From NCBI GenBank assembly GCA_002269645.1, contig NIVC01002176.1, positions 1 through 64,000 of the forward strand: a stretch of 64,000 bases of DNA, in the 5' to 3' direction. The notes beneath the pieces are model-generated. The model did no database searches. It was not told the DNA's origin and saw only the letters and a list, made by a program, of their open reading frames with translations. Made by a program: the position numbers and the translations under genes. Origin of the DNA: Macrostomum lignano. Lineage: Eukaryota. Positions 1 through 64,000 of this stretch are shown here, one piece after another; within the stretch, counting starts at the first letter, position 1; each line of letters begins with the position of its first letter.

Positions 1-222
1 GAAGGTGGAGGTGGGAAAAATTCCTAAACGAACAAACCATACATTATATTTTAGGATCAGTGTCGTTAGTACACTGATTTTTTTAACTGCAGGCACTCAT
101 TTTGGCGTCCAAAAAGCAAACGATTACTATCTTTGTCCGCCACATATAGCTTTACTGGGAGGACAATATTTCTACTGTCTTTTCCCGTGGTGACTACAAT
201 AAACAACAACAAACAGACGTAC

Positions 223-3200
223 CTCATTGTCACAATCAACTTTCAACCGTCTGAAGCAGCCACAAGACCAGCAGGTAAAGAGCGCCACTCGTCTCTGATG
301 CTCACGCAGCAGCTCAAAATACGACCGCCTCCACAGCCCGACCGCTTTGTCACGCATTTCATTGACGCGGCTACTGAACCTGGCAATGAGCAGGTACAGC
401 ATCACGATGTTTACCAGGCTGAGAAAGACACAAACACGAGTAGATTTTGAAACCAGGAGAGCCCGATCGCGTTGGCAACTGATCCTACAGACTGGTCGAG
501 GCCGCTACGCGGTGTGTCGAAGTTGATCTGGTCAAATTTTGTAAACAGCAGGTCAAGTGGCAGGGTGAATATCTGTAGAATCACTCGCCACCAGTAGGTG
601 TTCGCACTGAGCTCACTCTGCACTGACGTAGTCACAGGAAACAACAAGTTGACGTAGAAAACTCCGAATGAGTAAAAAATAATTCCAACGATGCTTAGAA
701 AAGGCAGAAAGTCTTTCAGAACAACGCACTTCATCATAGCGATCATGGGTCCTACTGTCGACGAAAAGTTCAAGAAAGCAATTAGCCGAAGTCCAAACAA
801 CAGACATGAGGCCGACATTGTGGCTTGACAAGCGTACACGGTGATATCAGTGGGCCTGAGAAAGATGCACCACTTCCAAATTATTCCCAACCAGAGTAGA
901 ATAAGAGCACACCAGTCTATCAAGTTAGAGAAGTCTCTGCAGTACGGCGGACAGCTTCCAAGTCTTCTTGGTCTGGCGCTGGTCCCGCATCTGCGGCAGG
1001 TGTGAGGCATCAAAGCCATGACAACATCGATCACTTGTAGAATTAGGAAGAACGAAGCAAAGGCTGTTAAAATCGCGTCAATTGTCCATGAGTTAAAAGT
1101 CCGCGCAAAGTCAGTTGTGTACCACGAAAAGTAAAGTAGGAACACTGCATGGATGGCTAGACGCGCATAAAACAACATTGCTAGTCCGAAGCTATAAATC
1201 CAGGAGCTGGAACTTGTTCCTTGGCCTCGCCTTTCATAACACGAAGATCGCCATTCATCATTGGCCATCCTATGAAGACAATCTGTTGCTAGGAGCTCGT
1301 CGCAGTCGGCCTCCTCAATCAGATCCATGATGGTGACACTCGTAGCCGCGTGGTAAATTTCACAAGTACTACAGTTCGCTCCAGGAAAACGAGGCCCACC
1401 AGCTTGAGCTTGGTCGTCACAAATGTTGCCCCGGATGTACCGGAATAGCATCTGTTTCTCGCTCCAGCTAGCATTTTCAAACAGATGGTGGACGACAACG
1501 ACGAGAACTCTTATTACTCTTTTATATAGGTTTTCAAGTTGCTCACATCCGCTGCAAGTCTCACCCCGCTGATTTTGCAGCTGTATGATCAGACGCAGGC
1601 ATGCAGGAATCAGGTCAAACTGTCTCGTGATGACAAGATCTGGTAGAAGCTCGAACTTGCCAGCTTTCAGGGCGATATCAACTATTTGAAGCTCCGACTG
1701 CGAATTTGTTTGCTGACAGCCTGGAAGCAGATTTGATCGACTTTGCTCAACCAGATAGTCGAGGAACTTTGTTTCCGCATCTGGACTAATAAGATTTAGT
1801 CTGAGTGCACTTCTGAAAGCCACAGAAGAGTCTAGGTACCAAGCTTGGCGAAATGCGTCTGCAAAAAGCATCTGTTGTTTTGATACCACAAGAGGCTGCT
1901 GCTCCAGAGTGGAAACCGTTGATCCATTGTCTGCCACAGACAGCACATGACATGCGCTGTCATAGTCAGGTAGCTCTAGCGACCATCGGATTGGGTCAAT
2001 AAAACGAAGCGCGTCAACTACGCGGATTTCGAGAGCCTCTAAAAGGCTTTCTAGCTTGCCGGCTTCAACTGCATAGTCAATGCAAGTGAGCCCTGCGCTG
2101 TCTAAATCTGTAATTCTTAGCCGCTTCTTCAAAAGAAAGTCAATGTTGTTCTTGTGAGCAGCTTGACAAGCAAAGTGTAGGCAGGTGGCGCCGAGTCTGG
2201 GGCCTTTCAGGACCTGCTCTCTTACAAGTTTGTACGACTTTGTGTTCAACTGGGTCTTGAATACGTTAACAATGTTCTCTAGAGAATACCTGCCAGAGTA
2301 GAAATGAAGAATATGAAAACCTGACGAGTTGTAAGCGTTCAAGTTTAGTGACACTTTGACATGCTTTGAAGCCGATGATAGCACGGCTTTAAGAGCATCT
2401 TCATTCAGGCGACTGCACTGAAGCCAGTTTTGTCCCAGAATGTTCTCAGCTCTCTGATCGATGCCAAAGTTGTTGATCAGCTTTTGGACAGCGGCATTGA
2501 AATTCTTGATTGACTCGCTATTTCCACTGCCGAGCATGACAGCATGAAGTAGGCTGTTTCCTTCCAAGTCACAAATTCGAAAGTCCTTCTTAGGTGCATC
2601 AGTAGCGAGAAGAAACTCGAAATTCCAGCCCATGCATGCGTAAAACAGCATGTTCTGCCGAATCGGTCCTGCTTGCTTGAGTACCAGTTGATGTCGCTTG
2701 TTTCTTTGAGAAAGTCCATAACGCCTTTGTCCTGCGCAGCAAAATGTATCGGTGTCTGGCCGTCGTTATTGGCATCTTCTGTATTTTCTCAGCGAAATTT
2801 TCAACTGGCGTCATGACCATCCGTCTGGTAATTTTCATGAAAGTCCTGGGCTTCCCATACAGCCCAGTGTAATGCAGAACCGTGTTACCGGACTTATCGG
2901 GTCTAAACAGTTCCAGTGAGACTATGTCAGCCATTTGTTCTGCTGCGCTGTCAGGCAGGTACTTAATGATAGCCTGCATCACTGACTGACCGTTGGCATT
3001 CTTCCAATTCAAGCACTTTTGTCCCCAACATGCCAGAGCCACTGAATTGAAAAAGCTGTCATGCTGTTTCCCTGAATATGCATCCAAATGAACGTGCTGG
3101 TTCCTAGCTGCATAGTGAGCGAGAGTGTCGCCCTCGTCATCAACCAGATTTTTAGGAGCACCGAGTTCATCAGATTCCAATGCATGATTTAGAAAAGTCT

Positions 3201-3756
3201 TGGCGGTCTCTACACTGCAGTGCTCCATGGCTATGTGAAGCACGGTCTGTTTTTTGCTATTCTTCCACAGCATAAATCCTCTTGTGACAGGCCAGTTGGT
3301 CCGCTGGTTGCCGTCTGATGCTCGTAAAATTTCTAGAATGACCTCCTTGTGGCTGCAGTTCCGAGCGGCACAATGGGCCAGTGTGTTTCCGTATTTGTCT
3401 CTGAGCCGGTAGCTGCATAAAAAACGAAGCACGTTCGGCCAGAGTTGCTTGAGTTGCTCGAGCGAGTAGCTTGCGGTGGCGTAATGAAGCGGAGTTGCTT
3501 TGTGTTCATCTTCCATGTCAAGACAAGAAAGTCCTGCACTGCGAGACAGTTCCTCGAGCAAACGGAAGCCTCCTGGTTTCATGGCGGCAAAGTGAGCCGC
3601 AGTTCGACCCTCATCGTCTCTTTCCAAACTGAAGGCCTGCTGAATGTGCTTGATGGCAACTTCGAAATTGCCTCGTTTGGCTTCAACAAGCAGGCTTCCT
3701 TTGATCTTCTCATTCTGTAACTGCGCTGCTGCAGGCGCACCGACTGCAGTCGTCAT
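223..3756 (-). CDS. Ankyrin-repeat TRP cation channel with TRPM-type transmembrane/TRP domain; frame broken by three -1 indels (~2785, ~2653, ~425); probably continues beyond a splice donor at 222
   Basis: ORFs 2599-3765, 2477-2719 (extended upstream), 411-2651 and 172-405 join into one protein if one base is restored at each break. About 14-15 ankyrin motifs (DDEGRTAAHFAA, DKYGNTLAHCAA, NNDGQTPIHFAA, GATCLHFAC), six hydrophobic helices, S4-S5 linker LRLIAF..VGPMIAMM, S5 KDFLPF..FGVFYVNLLFP, S6/TRP helix VNIVMLYLLIARFS..WRRSYFELLREH. GAG|GTACGT donor at 223/222. Confidence 0.8.
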
Positions 3757-3996
3757 ATTGATCAAATGGTACTCAGGACAATGCAGTTGTAGGACCAGCG
3801 CAGCCTGCGATTCAAGTGATGTTTTTATTCCGTGAGTAAATCAGAGTGGCTTAGGAATCGCACTTGGTTAAAATGCGCGCACAAGGTACATAATCCACTG
3901 AAACGGTATTTACAAAACTCGTGCTTTCAGTAGCGAACTTTTAAAACATTGGCAGCTAAACTACCGTGGCTTACGCAGAGTAAGGGGCACCACGGT

Positions 3997-6900
3997 CCAC
4001 TAAAAGACGGGGGCGCCCACTAAGAGACAGGGGCGGCCACTAAGAGACAGCAGCGCCCACTAAGAGACAGGGGCGGCCACTAAGAGACAGAGGGACCCAC
4101 TATTAAGAGACAGGGGGACCCACTATTAAGAGACAGGGGGACCCACTATTAAGAGACAGGGGGACCCACTATTAAGAGACAGGGGGACCCACTATTAAGA
4201 GACAGGGGGACCCACTATTAAGAGACAGGAGTGCCCATACACCAAGGGACAGGGGCACCCACTAAGAGACAGGGGCGCCCACTAAGAGACAGCGGCGCCC
4301 ACTAAGAGACAGGGGCGGCCACTAAGAGACAGGGGCGCCCACTAAGAGGCAGGGGCGCCCACTAAGAGACAGCGGCGCCCACTAAGAGACAGGGGCGGCC
4401 ACTAAGAGACAGGGGCGCCCACTAAGAGACAGGGGCGGCCACTAAGAGACAGGGGCGCCCACTAAGAGACAGGGGCGCCCACTAAGAGACAGGGGCGCCC
4501 ACTAAGAGACAGGGGCGGCAACTAAGAGACAGGGGCGCCCACTAAGAGACAGGGGCGCCCACTAAGAGACAGGGGCGCCCACTAAGAGACAGGGGCGCCC
4601 ACTAAGAGACAGGGGCGCCCACTAAGAGGCAGGGGCGCCCACTAAGAGACAGCGGCGCCCACTAAGAGACAGGGGCGGCCACCAAGAGACAGGGGCGGCC
4701 ACTAAGAGACAGGGGCGCCCACTAAGAGACAGGGGCGCCCACTAAGAGACAGGGGCGGCCACTAAGAGACAGGGGCGGCCACTAAGAGACAGGGGCGCCC
4801 ACTAAGAGACAGGGGCGGCCACTAAGAGACAGGGGCGCCCACTAAGAGACAGGGGCGGCCACTAAGAGACAGGGGCGCCCACTAAGAGACAGGGGCGCCC
4901 ACTAAGAGACAGGGGCGGCCACTAAGAGACAGGGGCGCCCACTAAGAGGCAGGGGCGCCCACTAAGAGACAGCGGCGCCCACTAAGAGACAGGGGCGGCC
5001 ACCAAGAGACAGGGGCGGCCACTAAGAGACAGGGGCGCCCACTAAGAGACAGGGGCGGCCACTAAGAGACAGGGGCGGCCACCAAGAGACAGGGGCGCCC
5101 ACTAAGAGACAGGGGCGGCCACTAAGAGACAGGGGCGCCCACTAAGAGACAGGGGACCCACTATTAAGAGACAGGAGTGCCCATACACCAAGGGACAGAG
5201 GTGCCCACTACTAAGAGACAGGGGCGCCCACTAAGAGACAGCGGCGCCCACTAAGAGACAGGGGCGCCCACTAAGAGACAGGGGAGCCCACTAAGAGGCA
5301 GGGGCGCCCACTAAGAGATAGGGGCGCCCACTAAGAGATAGGGGCGGCCACCAAGAGACAGGGGCGGCCACTAAGAGACAGGGGCGGCCACTAAGAGACA
5401 GGGGCGCCCACTAAGAGACAGGGGCGCCCACTAAGAGACAGCGGCGCCCACTAAGAGACAGGGGCGGCCACTAAGAGACAGGGGCGCCCACTAAGAGACA
5501 GGGGCGCCCACTAAGAGGCAGGGGCGCCCACTAAGAGACAGCGGCGCCCACTAAGAGACAGGGGCGGCCACCAAGAGACAGGGGCGGCCACTAAGAGACA
5601 GGGGCGCCCACTAAGAGACAGGGGCGCCCACTAAGAGGCAGGGGCGCCCACTAAGAGACAGCGGCGCCCACTAAGAGACAGGGGCGGCCACCAAGAGACA
5701 GGGGCGGCCACTGAGAGACAGAGGGACCCACTATTAAGAGACAGGGGGACCCACTATTAAGAGACAGGGGGACCCACTATTAAGAGACAGGAGTGCCCAT
5801 ACACCAAGGGACAGGGGCGCCCACTAAGAGACAGGGGCGGCCACTAAGAGACAGGGGCGCCCACTAAGAGACAGGGGCGCCCACTAAGAGACAGGGGCGG
5901 CCACTAAGAGACAGGGGCGCCCACTAAGAGACAGCGGCGCCCACTAAGAGACAGGGGCGGCCACCAAGAGACAGGGGCGGCCACTAAGAGACAGGGGCGC
6001 CCACTAAGAGACAGCGGCGCCCACTAAGAGACAGCGGCGCCCACTAAGAGACAGGGGACCCACTATTAAGAGACAGGGGGACCCACTATTAAGAGACAGG
6101 AGTGCCCATACACCAAGGGACAGGGGCGCCCACTACTAAGAGACAGGGGCGCCCACTAAGAGACAGGGGCGGCCACTAAGAGACAGGGGCGCCCACTAAG
6201 AGACAGCGGCGCCCACTAAGAGACAGGGGCGCCCACTAAGAGACAGGGGCGCCCACTAAGAGACAGGGGCGCCCACTAAGAGACAGGGGAGGCCACTAAG
6301 AGACAGGGGCGCCCACTAAGAGACAGGGGCGCCCACTGAGAGACAGAGGGACCCACTATTAAGAGACAGGGGCGCCCACTAAGAGACAGGGGCGCCCACT
6401 AAGAGACAGGGGCGGCCACTAAGAGACAGGGGCGGCCACTAAGAGACAGGGGCGGCCACTAAGAGACAGGGGCGGCCACTAAGAGACAGCGGCGCCCACT
6501 AAGAGACAGGGGCGGCCACTAAGAGACAGGGGCGCCCACTAAGAGGCAGGGGCGCCCACTAAGAGACAGCGGCGCCCACTAAGAGACAGGGGCGGCCACT
6601 AAGAGACAGGGGCGCCCACTAAGAGACAGGGGCGCCCACTAAGAGACAGGGGCGGCCACTAAGAGACAGGGGCGGCCACTAAGAGACAGGGGCGGCCACT
6701 AAGAGACAGGGGCGCCCACTAAGAGACAGGGGCGCCCACTAAGAGACAGGGGACCCACTATTAAGAGACAGGGGACCCACTATTAAGAGACAGGGGGACC
6801 CACTATTAAGAGACAGGGGGACCCACTATTAAGAGACAGGAGTGCCCATACACCAAGGGACAGGGGCGCCCACTAAGAGACAGGGGCGCCCACTAAGAGA

Positions 6901-7497
6901 CAGCGGCGCCCACTAAGAGACAGGGGCGGCCACTAAGAGACAGGGGCGCCCACTAAGAGGCAGGGGCGCCCACTAAGAGACAGCGGCGCCCACTAAGAGA
7001 CAGGGGCGGCCACTAAGAGACAGGGGCGCCCACTAAGAGACAGGGGCGCCCACTAAGAGACAGCGGCGCCCACTAAGAGACAGGGGACCCACTATTAAGA
7101 GACAGGGGGACCCACTATTAAGAGACAGGAGTGCCCATACACCAAGGGACAGGGGCGCCCACTACTAAGAGACAGGGGCGCCCACTAAGAGACAGCGGCG
7201 CCCACTAAGAGACAGGGGCGCCCACTAAGAGACAGGGGCGCCCACTAAGAGACAGCGGCGCCCACTAAGAGACAGCGGCGCCCACTGAGAGACAGAGGGA
7301 CCCACTATTAAGAGACAGGGGGACCCACTATTAAGAGACAGGGGGACTCACTATTAAGAGACAGGGGGACCCACTATTAAGAGACAGGGGACCCACTATT
7401 AAGAGACAGGGGGACCCCCTATTAAGAGACAGGAGTGCCCATGCACCAACAAGGGACAGGGTCGCCCACCAATAGACAGCAGGGCGCCCACCAAGAC
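3997..7497. repeat. ~3.5-kb satellite of a 20-bp unit CACTAAGAGACAGGGGCG(C/G)C (~170 units) with recurring variant blocks
   Basis: Direct tandem repetition; 23-bp CACTATTAAGAGACAGGGGGACC variants and an AGGAGTGCCCATACACCAAGGGAC insert recur several times. Confidence 0.98.
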
Positions 7498-8171
7498 ACC
7501 AAGCATTCGAATTGTGAGTTTTGTGTTGGCTGTTTTGGAGTTGGCCTGCGCTGGGGGGTTGAGCACGCTTTTATTTACCTGCGTCAATATCGACTACATG
7601 TACGTGCATACTTTGTGCGTGACAAATATATATATCGACTAACTTTGGCCTTTGAGTGTGTATTTCTCTCGCAATTCTGGTCTTACAGAATGTTGGCGCC
7701 CCTTTATGTATGAGGCCCTTATATAAAAATTCCTGAGTATGCCCCTGCAAAAGCAATGTACGAAGTATTTTTGCCGATTAACTTACCACACGATAAGTAC
7801 CAAAGAGTCTAGCTATACATATAATTCGCCAAACCAATGTTTTTGATAAACGCTTAAAGTTGGTTTAAATTTATCAGCTTAAACGATAAAATATTGCCCT
7901 TAAGCTTGGCTTGTATTCATTTTATACTTCTGTTCGTCCTACTGACATGCAAGCCCTGCTAAATAGGAACGCATTGCAGGTACCCCAGTGTAAGTTGCCA
8001 AAATCTGTCAAGTGTCACGTTTTACTGAACTGAGTGGGTACAACACGTACAGTTCCTGATAGATGGAACTAGAGAAAACACAAATGTCTGGGTGTCACAC
8101 TACTACCGTGTTATTGCACACTTTGAGTTCATATACTTAAAATACCCTAACCCTGCAGTGACGTCGATGTC

Positions 8172-8449
8172 CAGGGGCGTCGCCATGGATTTCATGGTGG
8201 GGGGACAAAGCCCAAGAATTCTACATGTACATTATTTTAGTAATTGATGTTGTTAACAATCATTTTGGCCGCAGGCACTATATACATGTTTTGTTGCCCT
8301 GAAGCAAAATTATTGATTTCCATAACAAGTCAACAAAGGCGGGGTGAGGGGGGGGCAGAGCATTGGCATGTCCCCCCATAACTTTTAATGGGAGTATCTG
8401 GAGGGGGACATGTCCCCCTGTTCCCCCCTGGTGGCGATCGACGCCCCTG
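8172..8449. mobile_element. Non-autonomous DNA transposon (MITE), ~280 bp
   Basis: Terminal inverted repeats CAGGGGCGTCG...CGACGCCCCTG with G/C-run subterminal motifs; no ORF; the putative 8-bp TSD is only partly conserved (TCGATGTC/TCGAAAGC). Confidence 0.7.
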
Positions 8450-9197
8450 TCGAAAGCGTCAACCGAAGGCCAAAATAATTCTGTTTGACCTAATAAATAT
8501 TAACATTAACGACGTCATATGTCGGCCGAACGTCGGTGCAATTTAGACCGTTGCCGACGTCGGGTTGCTGTACGGGTGACGAGTTAGAACTCAACGCAGT
8601 CAATCAATCTTCTCGAAGAATATTGACTCAAGACAGGTAGCTTATTAAAAGCCTAGCAAAGCCTCTGTTTAGTTAGATCACGTTGTGACGCAACAAAATA
8701 TAAGCTCACGACTTTTCTATTCATTACTTGGCTACAGAGAAGATCCATGCGTTGTAAAATTAAGAAACATTTCACATTTCACACATTAAGAAATTTAGTA
8801 TTCTCAGAATAAACATCAACAGAGAGGGTAAACAAACAGATATCAATATAATGTGAATCTGTGACCAAATTTGCTTTGTATAAACCATGAGTTTACCTTA
8901 TAGTATAATTTGAAATCAGGCGGCCGAAAACTTTGACAGAATTCACTTGGAAACAGATCGAATTCACACATGAATTCACAAGTAAGCATTGTGTGTAAAG
9001 TGACAATTATTGCGAATGCATTGATGGGATTACAAAGCTTTGAATTCGAACTCTGGTTCGCCGACCACATGTAGAAAGAATTTCATTGCCTAAATAAAGA
9101 AAATACAGGAAAAGGGAATGGTAATGCGACTCACACTACTGATGAAGACCAGGCGAGTAGAAAGCTGCGCACAGGCCACGCCAGTTTATTTAGTGTA

Positions 9198-9748
9198 TCT
9201 GGATGAAGCTGTGAGGCTGAGTTTGTCTGGATGAAGCTGTGAAACTGAGTGAGTCTGGATGAAGCTGCAAAGCTGAATGGGTCTGGATGAAGCCAAATGT
9301 GAAGCTGAGTGGGTCTGGATGAAGCTAGATGTGAAGCTGAGTGGGTCTGGATGAAGCTAGATGTGAAGCTGAGTGGGTCTGGATGAAGCTAGATGTGAAG
9401 CTGAGTGGGTCTGGATGAAGCTAGATGTGAAGCTGAGTGGGTCTGGATGAAGCTAGATGTGAAGCTGAGTGGGTCTGGATGAAGCTAGATGTGAAGCTGA
9501 GTGGGTCTGGATGAAGCTGCGAAGCTGAGTGGGTCTGGATGAAGCTGCGAAGCTGAGTGGGTCTGGATGAAGCTGCGAAGCTGAGTGGGTCTGGATGAAG
9601 CTATATGTGAAGCTGAGTGGGTCTGGATGAAGCTGTAAAGCTGAGTGGGTCTGGATGAAGCTGCGAAGCTGAGTGGGTCTGGATGAAGATATATGTGAAG
9701 CTGAGTTGGTCTGGATGAAGCTGTAAAGCTGAGCGGGTCTGGATGCTG
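9198..9748. repeat. Minisatellite with 32-bp and 28-bp units (GTCTGGATGAAGCT[AGATGT/GC]GAAGCTGAGTGG)
   Basis: Direct tandem repeats visible in the sequence. Confidence 0.95.
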
Positions 9749-10017
9749 TGAAGATCTTAAATGAGAAAGTTACTCAAATTTGTCTCCCAATTTCTATGCT
9801 GCTAAGGTAGCTCTTAGGATGGTTAATTTTTCAAATAAATATAGTTTTTTAAACAACATAGCAGTGCCGATTTGAATGACTTTACTTGACTAAGTTTGCT
9901 TTTATTTTCATCAAAAGTTCTCGCTTCACTCTCGCATTCTTTTCAAAGTCAAAGTCAAACACTTGATTAAATCTTGCTGCATCGAGTTATCTGACAGGCA
10001 ACACCCATACCTCAGCT

Positions 10018-12060
10018 TTAATTCTTCCAATAGGTACATTTATTCTTTCGATTTAAAGTGCTCGATTTGCTGCATTCGAATGCTCTGGCGAACTCCTTGT
10101 TGTTGAACATGGCGCTGTCAAACTTGACTTGGAGAGCATTGTACGGTTTGAAAGGCTCGCTAATCTGTTCTGTCATCCCGGTTTGGTAAAAGAGTTGCGC
10201 AATCAGTGTGAAAAACATTCGATTGAGTTGATTTTGGTCAGCGGGTTCGGCTGCGCAGAGTTCATCTGCGGTTGGCTGGAGTTGCTCAGCTGATTGAATG
10301 CTCTAAACCAGTATCTGCACGTTGCAGATTTGCTGCGGGGTCACTTGACGAACGCTTGGTAACTGGAATGGGCTTGAAGTTTCTGCTGCTCTACAATTAA
10401 AGATCTGTTTTCACTTATTTGGTTTATTTCTTTCACAGCTTGCCAAATCGGTATGCTGAATGCAGTTGACCAGCCGCGGGCCCAATTAATGATGTAAATA
10501 AAATTAATGTAAATATTGGTGGCGTGAGCCGACGCAGAGGGATGGAGACAATTCTAAACCCGTGTTTTGTGTTTGCATATTTTTCTTCAACATCAAAAGG
10601 ATTCCTCATAAAGAAAGCAGTACTGTATTTCTGGCCGCAAAGTACCGGATTCTCAGCTGGGAAGCGAGGCTCATCACAGAGCGCCAAAGTTTTTTTCCTC
10701 GTCAGCTTCAAATCTTTCGGCGTAGGTTCGAGCAAGAGGCGCGTAGATACTCTTTAGAGCTGGAAGGAATTCAGCCAAACTTCTTTGATCCGAAAGTTCG
10801 AAAAAGTCGCTAGTGTACCTAACTTCATCAATATCGCTTTCCGTCCACCAATTCTGAGACTCCAAACTCTGGACAGCAACTTTTTTGACGATTTCAAACA
10901 CAGTCTCCACATTGGCTGCATCAGTTGAGTTATATTATGCCACATTGTACATTGTGGATACCACTGGTTGGAGCAGTTTTTTTGCAGCGTCAAGACAATA
11001 GTGATTATTCTTGATAAACCAGCTCGGGATCATTTTTGACAATTTGAAGAGCCAGTCAAACAAAATTATCTGAGTGCTGGTTGCTTCGAGTATTGACTTG
11101 AAATTCCCATTACGTAGCATACCATCGGATGTTAAATTTATGAATGCACCTAAATAGGCAATCTGAACAGAGGCTGCAAGTAACAAACGGCCACCTTCAT
11201 AACTCGAATCCACTTCTTCAAAAAAATTGTCCTTGAAAATGAAACTCGAGTATCAGCCGAAATGCAATTAGTAAAGTTTTCAAGCTGCTTAGCTGTAAAC
11301 ATCAGGTTTCCGTTTTCATTCCCAGCCCTGTATCTGTATGCAGCTCTCAAGCAAAGCTGCACTGAATCCGACTTCGACAGTTCATCCAATGAGGCCAGCT
11401 TTTGAACAATATTCGTCGCCTCCAGCTCAACGGAATTCGTTACGTTCCATTTCCGAAGGAATCGCAGAAATTTAATCATCTTTGACGACTTCATGGCTCT
11501 GGGTTTCGGTCCGCTAATATTGGCGAATCGGTGTGAAAGTACTTTGAACCTGGCTGCCAACAGGTGGAAACAGGCTCTACAACAGGCAAGAGTCGCTAGC
11601 AGAGACTCGAGCTCAAGAACTTCGCCTCGATGTCTAAATTCGGTCTCCAGATTGTTGAGCAGCTGGCTAAAAGCGGATCTGAGAAACGCGCCACGCATCG
11701 CTTCTGCGTCAGAGCCGTTCCACCAGCTGAGGCAGTCACCGTACAGCCTACTGGCAATTCTGGTCGGATTAGAGATCATTTCGTCCTGCTGCTGCACTCC
11801 ATTACTTGAGTTTGTCAACAGCTTGTGCAGTCGGTTTCTCATTGTCTCATCAGCTTGCTTGAACAGGTCTTCATGGGGCAGATTTCCAGTGGCGAATTCG
11901 TACATAGACTCGCACGGATTCACTGACTGATTCATCCAGCTGGCGGTTTCCGGTTCGTATTGCTCCATATTGCAGCACATTTTAGTAGCTGCACTATGCC
12001 GCTCCTCCGAGGCCAGTGGAACAGAGATCGCCGGTTGAGCAGACAGCAGCAGCAGCAGCA
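10018..12060 (-). pseudogene. Neprilysin/M13 metallopeptidase-like gene, multiply frameshifted, no HExxH zinc motif
   Basis: N-terminal WMNQSVNPCESMYEFATGN matches M13 MNxSVDPCxDFYxFACG; IVSIPLRRLTPPIF matches IxFPAGILQPPF; C-terminal RMFFTLIAQ..NNKEFARAFECSKSSTLNRKNKCTYW matches the M13 end. Split over at least five ORFs in different frames with no obvious introns. Confidence 0.7.
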
Positions 12061-12098
12061 GAGAGAGTAGAGAGGAGAAGAGAGATGGGAGAGGAGAG

Positions 12099-12163
<65 letters not shown>

Positions 12164-12195
12164 GAGCAGAGAGAAGCGAGAAGAGATAAGAGAAA
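12061..12195. repeat. (GA)n microsatellite / purine tract, preceded by (CAG)6 at 12044-12061
   Basis: Pure AG dinucleotide run ~12101-12158 inside a G/A-rich tract. Confidence 0.97.
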
Positions 12196-15100
12196 GTGCA
12201 CTGGAGCTGCACGGAGCTCTCCACCAGGAAGCAAATCGACAAAGTCAAAAGGCTAAGCAATTGGTGCTGCAAAGAATGTAGAGAGGACGAAGCCAAGCAA
12301 CAGAAGAGAACCGTGAGCCCCCCACCCGAAGCTAGCACTAGAGCTCCGATCAACCACCAGCTCAGGAAGCTTAGGATCGGAGTCTGGAACTGCGACCACT
12401 TCAGAGCGAAGGCTCCGGAAATGGAAGACTTCATCGAGCGACAGAACATCGACGTGCTCCTTCTTCAAGAGACCAAGCTGAGGGCCGAGGACGGCGATGT
12501 CGAGCTGGCTGGCTTCACGGCCATACGTAAAGATCGCAGTAGACGGATATGCAGAGACAAGGCGCGGGGCGGAGGACTACTCACCTTCGTCAAACACGGC
12601 GTGCAGTTCAAGGAATTGACCACAGCATCGCACGAAGAAGACTGCGGAATCGAGCTACAGTGCATCAGGGTCTACCTGGCCGGCCCCAGCCAGCCGACGC
12701 ACGTCAACATAGCGAACCTGTACCTCCCGCCACACAACACCATCCAAATCAGCAAGGAGGACATCATGAGGATCCCGGGCGGTCCTGATTGGATAGTTGC
12801 CGGAGACTGGAATGCGCACCACTCGATGTGGGACAATCTAGTGGCGGAGGATAACAGAGGCGTAGCGGTGATGGAGTGGGCGGACCTCCACGAGATGTCG
12901 GTGCTTAACGACGGAAGTTGCACTAGGAGCAGCAAGGACGGCAGGTTCCACTCGAGTCCGGACGTCGCCTTCTGCCATACCCTGGACGAGGCATGGGAGT
13001 GGCAGGCTACCAGCGCCCTCAGCTCCGACCACAAACCGGTGCTAATCACTAGCAGAGGAGACTGCACCGATAAAGCTAAATCGAGGAAACTCGTCAGCTG
13101 GAATTGGAAGAATGCTGATTGGACGGCATTCCGGGAAGAAATCCGGACAAGCATTGCCGAGGGCGGAGAAGAGCTGCGGGTGATATCGACCAGCATAGCT
13201 GAGAGAAGGTTACGGGACATCATCACGAATGCCGCCAGAAAAGCGATCGGCGTGGTTGTTAGGAGGACCAGGAACCGGGACTGCCTCACCGAAGACATTA
13301 GGGCGGACCTGGTGGAGAGAGACGCCATTAGGACGGAGAAAGGAGAGTCGTCTGAGGAGTGGAAAGAAGCAGAAGCGGCCATCTCCGAGAAGATTAAAGA
13401 GCACAAAAGGCAGGCCTGGAGGCAGCACCTCGCCACGAATGCGACCAACGCGAAGATGTGGACGGTCCTTAAGCAACTCAAAGGCACCCTAGCCAAGACG
13501 GAAAGCCAAGGGCTGACTCACCAAGGCCGCACATACATATCGGCGAGAGCCAAAGCCAACATCTTCGCGAAGACCTACGCGAAGGTCAGCGATGTGAGAA
13601 TTGAGAAAAGCCACCGCTGGGCCCGCCGCGACGTCAACGCCCGCCTAAGAGAGAGCAACATCTCGCCAGACCCGGAAGATTGCCAACCGCTCACGCTGAA
13701 CGAGCTCCAGGACGCTCTCCATGATATGAATGCCAACAAAGCTGCCGGGATGGACCACATCCACCCCAGGCTCCTCCGGGAACTGCCAACCGAAGCGCTA
13801 GAGGCCGTCCTGCAGCTGTTCAACAGGCTATTCGCTGAAGGATCCGCGCCACAAAATTGGCGCACGGCTAGGATCATCCCCCTGCTCAAGGGAGGGAAAC
13901 CAAAGCAGGAAATCGGATCCTACAGGCCCGTGAGCCTAACATCCTGTCTAAGCAAGTGGATGGAGCGCATCATAGTCCGAAGAATCACCCACAAGCTGGA
14001 AAGTGCCGGGAGACTCAGCGATTGCCAGGCGGGCTTCCGTGCGGGCAGGTCAGCTGAAGACCAGCTCTTGAGGTTGACTCAAGCCATCGAGGACGCCTTC
14101 AAGAGGGGAGACATTACGCTGCTCACGCTGTTTGATTTCGAACGTGCCTTTGATAAGGTGTGGCGTGACGCCCTCCTAATCAAGATGCTAGACAAGGGTG
14201 TGGGGCCGCGGATTGTCCGTTGGATCCAAGGATGGCTAACGAACCGCCTGGCCTGTGTCAACGTTGAGGGAACCGATGGTCGGCGAGAGCAGTTCAAACA
14301 GGGGCTTCCCCAAGGCTCGGCCCTGTCGCCCATCCTCTTCGTGATTTTCGTGGACGACCTTCTCAACAGCCTGAGCAAGCTCCCCGGAGTGGAAGTCAGC
14401 GGATTTGCAGACGACCTGGCCACCTGGTCATGCGCTACACGAGCTGAGGAGGCGACGAACATGCAACAGGCGGCAGCGAACGTCGTGAGCGAATGGAGCC
14501 GGAAATGGCTGCTCCCAGCCGCTGCGGCTAAGTGCACCACCACCCTCTTTACGCAAGGAAAGCCCAGCGAACCGAGCCGGTCCGTACGATTCAACAATGA
14601 CGACCTCCGATGGGACCCGAACCCCAAGTTCCTGGGTCTCACGTACGACCGGAGCCTCCGTTTCACCCAACACGTTGCTAACGTCATCGAGGCGTGTCGC
14701 AGCAGGGTGAACCTCATGCGCAGGCTCGCAGGCAGCGACTGGGGGTGGGAAAGCAACCTACTCCGGCAGACGCATACCGCCCTCATCCGCAGCCGCATCC
14801 TCTACGGGGCCTGCGCGTGGACGCCCTGGCTCAGCGAGGAAAGCTGGCGGCGGCTCGAAGTCCTAGATAGAACGGCAGCTCGAATAGTGAGCGGTCTAGT
14901 CCAAACTACACCGCTAGACGCCCTGAAAGCCGAGAGTGATATTGGACCCCTAAGAACGACGTGCGAGATCCGTTGGGCGGCGAAGCTCGACCGATGGCTC
15001 CGCCTCAATGAGGAATCGGCCAGGTACAAAATGACCAGGAATGAGGAAGCTCGCCGACAGCGAGGTGGCAGCACTAGACGCGACTGGAGATCGGCGGCTG

Positions 15101-16160
15101 GGGAGCTACTGGCCAGGTTCAAGTTAGACGAGGTCGCCAGGACTGGAGATGGGCATCCTCTACCCCCCTGGAAGAAGGGCAACGCGAAGGACTTCCACGC
15201 TGATGCCTGCCGGGCGCCGAGCCAGGAGGAAAACCTGTCGCTGGCCCACCAGCTTCTGCGCACCGAAGGACCGCCCCCGGATGTGGTCATCTTCTCTGAC
15301 GGATCCGTGTCGGACGGTTGCGGCGGAGGAGGAGCCATCATTGTGAAGCCAGAACCAGGCGACCCAGGATGCAGAGGAGAGATACTTGCTGAAATGACAC
15401 GGCCGGCTGGTCGCCCGTGTTCCTCACTCCAAGCCGAGCTCAGAGCGATGGAAGGCGCTCTGAACCTCCTAGAGCACCTCAGAGTGGAGAAGAGGAGAGT
15501 CTGGGTGATCACGGATAGCAAAAGCAGTCTGCAGGCGCTCCGCGGGCACTCAAGGAACCCGATAGCTGTGGAAATTCAAGCCCTGGCCGCCCGCCTCCGC
15601 GAGGGCGGAGTCACCTTCGAGTGGAGATGGGTGCCCGCGCATTGTGGCCTCTGGGGCAACGAGGAGGCTGACCGTCTGGCAGGAGCAGCCGTTCGCTCTC
15701 AGCAGGAGGACACCCCGGTCCTCGCCAGCGTGGTTGTGAAGCAGCTAGCTCGGGAGCTGAAGGCCAGTGAGACGCGCTCGCACCAGCGCTCCCGCGATAC
15801 TTACGGCACCAGAGGACCGGCCAAACACCCCTGTTACGGCAGCAGAGAGGAGGCGACCAGCTTCATGAGAATGAGAACCGGTCACTCACTCGAGCTCGGA
15901 GCCTATTGCAAGCGTATAAAGAAGGTGGAGAACGGCCACTGCAGGATGTGCCGCGGCGAGGAGGAAACCGTGTCCCACATAGTCCAATGCCCGGCAACTT
16001 TCCGTCAGAGAAGTGAGTGGGACGTGATGGCGCTGAACGACCTAAACCGTTCCAGCGAAGGCGTCCTCAAGTTCTGGCGGTGGTATAGGAGTCACCCACC
16101 ACTGGAGCAGCCCTCACCGTTGGTAGCGTGAGTAGCAACAACAACAACAACAACAGCAGC
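12190..16160 (+). mobile_element. Non-LTR retrotransposon A (I/Ingi-like): single ORF 12196-16131 with partial PHD, AP endonuclease, RT, RNase H and CCHC; 5'-truncated; (CAA)6 tail
   Basis: 1311-aa uninterrupted ORF: HWSC..WCCKEC (PHD remnant); VWNC, LQETKL, GDWNAH, SDH (APE); YRPVSLTS, DFERAFD, QGS, FADD (RT); FSDGS, QAEL, TDSKS, WVPAHCG..GNEEADRLA (RNase H); CRMC..H..C. Confidence 0.95.
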
Positions 16161-16179
16161 AGCAGCAGCAGCAGCAGCG

Positions 16180-17012
16180 GAAGAGTTTCACGCCATTGCT
16201 TGGACCGACGGCTCCGCCGAAAGCGGTACGGCCAACGGCAGCGGCGTAGCCGTCATCACCTTTTGCGATAACTCCACTTCTACCATCCGCGTCGCGGCCG
16301 GCCGCCTGTGCAGCAGTTTCCAGGCTGAGCCTGCCGCGATCCACGCCGCCCTGGTCCACTGCATCCGCGAGCGCCCAGCCCCTTCTCCCAGCATAGCGGT
16401 CCTGACCGACAGCCTTAGTGCTCTGACCGCTCTGGAGCAAAGACCCGCCGGCCAGACGAACGCCACCGGTGCGGCCTGCTGGCAGACCATCGCCGAGTCC
16501 GCCGGGCGCTCCGACTTTCTGTTCTGCTGGGTCCCGGGCCACGCTGACATTGCCGGTAATACCGCTGCAGACCGCGCCGCCGCCGAGGCTGCCGGGCTGC
16601 CCCAGGTCGACGTGCCTATTAGCCTTGCGTCAGCCCGTGCGGCCATCCGCCGCGACCGCCGCGCCTTGGACGCCCGGATTCTGGGCCCTCCATGCATTCC
16701 CGTAACCGCCACGAGCACGTCGCCATTAATCAGCTCAGAGCTGGCGTCAGCCCCCTGTGCGGGGCCTCCCGCCTCCGCCTCGGCATCAACGAAGACGCCT
16801 CCTGCCCTGATTGCGGCGCGCTTGACACGGTCGACCACGTCCTCCGCCGCTGCCCCCGGAGCGACTCTCTGCGCCTCCGGCTGTTCGGCGGCGGCAACCC
16901 CCTGGACGGGCCCGCCGGTAGAATTCTCGCCTTGCTCCGTGGGATAGGGCGCTGGCCCCCCGCCCGTTTTAGCGCCGCAGCGCTAAGGGCGCGCCGGAAG
17001 AAGAAGAAGAAG
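16180..17012 (+). mobile_element. 5'-truncated non-LTR retrotransposon B (RNase H + CCHC 3' end) with (GAA)5 tail
   Basis: My + strand translation from ~16181 gives AWTDGS..FQAEP..LTDSLSAL..WVPGHADIAGNTAADRAA; after a frameshift near 16690 it gives CPDC..DHVLRRCP; then the simple-repeat tail. Confidence 0.85.
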
Positions 17013-17021
17013 CAGCAGCGG

Positions 17022-19390
17022 AGACCCACGACCCACCTCCATGAGGTGTCTCTGGATCATTCTAAAGGACCGTACAACCACCGAGTCTGCGAGGAAGCTG
17101 GAAATAACGCGTCACCTGACAGCGCCACCGACAACCTTCGAACCGTCATGCGCCTCCGCGGAGGAAACGACGACGCCCAAAAAGCGCATCGCTGCCGGAG
17201 TCGTGGGAGGCGCCGAGAAGCCACAGCATCGCACAGAGCCGAGCTGGGCCCAGAACTCCTGGTGCAGTTTAACTGCAACGGCATTAAAAGCCGCCAAATG
17301 GAGTTACCTCACAGGTTCACTCTCCTAACGCCCTGCCGTGGCCCTCCTTCAGGAAACAAAGCTAAGGCATAACGAAGAGTACAATCCACCAAGAGGGTAT
17401 GTAAAAGCTGCCAGAGCGGACGGCGCCGCCCTGGACAGGCCTAAAACCGGCGCTAACGTCACTGACACTGCCGACCAGCCTACTCCACCTCTGCCCGATC
17501 CCCCCGCTGGCACTGCCGGGAAACTGCGCCGCGTCAAGAACCCACGCTGCCGCCTCAGATACCCCGGCCTCCGTGCGGAATGGTGCCCCGGATGCCGCAG
17601 CGGCCGCACCGCATGCAGCGTCCGTTTCACGCCATGAACCAACTCCCACCAGCCGGCCCAACCCGGAGCGAGCCCTACCAGCACGGCGCCTGCTAGTCAG
17701 CCCCAACCAATCCAAAAAACCGAAAAAAAGAATCACGGGGCGTGGCGGTGCATTGGTACTCGTTCGGGAAGACGTCCAATACGATAGGTTATCGATCAAC
17801 CGCGAGCAAGAACTCCTGGATGTCGTCGCCTGCCGCATCCGCCTACAAGGACAACAGCCAACTGTGGTGGCCTCCATTTACGCCCCACCCACCAGTTACC
17901 AACGCCCTGACGATACCTGGCAGCCAACCTTTAACAATCTACCGGTCACCGGAAGAGCCATCCTCGGGGGTGATTTCAACGCCCACGGCAGCTGGAAACA
18001 TCACCTCGACGAGGACGCCAGGAGCCAAACGGTTGATGAATGGGTTGCTCGCAACTGTCTGACCATCTGCAACTCAACCAACCACACGAGAGCGTGCCCC
18101 AGCACAGGTCGCATCAGCAGTCCGGATGTGACGATCTGCAGCAGCGCCCTCTCCGGCGTTTTGACCGACTCCTGGAGAATAGGCCCCGACTGGAGAACAA
18201 CCTGCCAGGGACAGAAACACTGGATCTACAAAAAAGCAAACTGGGCCGTCTTCCGGGATATTTTGACTGGCTGGGTCGACTCCGATCTACAAACGGTCGC
18301 GCTTAACGATGAGGCTACTCGGCTCTCCGAGGCTATACTCTCAGCCGCGCGACACAGCATCCCGCGCAGCTCAGTAAAGCCAATGCGCCAGTTCCCTTTC
18401 TGGAACGACGCATGCGAGGATGCCACGAAAGCGACCAAAGCCGCTTGCCAGGCCGTCGAAGCAGATCCGACCCCGGAGAATCTTGCCGCAGCCGCTCGGG
18501 CCCGACATAATGCCTCAGACTGCCTCAACAAGGAAAAGAAAGCCTTCCTGCTGGAAAGGGCGGCGCACTTCCACCAAGGCCCCGACATCTTTGGCCTACC
18601 CTGCGCCATGAGAGGCGAAGGGCACAAGACTGCGGACCCCGCAGCGATTACTAGAGCCGCCTGATTTAGACTTGAAGGTCATTGAGTCAGACCTCTGAAA
18701 ATGCCCGAGCGTACGGCCCGCACTAACAAGGAAAAGGCAGAGCTTTTCTGCCAGATGTACGCGGAAGTGAGCCGAGTCCCCAGACGCCGCCAGGACACCG
18801 CAATCCGCTACGAAGCCAACGAGGCCACGACAGTCACAGACGAACCCCCGCTCACGGCCCGGATGCCCTCTTCTCTATCGACGAGCTCCGCGCAGCCGTT
18901 CGTCGCCTCAAGTCAGGAAAGTCTGTGGGGGCCGACGGCGTCTCAAACAAGATTCTGAAACGCCTCCCCGCGGCCGATGAGAATATTCTCCTCAAACTCA
19001 TCAACCGCACCTGGACCGAAGGGCAAACACCGACCAGCTGGCGAAATGGCATCATCATCCCGATCCGAAAAAAGACAAGAGTGCTACGTCGCCGTCCGGT
19101 CGCTTTGACCAGCTGTGTCGCTAAGTGCGCAGAGTGCATGGTGCTTGCCCGCCTTACTTGCAACGGCCCGCTCCCTGGCTACCTGCTCCGAGGAGCTCCA
19201 ACCTGCTCTGGACGCAGTGACCAGCTGGTGCAGGACCTGGAAGGTCACCACTAGCAACAGCAAATGCTGCTATACCACTTTCACTCTGGCCCCAAATGAG
19301 AACAACGGAAAGAGCCAGGTGAACCTTTGCATTAATGGAGATAAAATCATTTTTGAGCTCACGCCGACCTTTTTGGGGCTCACGTTGGAC
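17022..19390 (+). mobile_element. Decayed non-LTR retrotransposon C (APE + partial RT), frameshifted, RT core deleted, 3' end lost
   Basis: LVQFNCNG, LLQETKL, GRGGALVLV, ASIYAPP, GGDFNAH, SSPDVT (APE); GADGVSNKILK, WRNGIIIPI, RPVALTS (RT N-part), jumping near 19170 to LQPALDAVTSW..TFLGLTLD. Confidence 0.85.
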
Positions 19391-19686
19391 GGCGCCAGCT
19401 ACAGAGGGGGCGCCAGCTATAGAGGGGGCGCCAGCTACAGAGGGGGCGCCAGCTACAGAGGGGGCGCCAGCTACAGAGGGGGCGCCATCTACAGATGGGC
19501 GCCATCTACAGAGGGGGGCTCCAGCTACAGAGGGGGCGCCAGCTACAGAGGGGGCGCCATCTACAGATGGGCGCCATCTACAGAGGGGGGCTCCAGCTAC
19601 AGAGGGGGCGCCAGCTACAGAGGGGGCGCCAGCTACAGAGGGGGCGCCAGCTACAGAGGGAGCGCCAGCTACAGAGAGGGCGCCAG
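19391..19686. repeat. 18-bp minisatellite GGCGCCAGCTACAGAGGG (~16 units)
   Basis: Direct tandem repeats starting exactly where LINE C homology stops. Confidence 0.95.
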
Positions 19687-19795
19687 TTAGATTTCATTGA
19701 GGCGGCTGCAGAAATGGTCAGTTTTGAGTTTTGCACCTGCTGAAGCAGACTGTGCAATAATTTAATATTTGATATTATCTATTTATTTATACCAG

Positions 19796-21262
19796 CTGCT
19801 ACCCTATCATTGGATCGCAAATGCGCATTTGTTAACTTATTCCCAGCTCTTCGTGCTGCCAGTTGAAAAATTTGATTGATTATTTTAAGCACTGAGAACC
19901 GGCTTCGAACATGCTGGCAGGGAAATGTAAAGCATGGAGGCTTAAGTTGCTCGTTGTAGCCGCAAGAATTGAAGAGTCTCTGCAGCAGGTACAGCACTCA
20001 CAGATCCACAAGGCTTGGTAAAGGAGGCTGAGGGCCCAAAGGTGTCACAAAAGTCTACTGACGGCACCAAATGTTGCTTCAGGTTCTGCTGCTTTTGCAA
20101 CGGTAGCAAAACCAATGCCTGCAGTGACCAATGCCTGTAGTGACCAATGCCTGTAGTGACCAATGCCTGCAGTGACCATTGCCTGCAGTGACCAATACCT
20201 GTAGTGACCAATGCCTGCAGTGACCAATACCTGTAGTGACCATTGCCTGCAGTGACCATTGCCTGCAGTGACCAATGCCTGCAGTGACCATTGCCTGCAG
20301 TGACCATTGCCTGCAGTGACCAATGCCTGCAGTGACCAATACCTGTAGTGACCAATGCCTGCAGTGACCATTGCCTGCAGTGACCAATGCCTGCAGTGAT
20401 TAATGCCTGCAGTGACCAATACCTGTAGTGACCAATGCCTGCAGTGACCAATACCTGTGGTGACCATTGCCCAATACTTCTTAAGTAATCAGAGAGCCCA
20501 TGCAATTTCTAAAAAGTTTCGATCAAAAGCTACCGTATCAATTACAAAAAACAATACAGTATGCCGTCAGGTCTTTTAAAAACAGCATCTTTAAGGTGCC
20601 TTTCTGGCTTGGACGCCTTTAACCTGCCTGCATCCGGTGCTGGAGTTGCTGCCGCTAACGATGCACTGAACAACAGTTTATAAACCAGTATATATAGGAT
20701 TTTCTTGAGTTGCAGCTTGCAGAGAGACGCATTGAATCTGCACTACACTGAGCTACTCACACAATATGGCTGATCCTTGAGGCTGTGGAAGTTGGGCTTG
20801 ATGGACAGGTGCATGATTCCATATCGTTTTTTGAGTTTTAGACGCTAAGAAGGGGCCAAGTAGTTTATTGATTATTTGAGCTGTTGTTGTCTTGTCCGGG
20901 GCTGCTGCCGCTGCTTGAGATGCTTGAGCAGGCCTGTCAGGAAGGACCGCATCAATGACTCGAGTGCAGTAGAGTAGAATACTTGAGTAGTCCAATTGGT
21001 TCGCATTTAAAAAGCTACTTTACAACAGCAAGAGCAACAACAACAAAAATACGTTGTCAGCCAGTCAAGCGAGCCCCAAGAGGCAACGGTCACAAAAGAC
21101 TTCACACGGACAAGCAACAATTTGAACAAGCAAAATGAATTGCATAATAGAGAAAGGAATGAGCAGGCGAGCCAACTGCTGCCATATTTCTGACTCAAAA
21201 ACTTCCGTTGTTTTCTCAGTGCCAGTTGTCTAGCAAATTGGCTTACAGCAGCCTCATGAACT
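19796..21262 (-). CDS. Possible exons of an unidentified spliced gene (~21053-21262, 20761-20933, ~20000-20120, 19796-19980)
   Basis: Open frames bounded by CAG acceptors and GTGAGT donors (20760, ~20000); some junctions are phase-compatible, but I could not join all exons and recognise no domain. Confidence 0.3.
20111..20470. repeat. 16-bp minisatellite ACCAATGCCTGCAGTG (~22 units)
   Basis: Direct tandem repeats. Confidence 0.95.
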
Positions 21263-21537
21263 CTGTAATACCAAAATGTGATACTATATAACGCGACTTA
21301 TCCATAATTATTTTATTTCGAAGCCGACAACATGGATTTAATTTATCTACTAATCTGGCAATAGGCCCAAACAATGCTGGGCTTACTGTTTCCCTCGCTG
21401 GGAAAGCCAAAAAAAAACTTGTTCTCCAAGAGACGAGATCACGGACAAAAGGGATGCTCTGAGGCCATGCAAGTGAGGCTTTAAATCCACACAACCCACG
21501 AGTGCAGCAGCAGATTCTTTCCACGGACGAAGAGAGA

Positions 21538-22030
21538 AGGGCGCCCACTAAGAGACAGGGGCGCCCACAAGAGACAGGGGCGCCCACTAAGAGACAGGGG
21601 CGCCCACTAAGAGACAGGGGCGCCCACTAAGAGACAGGGGCGCCCACCAAGAGACAGGGGGCGCCCACTATAAGAGAGAGCGGCGCCTACCAAGAGACAG
21701 GGCGCCAACTAAAATACAAGGGGGCCCACCAAGAGACAGGGGTGCCAACTAAAATACAAGGGGGCCCACAAGAGACAGGGGCGCCCACACTAAGAGACAA
21801 GGGCGCCCAACAAGAAGACACCAAACAGTCACGTATTGGCGCCCCTCCCAGAAAGATTGCTTCGTGCCCCACTGCATGCAAACGCACAGTTATACACGTA
21901 AAGTCGATCAACTTACCACACGAGAAGTAGTACCAAAGAGCCTAGCTATAATTCGCCAAACCAATGTTTTTGATAAAAGTTAAAGTTAGTTTAATTTTAT
22001 CAGTTTAAACGAGAAAGTATGCCTTTTTTA
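21538..22030 (+). mobile_element. Second copy of a dispersed element carrying a short array of the 20-bp CACTAAGAGACAGGGGCGCC unit plus the same unique downstream sequence as 7780-7900
   Basis: Array at 21538-21810; ACTTACCACACGA..CCAAAGAG.CTAGCTATA..ATTCGCCAAACCAATGTTTTTGATAAA occurs at ~21910-21980 and ~7780-7850. Confidence 0.75.
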
Positions 22031-22710
22031 AGAATCGGTGTTGTTAGCAATAATTTTGGCCACCATTTTAGTGTCGCAGCGCCTTACATGTACATTTATT
22101 TTGCGCAGCAGGCACCATTTTAGCGACGCAGGCGAATTTCTCATATTGACAACGAATTCTCATAATCGGTACATCTTCAATCTAACTTTTCAGTGGATTA
22201 CGTAACTTTAAATTTGAAGAAGCTATTAAAAAAAAATTGTGTTATTTTTTGTAAAAAATAATAGAAAACAAAAAGTCACTTACGACGGCATACTTACTTT
22301 TTGCAAATAAAAAAATTGTTTAAATTTTTGTCAAGCAAACATATAAAACTTCAAATCAAGAATTCTTGAGCAATTCATGAACCCCGCAAAATTTTTTTAT
22401 TATTGAGCGATATAAACGATAGGCCTAAGTTGCACCCTTACCTTAGCATTCTTATAGTTATTTCTTAAGCGAATTACCAACTGTTAATAAAGTAACTTAA
22501 TAACTTTTTGGCTTTTGTTCATAATAAATAAGTCACTTTTATAATACCTCATAACAGAATTTGTGAACAAAAATCGGATTTAGCAGTTGTTAATCTTAGC
22601 CTAGCTTGCCTTAGGAGCCTATAGGCCTACTATAAAAACTATTTATCGACCCGCCCTAAGTAGCAGCTTTTTGCCTGTTATTTAGGTGTTAATTGAAGGG
22701 CCGAGTCACT

Positions 22711-25700
22711 ATGTCTGTTAAGTTTCTTGATGTTCGATCATTTGTATATGGAGGCACAGCTTCTGTATTTGCAGAGTTTGGTGAGTTGAATTCTTATGAT
22801 ATATTGTTAGTGTACATATATTATTAATATTAGAAATGGCTTTTTTCTAGAGGCTTAAGCAGGACTTCTAATTACAAAGAGCTTGAATGCTAAGACTAAG
22901 AGGTGCCAATATTTGGTTAGTATCTTGGTCGGGGATGCATGCAAATTTGGCGACAAGTCTTTTTATAGCCAAAGACAAGTTAAAGCAAATTTATATGTGT
23001 GCATGTAATAAGGCTTTCTTAAAATACTCATTAAAGTTTATATATGTGAAATAATGGCTGCATGAGTGTGTTAAAATGATAAGAAAAGTGTTGTTGAATT
23101 GGTCATTCTGCATCTTACATTTTTAAATTTTGTAATTTTTCTTTGCATTGGCATGGTGTATTTTTTCAAATCCATTTCCTGTACATTGTAATCAGTGGAA
23201 AGACCTTTAGTAGGAATATAAGAAAATCCTTTTTCTTGTTTTTCCCCAAGTCCCATTGCCTCTAAGGCTGTCCCACCTTAAAATTAACAAATATTTATTG
23301 GAAAGGACTTTAAAAACACACAAGGATAAATGATAGATAAAACAAACTCAATTAAAAACTAAAGCTAATATGCATTGAATAATACCATTGTAGTTGAAGA
23401 ATTGCCAAAATGATAAAAAATGTTTTATTCAGTAATTATTGCCAAATTTGCCTAGGTTGTTGCCAAATTTGTCCATTGTAAATCTCTATCGCCAAATTTG
23501 TTTGTTGCCAATTTTATCAATACTTATTGGTGGGTTAGGAAAGGGTTGGGGTATTGCTTTATTCTATATTTAGTAATGATAGGCCTAGGCATTGCAAATG
23601 CAATTCCCAGGCCCATCTTTTAGTTAGTCTAGGTTGAGATTTCAGTATGGGTCCTGTCAAGGTGCCAATACGCAAATGCACAAAAATAAAATTTGAATAT
23701 AAAGTAGGTTCTTGTCATTTTCTTGTTTTTCTTTGTTAATAATTTTTGTTTTTTGTTAATTTGTAGGTACTTTCCCCTTGGACACTGCTAAGACTAGGCT
23801 GATGGTTCAAGGCCAAAGGCAAACTGCAAGTGAAATTGTAGCATGTAGATATAAAGGCATGCTTCACACATTCTACAAGATATGTTTGGACGAAGGCCAC
23901 AAAGCATTGTTTAAAGGGTATGTAATAATTATCTTTCTGTTTTTTTAATTTTTCTGGTTTGTTTTCAATTAACTATTTGTAATTCTAATTGAATGATTTT
24001 ATAGTATTTATTATTTGCCAATGCAATATTTAGAAATATATTTGCTAATTTTGATAAAGACTTGAAGAATCTGGCTAGCTTTATAGTATATTTAGGGTTC
24101 CCCAAGTAAAGGTTAACTTTAGTTTTACAATATAGGATTGATCCCAATCCCAAAAAGTTCTGTTCAATCAAAATTCCATCTAATGCTTAAATATTAAATA
24201 TAGATCTTGATCCATTTCTATAATCTCAGAATCATAGTTTTAATAAATTCAATGTACCTCTCTAATCTTTTTTGGAATCAAATCTGAATAATAATAGCTA
24301 TTTTCATAAAGTTTGTTTTTAAATTAGTGTAAAAGTGTATAAAAATTGTCTTATTTAAATATTATGTATATTATTGTACATAAAAACAATAAATTTGAAT
24401 TTAAAGGTTTTCAAAATAGTAGGCCTAGATAGAAGGTTATTTAAGATTTAATTTAAAACCTTTAGCTTTTATTAAAGTGTATAGACCTTAAAAATTGTAC
24501 AAACCTTTTATAGTCAATAGCATTTAAAGCATAGTATTATATTAATGCTTAAGTGAAGATGTGTTAAAATACAATTATTATTTAAAATTCACCAAAAATT
24601 CCAATCCTTTAACTCCTTTATTTCCTTCTGGGGGGTACAAAATCAATACCACTATTGGAAAACACAAGCACAATACTTCATAAAGGTCACAAATTTTTTC
24701 CTATATATTCTTCAGGAAGGTTTAAAGTCAAAATTACTAATAAAAATACAGACGAGACTACAAAGGTAATAAAATAGGTATAACATTCTACTATCCAAAA
24801 TCCAATTCAATTTCTTCTTTCAGGAAGGTTTTTATATATGGAATACCATATAACTTCCATATCTCGAATCCACAATTCCAATTAGCAGCTTTGCTAATAC
24901 TTTGTAAGGTACGAAAGAACTACTGGCACATGGAAAATGTCAAGTGTTTTGGAATTTTCATTTAATAATCATTGGATTAAGGCATCCTTGAAACACAAGA
25001 AGAATAAAAATCTTATTGTCAGTGTTTGAAATTTATTCAAGTTAAACTTAGGGTAGATGAATACTTTTATTTGTACATAATTTTCTTTGATTGCATTTTG
25101 ATTTTTTGGCATTTAAATTGCTTAATTCTGTATTTGATTTAAATTTTACTCTATTTAATTGCTTTAAATTGTGCAACTATTAAATTAAAAAGCTCCAAAT
25201 AAAGTGCAAAACTTGAATCACAAATCAAAATTTTAATTTAATTTTTGTTAAACTCACAAGTAGCAACCTTGCTTGCTTACTTATGAGCTTTAAAACTAAA
25301 TTAACAATTGTCCATGTTCTTGCACAAAGTGCATGACTATTATAGCAAATTAATTATCAAGAAAGCAAATTATTTGGAGCTGCAATTGCCATTCTTCATT
25401 GCTAATTGTTCTCTATTGCAGGAAATTGGCACAATCCTGAATCCCGGCGCAACCAATGCTCAACTGGCTGTCAGTGGCTATGTGGGGCTATTTTATCAGA
25501 AGCCGAGGACTTTGAGAGCCTCGGTGGAGTGAGGATCAAGCACTCTCTGCTACATGTACTTAATATCAATTGGGCTATTCTTTATTGCCTAACATACATG
25601 CTTCCTCTATGTCTAGGATTTAGTGCCTAGGGCCTAGTTGATTCACATACACATGTAAATTTCGATTTATTTTTTAAAAAGCGCATTGTCGCCTTTTGTG

Positions 25701-28700
25701 CTGCTGTCTGCTTGATTAGGTCAGCCGGCTTGTCAAGGTATAAGGTACAAGGTTGTCAGGACACACCGTCTGCTTTAAGCTTCCATGGATTGCCATGACG
25801 CAACATCAGCAGCATCTGTAACCTAATTCCAATAAGACCTTGAAATATGTTATTCGGTTCAACGCATGTCGAACATCAAATTATGCATATTTATACGCCA
25901 AGCAAGATTTCTTTTTGCCAGCCGCTTTTTGTCTTAGAAGCTTATGCTTATTGTCTTGCGAACATCTCGTCAACTTACGGGTCTTCAAATGCCTGCTCGT
26001 TAGTATCATTCTTGAGAATCAGCAAGTCCTGCGGTGTTACTCTTCTTCAGCGATGAGAAGTGCTTCTGATTTGATTAAGCTAGTCGCAGCACCAGAGGCC
26101 AATAAAATGCGTTTTCGGCAGTTAATTCAAATTGGATTTGTTTTTTCAAAAAGACACGGACAGCAAAGTTAGCTTAGCTTATGATTAATAATTTACTCAG
26201 TATAGGGCTCAGAAGCCATGCTGTCTGATGATGAAATTAGTGGAACTGGAGCAAACAATCTTAGACAAAATTGTGGGTACAAAAATTCTCATTCGAGACT
26301 AGTCGCCAAAGTGAAGTTACATCGCTTCCGAATATCTTGATCGATATCGTTTTAAGTTTTTTTGTCTTGAGAACGAGAAAGACGGAAAGAAATATCTGCT
26401 GCTCATTTCGTTTACCGCTCAGCTCAAATCAATTCAGTGGATTCGTGCTCAGGATTTAGGCTAAAAATGGATTAATAAGATAGAGAGTTTGAGCGTTAAG
26501 CAGCAGCAGATTTATTAGGCATTGCAGAATGAATTAACCAATCTGCTGTTGGTGTGTATCTTGACGATTCACTGTTGCTAGACTTACTGAGCATCTGATC
26601 TGACCAGCTCCCCGCTATCCTTCCACGGGATATTTTTCCCGCATTCAGGTTGTCCGTGGCTCTGATCCGACAGGCCAGCTACGGCACCATCAAGGTGGGC
26701 ATCTACGAGAGTTTGAAACCGCACGCGGCCGCTTCAATTCCGTTCGCGCCGAAAGACACCATGCTGAACAACATCATGTGTGCTGCGGTTGCTGGCACCG
26801 TGAGCAGCTGTTGCGCTACACCAACTGATGTGCTGAAAGTCCGCCTGCAGGCTAGCGGCCTCTGCCCTAGCAACCGGTACACCGGCTCGTTAATTAACAT
26901 TTTCCGAACCATCTACCGGGAGGAGGGCCTGCGAGGCCTTTGGCGCGGTACAGGACCTACGGCGCAGCGGGCAACTCTGATCTGCAGTGTTCAACTGCCT
27001 ACCTATGAGGCTGCTAAACGGTTCCTTACCAGGCATCAGCTGCTCAAAGATGGCGGTGTTTGCCATTTTGTGTGAGTAGTTCATTGATTGTGTCTGCATT
27101 TGGCTGTGTTCTGTCAGTGACATTTGACTCAATTGACTGTCTCCTGCAGTGACATTTGACTGTCTCCTGCAGTGACATTTGACTGTCTCCTGCAGTGACA
27201 TTTGACTGTCTCCTGCAGTGACATTTGACTGTCTCCTGCTGCAGTGACATTTGACTGTCTCCTGCAGTGACATTTGACTGTCTCCTGCAGTGACATTTGA
27301 CTGTCTCCTGCAGTGACATTTGATTGTCTCCTGCTGCAGTGACATTTGTCTTTCATTTTATGGTAAACAATGTACTAAAATTGGTTACTGCAGAATGTAA
27401 AACCTACCTCCCGCCCACGGTCACCGACAAGAAAACTTATAAAAAGTTTGTGACCTCCTTTTTTATCTTATCTGTCGTGGGGTTTACTGTTTTTGCAGCC
27501 GTGTCTGTCAACTTTAAGCCGGGTTTTTGGGTGCTTGCTTGCAGAATATTCCGTATTGAGTCTGTGTTTCTTTCCATAAATGCTGCTGATATTATTAGCA
27601 TGCGTGCTGTTGTTGCATTAATTATAGGTTTTTACCAATTATTTTGCTATTCCACAGGTCCAGCATTGGGGCTGGTGTAGCCAGCGCTGCAGCGTGCAAC
27701 CCTATTGACGTTATCAAGGTGAGTTGTTGCACAGATCTGACAGTATTTTTCCCCGTATTTTTTGTTTAGGTTGATTTCATTTCGTTCGAGTTGACGGCTT
27801 ACTAGTTAGAGTTTTCTATTATTTACCAAAAAATTAGAGCCCAATTCTGGGGTTGAATTCTGCTGGTAAATAAGGTCGTATCTCATCATTAACGAGGTCT
27901 TTCCTTCCAGTGTTTTTTTCCAGTTTTGATAATAGAAAAATGGAAGCCTATTTATGCTTAGCATAGCGTAGAATTAAAAAAGGCCATTAAGTACATTCGT
28001 TCGCTTAATATATTTTTGTCTAGATTCTAGCGTGGCACATTAATGGCCCACGAAGCCACCAGTGACGAGAGAGTGCTTAAAAGAGTAAACAGATATGCTT
28101 GCTTATCTATGAAAAAACCGGCTAAGCCTAAGCCTATTATTCAAAGCATACAGCATCCCCGTTTTTGGCTTGCTTTGCAACGGCCTCAGTGCAGCCACCG
28201 CCAGCAGTGACGCCGCGTAGGGGGGGGGGCGAGAGTGACGGCCCTGCAGCAGCGAAGGGACGAAAGGGAAAGAAACAGCCTCGCGCAATGTAGAGTTTAG
28301 GTTTGTCTAGCAGATCACGTGACGCTAAGAGCTCTAGTAGTTCGTCAAGTGCGGCCGTCCAGTATTTTCTCTGTTCTATTTTTATAAATTTTCCACTCCA
28401 CTCTGAACTTCAAGGTCGATTCACGCTCAATAGCCGTGCGCAAAGTAGGTTGGGGATTGGACCCACCCCCTACTCCACCCAGTTGGCCACGCGTTAACTG
28501 CGTGCTTGGTAATTTTCCACTCACATTTTGACAAGTAATTAGAGTGCTTGTGTATAGCGCGTGCAGTTGCATTCACTGCGCCGGGGGCCGGAGTCTTGAG
28601 GCCGAGGCCGGTCTCTAAACCGGTTTAGAGTGTTTTCAAAAGCAGGGACGGAGTTCTGCCTTCTCTTTCCTAGAATTATTAGTGCAAAGCTGCTAGCGCA

Positions 28701-29409
28701 GGGTAATATACAGAGAAAAGAGTGGACGAGAGACAAGGCATCGTTCCCTATTATGCTACTGAATTTGTTAGTAGCTGCGCGTTCTCTACCGGAGTGGCAT
28801 GACAGCAACCCCCCTATTTACTCCCCGCCCCTGCTAAAGACAATGCTTTTAGTTTCAGTGTATGCCTTTATGTTGAGCCTTGTTTAATGACAATTCAAAC
28901 CATGAAAGATGCAGCCGCGAAAGCCTGGCTCAAAGCTCAAGTGTAGCTGTTTTTCTGGACCAACCTTGTTGTGTTTTTTGGGCTGTCCCTGGGTCATTCC
29001 AGCTGAGTTGTCTCTGTTTAGTTTATTGAGTACAGTGAGGAAAGTTGAATTTGAAAACCTCGCTAAATTTGTTTCACCGCAGAGCCGCATGATGAATCAG
29101 CACTACAGCAGCTGCAGCACCAAAGGCGCTGGTCTGTACACCAGCAGCTGGGACTGTCTGCTGCAGACCTGTCGGGCCGAAGGTCTCCGAGCTCTTTGGA
29201 AAGGCCTCGTGCCAAACTGTATGCGCCTAGGTCCGTGGAATATCATCTTCTTCCTGACTATGGAGCGGTTGAAGGCGCTCGACGCCACCGTGTCAAGCAT
29301 CGAGGCCAGCGACATCGAGTCTGTGCTGGGCAAGTCTCAGGAGATTGCAGTCGTCTCGCTTGAGATTGTTGACGGCGACGTGTGCTTGAAGGACCTGCGG
29401 GCCAACTGA
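22711..29409 (+). CDS. SLC25A30: Mitochondrial carrier, SLC25A30/SLC25A14 (KMCP1/BMCP1-UCP5)-like; exons 22711-22780, 23767-23917, 26649-27071, 27658-27718, 29083-29409; 343 aa
   Basis: All introns GT-AG and phase-consistent. Three carrier signatures [24 protein letters not shown]; [20 protein letters not shown] and [10 protein letters not shown] are typical of this subfamily. A30 versus A14 cannot be resolved. Confidence 0.93.
27113..27348. repeat. 23-bp intronic minisatellite CTGTCTCCTGCAGTGACATTTGA
   Basis: Direct tandem repeats just after the exon-3 donor of the carrier gene. Confidence 0.95.
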
Positions 29410-30812
29410 CGCACTGATTGAAATGCAGACTTGACTGGATTTTGTTAAACGGATGTATTCCATTTAGTTTAAGCCATGTTTTGACAGCTGTCAGTAAATT
29501 TTCATGACAGGCTTTGTTGCCTTCCTGTGTTTGAATTTCTCATTTTTCTGACTCCATCTTCGAATTTTCGATCGCGAGTCGCGTCAGCTGCAGAGCAGAA
29601 CTGGAAATTAAAACAAACAGCGATCCGGTTGAGTCTCACACTGAGCAGTTGCTGTGACACAATCTGTAATCTGCTCTCCTCAGACTCTTCGCATTTGCAT
29701 TTCGCTCTTCATCCACTCACAGTACAAATAAGCCCGATTTGATTCGCTAGTCCATTTGATGTCATCATCATTCCTGATTTAACCTCTAAATGTCCCTTCC
29801 GTTGCTACTTCGAAATGGATTCGTTGAAGCCCCCACCCCCTTTATGCGATGCCTTGCCAGCGAAGCACACTTTGAATTCTATAATCAAAACTGTAATTAT
29901 AATCCCAAACTTGGATAGTAACTAAACCAACAATCGGTACACTTCTTATTATTGTTTATAATAAATCTGTTGCAATCATTTATACAGTAACGCCGTTCAG
30001 TGTAATTTAAAACCACTGGCTTCATCAGTATACATACTCTTATATATAGCATACAACTGTCTGTGTTCACTGTATAAAAACAACTATAAATAATATACAT
30101 TAACAATAAAACTCAAGCCCCGGCTCTCAAGTGCCATCCTGTTCCTGTTAAAAAGTTCCAAATAAAAAAATCAACGCATTAATTGGAGTTTCCGACTTTA
30201 TAATTTGATACAGCATAATATGCGTGCACAGGATGTGAATGTAACTGCGACTTTAGCTGATGCACACAATTAATATTTGTAATTGTAATTAAATTAAATA
30301 TAGTTTAGACAGCGTATTGCGCGCATTGACAAGTAAAATTTCGCATTGATAAAATTAGTATGGACATAAAAGCAGCAACATTTTGCTGGATTTGCTAAAC
30401 CTACACAGTACACGGTGTACTAACAACACAAATTTAAGGATTAAAATAACAAAAGCATGTTTACACAGCTGGCATAGCGGTACGGCTTTTAGACTGACTG
30501 CATAATTTAAACAAATATAAAGCAATAATAGGATAATTTTGATAACAGCAAACAGCTTTAAATACCGGAATCGAGACAGCAACAGCGCAACACAACAATG
30601 TAGCAGCAAAATCGAAGAAGCAAACAGAGATAAAAGTGCTGAGATGAATTAAATTACAGCAGACTCGATAAACCTAATTAGAGATGATAAATAAAACAAA
30701 ACACAAACTGATGGGCGATGCAATCCATCTGATGAAGCACAACAGAGATACACGGATAACCATTTGACAGCAATGATAAGATTAGTCAGCAGCACTGCAT
30801 GCGCTCGTGACG

Positions 30813-33800
30813 TCACTCGGCAGCAGCAGCAGAAACCTCAGCTTCCACAGCTTCATCGTCAGGTTTCTGGCCGCCAACGCCGAGGCACTCCGACAGCAGG
30901 TTAATCATCTCGCTAGACTTCAAGGAGGTTCCTCCCGATGGCGCGGAGCCGGCGGTCGCGGCAGCTGCAGTGGTGGCGCTCGCAGTTGAAGCCGTCTCGG
31001 CATCCACCGCGGCAGTGGCGGCATCGTCGGGCTCCTCAGCGGCGGAGGTCAGGCCGCTGCGCCGGCGTTTCTTGATCGGCGAGGCGACCAGCGGCTCGCG
31101 CTTCACCGCCGCTGCTGCCCGCCTGCGCTTCCGGCCGCCGCCACCGTCTCCGTTGGCGTCGCCGCCGACTTCGGCATCGCCGGCGTCCTCTTCCAGGTCG
31201 GCCGCTTCGCTGCCGTTGCCGCTGACGCTGCCGGCTTTGCCGCTCCCGCCGCCGCCGCCGCCGCCTAGAGCAGCGTCATCCGACACGACGTCCTTCTCTA
31301 GCCGGAGCTTCTCGCAGGCGATCCGATGCACGCCGACTTCAACGGAGTCCGCCGACAGCAGGCGGATGACTCGAACTGGGCGCTCCTGGCCGAGTCGGTG
31401 GCAGCGGTCCTCCGCCTGCTTGTCGTTGTACGGATTGAAGTCAATGTCGTGGATGATGACGGTGTCGGCTGCCGTGAGGTTGATGCCTGCATCGGGGGCA
31501 AGGGACGCATTAATTATATCACGATTCTCAGGCATGCCCACCTGTGCCCTGCAGACAAGCGCTTCTCTCCAACACTGTCCCCACCCACGTAAAATTGCAC
31601 GCGCTGGCAGTATGAAAAGTGCAATAGTGCACAGACAGAGAGACACGAGTGCCGAGACAGAACAGCGAAGCAAAATCAAACACCGCAGCTTTACGGTCTG
31701 TTCTTTTACAGAAATATTTGTTGGCGCAGAAATGGCCAGACAGACTCCGAACTGAACTGGAATGACTTTTTGGCCTGGGTTCGCTGTGACCTCTATTTGG
31801 AACTGAAATGCGCAGAACCGCATCAGTTCAGACTGACGAGATGCGAGCGCTATGGGCTGGCAATTCTGCTATCGTATGAAGGTTATGAAAATATGGATAG
31901 ACTAGTCAGCAGTCAGCTAAACTTTTAGCTCCTACCGTGTTGCCTAACCATATTCTGTAGCTTTTCTGACGTCAGGAATATTCGTTTTTAAAGCCACAGA
32001 CGGCCCTATACTGGAGCCATAGACTACTATCTTATACTGAAGCCATAGACTACTACCCTGAACCTTATACTGAAGCCATAGACTACTACCCTGAACCCTA
32101 TACTGAAGCCATAGACTACCATGTACTGAAGCCATAGACTACCCTATACTGAAGCCATAGACTACCATGTACTGAAGCCATAGACTACCCTATACTGAAG
32201 CCATAGACTACCCTATACTGAAGCCATAGACTACCCTATACTGAAGCCATAAGCTACCCTATACTGAAGCCATAAACTACCCTATACCGAAGCCATAAGC
32301 TACCCTATACTAAAGCCATAGGCTACCCTATACTGAAGCCATAGACTACCCTATACTGAAGCCATAGACTACCCTATACTGAAGCCTAGACTACCCTATA
32401 CTGAAGCCATAAGCTACCCTATACTGAAGCCATAGACTACCCTATACTGAAGCTGTAGACTACTCTATAGTAAAGATATCTTTCTAACCTCTAATGAAAT
32501 ATAATTCTATACATTTTGGCTAATAAACAAGTCACCTTGCGCAGACCAACTGGCAACGCGCTAAAATATTTTCCCTAATTTGGTACTGGATTTTGGGGCC
32601 ACTTCCTGTGCAATTCTTCTATTCAGGCCTCAGAAGAAGGCAAACACATCCGGGGCAGTTAAGATTGATGGCGGCGGGTTTTGGCAGTTAATATACTAAG
32701 TAAGCTATTTTGCAATAAACCAAGGAGAAGCACAGCATATAAACCCCGAGGGCTCTGATAGGTAAATCAATTAATCTTCATATCCTGTTCATTTTACGCT
32801 CAGATTAACTTTATTAATAATCAAACCGGACTAAAGGGCGCCAGAGACTGCTGAGCTGCGGCTCCTGCGGTAGAGGCAAGCAGGATCACAGACACATGCA
32901 TGGTGAGGCGTAGACATACACAACCAGACAAAAATACTGACACTCAGACAGGTACACATACTCAGACAGACAGATAGACACTCAGACAGACAGATACAGA
33001 CACTCAGACAGACATATACAGACAACCAGACAGATACAGACACCCAGACAGACAGATACAGACACTCAGACAGACAGATACAGACAGACAGATACAGATA
33101 GACAGACAGACAGACAGACAGGTACAGACAGACATGGTACAGAAACTCAGACAACTCACCCAGCCCGCCAGCCCGGGTGCTGAGCAGGAACACGGGGATG
33201 CTGGAGTCCTCAGCAAACCTGTCCAGCAGCGCTTGCCGTTCGCCCACAGGCGTGGAACCGTCAACGCGCAGAAATCGAATTGCGCGCAGCTGCAGGTAGG
33301 CCTGCACAATGTCCAGCATCATGACAAACTGGCTAAACAGAGCCACACGATGTCCGGCAGCTGTGAGCTCTGGCAGCAGGCTGTCTAGCGCTACCAGCTT
33401 GCCAGACAGCAGCAGGTGCTCAGCCTCATCAAGCTGGTGCTCAGCCAGCACTGGGTACATCTGGCAGGTCCTGTGCAGCTCGAAGTCATTCATCGCGGCC
33501 AGATCTTCGTAGATGTAGTCCTCGTTGGCGCGCAGATGGCCGGGGTCCTTCAGCATCTTGCTGGCCATCTGGCGCAGCAGAGAGTCAGTGTACACCCGCC
33601 TGTGCAGCAGGCAGTGGTTGGCCGCCTTCCGCAGCTGCAGAATGTAGTTCACCGCCACCTCGCCGCTGCTGCCTCGCTCGCCGGCGCCTTCGAAACGTCG
33701 GCGAAGGCTGGCGACGAGTTCCTGGTACTCGTGGCGCTGGCGCTCCGTCATTGGGACCAGCATGACCTCCTCGGTCTTGGCCGGCAGCTGCGTGAGCACC

Positions 33801-36397
33801 TGGGCTTTGGTGCGGCGCAGAAAGAAGGGCCGCATCAGGCGCTTAGCGTGCTGGATCCGCTCCATCTCGTAGGTGGTCCGGTCAGCTGCCGCCGCTGGCA
33901 TGGCGGAGCCCGCAGACGACTCATCCGTGGTGGCCGAGCGCTGGGGTGGGACCGCAAATGACCATATTCTGATTCTCCCATTCTGATTCTCCCATTCTGA
34001 TTCTCCAATTCTGATTCTCCTATTCTGATTCTCCCATTCTGATTCTCCCATTCTGATTCTCCTATTCTGATTCTCCTATGTAGATTCTCCCATTCTCAGC
34101 TCCGATTCTGATTCCCCCATTGTCAGATCCCATTCTAATTCTCCGAGCTCCCATTGCGCCAGTACCTGAGCTCCAATCTCAAGCCACACAGCAGACTCAC
34201 CGAGAAGAGGTTGAACATCTTCTTGAGCAGGTCAGCGCACTGCCTAGACGCACTGAAGACATCCGGAATGACAAAGGACAGCAGAGACATCAGCTCAACC
34301 AGGTTGTTCTGCAGCGGGGTGCCGGTGAGCAGAATGCGCCGCTTCACCCGAAAGTTCATCAGCATTTTGTAGCGCCTCGACTGGCAATTCTTCAGCATGT
34401 GCGCCTCATCGAATATGCCGTACTCAAAGTCCAGGTTCTTCATCATGGCCCGGTCCTCCAGGGTGCCGGTGGCGATGTTGTACCTGCCAATTAAATTGGG
34501 GAGGATAGAGGCTCCGTACACATTCACCTGAAGGTTGTGACACAGGTTTGAAGGGCATCTGAAGGTTGTGACACAGGTTTGAAGGGCATCTGAAGGTTGT
34601 GACACAGGTTTGAAGGCACTCTGAAGGTTGTGACACAGGTTTGAAGGCACTCTGAAGGTTGTGACACAGGTTTGAAGGCACTCTGAAGGTTGTGACACAG
34701 GTTTGAAGGCACTCTGAAGGTTGTGACACAGGTTTGAAGGCACTCTGAAGGTTGTGACACAGGTTTGAAGGCACTCTGAAGGTTGTGACACAGGTTTGAA
34801 GGCACTCTGAAGGTTGTGACACAGGTTTGAAGGCACTCTGAAGGTTGTGGCACAGGTTTGGAGGCACTCTGAAGGTTGTGACACAGGTTTGAAGGCACTC
34901 TGAAGGTTGTGACACAGGTTTGAAGGCACTCTGAAGGTTGTGAAACAGGTCTGAAGGAAGCCTGAAGGCTGTGACACGGGTTTGAAGGCACTCTGAAGGT
35001 TGTGGCACAGGTTTGAAGGCACTCTGAAGGTTGTGAAACAGGTCTGAAGGAAGCCTGAAGGCTGTGACACGGGTTTGAAGGCACTCTGAAGGTTGTGACA
35101 CAGGTTTGAAGGCACTCTGAAGGTTGTGACACAGGTTTGAAGGCACTCTGAAGGTTGTGGCACAGGTTTGGAGGCACTCTGAAGGTTGTGACACAGGTTT
35201 GAAGGCACTCTGAAGGTTGTGACACAGGTTTGGAGGCACTCTGAAGGTTGTGGCACAGGTTTGGAGGCACTCTGAAGGTTGTGGCACAGGTTTGAAGGCA
35301 CTCTGAAGGTTGTGACACAGGTTTGAAGGCACTCTGAAGGTTGTGACACAGGTTTGAAGGCACTCTGAAGGTTGTGACACAGGTTTGAAGGCACTCTGAA
35401 GGTTGTGACACAGGTTTGAAGGCACTCTGAAGGTTGTGACACAGGTTTGAAGGCACTCTGAAGGTTGTGACACGGGTTTGAAGGCACTCTGAAGGTTGTG
35501 ACACAGGTTTGAAGGCACTCTGAAGGTTGTGACACAGGTTTGAAGGCACTCTGAAGGTTGTGGCACAGGTTTGGAGTGACCCTGAAGATTGTAATACATG
35601 TACGTGAAACTTGGAAAAAAATATGCCCTGAAAACACCCAACATAATCTAAACGGTTTAAGTTGTCCCTCAAAAAAAACTCCACTGCAACCCTATGACTA
35701 ATCCTGTCTACCAGCCGATCGCTAAGCAGAAAAAGTACACGCAAAGAAACAACCCTAGATTCAACACTATAGAAAAGTTCGTCTGGCTTGCTGATTTTAT
35801 AGCGTCAGAGCAGAAATTGGGAATTTTACAGAAGAGTGAAGCCAGAAAGGAAACTCTAAGAGGAGCGCAGAGGCATGAAAAATTGAGGATCTGCAGAACG
35901 GAAAGGGGTTGCTGGGATCTGGGGCCTGGGTCTGAAAATTAGACTTCACAGCAAAATGGCTGTAAATAAGTGAAGGGGGGGGGCTGAGGCGGGCATCAGA
36001 GACAGAGATTCAATAGAAGATTCTGCGGGAGATGGTAAATGGCTTTTCTAGCCTCAAGGCAACTGGCTAGCAAATTTAATAAATAGGCAGAGCTGGAGAG
36101 ACTGGCATCGGAGTCCTTGGGGATTTTTGAAGGCTTCGATGGGGGAGAGAAGGGGATTAGGGAAGAATTGAAGATCAGACGGATGGAGTCGTGTTTACTC
36201 ACTAGCTGCACTTTTATCCACTTAGATAGGGACTGCAGGGAGCCAATGACAGCTAGGCGGGACACAGGCAGACACAGGGAAATGGGAAATGTATAGGAAA
36301 AGAGACAGGCAGACAACCAGACAGACAAAAGACACTATGGCAGACATACAGACAGAAAGACAGACAGACAGACAGACAGAGAGACAGACAGACAGAC

Positions 36398-36430
<33 letters not shown>

Positions 36431-36431
36431 C

Positions 36432-36462
<31 letters not shown>

Positions 36463-36499
36463 CACAGACAGACAGACACACAGACACACAGACAGACAC

Positions 36500-36530
<31 letters not shown>

Positions 36531-39500
36531 CAGCAAGCCACTCACGTGGTCAGCAGCACATGGAACTGGGTCTCGCCGCTGTAAATGGCCTGTCTGGCAG
36601 CCTTGCGCTCCTCCATGCTGCCATGGTAGGTGACGGCCTGCAGCTGCGGACACCACTTGCGAATCTCGCGCTCCCAGTTGACAAGGGTGCTGGACGGCAC
36701 AATGACCAGATGAGGCCCGCGGTCGCCCTCCTCGAGCAGCTGGGCTAGGAAAGCAATTATCTGAATTGTCTTGCCTGAGAATCGGAGCGGAAGGTGAAGG
36801 GAAGGCAGGCTGCAATTAGTGCTGACTGAAGTGGGCCGAACTCAACTCTCAGACAGTGACAGCATGATTTCTGCATAGCTAATCGGAAAAGTACTTCTGG
36901 CTCACGCTGAGAAGACTCACCCAGTGGCAGGCATTCACTTCCACTCAAGCCTCATTGCGACACTGATATGCAACTCAAAATTACCCCCTCTTTGATGCAA
37001 CTGCAACAATTTTTTCATCATCTATGCTAACTTTTTTGCAAACTACTTTTTTATACTACTGAATAGTAAGTAGCAAGCAAGAAAAAGAGTCCTTAAAATC
37101 TAGATTTGGGTAATTTTAGAATATCGTGGGAAAAGGTCAATAAAATATCATGCTTATTAGACTCTTTTCAAGTCTGCTTACGTGATCTTTAGGAGCGGTC
37201 TTAAGGGGTGACTCTCAGGATTAATCAGGGGTGACTCTCAGGGTTAATCAGGGGTGAATCTTAGGGTTAATCAGGGGTGAATCTCAGGGTTAATCAGGGG
37301 TGAATCTCAGGGGTGAATCTCAGGGGTAAATCTCAGGGGTTAGTTGCACATGAAGGAACTGCGACTCACCCAGCCCCATCTGGTCGCCCAGTATGGCAGA
37401 CAGGTTCTCCTCATGCAGCAGCCGGAGCCAGTTCAGCCCCACCATCTGGTACGGCTTGAGATGCAGGTCCGGATTTAGTGCGGCCGGCTGCAGCGTGATG
37501 CCCCCGGTGTCCCCGGCCGAGTCCAAGGTCACCGAGTCCAGCAATGACGCCACGCGAGACTCTAGCTTCTGCGTGATGACCTCGCACTTGTTCATGAGGT
37601 ACACCACCATGCGCCTCATGTGCAGCACCTCGCGGGCGCCCTGCACCAGCGAGCTGTTGAACTGTCGGTGGCTCTCCAGCCGGTTTAGCAGATCGTCAAA
37701 ATCTTCGAACGGCCGCATCTTGTAGAGAATTTCTGCTTTCTTCTTGGACACAGTGGGAATGTGCATCAGCTCGCTTAGAGCCGCCGTGTTGAAGAAGTCC
37801 AGCACGGCTGCCTTGTCTTCGTCTGACTGCACCGAGTGCTTCTGTTGGGCGGAGGGGGTATTGAGTGCTAGGTATAGGATGGGATCCTAGATACCGAATC
37901 GGAGTCTTTAGATACGGAATTTGAGACCTTAGATACCGAAGCTGAGGCCTTAGATACCGAAAAGGGGACCCTAGATACTGAATCGGAGGCCTTAGATACT
38001 AAATCGGAGATCTTAGATAGCAAATCGGAGATTTTAGATACCGAATAACTCCTTAGGTACCGAATCGGAGCCCTTAGATACCGAATCGGAGTATTTAGAT
38101 ACGGAATTTGAGACCTTAGATACCGAAAGTGAGTCCTTAGAAACCGAATCTGAGGCCTTAGATACCAAATAAGAGTCCTTAGATACCGAAGGGAGACCTT
38201 AGATACCGAATAAGTTCTTAGATACCGAATAAGGAGTCCTTAGATACCAAATAAGAGTCCTTAGATACCGAATCGGAGGCCTTACATAACAAATAAGGGG
38301 CTTTAGATACCGAAGTCGTTAGTAGATCCCAACCTAATTTAAGATCCCTAAGCAGACAAACTGAAGCCCCCAGCAGGTCAGTGAAACTTCAAACTCACAT
38401 TCTCATAATCGCTATCCTCGCTATCAAAATCCTGCTCTCTATTATAATTTCCATCATCATCGCAGACTCCACTCATGTCAATGTCTTCGTGATCCGAGGC
38501 GGTGGCAGCGGCAGCAGTGGCAGATTTCGCAGGTTTAACAGCTGGCAATGCCTGTTGAGCGCCGGGCTCTCGCTCTGGAACATCATAAATCATGTCATTG
38601 ATTGTCATTGCATGATTAATAATATCAAAAACTAAAATTTAAACAAAAACAAAAAGGTTCGTAAAAAATAATTCAATTAGTCATATTTGCTTACGTAAAG
38701 AAATTAATCTTACAATATAGTTTTATTAACCTATCAGTACAGATAATGAAAAGTTTCATATTTTAATTAATTACAACAATTTATCTTAGCTACAGAAAGT
38801 CAGACACAAAAGTATCCACAAGGGCTCAGTAATACAACTTGAGAAGCAGATCAAGTCTTATGTAAATTTCTTATGTTAATCTTCAAGACTGTCTCTTTTA
38901 ACCTACAGTTTAAATGCTTGAAATTTGGGTCAGCTTCATCGAAGAATTAAAAAAAGACAAACGGCTTCGAAAATGTCTCTAATGTGGAATCATCAAGAAA
39001 TAAACACAAAGTGGACTAAACAGTCCTAAACACGAACGGAAGAGTTATATGCAATACTTTTAAACTTGCAAACTCAAGTCTGTCAACCATCGATTGGATA
39101 TAAAAGAATGTGTAGGGGAAATTTTCAACAATAAAAACTTGATTCAAATTTAGCTTCTGAATATCAAATAAAATTTCACTGGGTCTGTCCGAGTCACAAT
39201 GAATAACTGGGTCACTTTAAATCACTGTACCACCTTGAGTCATTGGGTCACTATGAGTCACTGGATCACTCTGAGTCACTGGATCACTCTGAGTCACTGG
39301 ATCATTCTGAGTCACTGGATCACTCTGAATCACAAAATCACTATGAGTCACTGGATGACTCTGAGTCACAGGATCACTCTGGGTCACTCTGGATATCAAA
39401 TATGATCACTCTGGGTCACTCAAAGTGATCCAGTGACTCACAGTCATCCAGTGACTCAAAGTGATCCACTGACTGTACTCTGAGTCACATGATCACTTTG

Positions 39501-42500
39501 AGTCACTGGATCAATGTTGAGTCACTGGGTCACTCTGAGTCACTGGATCAATGTTGAGTCACTGGGTCACTCTGAGTCACTGGATCAATGTTGAGTCACT
39601 GGGTCACTGGATAAATGTTGAGTCACTGGGTCACTCTGAGTCACAGGATCACTTTGAGTCACTGGATCAATGTTGAGTCACTGGGTCACTCTGAGTCACA
39701 GGATCACTTTGAGTCACTGGATCAATGTTGAGTTACTGGGTCACTCTGAATCACTGGATCACTCTGAGTCATTGGATCACTCTGAGTCACTGGGTCTGCC
39801 TGTCTGTCGGCTCGCCTGCTGAAGTGAATGGGGTTAAAGTTAAAAAATATATATTTTATTTGACTGTTAATGCGAATATACATATAGTTATTAAAGTAAA
39901 GAGACGACAATTGCTATTATGCTACTTAAAGTAATAAAACGGACAGTAGATGGAAATTATATAAATTTCGGGTTAGGAATCAACCAATAAACCCAATGAG
40001 AGTAGTTAGGTAAGAAAATAAAGTCAGACAGACACAAGCGGTAGAGATCTGGGAGGCCACCCCTTTTTTTAAAAGTGCACATGCATGGATCTCTGGGTGT
40101 TTTCAAGTTTTCATGCAATCTAGTCTAAAGTCGTTTTAAAAACTTCAGATATTTTTTATTTTTTAACTATTTTTTTACTATAAAAAAGCAAAAAACGCTA
40201 TTTTTGCTACTGAAAAGGAGTAGGGTGAAAGCGTTTTTTTACAAGCATTTATTATCAATCAAATTTACTACTCACTTAATCTGCGCTTCTGCGGCACCGT
40301 GTACACTCGCAGGGTGGACGAGCCTGGCGCAGCGGCTGCACCAGCGCCGGTCTGCCGGCCCATCCAGGCTCCCGAGTTGAGCTCGGCTCTCACGTAATCC
40401 TTCCTGGCCTGCTGCACCTTGCCCGCCAACTGCTTGCTTTTAAAGAATCGAGCCGCACTACCACCGCCGCTGGACTCCAGCCTGCGGCCGGACAGAACTC
40501 GGATGGCCTCGTCCACATTCTGGTCGCACTCGGACAGGCACTCGGCCAGTTCGGCTTCGGACAGTCCGGGGAACGAGTCCCGCAGAATACGCAAAGCCCC
40601 AGCCGGTTCCGAAGCGTCCATGACAACCAGATCTTCCCGGCTGTCGCTGGCTGCCGGCTCCGGGGCGTCGGCGTCCACATCGACATCGGCAGTCGCCTCC
40701 GCATTGGAGCGTCGGGAAATGACCACATTCGACGAATCTTCATCGTCAATGATTGAAGCGTCAATGCTGCTGTCCGCGTCCTGAGATGAACCCGGGCCGG
40801 CGCGCCTCAGCTGCAGTGCGCTGGCTGCGGTCTCTCTGCGGTGCGGTTTAAGAATTTGAAGATGGCTGGGGCATGGGCTTTTGGATGAGGGTTCCGGATG
40901 GTTTGGGATGGAAGGGGCTGGATGGGGTTCCGGAGGGGGGTTCCGGATGGGGCTTCTGGATGGGGCTTTTGCCTTCATTTGAAGTTTCCACCGCTCTCTC
41001 ACTCACCGGTGCCTCCACTACTCACTCACCGATGTCTCCATTCTCTCCTCTCAACCGCCGGTGCCTCCGCTCTCTCACTCATCGATGTCTCTCACTCCGA
41101 CACCAACCGGACCCCGGTGTCTCTCACTCCGACACCCACCGGTGTCTCTCACTCCGACACCAACCGGTGTCTCTCACTCCAACACCCACCGGTGTCTCTC
41201 ACTCCGACACCAACCGGCGTCTCTCACTCCAACACCCACCGGCGTCTCTCACTCCGACACCCACCGGTGTCTCTCACTCCGACACCAACCGGTGTCTCTC
41301 ACTCCGACACCCACCGGTGTCTCTCACTCCGACACCCACCGGCGTCTCACTCCGACACCCACCAGTGTCTCTCACTCCGACACCCACCGGTGTCTCTCAC
41401 TCCAACACCCACCGGTGTCTCTCACTCCGACACCCACCGGTGTCTCTCACTCCGACACCAACCGGCGTCTCTCACTCCAACACCCACCGGTGTCTCTCAC
41501 TCCGACACCCACCGGTGTCTCTCACTCCGACACCCACCGGTGTCTCTCGCGCCGTCACCCACCGGTGCCTCCGCTCTCTCATCCACCGTTGCCTCCGCTC
41601 TCTCATCCACCGGTGCCTCCGCTCTCTCATCCACCGGTGCCTCCGCTCTCTCATCCACCGGTGCCTCCGCTCTCTCATCCACCGGTGCCTCCGCTCTCTC
41701 ATCCACCGGTGCCTCCGCTCTTTCATCCACCGGTGCCTCCGCTCTCTCACCCACCGGTGCCTCCGCTCTCTCACCCACCGGTGCCTCCGCTCTCTCACTC
41801 ACCGGTGCCTCCGCTCTCTCACTCACCGGTGCCTCCGCTCTCTCACCCACCGGTGCCTCCGCTCTCTCACTCACCGGTTCCACCGGTCTTATCTACCACA
41901 TACATGCGCAACAGTCGGCCGAGTCGGCCGATCCGGCCGACCGATTTGGCGGCCAACCAAGGAAGTCGCAAAAATGCCCACCCGAAAAAACACCCAAGTA
42001 GTAGTACTAAGTAGCTGACGAGGCATTTTGGCTTAATAAGACAGTCATAGTTACTCCTGCCGTTTACCCAAAATTGCGTTAATTTTGCTTTAGGGTTTTT
42101 TTTACATGTAAGTCGCAATTTTGGCCAAAAACTACGTCGCATTTTTGTTAAAACTAAATCGCACGGCCGACCGAATTTTGGAGGTTTCGCATGTATGATC
42201 TACCAGTCTCCACTCTGTCAGCCTCCGCTGAGCTTCCAAGAGCTACTAGAAGCCAGCAAAACAGCCCACAGACCAGATCGCACTCACCTTCCTTGCCCAA
42301 TCTTCACACCGTGGCTGAACACCCGAGATCGAACGTTGCTCTTCAGCTTCTGACGCAGCGCTCTCTCGGCCTCCTTGTCGCCGCTGACCACTCGTTTGTA
42401 GCAGGGGTCTTCTTTGGGCGATTGGCTCAGGCGGCTGCGACGGCTGTTGCGCGGCAGCGGCAAAGGGGTGGCGGCGGTTGAGGCCGGCTGGCGCTGGGCG

Positions 42501-44353
42501 GCCTGCGGAGTCTGCGGAGACTGTTGAGACACTTTCGGTGGAGATTTCTGCTTCTGTTGCTGCTGCTGTTGATATTTCTGATGCAGCTGCTGTGCCTGTT
42601 GTTGCTGCTGCTGCTGCTGCCTAGCGACTAGAAGCAGAGGCGGCACAATGCTTTGATCTTTCTTCTCCTGCTCTTTAGTCAGCAGCTCCATCGCTGTTCG
42701 ACAATCGAAATTTGCTTTGCTGAATGCGTCACAAATCAGCCGGCGCTGCATGCTTGGAAACTGCGACTGGATGTACTCCACATTGGCCTTGAACTCGTCC
42801 ACTGAGATCTCCATGAGCTGAATCTTCACGCTGAATAGAATTGCGATAGTTTTTTTGTTCTTATAATACTGTCAGTAGTATTGTTAGTGCATTTTAAATA
42901 TGAGCAGCATGATATTAAGGTAAATTGGTGTTGGTGTTATCAACTTACTTTCCAGTGACTGTCTGAGGCGCTGAACTCGAACTGGTGTCTTTGTTTGGTG
43001 AGTCTACAAAAAAATTAAGTTTTATTAATAATACTTGATAGCTAGTCAATCATGTTTATCTATCAGCTCCAAACATATGCAAATGAGTATGGCTACACAT
43101 TTAGTAGAAGTCCAATATGAATTCATAAGCATTGTTGTTTGCAATTTTATCTTAATAGACTTTAATAAACTATAGCTTGTCAAGATATTGAAACACAGGC
43201 AGTATTAAAAATTATACAGATTAACATTTTTTATTTATCAATTATAATATTTAGGTTCATAATTCATATATACTAATGTATATACCTTTATAACAAGCAT
43301 GCTAGCAGCTTTTAGTATCAAATAAAGACTTTAAAACATAATGCTCAACTACTTATAAATTTAGTTTTGAGTTAATTTAAAAGATTAATTATATTATAAT
43401 TTATCAAAATAAAAATTTATTTTATTGTCTGTTTGGCAAAGCCACTCTTTCATTCCCTTCAAGTTTTGCTTTTCTTTATGTCCTATCTTTTTGCAAGTAT
43501 TTATATATTCTAAATCACTGTTCCCTTTTTTGCTTCCCTAAAATATGCTTTAGCCTTAAAGCAAATTGACAGGAATAAAAGTGTATTAGTATTTGAACTA
43601 CTTTGATTGTTAAAGGGAAAATCCACTATTCTCCTGACAAATATAGATAAACAATTTAACTTCTATACTTTGGACCTTATATCTTCTTTCTTTTTTTCAT
43701 TTCTTATTTCTTCTCTCTTATATCTCCTTTCATCTCTTTTATCTTTACAATCTTATATTTTTACTTTACATTTAAATAGAAAAAAACATCAATGAAGAAT
43801 AGTCAAGTTTGAAGTCAATCACTTTATATAGAACAACAAGCATTAGCAACCTTATAGCAGCCAAAAGTTAGTCAATTTTCAAACCCCTTTTCTAAATCTT
43901 GCCAGGTAAAGCCAAAGGAATTAGACTATAGAGAAAGATGGAACTTAGGGTGCGAGGTGGCTGCCTTGTTGACAAAAAGTAGACTAACTTTATTTAAAAG
44001 TTCATAGAACCATTAAAAATTAAACTAGGTTTTTGTAAAAAGTATATATATATACCCAAAAAACAAAATGTTTAAAACAATTTACCATGCTCAGAAGACT
44101 GTGACTGTGAATAAGGATTTCCATTAGTAGGATCCTCAGCATCAACAATTATGCCAGATGAAGGTACTTGAGCTGTATCAGGCCCAGGACTACTTGGAAT
44201 ATATGTATTCACAATAGGTATTTGCACAGAAGATGCAGGATCAAATGCAGGGGTCACTTCTTGCAAAACAACTTGATGGCATTGATTAGGCACTTCTGCA
44301 ACTTCATTTAGCTGGGCTAAAAAACTCTCCTGCTGTGGCTTATCATCAGTCAT
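30813..44353 (-). CDS. SMARCAD1: SMARCAD1/Etl1/Fun30 SNF2-family remodeller; exons 44086-44353, 42949-43003, 42288-42830, 40276-40835, 38399-38574, 37370-37841, 36546-36774, 34201-34483, 33160-33940, 30813-31486; ~1346 aa
   Basis: All nine introns GT-AG and phase-consistent. Two CUE-like domains ([10 protein letters not shown].., [12 protein letters not shown]..); [110 protein letters not shown]. The true start (44353 or further upstream) is less certain. Confidence 0.93.
32005..32465. repeat. 23-bp intronic minisatellite TATACTGAAGCCATAGACTACCC
   Basis: Direct tandem repeats. Confidence 0.95.
32925..33135. repeat. (AGAC)n-type degenerate microsatellite
   Basis: AGAC/AGAT/ACAC units next to the splice donor at 33159. 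Confidence 0.9.
33962..34135. repeat. 14-bp intronic minisatellite CTGATTCTCCCATT
   Basis: Direct tandem repeats filling most of a 260-bp intron. Confidence 0.93.
34528..35578. repeat. 31-bp intronic minisatellite GAAGGTTGTGACACAGGTTTGAAGGCACTCT (~34 units)
   Basis: Highly homogeneous direct repeats; source of the spurious 400-500 aa ORFs. Confidence 0.97.
35700..36230 (-). mobile_element. Possible degenerate LINE fragment (pre-RT region) in a SMARCAD1 intron
   Basis: [19 protein letters not shown] loosely resembles the L..LD..KA.GPD.IP..LL segment of LINE ORF2; no catalytic motif seen. Confidence 0.3.
36335..36530. repeat. (AGAC)n microsatellite
   Basis: Long AGAC/ACAC run next to the donor at 36545. 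Confidence 0.97.
37204..37340. repeat. 23-bp intronic minisatellite GGGGTGAATCTCAGGGTTAATCA
   Basis: About six direct repeats. Confidence 0.9.
37885..38315. repeat. Degenerate ~21-bp intronic minisatellite with CTTAGATACCGAA core
   Basis: Core repeated about 20 times with variable spacer. Confidence 0.9.
39205..39795. repeat. 18-bp intronic minisatellite CTCTGAGTCACTGGATCA with an internally inverted block
   Basis: Direct repeats; units at ~39420-39470 read as the reverse complement (TGATCCAGTGACTCA). Confidence 0.93.
41085..41885. repeat. Compound intronic minisatellite: 25-bp CCGGTGTCTCTCACTCCGACACCCA then 24-bp CCACCGGTGCCTCCGCTCTCTCAT
   Basis: Period 25 up to ~41550, period 24 afterwards; shared CCACCGGTG core. 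Confidence 0.96.
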
Positions 44354-47300
44354 ATTTGTTATGGATAGTTAAGTCTGTCTAGACTCTAGCCTAGGCTATA
44401 TACACTTCTGTGACTTCTAGAGCAGCAGATTTTGGAGGCTTTTTATTTAGTCAGGACTAGGCCCTATTATGGCAGTGCTGCTAAAAACAAAAAAGTGTGA
44501 CTAAATTCAAGCCAAATAGCAGAACTATAGTCTATACTATAGTCTATAAAACAAATACAGCTAGCACTAGGGCCTATAAACTAATATACATTAAATTAAT
44601 TGTCAGTCAAAAAATGAGTCTACTCGAGCTACATAAAAACAGCTGTCAGAAGTCAAATAAAGAACATGTAGGTAAGATTTAACAATGTAATTTGCTTGTG
44701 AACTGATCAACCAGAGATTAAACTGTGTTTCAACAAAATTCTATCCACACTCTAGACATACAGCCACAGTAGTACGGAAAGTAGAAGGCAAGAAAAATGA
44801 AAATATTTGGCAAGTTTATTTTCCAAGACTTTTACGTGTCTACTATAACAAAAAATAGCTTAAAATTCAAATATACTTTATAATTGTTTAAAAAATAACC
44901 ATATATTTTTATATATTAATAATATTTTTTTGTAAATTAAAACTAAAAAGTTTTTTTATACTCCGATATTTTAACCGTGGTTTTTTAAATTAATAAAACG
45001 CGCTGCGCAGCGGGGTAGTTCTCAAATTAAGGTCATGATGTTTTGGTACAGAAAAAAAAGTTTTTGAATAAAGTAATTATTTTGCAAAAACGATTCTTTC
45101 GTCAATTTAATTAAAAAACTGCCGTTAAAACCACAAGAAACCAAATATTTAAGACGAAATCTAGCAATTTGTTATTTTTCGCAACGGAAAATAAAACGAC
45201 CAAAAATTGTGAAATAATGCAAGTTTTCTTTTATTTTTTTATGAATTAGATACATCTTTTATTCTATGTTTACTATTTAATAAGTATTATTTCAATAGAA
45301 AATGTTATTTTTAAATCAACATTTTGTTTTTTTCGTATAAATTGCTTGTATTTAAAATTATCGCGTAACAAGAAACACCCGAAATAATTGATATTGTACC
45401 ACTCAAGAACTTAATTATTGTACTTAAACACCGAAATATGAAGCTTAAAATATACAAAACTGGTTTAGCTAAAAATTAGGCTTGCAAAATATGTCTTTTA
45501 AAGCATTAAAAGTTTTTTTGAATTAGAATATATATAGTAAACGAGCTAGGAAGCCATTTCTTTTAAAACCTAAAATGCATGTATCTTTTTTCGAACAGAC
45601 TTGCGTTTTTAAAAAAAATACTTCAGCAAGCATTTATATTCTGCAACATAGCTTTAATACTATTTTACTATTTTACTATACTATTTTCTTATGTAATTAG
45701 GCTGCATAACTACTAAAAGAACAGCTTATAAATTTAAATTAAATACTTTGGTCTTGGTAAGTTAATTAGCCTATTACAGACGTCTGACTCGGCAGCCACA
45801 TGGATCACTGCAATTGCTCTGGCGAACCTCTGTAATCGATTCTGGCCCTGCACTAGCTGTAATGCTCGGTATACAATTCGTCTCATTTGATAAATTACGT
45901 CGATGCCTGCAGAACTAACCACACCCAAAGGACCACTGCACATCTTAGCATTGTGGCACATACAATGATGCTGGTGTTCTGGCAGAGAAACAGGTAAAAG
46001 TGCAGCAAATGGCATTACATATCCGTCCGAGAGGTGTGCAGTTTACAGTGCTTTAGCCAATTGGGTCAGTAGAATTAAATCGATCACATTAGAATAAAAG
46101 TAGATGTTCGCTGTACATGTAACAAACCAATAGCAAGACACTATTGGATGTCTTTCCCTTCTACTGATGCTCGTACATCAGCTGGCTGTCTCCACAGGCC
46201 ACAGCTCATCGCATTCTCTGTTAACCGCCGCTTCAGTGCTGTCAGCCGCACTTAACTGTGTCTGGCCTCGGTATATAGAGTCAGTCCCAATGGAAAATCA
46301 TCATCTAAAACATATCTAAAGCGTAATTGTCAATCGAAGAGTAATATAAAATATAGTATGTCTGTTATGGTACTGCCATGACTAATCTGTTAAACACTTC
46401 AAAAATTCGTGTGGCAGCACTCTCTGTAGAGATTCCATCTTTCTGTACCATATTTAATATTACATTGCCAGCATCAATGGCAATTAAGTTTTTTCTTTTG
46501 TCTTTTTTCTTGTTAGTAGCTATATGCATCCAAAGGTGGAAAGTATCAACTGAATGTTTAAGTTGCTACATGTATATCTTTAATGAATTGCAGAACATAT
46601 GAGAATGAATTTAATGTTTCAAAAAAAATAATTTTTTGTGCTTCAGACAGCTAATTTCATTGATAATAAATCAGATACAAAATTGTTTTAATACTATTTC
46701 TTGACTAATCAAATCATGCAACTTTTTTATTATTCGTTACTCTTATTTTCTTTTCAGTTTCTACTACTCTCTTTCTTCTACTACTACTTTCTACTACTTT
46801 CTTCTACTCTTGTTTTGACTCATTATGTTTACTTGTAACTTACAATACAAATTTTAAATCAGTTGAAAAAATTGTGTGAAAACAACAAAAAACGACTGTT
46901 TTTAAGAGAAAAAAAGTCAATTTTATCTACATAAATCAAATTCTGTTTGTTCTGACTAACATATTGGGTGATCAATAGCAAAAATTCATCTAAATTACGA
47001 GCGTACATAAAAAAACATCCAAAAAACCTAACAATGTGCTGAGAAAATTTTTTTTCATAACTAGAGACAAAAAAGTGGTACTTTTTCTCATCCCACAGAT
47101 GAGGACTTTAAATTAAAATAACTTTGGTGTTACTTGCTTTGTTGTAGTCAGCGAAATCTCTCTTTGTTAGGTTAATTTTGTGCTATTGAAAAAAACTTAA
47201 AATTGAATTTATTTAACTTTTCTTTCTTAATATAGAATGAAACTGCCTTAATTGATACTTTAGTGTTAGATATGACTATCTTTCTTAAAAAACAGCAGAA

Positions 47301-48804
47301 AACGCAGCTATTAGCGTATTCTATCAACAGAACAAATTAATTAAAAGTGGATTTTTTTATCATTCATAATGTTACGTTTCTAGCAAAAATCGAAATAGCA
47401 ACATCTGCTTTGCAATCGAAAGAGTTAAATGGGTTCTAGGTTGTGCTAACCAAAGTTATAAATAACATTTATCAATTTTCTTCTTTAATAAGACCACGTG
47501 AACAGAATGTAGCTTCTCTAAAGTGGGTATTATAACTCGTGCGATAATAAAAATATATATCGAAAAATGAAATAGCGCACTCTGATGAGATTAACATCAA
47601 AAGTTCAATGTTAAAAAAGATTAAGACCCATGAGAGGCATATATTTTTTAAGTCCTTTTAGAGCTAAAATAAGAAAAGATTCAATATTTCAGGCTGATTT
47701 TCAAAAATATTTGTTTCACTGCTTACGACTAAACTTTGAGAACGACCCAGCGACCTCAATTTTTTTTAATTATCTAGCGTGCGCCTTATACTAGCCTAAG
47801 ACCATAAGCTGATGCCTTATTTTAAATATAGATCTCTAGAAAATAATGCAGTTTAGAATCGATCTTTATTTAACTAGGTTAGACAATATTTGCAGTTTTT
47901 ACTATTACTTTCTATAATCGAATGTACGATTGCTAGTACGCAATATCCTCGTTTTAATTGATATGCTGCTATTCATTTATCTACTTTTTAAATGCAACGG
48001 CGCCGGTACGTTTTAGGAATATAGGAAAATGAATGCAAGAAACAAAAAAATAGAATTTTTTCTTTCTTTTCTTTTTTGTTTAATCAAATTGCAGTTTTAA
48101 TGATGTTTGCGGTGACACGTTTCCGATTATCAGGGAATTATACAGAAAGATGGTAGAGTTAGTTAATTAATTGGGGGGGGGGCGGGGGCCGAAGTTGACC
48201 TCAGCCAGGCGCCCATTGTGAGACACGCTAGACGCCCACTAAGCCAGAGTGATGGAGCAGCTTCCTAAAACCAACTGGCGGTTAGCCATCCTAGTTGGGA
48301 GGCGCGAGTTAGGCCTGTGCTGCAAATAGATAGGCGCAATGAGTCAGTTAAGCGGAAGTGGGCCCGCGCCGGCCCAAACGAGTGTTATTTACAAGACATT
48401 AAATCAGGGGGGTTAGGCAAATTAAGAAAACGAGAGGGGTAAGTACGCGGGGGATACGCGACTGAGGAAAAAGGCAAGCTTGGGCCAATCAGAAGGCAGC
48501 GAGAGAGAAAGATAAGAAAACAAGAGTCAAGACTGGACTAGACAGAGGGAGAAAACAGCTGAGTAAACAGAGACAAAGGGCAAACGGTCGAACAGAAGAA
48601 ATTACTTGCAGCTGCGACACATGTACATTGAGGGGTGCTGGGGTGGCCTCACTTTGCGGTTTAGCGCGGTTTAGCGAGTGGCCGAATTCGGCGCCCACCC
48701 CAGCCTGGGAACATCCAAGCTTAAAAGGAATTAAACTATTTAAAAAATGCTGCTGATTTCCAAGTTCCTCAAATATTGCAATAAACATTCAAATCTCCGT
48801 TGCG

Positions 48805-51360
48805 ATGAAACGTAAAGCCTCCGGGGTTGAAAACAGACGCAAGAAAAAGCTTCGTCTTCTCGAGGAAAGCGCCAGAAGCCCAGTAGGAATTATAACTTTC
48901 CTAAACAAAACTTCTGGACATCCTGCTGCTGTTGAATCCGGCGCCCCTGCTGCTGTTGAATCCGGCGCCCCTGCTGCTGTTGAATCCGGCGCCCCTGCTG
49001 CTGCTGAATCCGGCGCCCCTGCTGCTGTTGAATCCGGCGCCCCTGCTGCTGTTGAATCCGGCGCCCCTGCTGCTGCTGAATCCGGCGCCCCTGCTGCTGT
49101 TGAATCCGGCGCCCCTGCTGCTGTTGAATCCGGCGCCCCTGCTGCTGCTGAATCCGGCGCCCCTGCTGCTGTTGAATCCGGTGCCCCTGCTGCTGTTGAA
49201 TCCGGCGCCCCTGCTGCTGTTGAATCAAGCGCCCCTGCTGCTGTTGAATCCGGCGTCCCTGCTGCCAGAGCCCATGCTTCTACCGCTGAAGATACTAGCA
49301 GGGGAGTTTGCATGATTGACTTCGGTTGCTGGTGGCCCTCTGAGTGAACACCTGAATGACCACATTCGTCTTAAGCTGCTTGACTCTGCCTGGTCGCCGT
49401 CAGCCAACTACTCAATGCCTTTACTCCACGCGCATTGTAAAGGGCAAGGCTGAAAAGCGCTATCTAAGACATGAGCACCTGCAGAAGCACAGCTTTCTAG
49501 CCTTCTCAGAAGCTCGATCTGGGCTTTTCTGTCGGTTCTGTGCGCTTTTTGGGCCAGCGTCTGGGGATGTACGCAACCAGCAGCTCCGCAACCTAGTGTC
49601 GAAGCCCTTGAGTAGGTACGACCATCTGTTTGGTGCAAACGGCTATGTCACCTCCCATGCTGCAATAGCGTATCACCAAGATGCTATGGCACGCGCGGCC
49701 ACCTTCAAGCAGCAAGCAGCAGCTCGCAGCGACGTGGTGAAGCAGCTGGACGAAGCACGGCAACGACAGGCAGCAGAGAATCGAAATCGACTGCGGCCAA
49801 TCGTGAAGACGCTTTTGCTCTGTGGAAGACAAAACATTCCAGTTTGCGGTCACCGCGACGATGGCCCGCTTTCAAGTGCCAACTCTGACACGAGTGACGA
49901 CAATTCGATGGTTTCAGGCAGCGGCAACTTTCGCGCTTTACTGCAGTTTCGTGTTGATGCTGGTGACGAAGCGTTGGAGAAACATCTCAAGAATTCAGCA
50001 GCAAATGCAACGTACATCAGCAAGACAATTCAAAACGAGCTCCTCGAAGCCGCTGGTTGCGTGATTCAGGAAACTCTGGCCACCAAAGTCAATGCAGCAA
50101 AATGTTTTTCTGTACTCATGGACAGAATGCGGGGTGAGTTCAATGGAGTTCAGGCACATGTTCGGCAGAAGTGTCCAGCAGCGTACTACATTCACTGCAC
50201 AAGTCACTGCCTAAACCTTGCACTCGTTCATGCCTGCCAACTGCCCCCAATTCGTAACGCAATGGGAGTTATAGGAGAAGTAACAAATTTCGTCAATTCA
50301 TCGGCAAAGCGGCTCGAGCTCTTTCAAAGAGTCACCGCAAGTGGCTCGTGCAGCAGCCGTCAGCGGAAACTGCTAACCCTGTGCGATACTCGCTGGGTCG
50401 AGCGGAATGACGCCGTGCTCGTATTTTCGCAGCTTTTCGCATCAATTGTAGAATTTCTTGATTTCTGCGAATCCGCCTCCGATTGCGATCCAAGAGCTGC
50501 TGCAAAGGCGCAGATGCTGAAGGCCGCCTGCACAATGCCGAACTTCATCGTGGCGCTGCATGTGATGGGTGAGGTGATGGCAGTAATCCGGCCTCTATCC
50601 AGCTTCCTTCAGAAAGTTAGTATCGATCTGTTTACAGCAAGCAAGCACATCGAAAACGTGCGTGTCACGCTGGAAAAGATGCAGGCAGAAGCCAGCACTG
50701 CCTTCAAAAGTATCTGGTCGTCAGCATCCGAAGCTGCAGCTGAAGCGGGCGTAGAGCTGCGCATCCCTCGTCGTAGAGGCTGTCAGCAGGGGCGTGGTGC
50801 TAGCGAAGACACGCCGGAGGAACACTTCCGTGCTGATGTGTACGAGCCATTCCTACAGCACATTCTGTCTCAGTTCCAGCAGCGCTTTGGGGACCAGGCC
50901 CAGCATGATGCTTTTCTCCAGTTAACATGTTTGCTTCCGAAGTACGTCCATTTATGTCAAAGACTTCGAGCTTGCACTGTCGCAGTTCAGCAGCTTTGTA
51001 GACACCAATGCAGTTGTTAGGGGCGAGTTTGCCTGCTGGAAAAGTATTTAGGAAAGGTCAAAATCTGCGGCTGCAGCCGACACTGCTATTGAGGTGCTGG
51101 CTAACTGCGATGCTGCATTTTTCCCTAACATTTTCGCACTGCTGAAAATTGCTGCAACTTTACCTGTCTCAACTGCAACTGTTGAAAGATCTTTTTCTAG
51201 TTTGCGACGCTTGAAGTCGTATTTGCGTTCTACCATGCAGCAGGACAGACTTGTCAGTCTGGCTCTGTTGCACACCCACCCTGAGTTTGCAGAGACTGAG
51301 GATCAGGTGATTGATCGATTTTGCAGCAGTGGTTCACGCCGTAAAGACTTTGTTATTTGA
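48805..51360 (+). mobile_element. Decayed hAT-superfamily transposase (THAP12/ZMYM1-like: TTF-type Zn finger, DUF4371-like core, C-terminal dimerisation domain)
   Basis: MKRK..RRKKK basic N-terminus; GLFCRFCALF; RPIVKTLLLCGRQNIPVCGHRD, GNFRALLQF, YISKTIQNELL; IHCTSHCLNL, LCDTRWVER; FPNIFALLKIAATLPVSTATVERSFSSLRRLKSYLRSTM. Frameshifts at ~49325, ~49420 and ~50955; TAG at 51049; in-frame core deletion at ~50123. TIRs not identified. Confidence 0.9.
48920..49262 (+). repeat. 24-bp in-frame minisatellite (14 x PAA[V/A]ESGA) inside the transposase N-terminus
   Basis: Direct repeats CCTGCTGCTGTTGAATCCGGCGCC in the frame of ORF 48805-49347. Confidence 0.95.
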
Positions 51361-52920
51361 ATTTTCACCCTTTCTGCAAGCATCCGTCTTTTTGATATTA
51401 ACAAATAGCTATCACTACGAGATGCGCGTGAATTTTTTATAAAGCTAGCTAAGTTGACAACTGCCCAGTGGGGAAAAAAATCAAGCCCACTGTGGGCGCA
51501 GTACGCCTAAGGTACGCCATGCAGGGATGCGCCCTGAAAAATATTAATAGGTTCTTTTTTCTAGTCAAGCTATGTGGATTTTTATCCTCAAAGCTTAATT
51601 TTAAGGATGTTTAAACAACAGATTTAAGTTCTAACTCGGACTCCGACTGGCATCCGCCCCAGGGTTTTTTAACTGAAGCACCAGGTGCCAGGAGAAGGTC
51701 TCTAGAAGACAGTGACATTGACAGTGAATGATAAAATTATTAAAGGCTGGAAAGTGTTGGATAGCAGCTAAAGTACCTTTTCATAATTTAAGACTGATCT
51801 TAATTAGAATGCACGATGGAATCCTAAAATTGATAGTGGAATGTTAAAATAGGTAGTGGGATCTTAAAAATTCCAGCATAATGCAACCATCATACTACTA
51901 AGAGTAGAATCAGGGAATTTGCGCTGCTGAAAAATCCTTAAATTTTCTTTAAATCTCGAATTTTCTTTCCGTCTCCTGTCAGCTGTTTCACTATCTTCTT
52001 GACTCTTCTCCAATTCTATAATTCGTCTTCTTACAATCTATTTTAAATGTTTTAAATATAATTATACCTAAGGTACCCTTTACGTGTTATTGGTATTTTT
52101 CTTTTCTTTAGTACCTAGTATGTGTAAAAGTGCTTATTATTGTCATTTGTTTGTATCATTTAAAAATTTTTCATTGTTAATACACCGAATGGAAACAAAT
52201 AATATAAAAACTGTTCTTCTCTTCCCTTTCCCTTTCTTCCTGAAAATTATTTGATGATTAGGGGATGGTACATGCATTTTCAGTTAATGGTTAATAACTG
52301 GTCATTATACTGTGCAGGTTGGTGCAACTACGCTCACGAAATCGAGCTGCGCAGCTGCGCTCCAGGGTGGGTCCGCTTAAGCATAATGTCTTCATTATAC
52401 TACTAAGAGTAGAATCAGTGAATTTGTGCTGCCTAAAAATGTTACGGTACGCTCAGCGCCAGGCGCGGCGCCGACTTGGCGAGATCCATACAGTGCTTCG
52501 GGGCGCACTGTCGCCCCGAATTGAGCGCCGCCGTCGGCGTACGGTAAGGCATACTAAAAATCCCCACTGGGTAGTTAATAAAGCTTGCATTGCAATTGCA
52601 CCTTTAATAAAGCTAACTATTCACATTTTATAGTCAATATGACAATATGTCCCTCCGGCTGACATTCAAGCAGTGCTAAACACATTACTTGAGACTTAGC
52701 TGTTTAATCATTTTTTTCCAATTTGCTACACGCCTAGGCCTAAGGCTACTTTCATTGCAGCTAAATGACAAACTTAAACTACCACACAGCAAGAAATTTA
52801 CATTTTGTGTAAAGTCAATTAGCCATTTAATTTATATTGCTTTGTATGTCAATATTTATCACAGATGACATTGAGAAGAATATAGCTAAGGTCTAAGGAC
52901 TAAGGTGCTAGGTGCATACA

Positions 52921-53004
52921 GTATGGCGCCCCTCTAGCAGTAGTGCGCCCCTTGTCTGCCTGTCCGCCCCCCCCCAAAAAAAAGGAATCCTGGATCCGCC
53001 ACTG
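52921..53004 (-). mobile_element. Probable solo end of a non-autonomous DNA transposon (CAGTGGCGGATCCAGGA...G-run...GGGGCGC)
   Basis: The reverse complement has the same terminal architecture as the MITE at 8172; no partner end found. Confidence 0.4.
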
Positions 53005-54376
53005 TTTAGAGCTATTTAATGTACAGCGACTCGAGAGCATTTGATGATCATGCTGTGGTTTTTACGGTCGATAATTTCAATTTCGATAATTTCAGTGAGT
53101 CGTCGATCTAACCCTGGCGCATTGGTTGCACGTACACAGGAAGTTGGTCGTGCACAGCGCCTGGCTCTTGTACAGGTGCAGTTTAACCATTGTGTGCAGG
53201 TGCCTTTCAGTAAAACCGTTATTGCTTAGCAACGCTTAAGAATTTGTAGATGACTATATCCGGCACACGGGACCTTGTACCTTGTACTGTACAAGGTTTT
53301 CGGTACACTGGACTTCAGTCTTTCGGTAAAGTACGGATTGAAAACTCTGACACACTGTAGCTTCATTTTTCATTCAGAATACGTTCGGCGTTCGGAAAAT
53401 TTTAGCTTACATATATTACATTGGACAGATACATGTAACGCACTACTTTTGAAAGCACTAGTTCATTCTTCACGTACACATGTAACTCTGCGAACCAATT
53501 ATTTTAGGGCTCTGCTCTGATCGTAGCAAGACAAACTTGATGCATGCATATGCATGGAATATTCATGCATATAGTCGGGAGTCGCGAGTAGCCCTGACAC
53601 ACGCCTTTGACGATTTCGTTCCACAACCAGCGCTGAAAGGCGATTCTGCGCATTTCGGTGACTCCTAGGCCAATACTGTACGCACTCATACACGTACACC
53701 GCTCACACAGGGTATAGCTGTCGGACCCTGACTTTCTAGCTCAGCGGGCCCTGACTTATCATCTAACATGTAACACCCTCTGTGCAAGACGTGTGAGTCG
53801 CACACGACAACTCCTCGACAAACGACATATTTCGTGCACAAGCCCTTACATTCTCCCATCAACCTTGCGGTACATGTGTAAAATATATGTTTCTTTAGTC
53901 ACCTGCACGTATAGGTCAGCAACACAAAAATTAAAGATAGTACGCGCTTGTATTAACGTTTAATAACGAAATAAACATCCGCCTTGGCATCAGATTTGGA
54001 GATTTGACGAAAAGAAACAATTTGAGGTGTAGCATTTAAAATGCATACCTTTATACATGTAGTACATCTCGATCTCCACCTTGAGGTGCACTGCATCACA
54101 GCACACTGCAGTTGAAAGGTTTTTATTTTCAATTGTTAGGTTGAGTTTTTCGACTCTAAAGGTACCGCTCCGATTTCACAATTTAATTAGAGCGAGCACT
54201 ATTATTTTAAATAAGGCTCAACTGAGTTCATCCGCATGATGCTTCACAATTGTCATCCTGCTCTGGGGTCACTCTTGAGCTGCCAAGCCTCAGTCTGGGG
54301 GTTTCGCATTATTTAAATTCTTCAGATTTCAACTAAGTAATCATGACAAGTTCATTTAGTGAGGTTCAATCGGTAG

Positions 54377-56837
54377 TCACGACTGGTTGTGGCTGAGTGT
54401 TCTCAATACGCAAGAGTAAGTTGGAAGCTCGTCATCGTCTGGGTCTCCCAGATCCGCTGGATTGTCTGTAAATGTATTTTTGGTTTGCTCAGTAATATAG
54501 AGGTTAATAAAAGCCGGTAATAAAGCCGAGAACTTTACTTTGGAAGGTGTACGGAGGTGGAGCTTTGCTCAACGACGGCGTCCGGAGCAGCTGCTGCGGT
54601 GTTGTCGCGGTCGTCGCTGGGTGATCCTGAGCAGCGTAGCAGGGCGAGGCCGTGGCCGCCGATACTGATGGAGGAGTGGAATTAGGTGTCAGCTTCATCA
54701 ATAGCATGTTCAGTAGTTCAAATTATTAGCTCAGCGCAGTAATGCGCCTTTATTGAGTGCGCTCGTGGTCGCTATAACTTTTAGGCTGGTCTGGGGCTTT
54801 CGTGTGGCTCACGTCCATGAGGAATTCAAGGCCTGCACTGTACAACATGAATGAGCGCATGCCTACCGTTGCTCTTTGGTAATGACCTAGTGAAAATTTT
54901 TGTCCATGAGAAACAAGACACTTAACTCTACATTGCTTCAGTTCACCCAGTTGTAAAATGGGTGCCAGCATTTTTAGAATTGGGGTAATTGAGGGGGTTG
55001 TGGCGACCCCCAGTCCTTGGACTGAACAACCGTACGCAGCCTTCAGATGCGCCGCGCTATACATGTAGCTGCGGCTAAGCTGTCGGTTGCACATCTGGCC
55101 CAATTGGGGCAGGTGTAATCAATTAATATTATTAACCTTACTTGCAAACAAACAATTGATTGTGAACTTTCCAACTTAAGAGCAACTGTCAAAACACGCG
55201 TTAACAGCGACTGCTGTCGGTGATTTTCTTTCTGAAACAAAAAACTGCCTGGCGAGTGGCGACTCCTACATGCAGCCCTGTTGGCTTTCAACGCAATGTT
55301 GAACTCTCCGTTATTTCAGTTGTATAGCTTGATTTGGAACCCCAAACTTGTTACCGAAGTGCCGCCCATGTACATATACCTCGTAATAACAAAAGTCAAA
55401 CGCTCACAATCGATTTCGCTATAAGACGGTGGCAGAGGCGATTGGTGAAAATTTGGTTGCACCTGATGTCTAAAGCATGGTCTGGCCTCTGAAATATTTA
55501 TCGAAGAATGGAATTCTGGAGCCGAATTAAAAGTGCAAATCATATAAATTCAAACATTATATAGACTTCCTTCTATGACTCATTTACTCAGAATTTTGTT
55601 AACAGGCAAGGGGCTGTGTGCATCCTGGTGCAGTTTAAGCGACATTTTCACACAACGGCGAGAGGCATTACTGCCATTCCGCCGACTCCCCTGAGCATGC
55701 AGGTACACAGCGCGCGGATACGTACGCAGTCATACGCACAGGCACACACTCACACAGGAGTGTACAGCGCGGCCCTAACTTTATTTATCGTTAGGTATGT
55801 ACACTTCACTGTGCCTTGGGGTTTGACGCGAGCATGCAGAGCCAAGCCGAGAATCCAGTTTAGCCCCAATTAATGTGACTGCACTTGGAATCGAGCCTGG
55901 GCCGCTGGTACATCAGAGCGCCGCGCTGGGCCACTAAACGCTTACGTGCCCCCCATTTACTTAGTATATTTAAATGAAATATTATATATTAGCAATGCAT
56001 ACCTAAGACTCTAGTAATAACAGGCGCGCGCCTGCTAGAAATAGATGGATTTCTGCGCGACAGACACCGTTTCAGCTGCACCAGCAGGCAGGCAATGATC
56101 ACAGTAAGAAGAATTAATCCGCAAGACTTCAATATGTTGCCCATGACTTGTTCGTCGCCTGGCGAGTTGAACATTCTGAAGCCAGTTCGGTAATTAATCC
56201 GATAAAAAAGAGAATTTAATTTAATTGGCGCTTCACCACGAAAGCGTCGCCATCAGAAGCTCGAAAAGTCACACCGTCGAAAACTGATCTAGCAGCCACC
56301 ATCACAAGCTCGAAAGGTCACATCGTCGAAAACTAATCTAGCAGCCACCAACACAAGCTCGAAAAGGCACAAGCTCTAACCCTAACCCTAACCCTATTCC
56401 TAACCCTTTTCGAGCTTGTGTTAGTGACTGCTACACGTTATATGAGTTTTCGAAGATGTGAATTTTCGAGCTTATGACTTTTCGAGCTTGCGAAGGTTTG
56501 GTTACTTTTGTGATTTTTCGCAAACGATGAGATTTTTCAAGCATAGGACTTTTTGAGCTTCTGATGGTGGATGCTTTTCAACGATGTGATTTTCGGGCTT
56601 GTGATGTGAGTGGTTTTTAAGAGATATGATCATATTTTCAATGATGCTTACTACACCAACACCAAACTACTAGAAATATATATACAGAGCAATAAGCCTC
56701 GCACGGCACTAGATATTTGATTATTTACCCTGCATATGACTACAAGTATCCGTTGTTGCATACCCGAATAGATAGACATTTCCTGATAGCTTCTCGTTGG
56801 TGGCAGCAGCAGCTGTGGTTGTCCTGACAACGGCCAT
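54377..56837 (-). CDS. Predicted 189-aa single-pass membrane protein with three PY motifs (PPSY, PPPY, LPTY); exons 56764-56837, 56003-56175, 55408-55515, 54539-54664, 54377-54465
   Basis: Four GT-AG introns, all phase-consistent, no internal stop. TM segment CGLILLTVIIACLLVQL followed by KRCLSRR; each of the last three exons carries one PY motif; the three largest introns each hold a repeat element. Confidence 0.75.
54895..55095 (+). mobile_element. Partial copy of SINE family 1 (CORE-like body)
   Basis: CAAGACACTTAAC..ATTGCTTCAGTTCACCCAGTTGTAAAATGGGT..GGACTGAACA.CCGTACGCAGCCTTCAGATGCGCCGCGC matches the reverse complement of 59101-59260. Confidence 0.75.
55690..55945 (-). mobile_element. 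SINE family 2 copy (tRNA-like head)
   Basis: The - strand begins with a tRNA-like stretch containing a B-box-like GGCTCGATTCC; the body is shared with 62550-62750 (CACACAGGAGTGTACAGCG.GCCCTAACTTT..ATGTACACTTCACTGTGC..AGCCAAGCCGAGA). Confidence 0.6.
56235..56615. mobile_element. Foldback (long imperfect inverted repeat) element with central (CTAACC)n
   Basis: Left arm CCATCAGAAGCTCGAAAAGTC / CACAAGCTCGAAAAGG is mirrored by CTTTTCGAGCTTGTG / GACTTTTTGAGCTTCTGATGG; core CTAACCCTAACCCTAACCCTATTCCTAACCC at ~56376-56406. Confidence 0.7.
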
Positions 56838-57334
56838 TGTCTTCTATTAAACTATTACTGTTCGAATTCACACGTACTTTCACGCGACGAGACCTGGAAG
56901 TTTGTGTTCAGTTCGACAAGAGCTTTCATTATGAGGTCAAACCAGCCCTCTTTACCAATTAATAGCTAAATATATCCCATAATTCTCGATCCTTGCATTC
57001 TCACAGGCCCCTGTGGTTTCATTGGGCGAGAGCAGCAGTTTTCATAACTATCGATTAAAAAATGTGCTCACCCTCCATCACCCTCTCAACAACTGCACTC
57101 TCTCCAGTTCCTCTTTCATGCCAGTCAGGCCAGCTGGGAAACCGCCTCCCCAGAGGCCTACTGGGGGCTAATGATGACAGCTGCTGGGTCCCGATGCTGT
57201 GTCGGATTTCGCCTCCACCCAGCGCTCTGGTCGGTGGCAGTGTCGGATTACCATTGCCCTTGTATTCTTACTCGACTCTTATCTACATTGGGCGTGTGCA
57301 GCGCCGTCAATAAATTGAAAACAAGACCAAGTGT

Positions 57335-57690
57335 GCTATATGGGGGTGCTTGCTATCTGGAGGTGCTTGCTATTTGGGGATGCTTTCTGTCTGGAGTTGC
57401 TTTGCTACCGGGGATGCTTGCTATCAGGGGGATGCTTTCTGTCTGGAGTTGCTTTGCTACCGGGGATGCTTGCTATCAGGGGGATGCTTTCTGTCTGGAG
57501 TTGCTTTGCTACCGGGGATGCTTGCTATCAGGGGGATGCTTTCTGTCTGGAGTTGCTTTGCTACCGGGGATGCTTGCTATCAGGGGGATGCTTGCTTTTT
57601 AGGGATGCTTGCTGTCTGGGCTTGCTTGCTATTTGGGGATGCTGGGTATTTAAGGGGATGCTTGCTGTCTGGGGGATGCTTTCATTTAGA
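57335..57690. repeat. 52-bp minisatellite built from GGGGATGCTT subunits
   Basis: About four near-perfect 52-bp units flanked by degenerate shorter subunits. Confidence 0.92.
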
Positions 57691-58498
57691 GGGAATGTCT
57701 GCTATCTTTGTGAAGGCTTTATTTTGTGTATTTTTGGTACTTTTAGAAAAAAAGAGAATCATATAGCAAACACCTTTATCCGGGACAATTTTTGTCCGAG
57801 ATTGATACAAGGCTGGGAGCTTCAAATCAATAATTTCATGAAATAGATCAAATTTCTACGAAGTCTAGTATATTCTAGTATATTCAAGTCGGTTCCGTGA
57901 TCCGGTCTTTCCAAGAATAGCCATGTCAAAGAAGCAATTGCATGTTTAGTCGGATAAATTCACTGATTTCAGTGACATCACCGTAGGATTAAGGAAGCCC
58001 CGCCCACCCAACTCGTCCTGAGATCTGCTAATCCACTTTGATGGACTAATACGAGTGCAGGAAAATTGCTTGATTTCAACACGAGTTGCTGCTTTTTTCC
58101 CCGTTTCTGCGATAATTAAGAAAGGCTGCTTCCTGACCATATAAAGTATCTTGCTTTTCTATTTATTAAAATAATAGCTCATACAACGTAAGAAGCTTTC
58201 AAATTTTTTTTCCGAGGCAGAAGACGATTACATGCAAAGCTCATTGATTTCAGTTGAAGGTTATACCTCGAAGTAACAGTTTATTAAATTTTCATGCCGC
58301 CGAAAGTACTAGTGTTCCAATGTACGAGCCAGGTGTATAGAGACAGAACACTCCTCCAAAATGCTAAATTCTCAGATAAAGCACGAATGCATGCTCAGAT
58401 AAATCAGCCTTTGTAACGTGAAGGGTCTTCATTATTCCGCACAATTTGGTACAACGCAACAGCCGCTGCAGAATAAGCGCACACAACAACACTCAACA

Positions 58499-61400
58499 AT
58501 GGTCGCGCTAATAACAACTTGTCAGATCCTTCTCTGTCTCAGTGCTCTGCCCCTGCCGGCAGTCCTGGCCATAGACAGCGGGCTCACCAGCCATTTCAGA
58601 CTCTGGCTAAGCAACAACGGGTTCAATGCCGCAGCTCTGGCCAGAGACGACCTCGCTGCTGCTGCCAGTGGCGGAAGCTTCGGAGGTCGCCGAGCTGCCA
58701 CCGACAGAGTTACACGCGATCCGGCTATCTTTGTACACGGCAACTCGGATCGGGCGTTGGGCGGCGAAATGGGAGGCTGGACTAAGGCTGTGGCCTATTT
58801 TGAGAGCCGAGGTGAGACTGCTACTTGATGCTTTGTATCAGACCTCTCAATTACAGTTCACAATGTTCGAGCATTTTTATTAACTAACACCTTGGGCAAC
58901 GAATCCGTACATGTAGTTTTATGGTCTTTAGGCGTTCCTTTAATAACAAAGAACTTGAAATCTGAAGTGTTTTATGGCCTTTTCTCAAGTCAATAGGGCT
59001 TATACTAGTGATTTGTCAGCCTTCCAAACTGTCTGTGAGTGAGTCAGGTATGAGTATGACTATAATAGGCACCAAATACTTCATATTTCTTACTTTAATA
59101 TGGCTACATGTGCAGCTGACAGCTCAGCCGCAGCTATTGCGCGGCGCATCTGAAGGCTGCGTACGGCTGTTCAGTCCACAACCCATTTTACAACTGGGTG
59201 AACTGAAGCAATAAAGAGGTAAGTGTCTTGCTCAATTAAGGACACAAATTTTTCCGAGTACGTCAAGAGTCGAACCCCCGACCTTCCAGTCATGAATCCG
59301 ACGCTCTAACCACTCGGCTACAACCCTAGAGTAAAATTACTTCGTATACTTGTTATACAAACATGCGTGTTATTTGACAAAAATGTCGGCTATATTTTTT
59401 ACTGTCTACTTGCGAGTAGGTGCAAAGCAGCTTCTCTGTCGTGAAGGAATGGTGGTTGACTTTATCAAAGCATTAAAAAGGAGTTTAACATTAATTCAAG
59501 CTGCCAGGGGACTGAAATGAGTCAGAATTTTTCAGTAAATCAATCAAGTTACGACTAAAAAAAACAAAACGACAAAAATTTTCGTGACCCACAATTTCTA
59601 TTGACTGCATTTTGGATCATTCAGCCAGTCAGTCAGTCAGTCAGTCAGTGTTTTGACAATTTTTACTAAGGCCGTGCTGTGTTGTTTTCACCATCCATTT
59701 ACCCCGCTGCTTGACCGCGCTTGTCTCTTCGTCTGTTGTGTGTCAAGAAAAAGCCGGCGTTTAAAACAAACTCCGCATTCCCACAGCTACGGCCTCTGGT
59801 CGGTGAATGTCCCTACAAACCCCGATTCTCGTCCAGTTCAAGCTGCAAAGTTTTTTGGTGTAAGAAAGTGGGAATTCGAGTTTTTTTACAGAAAATCCAT
59901 TCCCGAGGCACAGCAAGACTAAGAAATTTTCGAATGTAGGATGGACTGGAGTGAATGCTATTAAAGTTTATCCACGATTTCTGACTTTTTTTCAATTATT
60001 ATAGCTTTCATTTCTTACCTGAGTGAAAAACAACCAGCTGTACTGCTGCAGATCTGTTAGGCAGCTGCTTTCGAAAACTAACCACAGGATAAGACCGTGA
60101 ATTGATTTGTTACTCTATGCAACAAGCTGAATTAAAACAAAACCTTCAACTCGTCCCTACTATATTTAGAAATTTGTTTTGCTGACAGCAGGGTTTACGA
60201 GCGTAGAACCCCAGGTAGATTTAACAGGTACTTCATGCCGCAAATAGGCTTCAACTGCTTCGAAAAAAAAACTTGCTTGTTTTTTAGCAATGGTTCCATT
60301 GAACAGGATGAAAGATGCTTTCTAGTGCTATCTTTCGAATCTCAAGGTTTCTTAGTAACCGCAATTTCAAAATTTGGTTGACATTGACAATTGCTTATTG
60401 AGCTTTAGTAAAACTGCCCAACTGTTTTACGTTGAAATTATCATTTGTTATAGTAACCTTTATATCGTCTTTAAACCAAAATTTTTAAATAGGCTACAGC
60501 TCAGCTGAGCTCTACGCAACCACCTGGGGCCCGGCAGACAAATCCAAGGCTCGAGAGCAGACTCACAGCTTTGCCTACGTGAGCCATATTCGGCAGTTTA
60601 TTCTAGCGGTGCTGCGATACACGGGCGCTAGGAAGGTGGACATTGTGTCGCACTCTATGGGAGTAACCCTGGCGCGTAAGGCTATCAAAGGCGGCCTACT
60701 AGATGGACAGAATCTGGGTGAACCGTTGACCAGTCGGGTGGACACCTTCGTTGGCATGGCTGGCGGCAACTATGGACTGACCAATTGCTTTTTGGCGTAA
60801 GTCTGGCCTCGATAGATAATCCGCAGTTTTTTTTTGGGGAGGGGCGGTTCAAGTTTGGGGCGCCAATTTTTAAGCTACAATTAAGGCATGTAGCTTAAGG
60901 CGTGTAGGGGTGAAAAATCAAGTTTAAAGGGCGCAAGCTTAGGTTTGGGAGGCGCAATATGTTCTATCAAACTATTTCGGGGAGGGGGCGTCCGCTTAGG
61001 TTGCATGCTTAGTTAAGAGACAATGTGCGCGCATAAAGTTACATACTCAGATTTCTGTTGATGTAAATCAAAAACCCGAAAGGGACTTCATGACTTAATA
61101 CCGACAAAGCAACATTAGCGTAATTGTGAAGGCGAGATTTCTTGACTGGACATCCGGCTCAGTGCCATAGACAAAACTGTGCTCCCGGTTTCTTTTCAGT
61201 CCACTATTGAAGACATGCAACAGCCGGGACGGCTTCTACCCTGGCGTGTTCAACCCGCTGCTCCAGCAGGTAACCGGCCGGTCGCGGTTCCTCAACGACA
61301 TGCTGCAGAAGCCGGGATTCGAGGGCGCCCACCGCTATGCAATCTGGTCGGTTGATGACGAACTTCTCACCCTGGGCTGCATTGTGTACACCACTGTGAC

Positions 61401-61515
61401 CTGCCGTTTCCCAGGCATGACCGCTGAGAAGAGGCTGACGGGAGTGAAGCACCTCGAGGTGAAGAATGCCTATAATGTGTATTACCGGATGGTCACCGAT
61501 CATGTGGTTCCATGA
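58499..61515 (+). CDS. Secreted lipase, Lipase_2 (class 2) family; exons 58499-58811, 60493-60796, 61200-61515; 310 aa
   Basis: Phase-consistent GT-AG introns; hydrophobic signal peptide; [10 protein letters not shown] oxyanion motif, [29 protein letters not shown] nucleophile elbow, [14 protein letters not shown]-terminal D and H candidates. Confidence 0.92.
59101..59322 (-). mobile_element. Near full-length tRNA-derived SINE (family 1) with CORE-like domain, in lipase intron 1
   Basis: - strand: TGTAGCCGAGTGGTTAGAGCG (A box)..GGGGGTTCGACTC (B box), then GTGTCCTT..GAGCAAGACACTTACCTC..TTCAGTTCACCCAGTTGTAAAATGGG, resembling the MIR/CORE domain as I recall it. Confidence 0.8.
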
Positions 61516-62549
61516 ATGCCTATTGACATCTTGGCAATAAATGCACTTCTGATTCAATCTATTATATAATTGTTCAGCGGCTTTTATTCTTATTTTATGT
61601 TTGCAGAAAGAAAACCTAGCAAAAGTATACCCACAGCAACATTGAAAAGTCGCCATCACAGAAGATTCCGTCTGTCGTCGCCAATTTTGAGAGTGCAGAT
61701 GAAGTCTCTCAATCTTGCGAGTGACGCAACTCAGCTACGGCAGACCTGAGTTGAGGATGAAGTGAGAGGGGCGGTGTGCGAGGGTTGAACGGATTAAAGC
61801 CACCCCAATCAGTTTCAAAATAATCCAAGAGAAATTGCTCACTCGCGCATCAAGTGACGACTTTTCAATATTGCTGAGTATAAGAGGCTCAAATGCGGAC
61901 TTAGCGACAAATATGCTGATTAGGTCACCACTAGACAACCATGAGCAATCGGCACATACACATGTAGATAAGCTACAGAAACCCATTTTTTCTGTATCAC
62001 CATCATTTTCAGTAGTCGTTTTGATTATATTCTCATACTACGAGCGTACAAGCGGAACCTGTAGATATCCAGTTTGCATCTAAATAATTTACACACAGCT
62101 GTATCTAAACTTCTAAGCCAAAGGTAGTACATTCTCGTAATATTTTTTTTGAAAAAAACTTTAAAAACATCTCAAAATTTGACCAACTATTCTCGTTTGA
62201 GTCATGATTCGCGCATTGTGACGCCTACGCTCTTCTAGTTGACGTGGGGTGCTTGCGCGCTTGTTTTGACCTTTGGCCTCTAGGTTCTGGATGGTCGCTA
62301 GTCGATTGGCTGGGTTGTGGCGCCCCTCTCTCTCCTCTCTCTCTCTCTCTCTTGTACCCCTTGATTGCGACCTAGCACCTCCTCAACTCTCTTCCCCCTT
62401 TGTCTGTGACCATCCTTCTGATTGGCTGATTGCTCTGATTGGCTGGGCTTTGCTGTCGTCTGTTTTCTCTTTTTGATTTATAGAGGCAGTTAGCTGTGCG
62501 CACCCCGGCGCACATAAGTGACATTGTCACACTGGCCCATTCTGCCTAC

Positions 62550-62752
62550 TCCCCTGAGCAGGCAAACAGTCACACAGGAGTGTACAGCGGCCCTAACTTT
62601 TTATCGTCAGGCATGTACACTTCACTGTGCTTTCTGAGTTGCCTGTCAAGGACGTTATTTTCACGACCAAAGCCAAGCCGAGATTCCCATGTAGCCCCAA
62701 ACTAAATGTGACCATGAGAGAAGCACACTAGACCACTTGGATACGCCACTGC
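62550..62752 (-). mobile_element. Second copy of SINE family 2, head partly deleted
   Basis: Body matches 55740-55880; - strand starts with an A-box-like GTGGCGTATCCAAGTGGTCTAG. Confidence 0.6.
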
Positions 62753-62899
62753 TCTCTCACCGCTTCCCCGATTACTATTTTTATCCCCTCTGGCTGCTCC
62801 ACTAACTTTGGCTCGTGTGGCGACATCCTGAGTGATTGATTCTTTCCCACTTGGCGTGTGTTAACAATGTGTCATTGCAAAGACTCAATCTACTGCATG

Positions 62900-64000
62900 T
62901 TAAAATTGGAACTCCAGTGATTCATAGTTACTGGCACTGGGAGGTGGAAGCGACCCCTGTTGCCACAAAATGTTTATTTGGCTGCTTGATGGTTACGATT
63001 TGTTTGAATAATTTCTGCGCAAATGCCAGAAACCTCTCCAGACACAGAAAGAGTAGGGGGATAGAGATAGAGAGAGAAAGCAGTAAATTGACAATAAATT
63101 AGGAGTGCACTTGGCCCAGTGAATGCGTAGCTTAAATATCGCAAAGCTGAAAAACTGGGAAGCAGAAAGGAACACAACGGCTAAAAAGCCATTGCCAAAA
63201 ACGGATGTAGATCGGGAAACCATGGCTGACTGGGTTATACTTTTACCATGGCTGATACAGACTTCGAAATCTGAAGTGAAGCAGTTCGATGATTCATCCT
63301 TTCTAGCCAGAGATCCGTCCTTGATATGCCAGGTCGGGGTTCAGGCAGACAACTTCATCTCAGTAGGAGGCTGGGGATTATCGGAGATTGGAGCGAACTC
63401 CCCTATCTAGCGTGGGTGGAGCGGTCGTTAGGACATCAGAAAAAAAGTTTAAACGCTCATTAGTTCGGCAGTAAAAACGGTTGGAAGAAGATATGCGCAT
63501 TGAACGGAGAAGGCAGCAGTGGAGGACATTAAGCTATCGAGGCTATAGAATGACGGGATTTGCAAGGAGGACACGTTAGAAGATTATCACACCACAATCA
63601 AGCTGGGAAGCAGATATTGCACTCCACCCGATGCCGCCCTGCATTCCGCCTGCTATTATTGATCCCAGGCGGGCAAATTTCGGTCGCTCACCCTTGGCTA
63701 TGCGGCCTTCTGGAGGCGAATGGAACTCGTAGGACAGGGGAGACGGTTATAAATGTCGGCAGGGGTGGGGGAGATACGAGAGAGGGTCAGTCAGTGGATG
63801 GAGGGAGGTTCCGGTCGGCGGCAATTGAACAGTTTTTTGGTATAGTTGGCAGCCTGGCTAGGGCGATCTGGAACGCCCACCCTCCCTCGCTCTCCTTTTT
63901 TTCTCCTGGGCGTTTTGCGCAAATCATATTTCGCTACGGGGTTCCGAACATCCTCCCTTTCCATTGCGCCCAAGCTTATCCGCTTGGCAAATGCAATCTA
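62900..64000 (-). mobile_element. Highly degenerate LINE RT remnant, probably extending beyond the window
   Basis: Stop-riddled - strand translations such as HGFPIYIRFWQWLFSR and TGPSALLIY loosely resemble RT motifs; no YADD seen. Confidence 0.3.

What the first reader, a model, noticed from the sequence alone, without database searches (positions are those of the whole stretch)
223..3756. TRP channel combining a long TRPA-like ankyrin array with a TRPM-type pore domain
Seen: about 14-15 ankyrin repeats run straight into a segment (TIMDLIEEADCDELLATDCLHRMANDEW) resembling the TRPM pre-S1 helix. S5, S6 and the TRP helix match TRPM better than TRPA (FGV..LL.P; W..LL..FL.LVNI..L.LLIA.FS; W....F.L.RE). 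Established: vertebrate TRPMs have MHR domains and no ankyrins, TRPA1 has a long ankyrin array, and the schistosome praziquantel target TRPM_PZQ has ankyrins inside its MHR. No MHR1/2 is visible here, and the usually conserved S6 NLLIAM reads YLLIAR. Inference: a divergent or chimeric ankyrin-TRPM subfamily with an unusual lower gate, encoded mostly in one ~3.5-kb exon.
Basis: partly seen in the sequence, partly recalled or inferred. Interest (0 to 1): 0.75.

Follow-up and report, generated by a model that had tools for sequence, protein, structure and literature searches.

The report
Flatworm ankyrin-repeat TRPM-like channel gene
This is a Macrostomum lignano (free-living flatworm) ion-channel gene that joins about 15 ankyrin repeats to a TRPM-type pore without the usual melastatin/SLOG domain; that design is already known from the schistosome meclonazepam target TRPM_MCLZ, and the copy in this window carries three frameshifts.

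Summary
On the minus strand, window 3756-223 is one 3.5-kb exon. It encodes about 15 ankyrin repeats, a helical linker, S1-S6 and a TRP helix. The reading frame is broken three times. The C-terminal exon(s) lie beyond the window.

The organism is Macrostomum lignano; an intact copy, BOX15_Mlig030667g2, is 98% identical. The channel half matches only TRPM by sequence and by predicted fold. It does not match TRPA, TRPC, TRPN or TRPV. No SLOG/MHR1-2 domain is found in the protein, in its paralogues, or in the 60 kb upstream.

The gene belongs to a large Macrostomum-only expansion. That expansion is related to a pan-flatworm clade which I identify as the TRPM_MCLZ orthologues. TRPM_MCLZ (Smp_333650) is the schistosome meclonazepam target. 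It was described in 2023-2026 as a 'TRPM-like' channel with N-terminal ankyrin repeats and no SLOG. The architecture is therefore not unprecedented.

Undescribed in the papers I could search:
- the Macrostomum subclade itself;
- its long ankyrin arrays;
- its altered pore filter (Gly to Thr);
- in this gene alone, Tyr replacing the otherwise invariant S6 Asn.

I could not decide whether the window copy is a pseudogene or carries assembly indels. Deep placement relative to TRPM and TRPS is also unresolved.

The parts
223..3756 (-). Coding part of exon 1 (1178 codons after mending three indels): ankyrin array, linker, S1-S6 and TRP helix. The remaining ~88 C-terminal residues (GWWNNEHQYPLEYL...) are encoded beyond the window start.
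   Evidence: 98% identical to P0001, BOX15_Mlig030667g2.
3757..3806 (-). AG acceptor (3806-3805) and 48-nt 5' leader (3804-3757). The database model P0002 starts exactly at 3804 (AALVLQLHCPEYHLIN-M).
   Evidence: Whether this is a cis- or a trans-splice acceptor is inference.
2019..3699 (-). Ankyrin-repeat solenoid, about 15 helix-pair repeats (residues 20-580).
   Evidence: Pfam Ank families. AF2 pLDDT 80. Foldseek best matches are ankyrin-1, AnkB, NOMPC and dTRPA1.
2781..2782 (-). Frameshift 1: one base (G in the intact copy) is missing between these positions (codon 326).
2655..2656 (-). Frameshift 2: one base (G) is missing between these positions (codon 368).
1185..1841 (-). Helical linker (MHR4-like) and pre-S1. 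It includes the RQFDLIP motif and, at 1251-1334, TIMDLIEEADCDELLATDCLHRMANDEW.
   Evidence: hhalign on the region upstream of S1: tier-1 vs tier-2 E 2.8e-8; tier-2 vs TRPM MHR4 E 5.5e-18. Foldseek alignments to TRPM span ~600 of 627 residues.
765..1184 (-). S1-S4 voltage-sensor-like domain. S2 carries Q..D and S3 carries N..D at the positions of the TRPM4 Ca2+ site (E828, Q831, N865, D868).
   Evidence: AF2; alignment columns; coordinates.
382..752 (-). Pore domain: S5, pore helix with filter LFTKFD (Thr in place of the TRPM filter Gly), and S6 with LYLLIAR. The Tyr codon is at 394-396.
431..432 (-). Frameshift 3: 2-nt TG insertion inside S6 (codon 1109).
265..381 (-). TRP helix (GLWRRSYFELLREH). 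The Pro-Pro of TRP box 2 is lost (T, C).

Best explanation
Window 3756-223 (minus strand) is exon 1 of one homeologous or paralogous copy of the Macrostomum lignano gene Mlig030667. The gene belongs to a Macrostomum-specific expansion of ankyrin-bearing, SLOG-less 'TRPM-like' cation channels. The closest described relative of that expansion is the flatworm TRPM_MCLZ clade.

Shown:
- The protein has about 15 canonical ankyrin repeats where TRPM has MHR1-3.
- It has an MHR4-like helical linker with pre-S1.
- It has a TRPM-type S1-S6 and a TRP helix with the conserved Trp.
- In the intact copy it has a short C-terminal helix.

Inferred, by analogy with TRPM_MCLZ, which is a functional homomeric Ca2+-permeable non-selective channel in HEK cells:
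- Intact family members assemble as tetramers and conduct cations.
- The ankyrin solenoid serves as the cytosolic regulatory or tethering module in place of the nucleotide-binding SLOG domain.
- A cation (Ca2+) site may persist in S2/S3, because the E/Q..D and N..D residues are retained.

This particular gene is a derived member. Its filter Gly is replaced by Thr (as in 8 of 14 subclade members). Its otherwise invariant S6 Asn is replaced by Tyr. Its TRP box 2 Pro-Pro is lost and its coiled coil is truncated. Its gating or permeation is therefore probably altered, or it is only a modulatory subunit.

The copy in the window additionally carries three frame-breaking indels. As it reads, it cannot make a channel. 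It is either a recently disabled duplicate or a mis-assembled intact gene.
For: Identity and organism: P0001 (M. lignano) is 98% identical over 100% of the query. The syntenic DNA is 98.9% identical.

TRPM-type channel half:
- Only TRPM hits in the PDB for the TM region, for the family profile and for the S6-TRP fragment. The NOMPC control hits TRPC and TRPM alike.
- The family profile scores about 50 bits against TRPM and 6.8 bits against TRPC5.
- The AF2 model has pLDDT 82 and pTM 0.79. The top 50 Foldseek PDB hits are all TRPM, with about 600 aligned columns.

No SLOG: Pfam and tblastn over the window, with a positive control.

Family structure:
- The exhaustive HMMER search gives 30 representatives with E<=1e-30. 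All of those I looked up are M. lignano.
- The second tier comes from trematodes, cestodes, a monogenean and M. lignano.
- After that come proteins named TRPM.
- NJ bootstrap support: tier-1 98.5%, tier-2 97.5%, the two together 63.5%.
- Linker homology: tier-1 to tier-2 E 2.8e-8; tier-2 to TRPM MHR4 E 5.5e-18. One tier-2 protein passes the Pfam PF25508 'TRPM2-like domain' cut-off.

Tier-2 is TRPM_MCLZ:
- The S2 Glu to S4 Arg spacing of 75 residues equals E868 to R943.
- The filter-Tyr to TRP-helix-Tyr spacing of 79 residues equals Y1038 to Y1117.
- The residue at the S4 base is Tyr in Paragonimus and Phe in cestodes, as published.
- The terminal exon / TM domain is duplicated in the Opisthorchis models, as in the publication.
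- It was previously labelled 'TRPM7'.
- It has ankyrin repeats and no SLOG.

Function of TRPM_MCLZ.

Derived residues in this gene.
Against: - The deep branching is unresolved. Backbone NJ supports are below 0.5, and only TRPC5 was available as an outgroup.
- Monophyly of tier-1 with tier-2 has only 63.5% bootstrap support.
- The direct profile comparison of the tier-1 linker with TRPM MHR4 is not significant (E 0.04). The link rests on transitivity through tier-2.
- The AF2 alignment contained TRPM sequences, so the fold match is not fully independent.
- I never held the Smp_333650 sequence itself. Equating tier-2 with TRPM_MCLZ rests on published residue numbers and features.
- No expression or functional data exist for any Macrostomum member.
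- pN/pS between the window copy and the intact copy is 0.41, and the three frameshifts leave function of this gene in doubt.
Confidence: 0.8

Rival explanations
1. The window copy is a real, recently inactivated duplicate (pseudogene) of Mlig030667.
For: - Three independent frame-breaking indels lie in 3.5 kb.
- At ten amino-acid positions the two other copies (P0001, P0002) agree against the window.
- pN/pS is 0.41 overall.
- A 3.9-kb LINE ORF elsewhere in the window is uninterrupted. That would be unlikely if the assembly had ~0.85 indel errors per kb.
- From my own knowledge: M. lignano carries recent genome duplication, so redundant copies are expected.
Against: - There is no in-frame stop apart from those caused by the shifts.
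- Indel density in the exon (3 in 3534 nt) is well below that in the flanking non-coding DNA (2 in ~370 nt). This means constraint lasted until very recently.
- Two of the three indels are single-base losses, typical of uncorrected long-read assemblies.
Confidence: 0.5
2. The window copy is an intact, expressed gene and the three indels are assembly errors.
For: - All lesions are 1-2 nt.
- The mended frame is open for 1178 codons.
- The TM half shows pN/pS 0.26.
- Intact near-identical copies are annotated (P0001, P0002).
Against: Same as the evidence for the pseudogene reading, above all the intact 1311-codon LINE ORF in the same window.
Confidence: 0.4
3. It is a TRPA, TRPN or TRPC channel (families that normally carry ankyrin repeats), and the TRPM resemblance is superficial.
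For: It has a long N-terminal ankyrin array. Foldseek of the N-terminal model lists NOMPC and fly TRPA1 among the best ankyrin matches.
Against: - No TRPA, TRPN, TRPC or TRPV chain appears among the listed PDB matches. These are all matches up to E=10 for the TM region and the S6-TRP fragment, and the best 60 of 73 for the family profile.
- A NOMPC fragment readily finds TRPC and TRPM.
- The family profile scores 6.8 bits against TRPC5.
- All top 50 structural matches of the channel half are TRPM.
- The TRP-box Trp is present, and as far as I recall TRPA1 lacks it.
- The ankyrin matches are generic: ankyrin-1, AnkB and DARPins rank as high or higher.
Confidence: 0.03
4. It is a canonical TRPM whose MHR1/2 (SLOG) exons lie upstream and were missed.
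For: Only 60 kb upstream could be inspected. Small exons are hard to see.
Against: - tblastn with ten TRPM N-termini finds nothing better than E 0.1 in the window, apart from one ankyrin-to-ankyrin match. The TM control gives E 1e-14.
- The annotated intact copy starts at the same Met.
- P0002 starts at an AG acceptor 48 nt upstream, with an in-frame stop further up.
- None of the paralogues I scanned with Pfam has SLOG.
- The ankyrin array occupies the N-terminus.
Confidence: 0.02
5. The flatworm ankyrin-TRPM-like channels are not a derived TRPM offshoot. They are a relic of the ankyrin-bearing stem of TRPM/TRPS from before the SLOG fusion.
For: - The NJ backbone is unresolved.
- TRPM MHR3/4 are said to contain degenerate ankyrin repeats.
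- Other group-1 TRP families carry ankyrin repeats.
Against: - The family was found only in flatworms among 1.84 billion representatives.
- In the NJ tree it sits among SLOG-bearing TRPM lineages rather than next to the TRPC root.
- Tier-2 keeps a clear TRPM MHR4 segment.
Confidence: 0.08

Closest known systems
TRPM_MCLZ (Schistosoma mansoni Smp_333650) and its parasitic-flatworm orthologues, the 'TRPM-like' group (PMC10788528, PMC11731825, PMC12861061)
   Same: - N-terminal ankyrin repeats and no SLOG/MHR1-2.
- An MHR4-like linker with the RQFD(I/L)(I/L)P motif.
- A TRPM-type S1-S6, TRP helix and C-terminal helix.
- Few exons.
- Restricted to flatworms.
- The linker profiles are homologous (E 2.8e-8), and the two groups form one NJ clade (63.5%).
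   Different: - The window gene is not an orthologue. It lies in a separate, fast-evolving Macrostomum-only subclade. Mean Scoredist between the subclades is 2.0, against 1.1 within each.
- Its ankyrin array is longer: about 15 repeats here, and the much longer arrays in some paralogues (not counted) suggest more.
- Its filter is LFT(N/K)FD rather than the Gly-containing or FEVS types.
- In this gene the S6 Asn is Tyr and TRP box 2 is lost.
- At the positions of the published meclonazepam-pocket residues I read, by eye from the alignment, Ala for H946 and His for Y1117. No drug sensitivity can be inferred.
Canonical TRPM channels (e.g. TRPM2, TRPM4, TRPM8)
   Same: - Best and only PDB sequence matches and best structural matches.
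- The S3 N..D and S2 acidic/amide residues of the Ca2+ site are retained.
- The TRP-box Trp is present.
- The pre-S1/MHR4 segment is in the same register.
   Different: - No SLOG/MHR1-2 and no recognisable MHR3.
- Canonical ankyrin repeats instead.
- No Nudix or kinase domain.
- Identity is only ~15-19% in the channel half.
TRPA1 and TRPN/NOMPC (long-ankyrin TRP channels)
   Same: A long N-terminal ankyrin solenoid directly precedes the channel. The ankyrin model matches NOMPC and fly TRPA1 arrays structurally.
   Different: The transmembrane and TRP regions show no detectable sequence match to TRPA1 or NOMPC in the PDB at E<=10. The ankyrin similarity is generic.
TRPS (ced-11-like, TRP soromelastatin; PMC7306681)
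   Same: A divergent relative of TRPM with a TRPM-like channel core.
   Different: TRPS has SLOG and Nudix domains and no ankyrin repeats. The putative TRPS-like molluscan sequences in my set have SLOG and form a separate 100% clade.

Membership tests
TRPM sensu stricto | N-terminal melastatin homology region with SLOG (MHR1/2; Pfam LSDAT_euk) | tested here: not met
   No LSDAT_euk hit in the window ORFs, in P0001, or in paralogues. The positive controls P0057, P0078 and P0102 do hit it. tblastn finds no SLOG exon in the window.
TRPM sensu stricto | TRPM-type S1-S6 and TRP helix (closest by sequence and by fold) | tested here: met
   with the control.
TRPM sensu stricto | MHR4/pre-S1 helical region homologous to TRPM | tested here: inconclusive
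   Direct hhalign gives E 0.04 in the correct register. It is significant only by transitivity: tier-1 to tier-2 2.8e-8, tier-2 to TRPM 5.5e-18. Foldseek alignments cover this region, but the AF2 alignment included TRPMs.
TRPM sensu stricto | Phylogenetic position inside the TRPM clade | tested here: inconclusive
   The NJ/Scoredist tree rooted on TRPC5 places the flatworm clade among TRPM lineages, but backbone support is below 0.5.
TRPM-like / TRPM_MCLZ group | N-terminal ankyrin repeats replacing SLOG, followed by a TRPM-like channel | tested here: met
   (ankyrin repeats). (channel). Definition.
TRPM-like / TRPM_MCLZ group | Groups with TRPM_MCLZ orthologues to the exclusion of other TRPMs | tested here: inconclusive
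   The joint clade has 63.5% bootstrap support. The linker profile match has E 2.8e-8. Smp_333650 itself was not available. Tier-2 was equated with TRPM_MCLZ through published residue spacing, the S4 residue by taxon, and the duplicated exon.
TRPM-like / TRPM_MCLZ group | Orthology to Smp_333650 (one-to-one) | tested here: not met
   The window gene sits in the Macrostomum-only tier-1 clade (98.5%). The parasite orthologues sit in tier-2 (97.5%) together with other Macrostomum genes.
TRPM-like / TRPM_MCLZ group | Functional Ca2+-permeable cation channel | not testable with these tools
   Shown only for Sm.TRPM_MCLZ. The window copy is frame-broken.
TRPA | TRPA-type transmembrane domain | tested here: not met
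   No TRPA1 chain appears among the PDB sequence hits up to E=10 or among the top 50 fold matches of the channel half.
TRPN (NOMPC) | TRPN-type transmembrane/TRP domain behind ~29 ankyrin repeats | tested here: not met
   NOMPC (5vkq) is absent. A NOMPC fragment does recover TRPC and TRPM, so the test has power. Only the ankyrin fold matches.
TRPC | TRPC-type channel core | tested here: not met
   The family profile scores 6.8 bits against TRPC5 (E 22), compared with ~50 bits against TRPM.
TRPS | SLOG and Nudix domains, no ankyrin repeats | tested here: not met
   Ankyrin repeats are present and SLOG is absent. Definition.

The most novel reading that the evidence does not exclude
The flatworm ankyrin-TRPM-like channels (TRPM_MCLZ plus the large Macrostomum expansion to which this gene belongs) could be survivors of an ankyrin-bearing stem lineage of the TRPM/TRPS superclade, rather than TRPMs that swapped SLOG for ankyrin repeats. 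This would contradict the published inference of an 'ankyrin-free, SLOG- and Nudix-linked TRPM-TRPS ancestor'. A weaker version is also open: the undescribed Macrostomum subclade, with NOMPC-length ankyrin arrays and a Gly-less filter, may be a functionally new channel type.
Probability: 0.1. Interest if true: 0.75.

Novelty: new variant of a known kind. Interest (0 to 1): 0.4.

Why it matters
TRPM_MCLZ is a validated anthelmintic target, and its odd ankyrin-for-SLOG architecture has so far been discussed only for parasites.

- A free-living, experimentally tractable flatworm carries many relatives. From the locus tags seen, about eight named loci fall in the Macrostomum-only tiers and about a dozen more in the TRPM_MCLZ-related tier, each in several near-identical copies. 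This gives a system in which to study what the ankyrin module does in a TRPM-type channel and how the family arose.
- The natural Asn-to-Tyr change at the otherwise invariant S6 position, and the Gly-to-Thr filter, are ready-made mutants for structure-function work.
- For TRP classification, reviews still describe TRPM as ankyrin-free. These genes show that this does not hold for TRPM-like channels in flatworms.
- For this specific locus the significance is lower, because the copy in the window cannot be translated as it stands.

Tried and rejected
1. A 29-nt 'intron' after CDNE (222-194) that would give a short C-terminus. Rejected, because the intact copy continues with GWWNNEHQYPLEYL..., which is encoded beyond the window.
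2. An alignment-based search of the 5.8-billion-protein set with tier-2 sequences timed out. The single-sequence rerun found only 7 proteins.
3. I used the last word-indexed search on a chimeric probe, written from memory, of TRPV1, TRPC5, TRPA1 and NOMPC fragments, hoping to fetch outgroups. The tree therefore has a single outgroup family, and TRPA, TRPV and TRPN were tested only through PDB sequence searches.
4. The NJ tree did not resolve where the flatworm clade attaches.
5. The direct profile comparison of the tier-1 linker with TRPM MHR4 was not significant.
6. Supplementary files with the Smp_333650 sequence are not held. Absolute residue numbers did not match any sequence I held, so I used spacings instead.
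7. Pfam Ion_trans does not reach significance for this protein or for P0001, although it does for paralogues.
8. I considered a TRPA-derived ankyrin array. The nearest non-family ankyrin hits are ANKRD52/PP6 subunits and ankyrin-1/AnkB, so nothing is TRPA-specific.


Full report
**What is in the sequence**

The feature lies on the minus strand. Six-frame translation of window 4000-1 and the raw sequence show the following:
- The ATG is at 3756-3754.
- An AG lies at 3806-3805, and there is an in-frame stop further upstream.
- A long reading frame continues to ...CDNE, followed by GT at 222.
- The frame changes three times.

The closest intact copy is on GenBank contig NIVC01001580.1 (assembly GCA_002269645.1, fetched as L001). 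Aligned to it, the window differs by 43 substitutions in 3.9 kb. It has a 1-nt deletion before 2781, a 1-nt deletion before 2655 and a TG insertion at 432-431.

With those three positions mended, the exon is 3534 nt (1178 codons) with no stop. It differs from the intact copy by 36 nucleotides: 15 synonymous and 21 non-synonymous. pN/pS is 0.41 overall and 0.26 in the channel half.

The intact protein (P0001, 1266 aa) continues after CDNE with about 88 residues encoded beyond the window start. The window therefore holds about 93% of the coding sequence in one exon.

**Organism and copies**

The best database match is Macrostomum lignano BOX15_Mlig030667g2, at 98% identity and full coverage. A second near-identical model (P0002) begins AALVLQLHCPEYHLIN-M. 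That is exactly the translation of the 48 nt between the AG acceptor and the ATG.

The window, P0001 and P0002 are three distinct copies. At ten positions the other two agree against the window.

**Ankyrin half**

The Pfam ankyrin families are significant. An AlphaFold2 model of residues 1-764 was built on an alignment of 20 family members. It has mean pLDDT 80 and shows about 15 consecutive helix-pair repeats between residues 20 and 580.

Its best PDB matches are long ankyrin solenoids: ankyrin-1, AnkB, DARPins, NOMPC and fly TRPA1. Nothing in these matches is specific to TRPA.

**Channel half**

- The 375-residue TM region matches only TRPM2/4/5/1/3 chains in the PDB (best E 1e-8), plus an algal TRP at 1e-3.
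- A profile of the post-ankyrin region of three paralogues raises this to 1e-12. All 60 listed hits are TRPM.
- The 87-residue S6-TRP fragment alone again finds only TRPM and noise.
- As a control, a NOMPC S6-TRP fragment of the same size finds NOMPC, then TRPC3/4/5/6 and TRPM2/4/5 at similar E-values. The test can therefore tell the families apart.
- The same profile scores 6.8 bits against TRPC5.
- An AlphaFold2 model of residues 640-1266 has pLDDT 82 and pTM 0.79. Its 50 best Foldseek PDB matches are all TRPM, aligned over about 600 columns that include the linker and the post-TRP helix.

One caveat applies to the fold result. The alignment used for folding contained TRPM sequences.

**No melastatin/SLOG domain**

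No LSDAT_euk hit occurs in the window ORFs, in P0001 or in the paralogues scanned. Canonical TRPMs in my set do hit it.

tblastn of ten TRPM N-termini against the whole window gives nothing better than E 0.1, apart from one ankyrin-to-ankyrin match. TM-domain controls hit the exon at 1e-14.

The large ORFs upstream are a LINE-type retroelement and SNF2-helicase fragments.

**The family**

An exhaustive HMMER search of 1.84 billion representatives gave only 263 hits. Thirty of them have E<=1e-30. They fall into tiers:
- Top tier: all those I looked up are M. lignano, from many different loci.
- Second tier, with ankyrin repeats, Ion_trans and no SLOG: Opisthorchis, Paragonimus, Echinostoma, Hymenolepis, Schistocephalus, Protopolystoma and further M. 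lignano loci.
- Below that: proteins named TRPM from molluscs, hemichordates and vertebrates.

I built a Scoredist/NJ tree with 200 bootstraps on 329 columns of S1 to TRP box 2. It gives tier-1 98.5%, tier-1 plus a few divergent Macrostomum genes 97.5%, tier-2 97.5%, and all of these together 63.5%. Rooted on TRPC5, this flatworm clade sits among SLOG-bearing TRPM lineages, but no backbone node exceeds 0.5.

I also compared profiles of the region upstream of S1 alone. The tier-2 linker is homologous to TRPM MHR4/pre-S1 (E 5.5e-18, 161 columns). The tier-1 linker is homologous to the tier-2 linker (E 2.8e-8). One tier-2 protein passes the Pfam cut-off for the 'TRPM2-like domain'.

**What is already known**

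Reviews state that TRPM and TRPS lack ankyrin repeats. The flatworm literature, however, describes TRPM_MCLZ (Smp_333650), the target of meclonazepam:
- It lacks MHR1/2-SLOG and has N-terminal ankyrin repeats.
- It clusters next to TRPM and is called 'TRPM-like'.
- It is encoded by three exons.
- It was earlier labelled TRPM7-like.
- It gives Ca2+ entry and a linear I-V relationship as a homomer in HEK cells.

I did not hold its sequence, but tier-2 fits it in every checkable respect:
- The S2 Glu to S4 Arg spacing is exactly 75 residues in all neodermatan members (E868 to R943).
- The filter Tyr to the second TRP-helix Tyr is 79 residues (Y1038 to Y1117).
- The residue three after the S4 Arg is Tyr in Paragonimus and Phe in cestodes, as published.
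- The Opisthorchis models contain two TM domains, matching the published duplicated terminal exon in Opisthorchiida and Paragonimus.
- A Schistocephalus member is named 'TRPM7'.

TRPM_PZQ has the canonical SLOG architecture.

**What is particular to this gene**

I compared 76 aligned sequences: 14 tier-1, 4 divergent Macrostomum genes, 14 tier-2, 32 TRPM, 7 SLOG-bearing TRPS-like and 5 TRPC5.
- The S6 Asn of NLLIA is invariant except here, where it is Tyr. The TAC codon is at 394-396 and is shared by all three copies.
- The filter Gly is Thr in 8 of 14 tier-1 members, including this one (LFTKFD).
- The Pro-Pro of TRP box 2 is lost only here.
- The C-terminal coiled coil of the paralogues is truncated.
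- The positions of the TRPM4 Ca2+ ligands are kept as Q..D in S2 (E..D/E in most paralogues) and N..D in S3. The residue numbers E828, Q831, N865 and D868 are from my own knowledge of the TRPM4 structures.

**Mechanism**

Shown: the domain order, the TRPM-type core and the absence of SLOG.

Inferred from TRPM_MCLZ and from TRPM structures:
- Intact members are tetrameric cation channels.
- An ankyrin solenoid, rather than a nucleotide-binding SLOG domain, is coupled to the gate through the MHR4-like linker and the TRP helix.
- They may have a Ca2+ site in the S1-S4 domain.

For this gene, the Tyr at the S6 Asn position, the Gly-less filter and the degraded TRP box 2 suggest altered or lost conduction. 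The copy in the window is untranslatable as it reads.

**Pseudogene or assembly error**

The two readings are close to even.
- For a real lesion: three independent indels, ten private amino-acid states, and an intact 1311-codon LINE ORF in the same window.
- For assembly error: 1-2 nt events, no other stops, and an indel density far below that of the flanking non-coding DNA.

**Verdict**

The kind is already known from TRPM_MCLZ.

The Macrostomum subclade and this gene's gate substitution are a new variant of it. None of the papers I read on TRPM evolution or TRPM_MCLZ mentions Macrostomum relatives of this group. Interest is moderate.

Noticed in passing
window 3997-7441: A 20-bp tandem repeat (consensus CCACTAAGAGACAGGGGCGC, ~167 copies, 87% matches) starts about 190 bp upstream of the channel gene's 5' acceptor. 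The syntenic region of the other copy (L001) carries the same array. A second array (period 32, ~18 copies) lies at 9198-9745.
   Followed up: partly
window 12196-16128 (+) and 17573-18661 (+): An uninterrupted 1311-codon ORF has endonuclease, reverse-transcriptase and RNase H domains (a LINE-type retroelement). A second endonuclease fragment lies nearby. The intact ORF argues against a high indel error rate in this assembly.
   Followed up: partly
window 30816-35637 (-): Several ORFs have SNF2-related and helicase C-terminal domains, probably exons of one SNF2-family helicase gene. Between 34135 and 35744 all three minus-strand frames are open for 400-500 codons, which is odd.
   Followed up: no
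whole window: G+C swings between 0.31 and 0.63 in 2-kb windows, with strong AT skew (0.68) at 4001-6000. The skew there is explained by the satellite; the low-GC blocks at 22-26 kb and 44-48 kb were not examined.
   Followed up: no
L001 18960-21365 (contig NIVC01001580.1): In the other copy of the locus, an 802-aa ankyrin-repeat gene lies about 4.7 kb downstream of the channel gene, on the same strand. The corresponding region lies outside the window.
   Followed up: no
P0102 (Clonorchis sinensis KAG5447154.1, 1708 aa): This flatworm TRPM is named 'TRPM2'. It has a significant Ank_2 hit (residues 63-119) in front of a normal SLOG domain, a TRPM2-like domain and a channel. It is an ankyrin-plus-SLOG arrangement that could be an intermediate architecture. 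Whether it is the TRPM_PZQ orthologue was not checked.
   Followed up: partly
P0047 / P0182 (Opisthorchis viverrini): These gene models contain two complete TM domains in tandem. They most likely read through the duplicated alternative terminal exons 3a/3b reported for TRPM_MCLZ in Opisthorchiida.
   Followed up: partly
P0002 (M. lignano, UniRef A0A1I8...): This near-identical copy lacks residues ~862-968 (S1-S3) through an in-frame gap, with no GT-AG at the corresponding window positions. It is probably a gene-model or transcript artefact.
   Followed up: no

What the first reader, a model, noticed from the sequence alone, without database searches (positions are those of the whole stretch)
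54377..56837. Hidden Commissureless/PRRG-like membrane adaptor with three exon-encoded PY motifs
Spliced product: MAVVRTTTAAAATNEK..CGLILLTVIIACLLVQLKRC..PLPPSYSEI..SPCY..APPPYTF..ELPTYSC..stop. It has no signal peptide, a short Thr-rich N-terminus, one TM helix with a juxtamembrane Cys and basic residues, then PPxY, PPxY and LPxY. Established: these motifs bind Nedd4-family WW domains; Drosophila Commissureless (PPCY + LPSY), PRRG4 and PMEPA1 share this layout and route receptors such as Robo for degradation. Inference: an unannotated Nedd4 adaptor, possibly a Comm analogue outside insects, with one PY motif per exon allowing tuning by alternative splicing.
Basis: partly seen in the sequence, partly recalled or inferred. 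Interest (0 to 1): 0.7.

Follow-up and report, generated by a model that had tools for sequence, protein, structure and literature searches.

The report
Unannotated flatworm PY-motif membrane gene
A probably real but unannotated and so far orphan five-exon gene of the flatworm Macrostomum lignano encodes a small single-pass membrane protein whose cytoplasmic tail carries three Nedd4-type PY motifs. It fits the generic class of ubiquitin-ligase adaptors, but nothing ties it to Commissureless or Robo.

Summary
On the minus strand, 56837..54377, five exons joined by four GT..AG introns close into a 180-aa ORF. It has a 42-aa N-terminus without a signal peptide, one TM helix, six K/R in the next 15 residues, then PPSY, PPPY and LPTY, one per exon. 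The window is Macrostomum lignano scaffold NIVC01002176.1.

This is unlikely to be chance:
- Only 1/400 (strict) or 3/120 (lax) shuffled windows allow such a chain, and the real window has no other.
- PY motifs are about 190-fold enriched over non-coding translations.
- The positive-inside pattern has P≈0.006.

Support for a working gene is otherwise thin:
- Codon bias is marginal (P≈0.04).
- Three of four acceptors are weak.
- No Pfam family, no PDB match and no homologue turned up in two very large protein searches.
- No annotated product matches, and no transcript evidence was reachable.

Best reading (about 0.55): a lineage-restricted type-III membrane protein that recruits, or is targeted by, Nedd4-family E3 ligases. 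That makes it a new member of a known kind. It resembles yeast Rcr1/2, Comm, PRRG4 and PMEPA1 in architecture only. Membership of the Comm, PRRG, PMEPA1 and NDFIP families was tested where possible and not met. The Comm/Robo analogue idea is speculation (about 0.05).

The parts
56764..56837 (-). Exon 1 (74 nt): ATG at 56837..56835, residues 1-25 (MAVVRTTTAAAATNEKLSGNVYLFG), donor CGG|GTATGC. This is the least secure exon, and the gene may instead start at Met26 in exon 2.
   Evidence: Codon score beats GC-matched null segments (P=0.02). Donor is in the top 2.6% of GTs. In-frame TAG at 56846..56844.
56003..56175 (-). Exon 2 (173 nt): residues 25-83. It holds Met26 (56174..56172) 1 nt after the acceptor CTTCAG|, the TM core CGLILLTVIIACLLVQL (56123..56073), and then KRCLSRRNPSISSRR. 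Donor is TAG|GTATGC.
   Evidence: Kyte-Doolittle 19-residue maximum 2.64; 6 K/R in the 15 aa after the TM. The acceptor fits the published M. lignano trans-splice motif [T/C]TNCAG (PMC8629364) but has a poor pyrimidine tract.
55408..55488 (-). Exon 3 (81 nt, phase 1-1): residues 83-110 with PY motif 1, PPSY, at 55432..55421, in the context PLPPSYSEIDL (also YSEI = YxxPhi). Donor is ATT|GTGAGC.
   Evidence: Codon score is not better than null (P=0.77). This is the only donor matching GT[GA]AG.
54539..54664 (-). Exon 4 (126 nt, phase 1-1): residues 110-152. It holds SPCY (non-canonical) and PY motif 2, PPPY, at 54560..54549. The acceptor ctcctccatcag| is the best of the four. Donor is AAA|GTAAAG.
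   Evidence: (acceptor in the top 3.8% of AGs). GC is 0.65 against 0.46 and 0.33 in the flanking introns.
54377..54465 (-). Exon 5 (89 nt including TGA at 54379..54377): residues 152-180. An acidic cluster DPDDDE is followed by PY motif 3, LPTY, at 54427..54416, in the context ELPTYSCVL (YSCV = YxxPhi).
   Evidence: It is preceded by a 73-nt intron of 33% GC.
56246..56606 (.). Fold-back repeat element inside intron 1: 49-nt units in inverted orientation around a (CTAACC)5 core at 56376..56407.
54893..55100 (.). Dispersed-repeat fragments inside intron 3 (54893-54963 and 55018-55100). A further fragment lies in intron 2 (55739-55817). None of the exons overlaps repeats.
   Evidence: BLASTN against the rest of the window and against L001.
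54122..54187 (-). Possible poly(A) signals downstream of the stop codon: ATTAAA at 54187..54182 and AATAAA at 54127..54122, that is 190 and 250 nt after the TGA. Unverified.
   Evidence: Read directly from the sequence. Such hexamers are frequent in A/T-rich DNA, so this is weak evidence.
57334..57681 (.). A 17/52-nt minisatellite in the ~1.6-kb spacer between the candidate's 5' end and the divergently oriented Lipase_2 gene, which starts at 58499 on the + strand.

Best explanation
This is a genuine, lineage-restricted protein-coding gene of Macrostomum lignano that the public annotation misses. It encodes a protein of about 180 aa, or 155 aa if translation or trans-splicing starts at exon 2.

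The protein inserts as a type-III (N-out, C-in) single-pass membrane protein. Its short Thr/Ala-rich N-terminus faces the lumen or outside. A Cys-flanked TM helix is followed by a basic juxtamembrane stretch and a disordered, Pro/Ser/Thr-rich cytoplasmic tail.

The tail presents three [L/P]PxY motifs. Two are in the extended PPxYxxPhi form and double as YxxPhi sorting signals, and one is preceded by an acidic cluster. These motifs would dock WW domains of Nedd4-family HECT E3 ligases. The protein would then act as a membrane-anchored adaptor that brings the ligase to neighbouring membrane cargo, or be a ligase target itself, driving ubiquitin-dependent endosomal and lysosomal sorting.

Shown here: the ORF, the splice-compatible structure, the motif layout and its non-randomness.
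Inferred: expression, topology, WW binding and any cargo.
For: - Structure and frame closure with four GT..AG introns. Intron number and sizes (588, 514, 743 and 73 nt) are typical for the species, which averages 4.9 introns of about 1.1 kb (PMC5730564).
- Chance assembly is rare: 1/400 strict and 3/120 lax shuffled windows, and no other locus in the real window.
- PY motifs are about 190-fold enriched over non-coding translations, with tail shuffle P=1e-4.
- The positive-inside rule is met: 6 K/R after the TM against 1 before (binomial P=0.006), and 0 of 16 chance TM-like segments reach 5.
- Exons are GC-richer than introns (0.47-0.65 against 0.33-0.46), and the codon log-likelihood is above the GC-matched null (P=0.039) and within the range of real neighbouring genes.
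- No exon overlaps repeats, whereas the introns carry repeat and transposon fragments.
- All four acceptors are CAG, as in about 60% of true M. lignano acceptors. Donors rank in the top 2-10% of all GTs.
- PY motifs on single-pass membrane proteins bind Nedd4-family WW domains in Comm, PRRG4 and yeast Rcr1 (PMC12101832, PMC5578492).
Against: - No transcript evidence could be reached.
- No protein with these exons is in the 5.8-billion-protein collection, which does hold the GenBank annotation of this same scaffold (P0121).
- Exon 2 finds nothing among 1.84 billion representatives, although a congeneric Macrostomum transcriptome is represented (L003).
- There is no Pfam or PDB match.
- Codon-usage support is marginal. 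Exon 3 scores like non-coding DNA, and an antisense frame scores as high, apart from its stops.
- Three of four acceptors lack a pyrimidine tract, and only one of four donors is GT[GA]AG, against about 65% genome-wide.
- The GenBank annotation was filtered against transcripts overlapping repeats (PMC5730564), so absence from it is only weak evidence.
- The homology tool also seems to list only hits up to about 1.75x the query length.
Confidence: 0.55

Rival explanations
1. There is no gene. The five 'exons' are short open stretches of non-coding DNA that a motivated reader chained through ubiquitous GT and AG dinucleotides, and the TM-like segment and PY motifs are coincidence.
For: - Each exon ORF is only 38-75 codons, which is ordinary for 45-50% GC DNA.
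- Three acceptors score like random AGs, and only 1/4 donors is GT[GA]AG.
- The codon signal is marginal, and exon 3 is null-like.
- There is no annotation, homologue or transcript-derived ORF anywhere.
- At 0.3-2.5% per 64-kb window, a 760-Mb assembly would still hold tens to hundreds of such chance chains before further filters (inference).
Against: - The chain is unique in the real window and rare in shuffles.
- Independent protein-level features not needed for the chain also fit. These are the basic cluster exactly on the C-side of the TM (P about 0.006), the extended PPxYxxPhi context, the acidic cluster before LPTY and the Pro/Ser/Thr-rich tail.
- PY density is about 190x background.
- The exon/intron GC contrast fits a gene, and repeats lie only in the introns.
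Confidence: 0.3
2. It is a real gene, but the 5' end differs. Exon 1 is not part of it, the mRNA begins at exon 2 (SL trans-spliced at CTTCAG|A, 56176/56175), and translation starts at Met26. The product is 155 aa with a 17-aa ectodomain. Alternatively, the last intron is retained in some transcripts, giving ...PPPYTFQSKVLGFITGFY* without LPTY.
For: - Exon 2's acceptor matches the published trans-splice motif [T/C]TNCAG and is followed 1 nt later by ATG.
- That acceptor is the poorest as a cis acceptor.
- 30-39% of M. lignano genes are trans-spliced.
- The exon-4 ORF runs on for 12 codons (after Ser replaces Asn152) to a stop if intron 4 is retained.
Against: - Exon 1 has the best per-codon score relative to the GC-matched null (P=0.02) and a decent donor.
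- The SL's own terminal ATG would be out of frame with the ORF at this acceptor (read from the sequence; SL).
Confidence: 0.2
3. It is a functional counterpart of Commissureless/PRRG4 in a flatworm. It would be a neuronal endosomal adaptor that uses its PY motifs to hand Robo receptors to Nedd4 for degradation.
For: - The architecture is shared: a short single-pass protein with cytoplasmic PPxY plus LPxY.
- ELPTYSCVL and PPSYSEIDL partly resemble the critical GLPSYDEAL-type extended motif shared by Comm and PRRG proteins (PMC5578492).
- Comm works as a PY-dependent Nedd4 adaptor for Robo1 (PMC12101832).
Against: - There is no detectable homology to Comm (Pfam) or any PRRG-sized protein.
- There is no Gla domain or Comm-like luminal domain.
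- The acidic residues after the Tyr, a hallmark of LPSYDEAL, are missing from LPTYSCVL.
- The same architecture occurs in many unrelated adaptors with other cargos, such as Rcr1/2, PMEPA1, WBP1, VOPP1 and TMEM92.
- No expression or interaction data exist.
Confidence: 0.05

Closest known systems
Yeast Rcr1/Rcr2 (Rsp5 adaptors)
   Same: Type-III single-pass membrane proteins with a very short luminal N-terminus, no signal peptide and a cytoplasmic tail carrying PY-type motifs that recruit the Nedd4-family ligase Rsp5 (PMC5578492; PMC7401822 listed). This is the closest match in overall layout and size.
   Different: No sequence similarity was detected. The Pfam library was searched and gave no hit at all; that it holds an RCR family model is from my own recollection, not checked here. 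These are fungal proteins, so the resemblance is convergent at best.
Drosophila Commissureless (Comm)
   Same: A single TM with cytoplasmic PPxY plus LPxY motifs, which bind Nedd4 and drive endosomal and lysosomal sorting (PMC12101832).
   Different: - Comm has a much larger luminal N-terminal part (my own knowledge) and the GLPSYDEAL sorting motif. The candidate has a 42-aa N-terminus, and its LPTY is followed by SCVL.
- There is no Pfam Comm hit.
- Comm is known only from insects.
Vertebrate PRRG1-4 (PRRG4 = functional Comm homologue)
   Same: Short single-pass proteins with cytoplasmic PPxY and LPxY motifs that bind Nedd4-family WW domains (PMC5578492).
   Different: PRRGs have a signal or propeptide and an extracellular Gla domain. 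The candidate has neither, and there is no Pfam Gla hit.
PMEPA1 (TMEPAI) / LDLRAD4
   Same: A short ectodomain, one TM and a tail with two PY motifs, one in a PPxYSE[VI] context very like the candidate's PPSYSEI (from my own knowledge of the human sequence, not tested by alignment here).
   Different: - They carry a Smad-interaction motif (PPNR), which is absent from the candidate.
- LDLRAD4 has an LDL-A domain.
- Proteins of that size were within reach, and none matched.
- Their known role is TGF-beta/Smad and AR regulation, not Robo.
NDFIP1/NDFIP2 (and yeast Bsd2)
   Same: Membrane-anchored PY-motif activators and adaptors of Nedd4-family ligases. Ndfip proteins target Robo in the mouse spinal cord (PMC6913780).
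   Different: They have three TM helices, with the PY motifs in the N-terminal cytoplasmic part. There is no Pfam hit, and the topology is opposite.

Membership tests
Generic class: PY-motif single-pass membrane adaptors/targets of Nedd4-family E3 ligases | One TM helix with the PY-bearing segment on the cytoplasmic side | tested here: met
   The Kyte-Doolittle 19-residue maximum is 2.64, at ILKSCGLILLTVIIACLLV. There are 6 K/R in the 15 aa after the TM against 1 before it, so the tail is predicted to be cytoplasmic by the positive-inside rule. This is an in-silico result only.
Generic class: PY-motif single-pass membrane adaptors/targets of Nedd4-family E3 ligases | At least one canonical [L/P]PxY motif in a disordered tail | tested here: met
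   PPSY (102-105), PPPY (145-148) and LPTY (165-168). Enrichment P=1e-4 by tail shuffling.
Generic class: PY-motif single-pass membrane adaptors/targets of Nedd4-family E3 ligases | Physical, Tyr-dependent binding to WW domains of a Nedd4-family ligase | not testable with these tools
   This needs a pulldown or ITC with M. lignano Nedd4, Su(dx) or Smurf WW domains.
Commissureless family (Pfam Comm) | Sequence homology to the Comm family profile | tested here: not met
   hmmscan against Pfam-A at E<=10 gave 0 families. The same holds for the Met26 variant at E<=0.01.
Commissureless family (Pfam Comm) | Extended GLPSYDEAL-type sorting motif (LPxY followed by acidic and hydrophobic residues) | tested here: inconclusive
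   ELPTYSCVL keeps L-P-x-Y-x-x-Phi-L but lacks the acidic residues after the Tyr. PPSYSEIDL keeps P-S-Y-x-E-Phi. The motif definition is from PMC5578492, and the comparison was made by eye.
Commissureless family (Pfam Comm) | Down-regulates Robo surface levels / required for midline crossing | not testable with these tools
   This is a functional assay.
PRRG (proline-rich Gla) proteins | N-terminal propeptide plus extracellular Gla domain | tested here: not met
   There is no Pfam Gla hit. The N-terminus is 42 aa, Thr/Ala-rich and has no Cys or Glu cluster. There is no room for upstream exons, because the divergent Lipase_2 gene starts about 1.6 kb upstream.
PMEPA1/LDLRAD4 | Smad-interaction motif PPNR between the PY motifs, and detectable homology | tested here: not met
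   There is no PPNR in the 180-aa product. No hit at E<=10 was found among proteins up to about 315 aa in 5.8 billion sequences. No dedicated family profile was available.
NDFIP/Bsd2 | Three TM helices with N-terminal cytoplasmic PY motifs | tested here: not met
   The candidate has a single hydrophobic segment, and the PY motifs lie C-terminal to it. There is no Pfam hit.
Real M. lignano protein-coding gene | Canonical splice sites matching species statistics (GT[GA]AG in about 65% of donors, CAG in about 60% of acceptors) | tested here: inconclusive
   4/4 acceptors are CAG, but 3 of them have poor pyrimidine tracts. 1/4 donors is GT[GA]AG, and the others are GTATGC (twice) and GTAAAG. A real neighbouring acceptor (Lipase_2 intron 1) is similarly A/T-rich.
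Real M. lignano protein-coding gene | Transcript / junction evidence or an annotated product | tested here: not met
   No matching product was found in the collection that holds this scaffold's GenBank annotation.
Real M. lignano protein-coding gene | Purifying selection between paralogous copies or congeners | not testable with these tools
   A diverged second copy of the locus exists on NIVC01001580.1, at 92-98% identity in the reachable part. The stretch matching the candidate could not be fetched.

The most novel reading that the evidence does not exclude
The gene is real and is the flatworm's functional equivalent of Comm/PRRG4. It would be a convergently evolved or unrecognisably diverged PY-motif endosomal adaptor that delivers Robo, or another guidance receptor, to Nedd4. 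Its dosage of PY motifs would be tunable by in-frame skipping of the phase-1-1 exons 3 and 4. That would extend Comm-type receptor sorting to Spiralia.
Probability: 0.05. Interest if true: 0.7.

Novelty: new member of a known kind. Interest (0 to 1): 0.3.

Why it matters
If the gene is real, it adds a lineage-specific, unannotated member to the large and polyphyletic class of small PY-motif membrane adaptors. These adaptors give Nedd4-family ubiquitin ligases their substrate specificity at membranes.

Such proteins are short, disordered and fast-evolving, so homology-based annotation misses them systematically. Macrostomum lignano is a transgenic and RNAi-tractable flatworm model, so the prediction is cheap to test.

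It would not change how these adaptors are understood unless a specific cargo such as Robo were shown. If the gene is not real, the case is a useful calibration of how protein-like a chance splice chain can look.

Tried and rejected
- **Pfam.** The 180-aa and 155-aa products gave nothing. This rules out recognisable Comm, Gla, NDFIP, WBP-1, RCR or Shisa domains.
- **Word-indexed search of 5.8 billion proteins.** It gave nothing at E<=10. The tool appears to list only hits up to about 1.75x the query length.
- **Exhaustive HMMER search.** I did not work around this and used the window-exact exon 2 instead, which gave 0 hits.
- **PDB sequence search.** Only two noise hits, at E about 0.5.
- **Paralogue comparison for a selection test.**
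  - The second copy of the locus (NIVC01001580.1) was found through the neighbouring carrier gene, but the fetched stretch ends about 15 kb short.
  - A look-up with the nearby 554-aa ORF was not on record.
- **Upstream ectodomain exons.** The six-frame reading of 56838-64000 shows only Lipase_2 exons on the opposite strand, with no Cys-rich or signal-peptide exon on the minus strand.
- **Rfam and tRNA scans.** Both were empty, so the SINE-like intronic pieces are not intact tRNA genes.
- **TE-derived exons.** Rejected, because the exons do not overlap any repeat detectable in the 91 kb at hand.
- **First chain-search script.** It timed out and was rewritten.
- **Generic polypyrimidine acceptor scoring.** It is probably too harsh for this species, because a verified Lipase_2 acceptor is A/T-rich too.
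Full report
**What is there.**
The finding reads on the minus strand. Reverse-complementing 54300-56900 and joining the five proposed exons gives a 543-nt CDS that closes in frame. The exons are:
- exon 1: 56837..56764
- exon 2: 56175..56003
- exon 3: 55488..55408
- exon 4: 54664..54539
- exon 5: 54465..54377, including the TGA

All four introns (588, 514, 743 and 73 nt) are GT..AG. It has a 42-aa Thr/Ala-rich N-terminus without a hydrophobic signal sequence. One TM helix (CGLILLTVIIACLLVQL, residues 43-59) is flanked by Cys, followed by KRCLSRRNPSISSRR. The Pro/Ser/Thr-rich tail holds PPSY (exon 3), SPCY and PPPY (exon 4), and DPDDDE-LPTY (exon 5). SPCY is not a canonical PY motif, and the other three are. 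Exons 3 (81 nt) and 4 (126 nt) are both phase 1-1, so skipping either would keep the frame. That is a fact of the sequence, not evidence that skipping happens.

**Where it is.**
The window is eukaryotic. I reconstructed a neighbouring mitochondrial-carrier gene by hand from window 22.7-29.4 kb. It hit 'BOX15_Mlig000233g2 [Macrostomum lignano]' at 100% identity, and exact peptide mapping confirmed my five-exon model of it. Contig look-up shows that the window is NIVC01002176.1:1-64000 of assembly GCA_002269645.1 (Mlig_3_7). A diverged second copy of the locus, at 92-98% identity in blocks, lies on NIVC01001580.1, as expected for this partly duplicated genome (PMC5730564).

The neighbours are:
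- ankyrin-repeat ORFs (0.4-3.8 kb)
- a LINE (12.2-16.1 kb)
- the carrier gene
- a SMARCAD1-type helicase (30.8-42.9 kb)
- a 554-aa ORF without a Pfam match
- a three-exon class-2 lipase on the + strand from 58.5 kb (PF01674, E=5e-56)

The lipase is transcribed away from the candidate, and only about 1.6 kb of minisatellite-bearing spacer lies between them. The six-frame reading of 56.8-64 kb shows no Cys-rich or signal-peptide exon on the minus strand. An upstream ectodomain exon, which would have placed the protein in a known family, is therefore unlikely.

**Is it more than chance?**
Short ORFs and GT/AG dinucleotides are everywhere, so frame closure alone proves little. I wrote a search for any chain meeting these conditions:
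- ATG exon, internal exons and a terminal exon, at most 5 exons
- introns of 50-1500 nt
- a TM-like segment followed by at least three [PL]PxY motifs

With site-quality thresholds set at the candidate's own weakest donor and acceptor, the real window contains only this locus on either strand, and 1 of 400 block-wise dinucleotide shuffles contains any. With very lax thresholds (about a quarter of all GTs and about half of all AGs) the real window still has only this locus, and 3 of 120 shuffles have one.

Features not used in that search point the same way:
- [PL]PxY occurs 0.13 times per 1000 residues in the window's non-coding stop-free translations, against 3 in the 121-residue tail. Shuffling the tail gives P=1e-4.
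- The 15 residues after the TM hold six K/R, against one in the 15 before. The binomial P is 0.006 at the background K+R frequency of 0.122.
- None of 16 chance TM-like segments had 5 or more K/R after them.

Exons are GC-richer than introns. No exon overlaps a repeat, whereas introns 1-3 carry a fold-back element and dispersed-repeat fragments.

**Weak points.**
- **Codon usage.** I calibrated it on 2776 validated codons from this window. The candidate scores +0.03 bit per codon. Non-coding segments score -0.29, and real genes span -0.12 to +0.48.
- **GC-matched test.** Against GC-matched null segments the whole chain reaches only P=0.039. Exon 3 is null-like (P=0.77), and one antisense frame scores as high apart from its stops.
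- **Donors.** They rank in the top 2-10% of all GTs. Only one is GT[GA]AG, the form found at about 65% of M. lignano introns.
- **Acceptors.** All four are CAG (about 60% genome-wide), but three have no pyrimidine tract. A verified lipase acceptor (aaccaaaatttttaaatag|G) is equally A/T-rich, so the generic model may be too strict.
- **The start.** Exon 2's acceptor CTTCAG|A fits the published trans-splice motif [T/C]TNCAG and is followed at once by ATG (Met26). A 155-aa product lacking exon 1 is therefore a serious alternative.

**Homology and annotation.**
- Pfam gives no family at E<=10.
- The 5.8-billion-protein search gives nothing at E<=10.
- The exhaustive HMMER search, which only accepts window-exact sequence, found nothing for exon 2 among 1.84 billion representatives.
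- PDB gives only noise.

The collection does contain this scaffold's GenBank proteins. It also holds at least one transcript assembly from a congener, L003, at 80-84% nucleotide identity in carrier exons. The gene is therefore unannotated and without a detectable orthologue.

Two caveats apply. The GenBank annotation was deliberately stripped of transcripts overlapping repeat annotations. The homology tool also seems to cap hit length at about 1.75x the query.

The decisive comparison with the second genomic copy could not be made. I did not try to get round that.

**Most likely mechanism.**
Weighing these results, I put about 0.65-0.7 on a real coding gene. I put about 0.55 on the full statement that it encodes a type-III (N-out, C-in) membrane protein whose cytoplasmic PY motifs dock WW domains of Nedd4-family HECT ligases.

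Two motifs have the extended PPxYxxPhi form (PPSYSEI, LPTYSCV). That form also reads as a YxxPhi endocytic signal, and an acidic cluster precedes LPTY. By analogy with established systems, such a protein either bridges the ligase to neighbouring membrane cargo or is itself ubiquitinated and sorted to late endosomes or lysosomes. In Comm, Nedd4 and Robo1 form a PY-dependent three-member complex (PMC12101832). PRRG4 and yeast Rcr1 work similarly (PMC5578492). The topology and motif layout are shown in silico, and everything downstream is inference.

**Comparison with known families.**
In layout and size the nearest are yeast Rcr1/2, with a short luminal N-terminus, one TM and a PY tail. Comm, PRRG4 and PMEPA1/LDLRAD4 come next. 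NDFIP has three TMs and the opposite arrangement.

Membership fails wherever it could be tested:
- no Comm profile match, and only a partial fit to the GLPSYDEAL-type motif
- no Gla domain
- no PPNR Smad motif
- a single TM

It therefore works like these adaptors, probably, but is not a member of any of those families. The paper that defined the Comm/PRRG4 resemblance lists further unrelated families with the same layout (WBP1, VOPP1, TMEM92). This shows how unspecific the architecture is with regard to cargo. The remark that PMEPA1 routes Robo is not established.

**Verdict.**
If real, it is a new, orphan member of a known kind. Interest is modest (0.3) until transcript or comparative evidence exists.

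Noticed in passing
window 12062-16998 (ORF 12196-16131, + strand): A LINE with an intact 1311-aa ORF (Exo_endo_phos, RVT_1 and RNase_H domains) sits in a 4.9-kb block that is absent from the paralogous contig NIVC01001580.1. It is therefore an insertion, or a deletion in the other copy, that arose after the duplication.
   Followed up: partly
window ~4200-7500; L001 8711-9115: A GC-rich (0.56-0.63) satellite array with a strong A-over-T skew. Its copies match each other at 20-nt offsets, and it is also present in the paralogous contig.
   Followed up: no
window 56246-56606 (intron 1 of the candidate): A fold-back element made of 49-nt units in inverted orientation around a telomere-like (CTAACC)5 core at 56376-56407. 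It may be a MITE or foldback-type insertion.
   Followed up: partly
window 57334-57681: A 17/52/104-nt minisatellite, open in several frames, lies in the spacer between the candidate and the divergent lipase gene.
   Followed up: partly
window 58499-61515, + strand: A three-exon class-2 lipase gene (PF01674, E=5e-56) with a signal-peptide-like N-terminus. Its first intron acceptor is A/T-rich rather than pyrimidine-rich.
   Followed up: partly
window 48789-51020: A 554-aa ORF (49356-51020, +) has no Pfam match and is not on record as a called gene. It is immediately preceded by a tandem repeat that is open on both strands (48.8-49.3 kb). It may be a degenerate transposase-like gene.
   Followed up: partly
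window 34400-35750 and 41000-42020 (introns of the SMARCAD1-like gene, - strand): Long tandem arrays stay open in all three frames for 300-500 codons, with repeated peptide units such as ...[31 protein letters not shown].... These arrays mimic long ORFs and would mislead ORF-based gene calls.
   Followed up: no
window 2560-2760, - strand: The ankyrin-repeat gene (ORFs 411-2651 and 2599-3765) changes frame here. A third frame also reads ankyrin-like (TPIHFAAQ..., GRTCCFTHAWAG). This suggests a short intron, a frameshift or an assembly error.
   Followed up: no
window 22000-26000 and 44000-48000: These blocks have about 31% GC, against 45-63% elsewhere, so compositional heterogeneity within 64 kb is sharp. 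The first two carrier exons lie in the first block and have unusually low GC3 (0.17-0.43).
   Followed up: no
L003 (Logan SRR28338166 contig): A spliced carrier transcript from a different Macrostomum species, 80-84% identical in nucleotides to the window's exons. It shows that congeneric transcriptomes are represented in the protein collection.
   Followed up: partly
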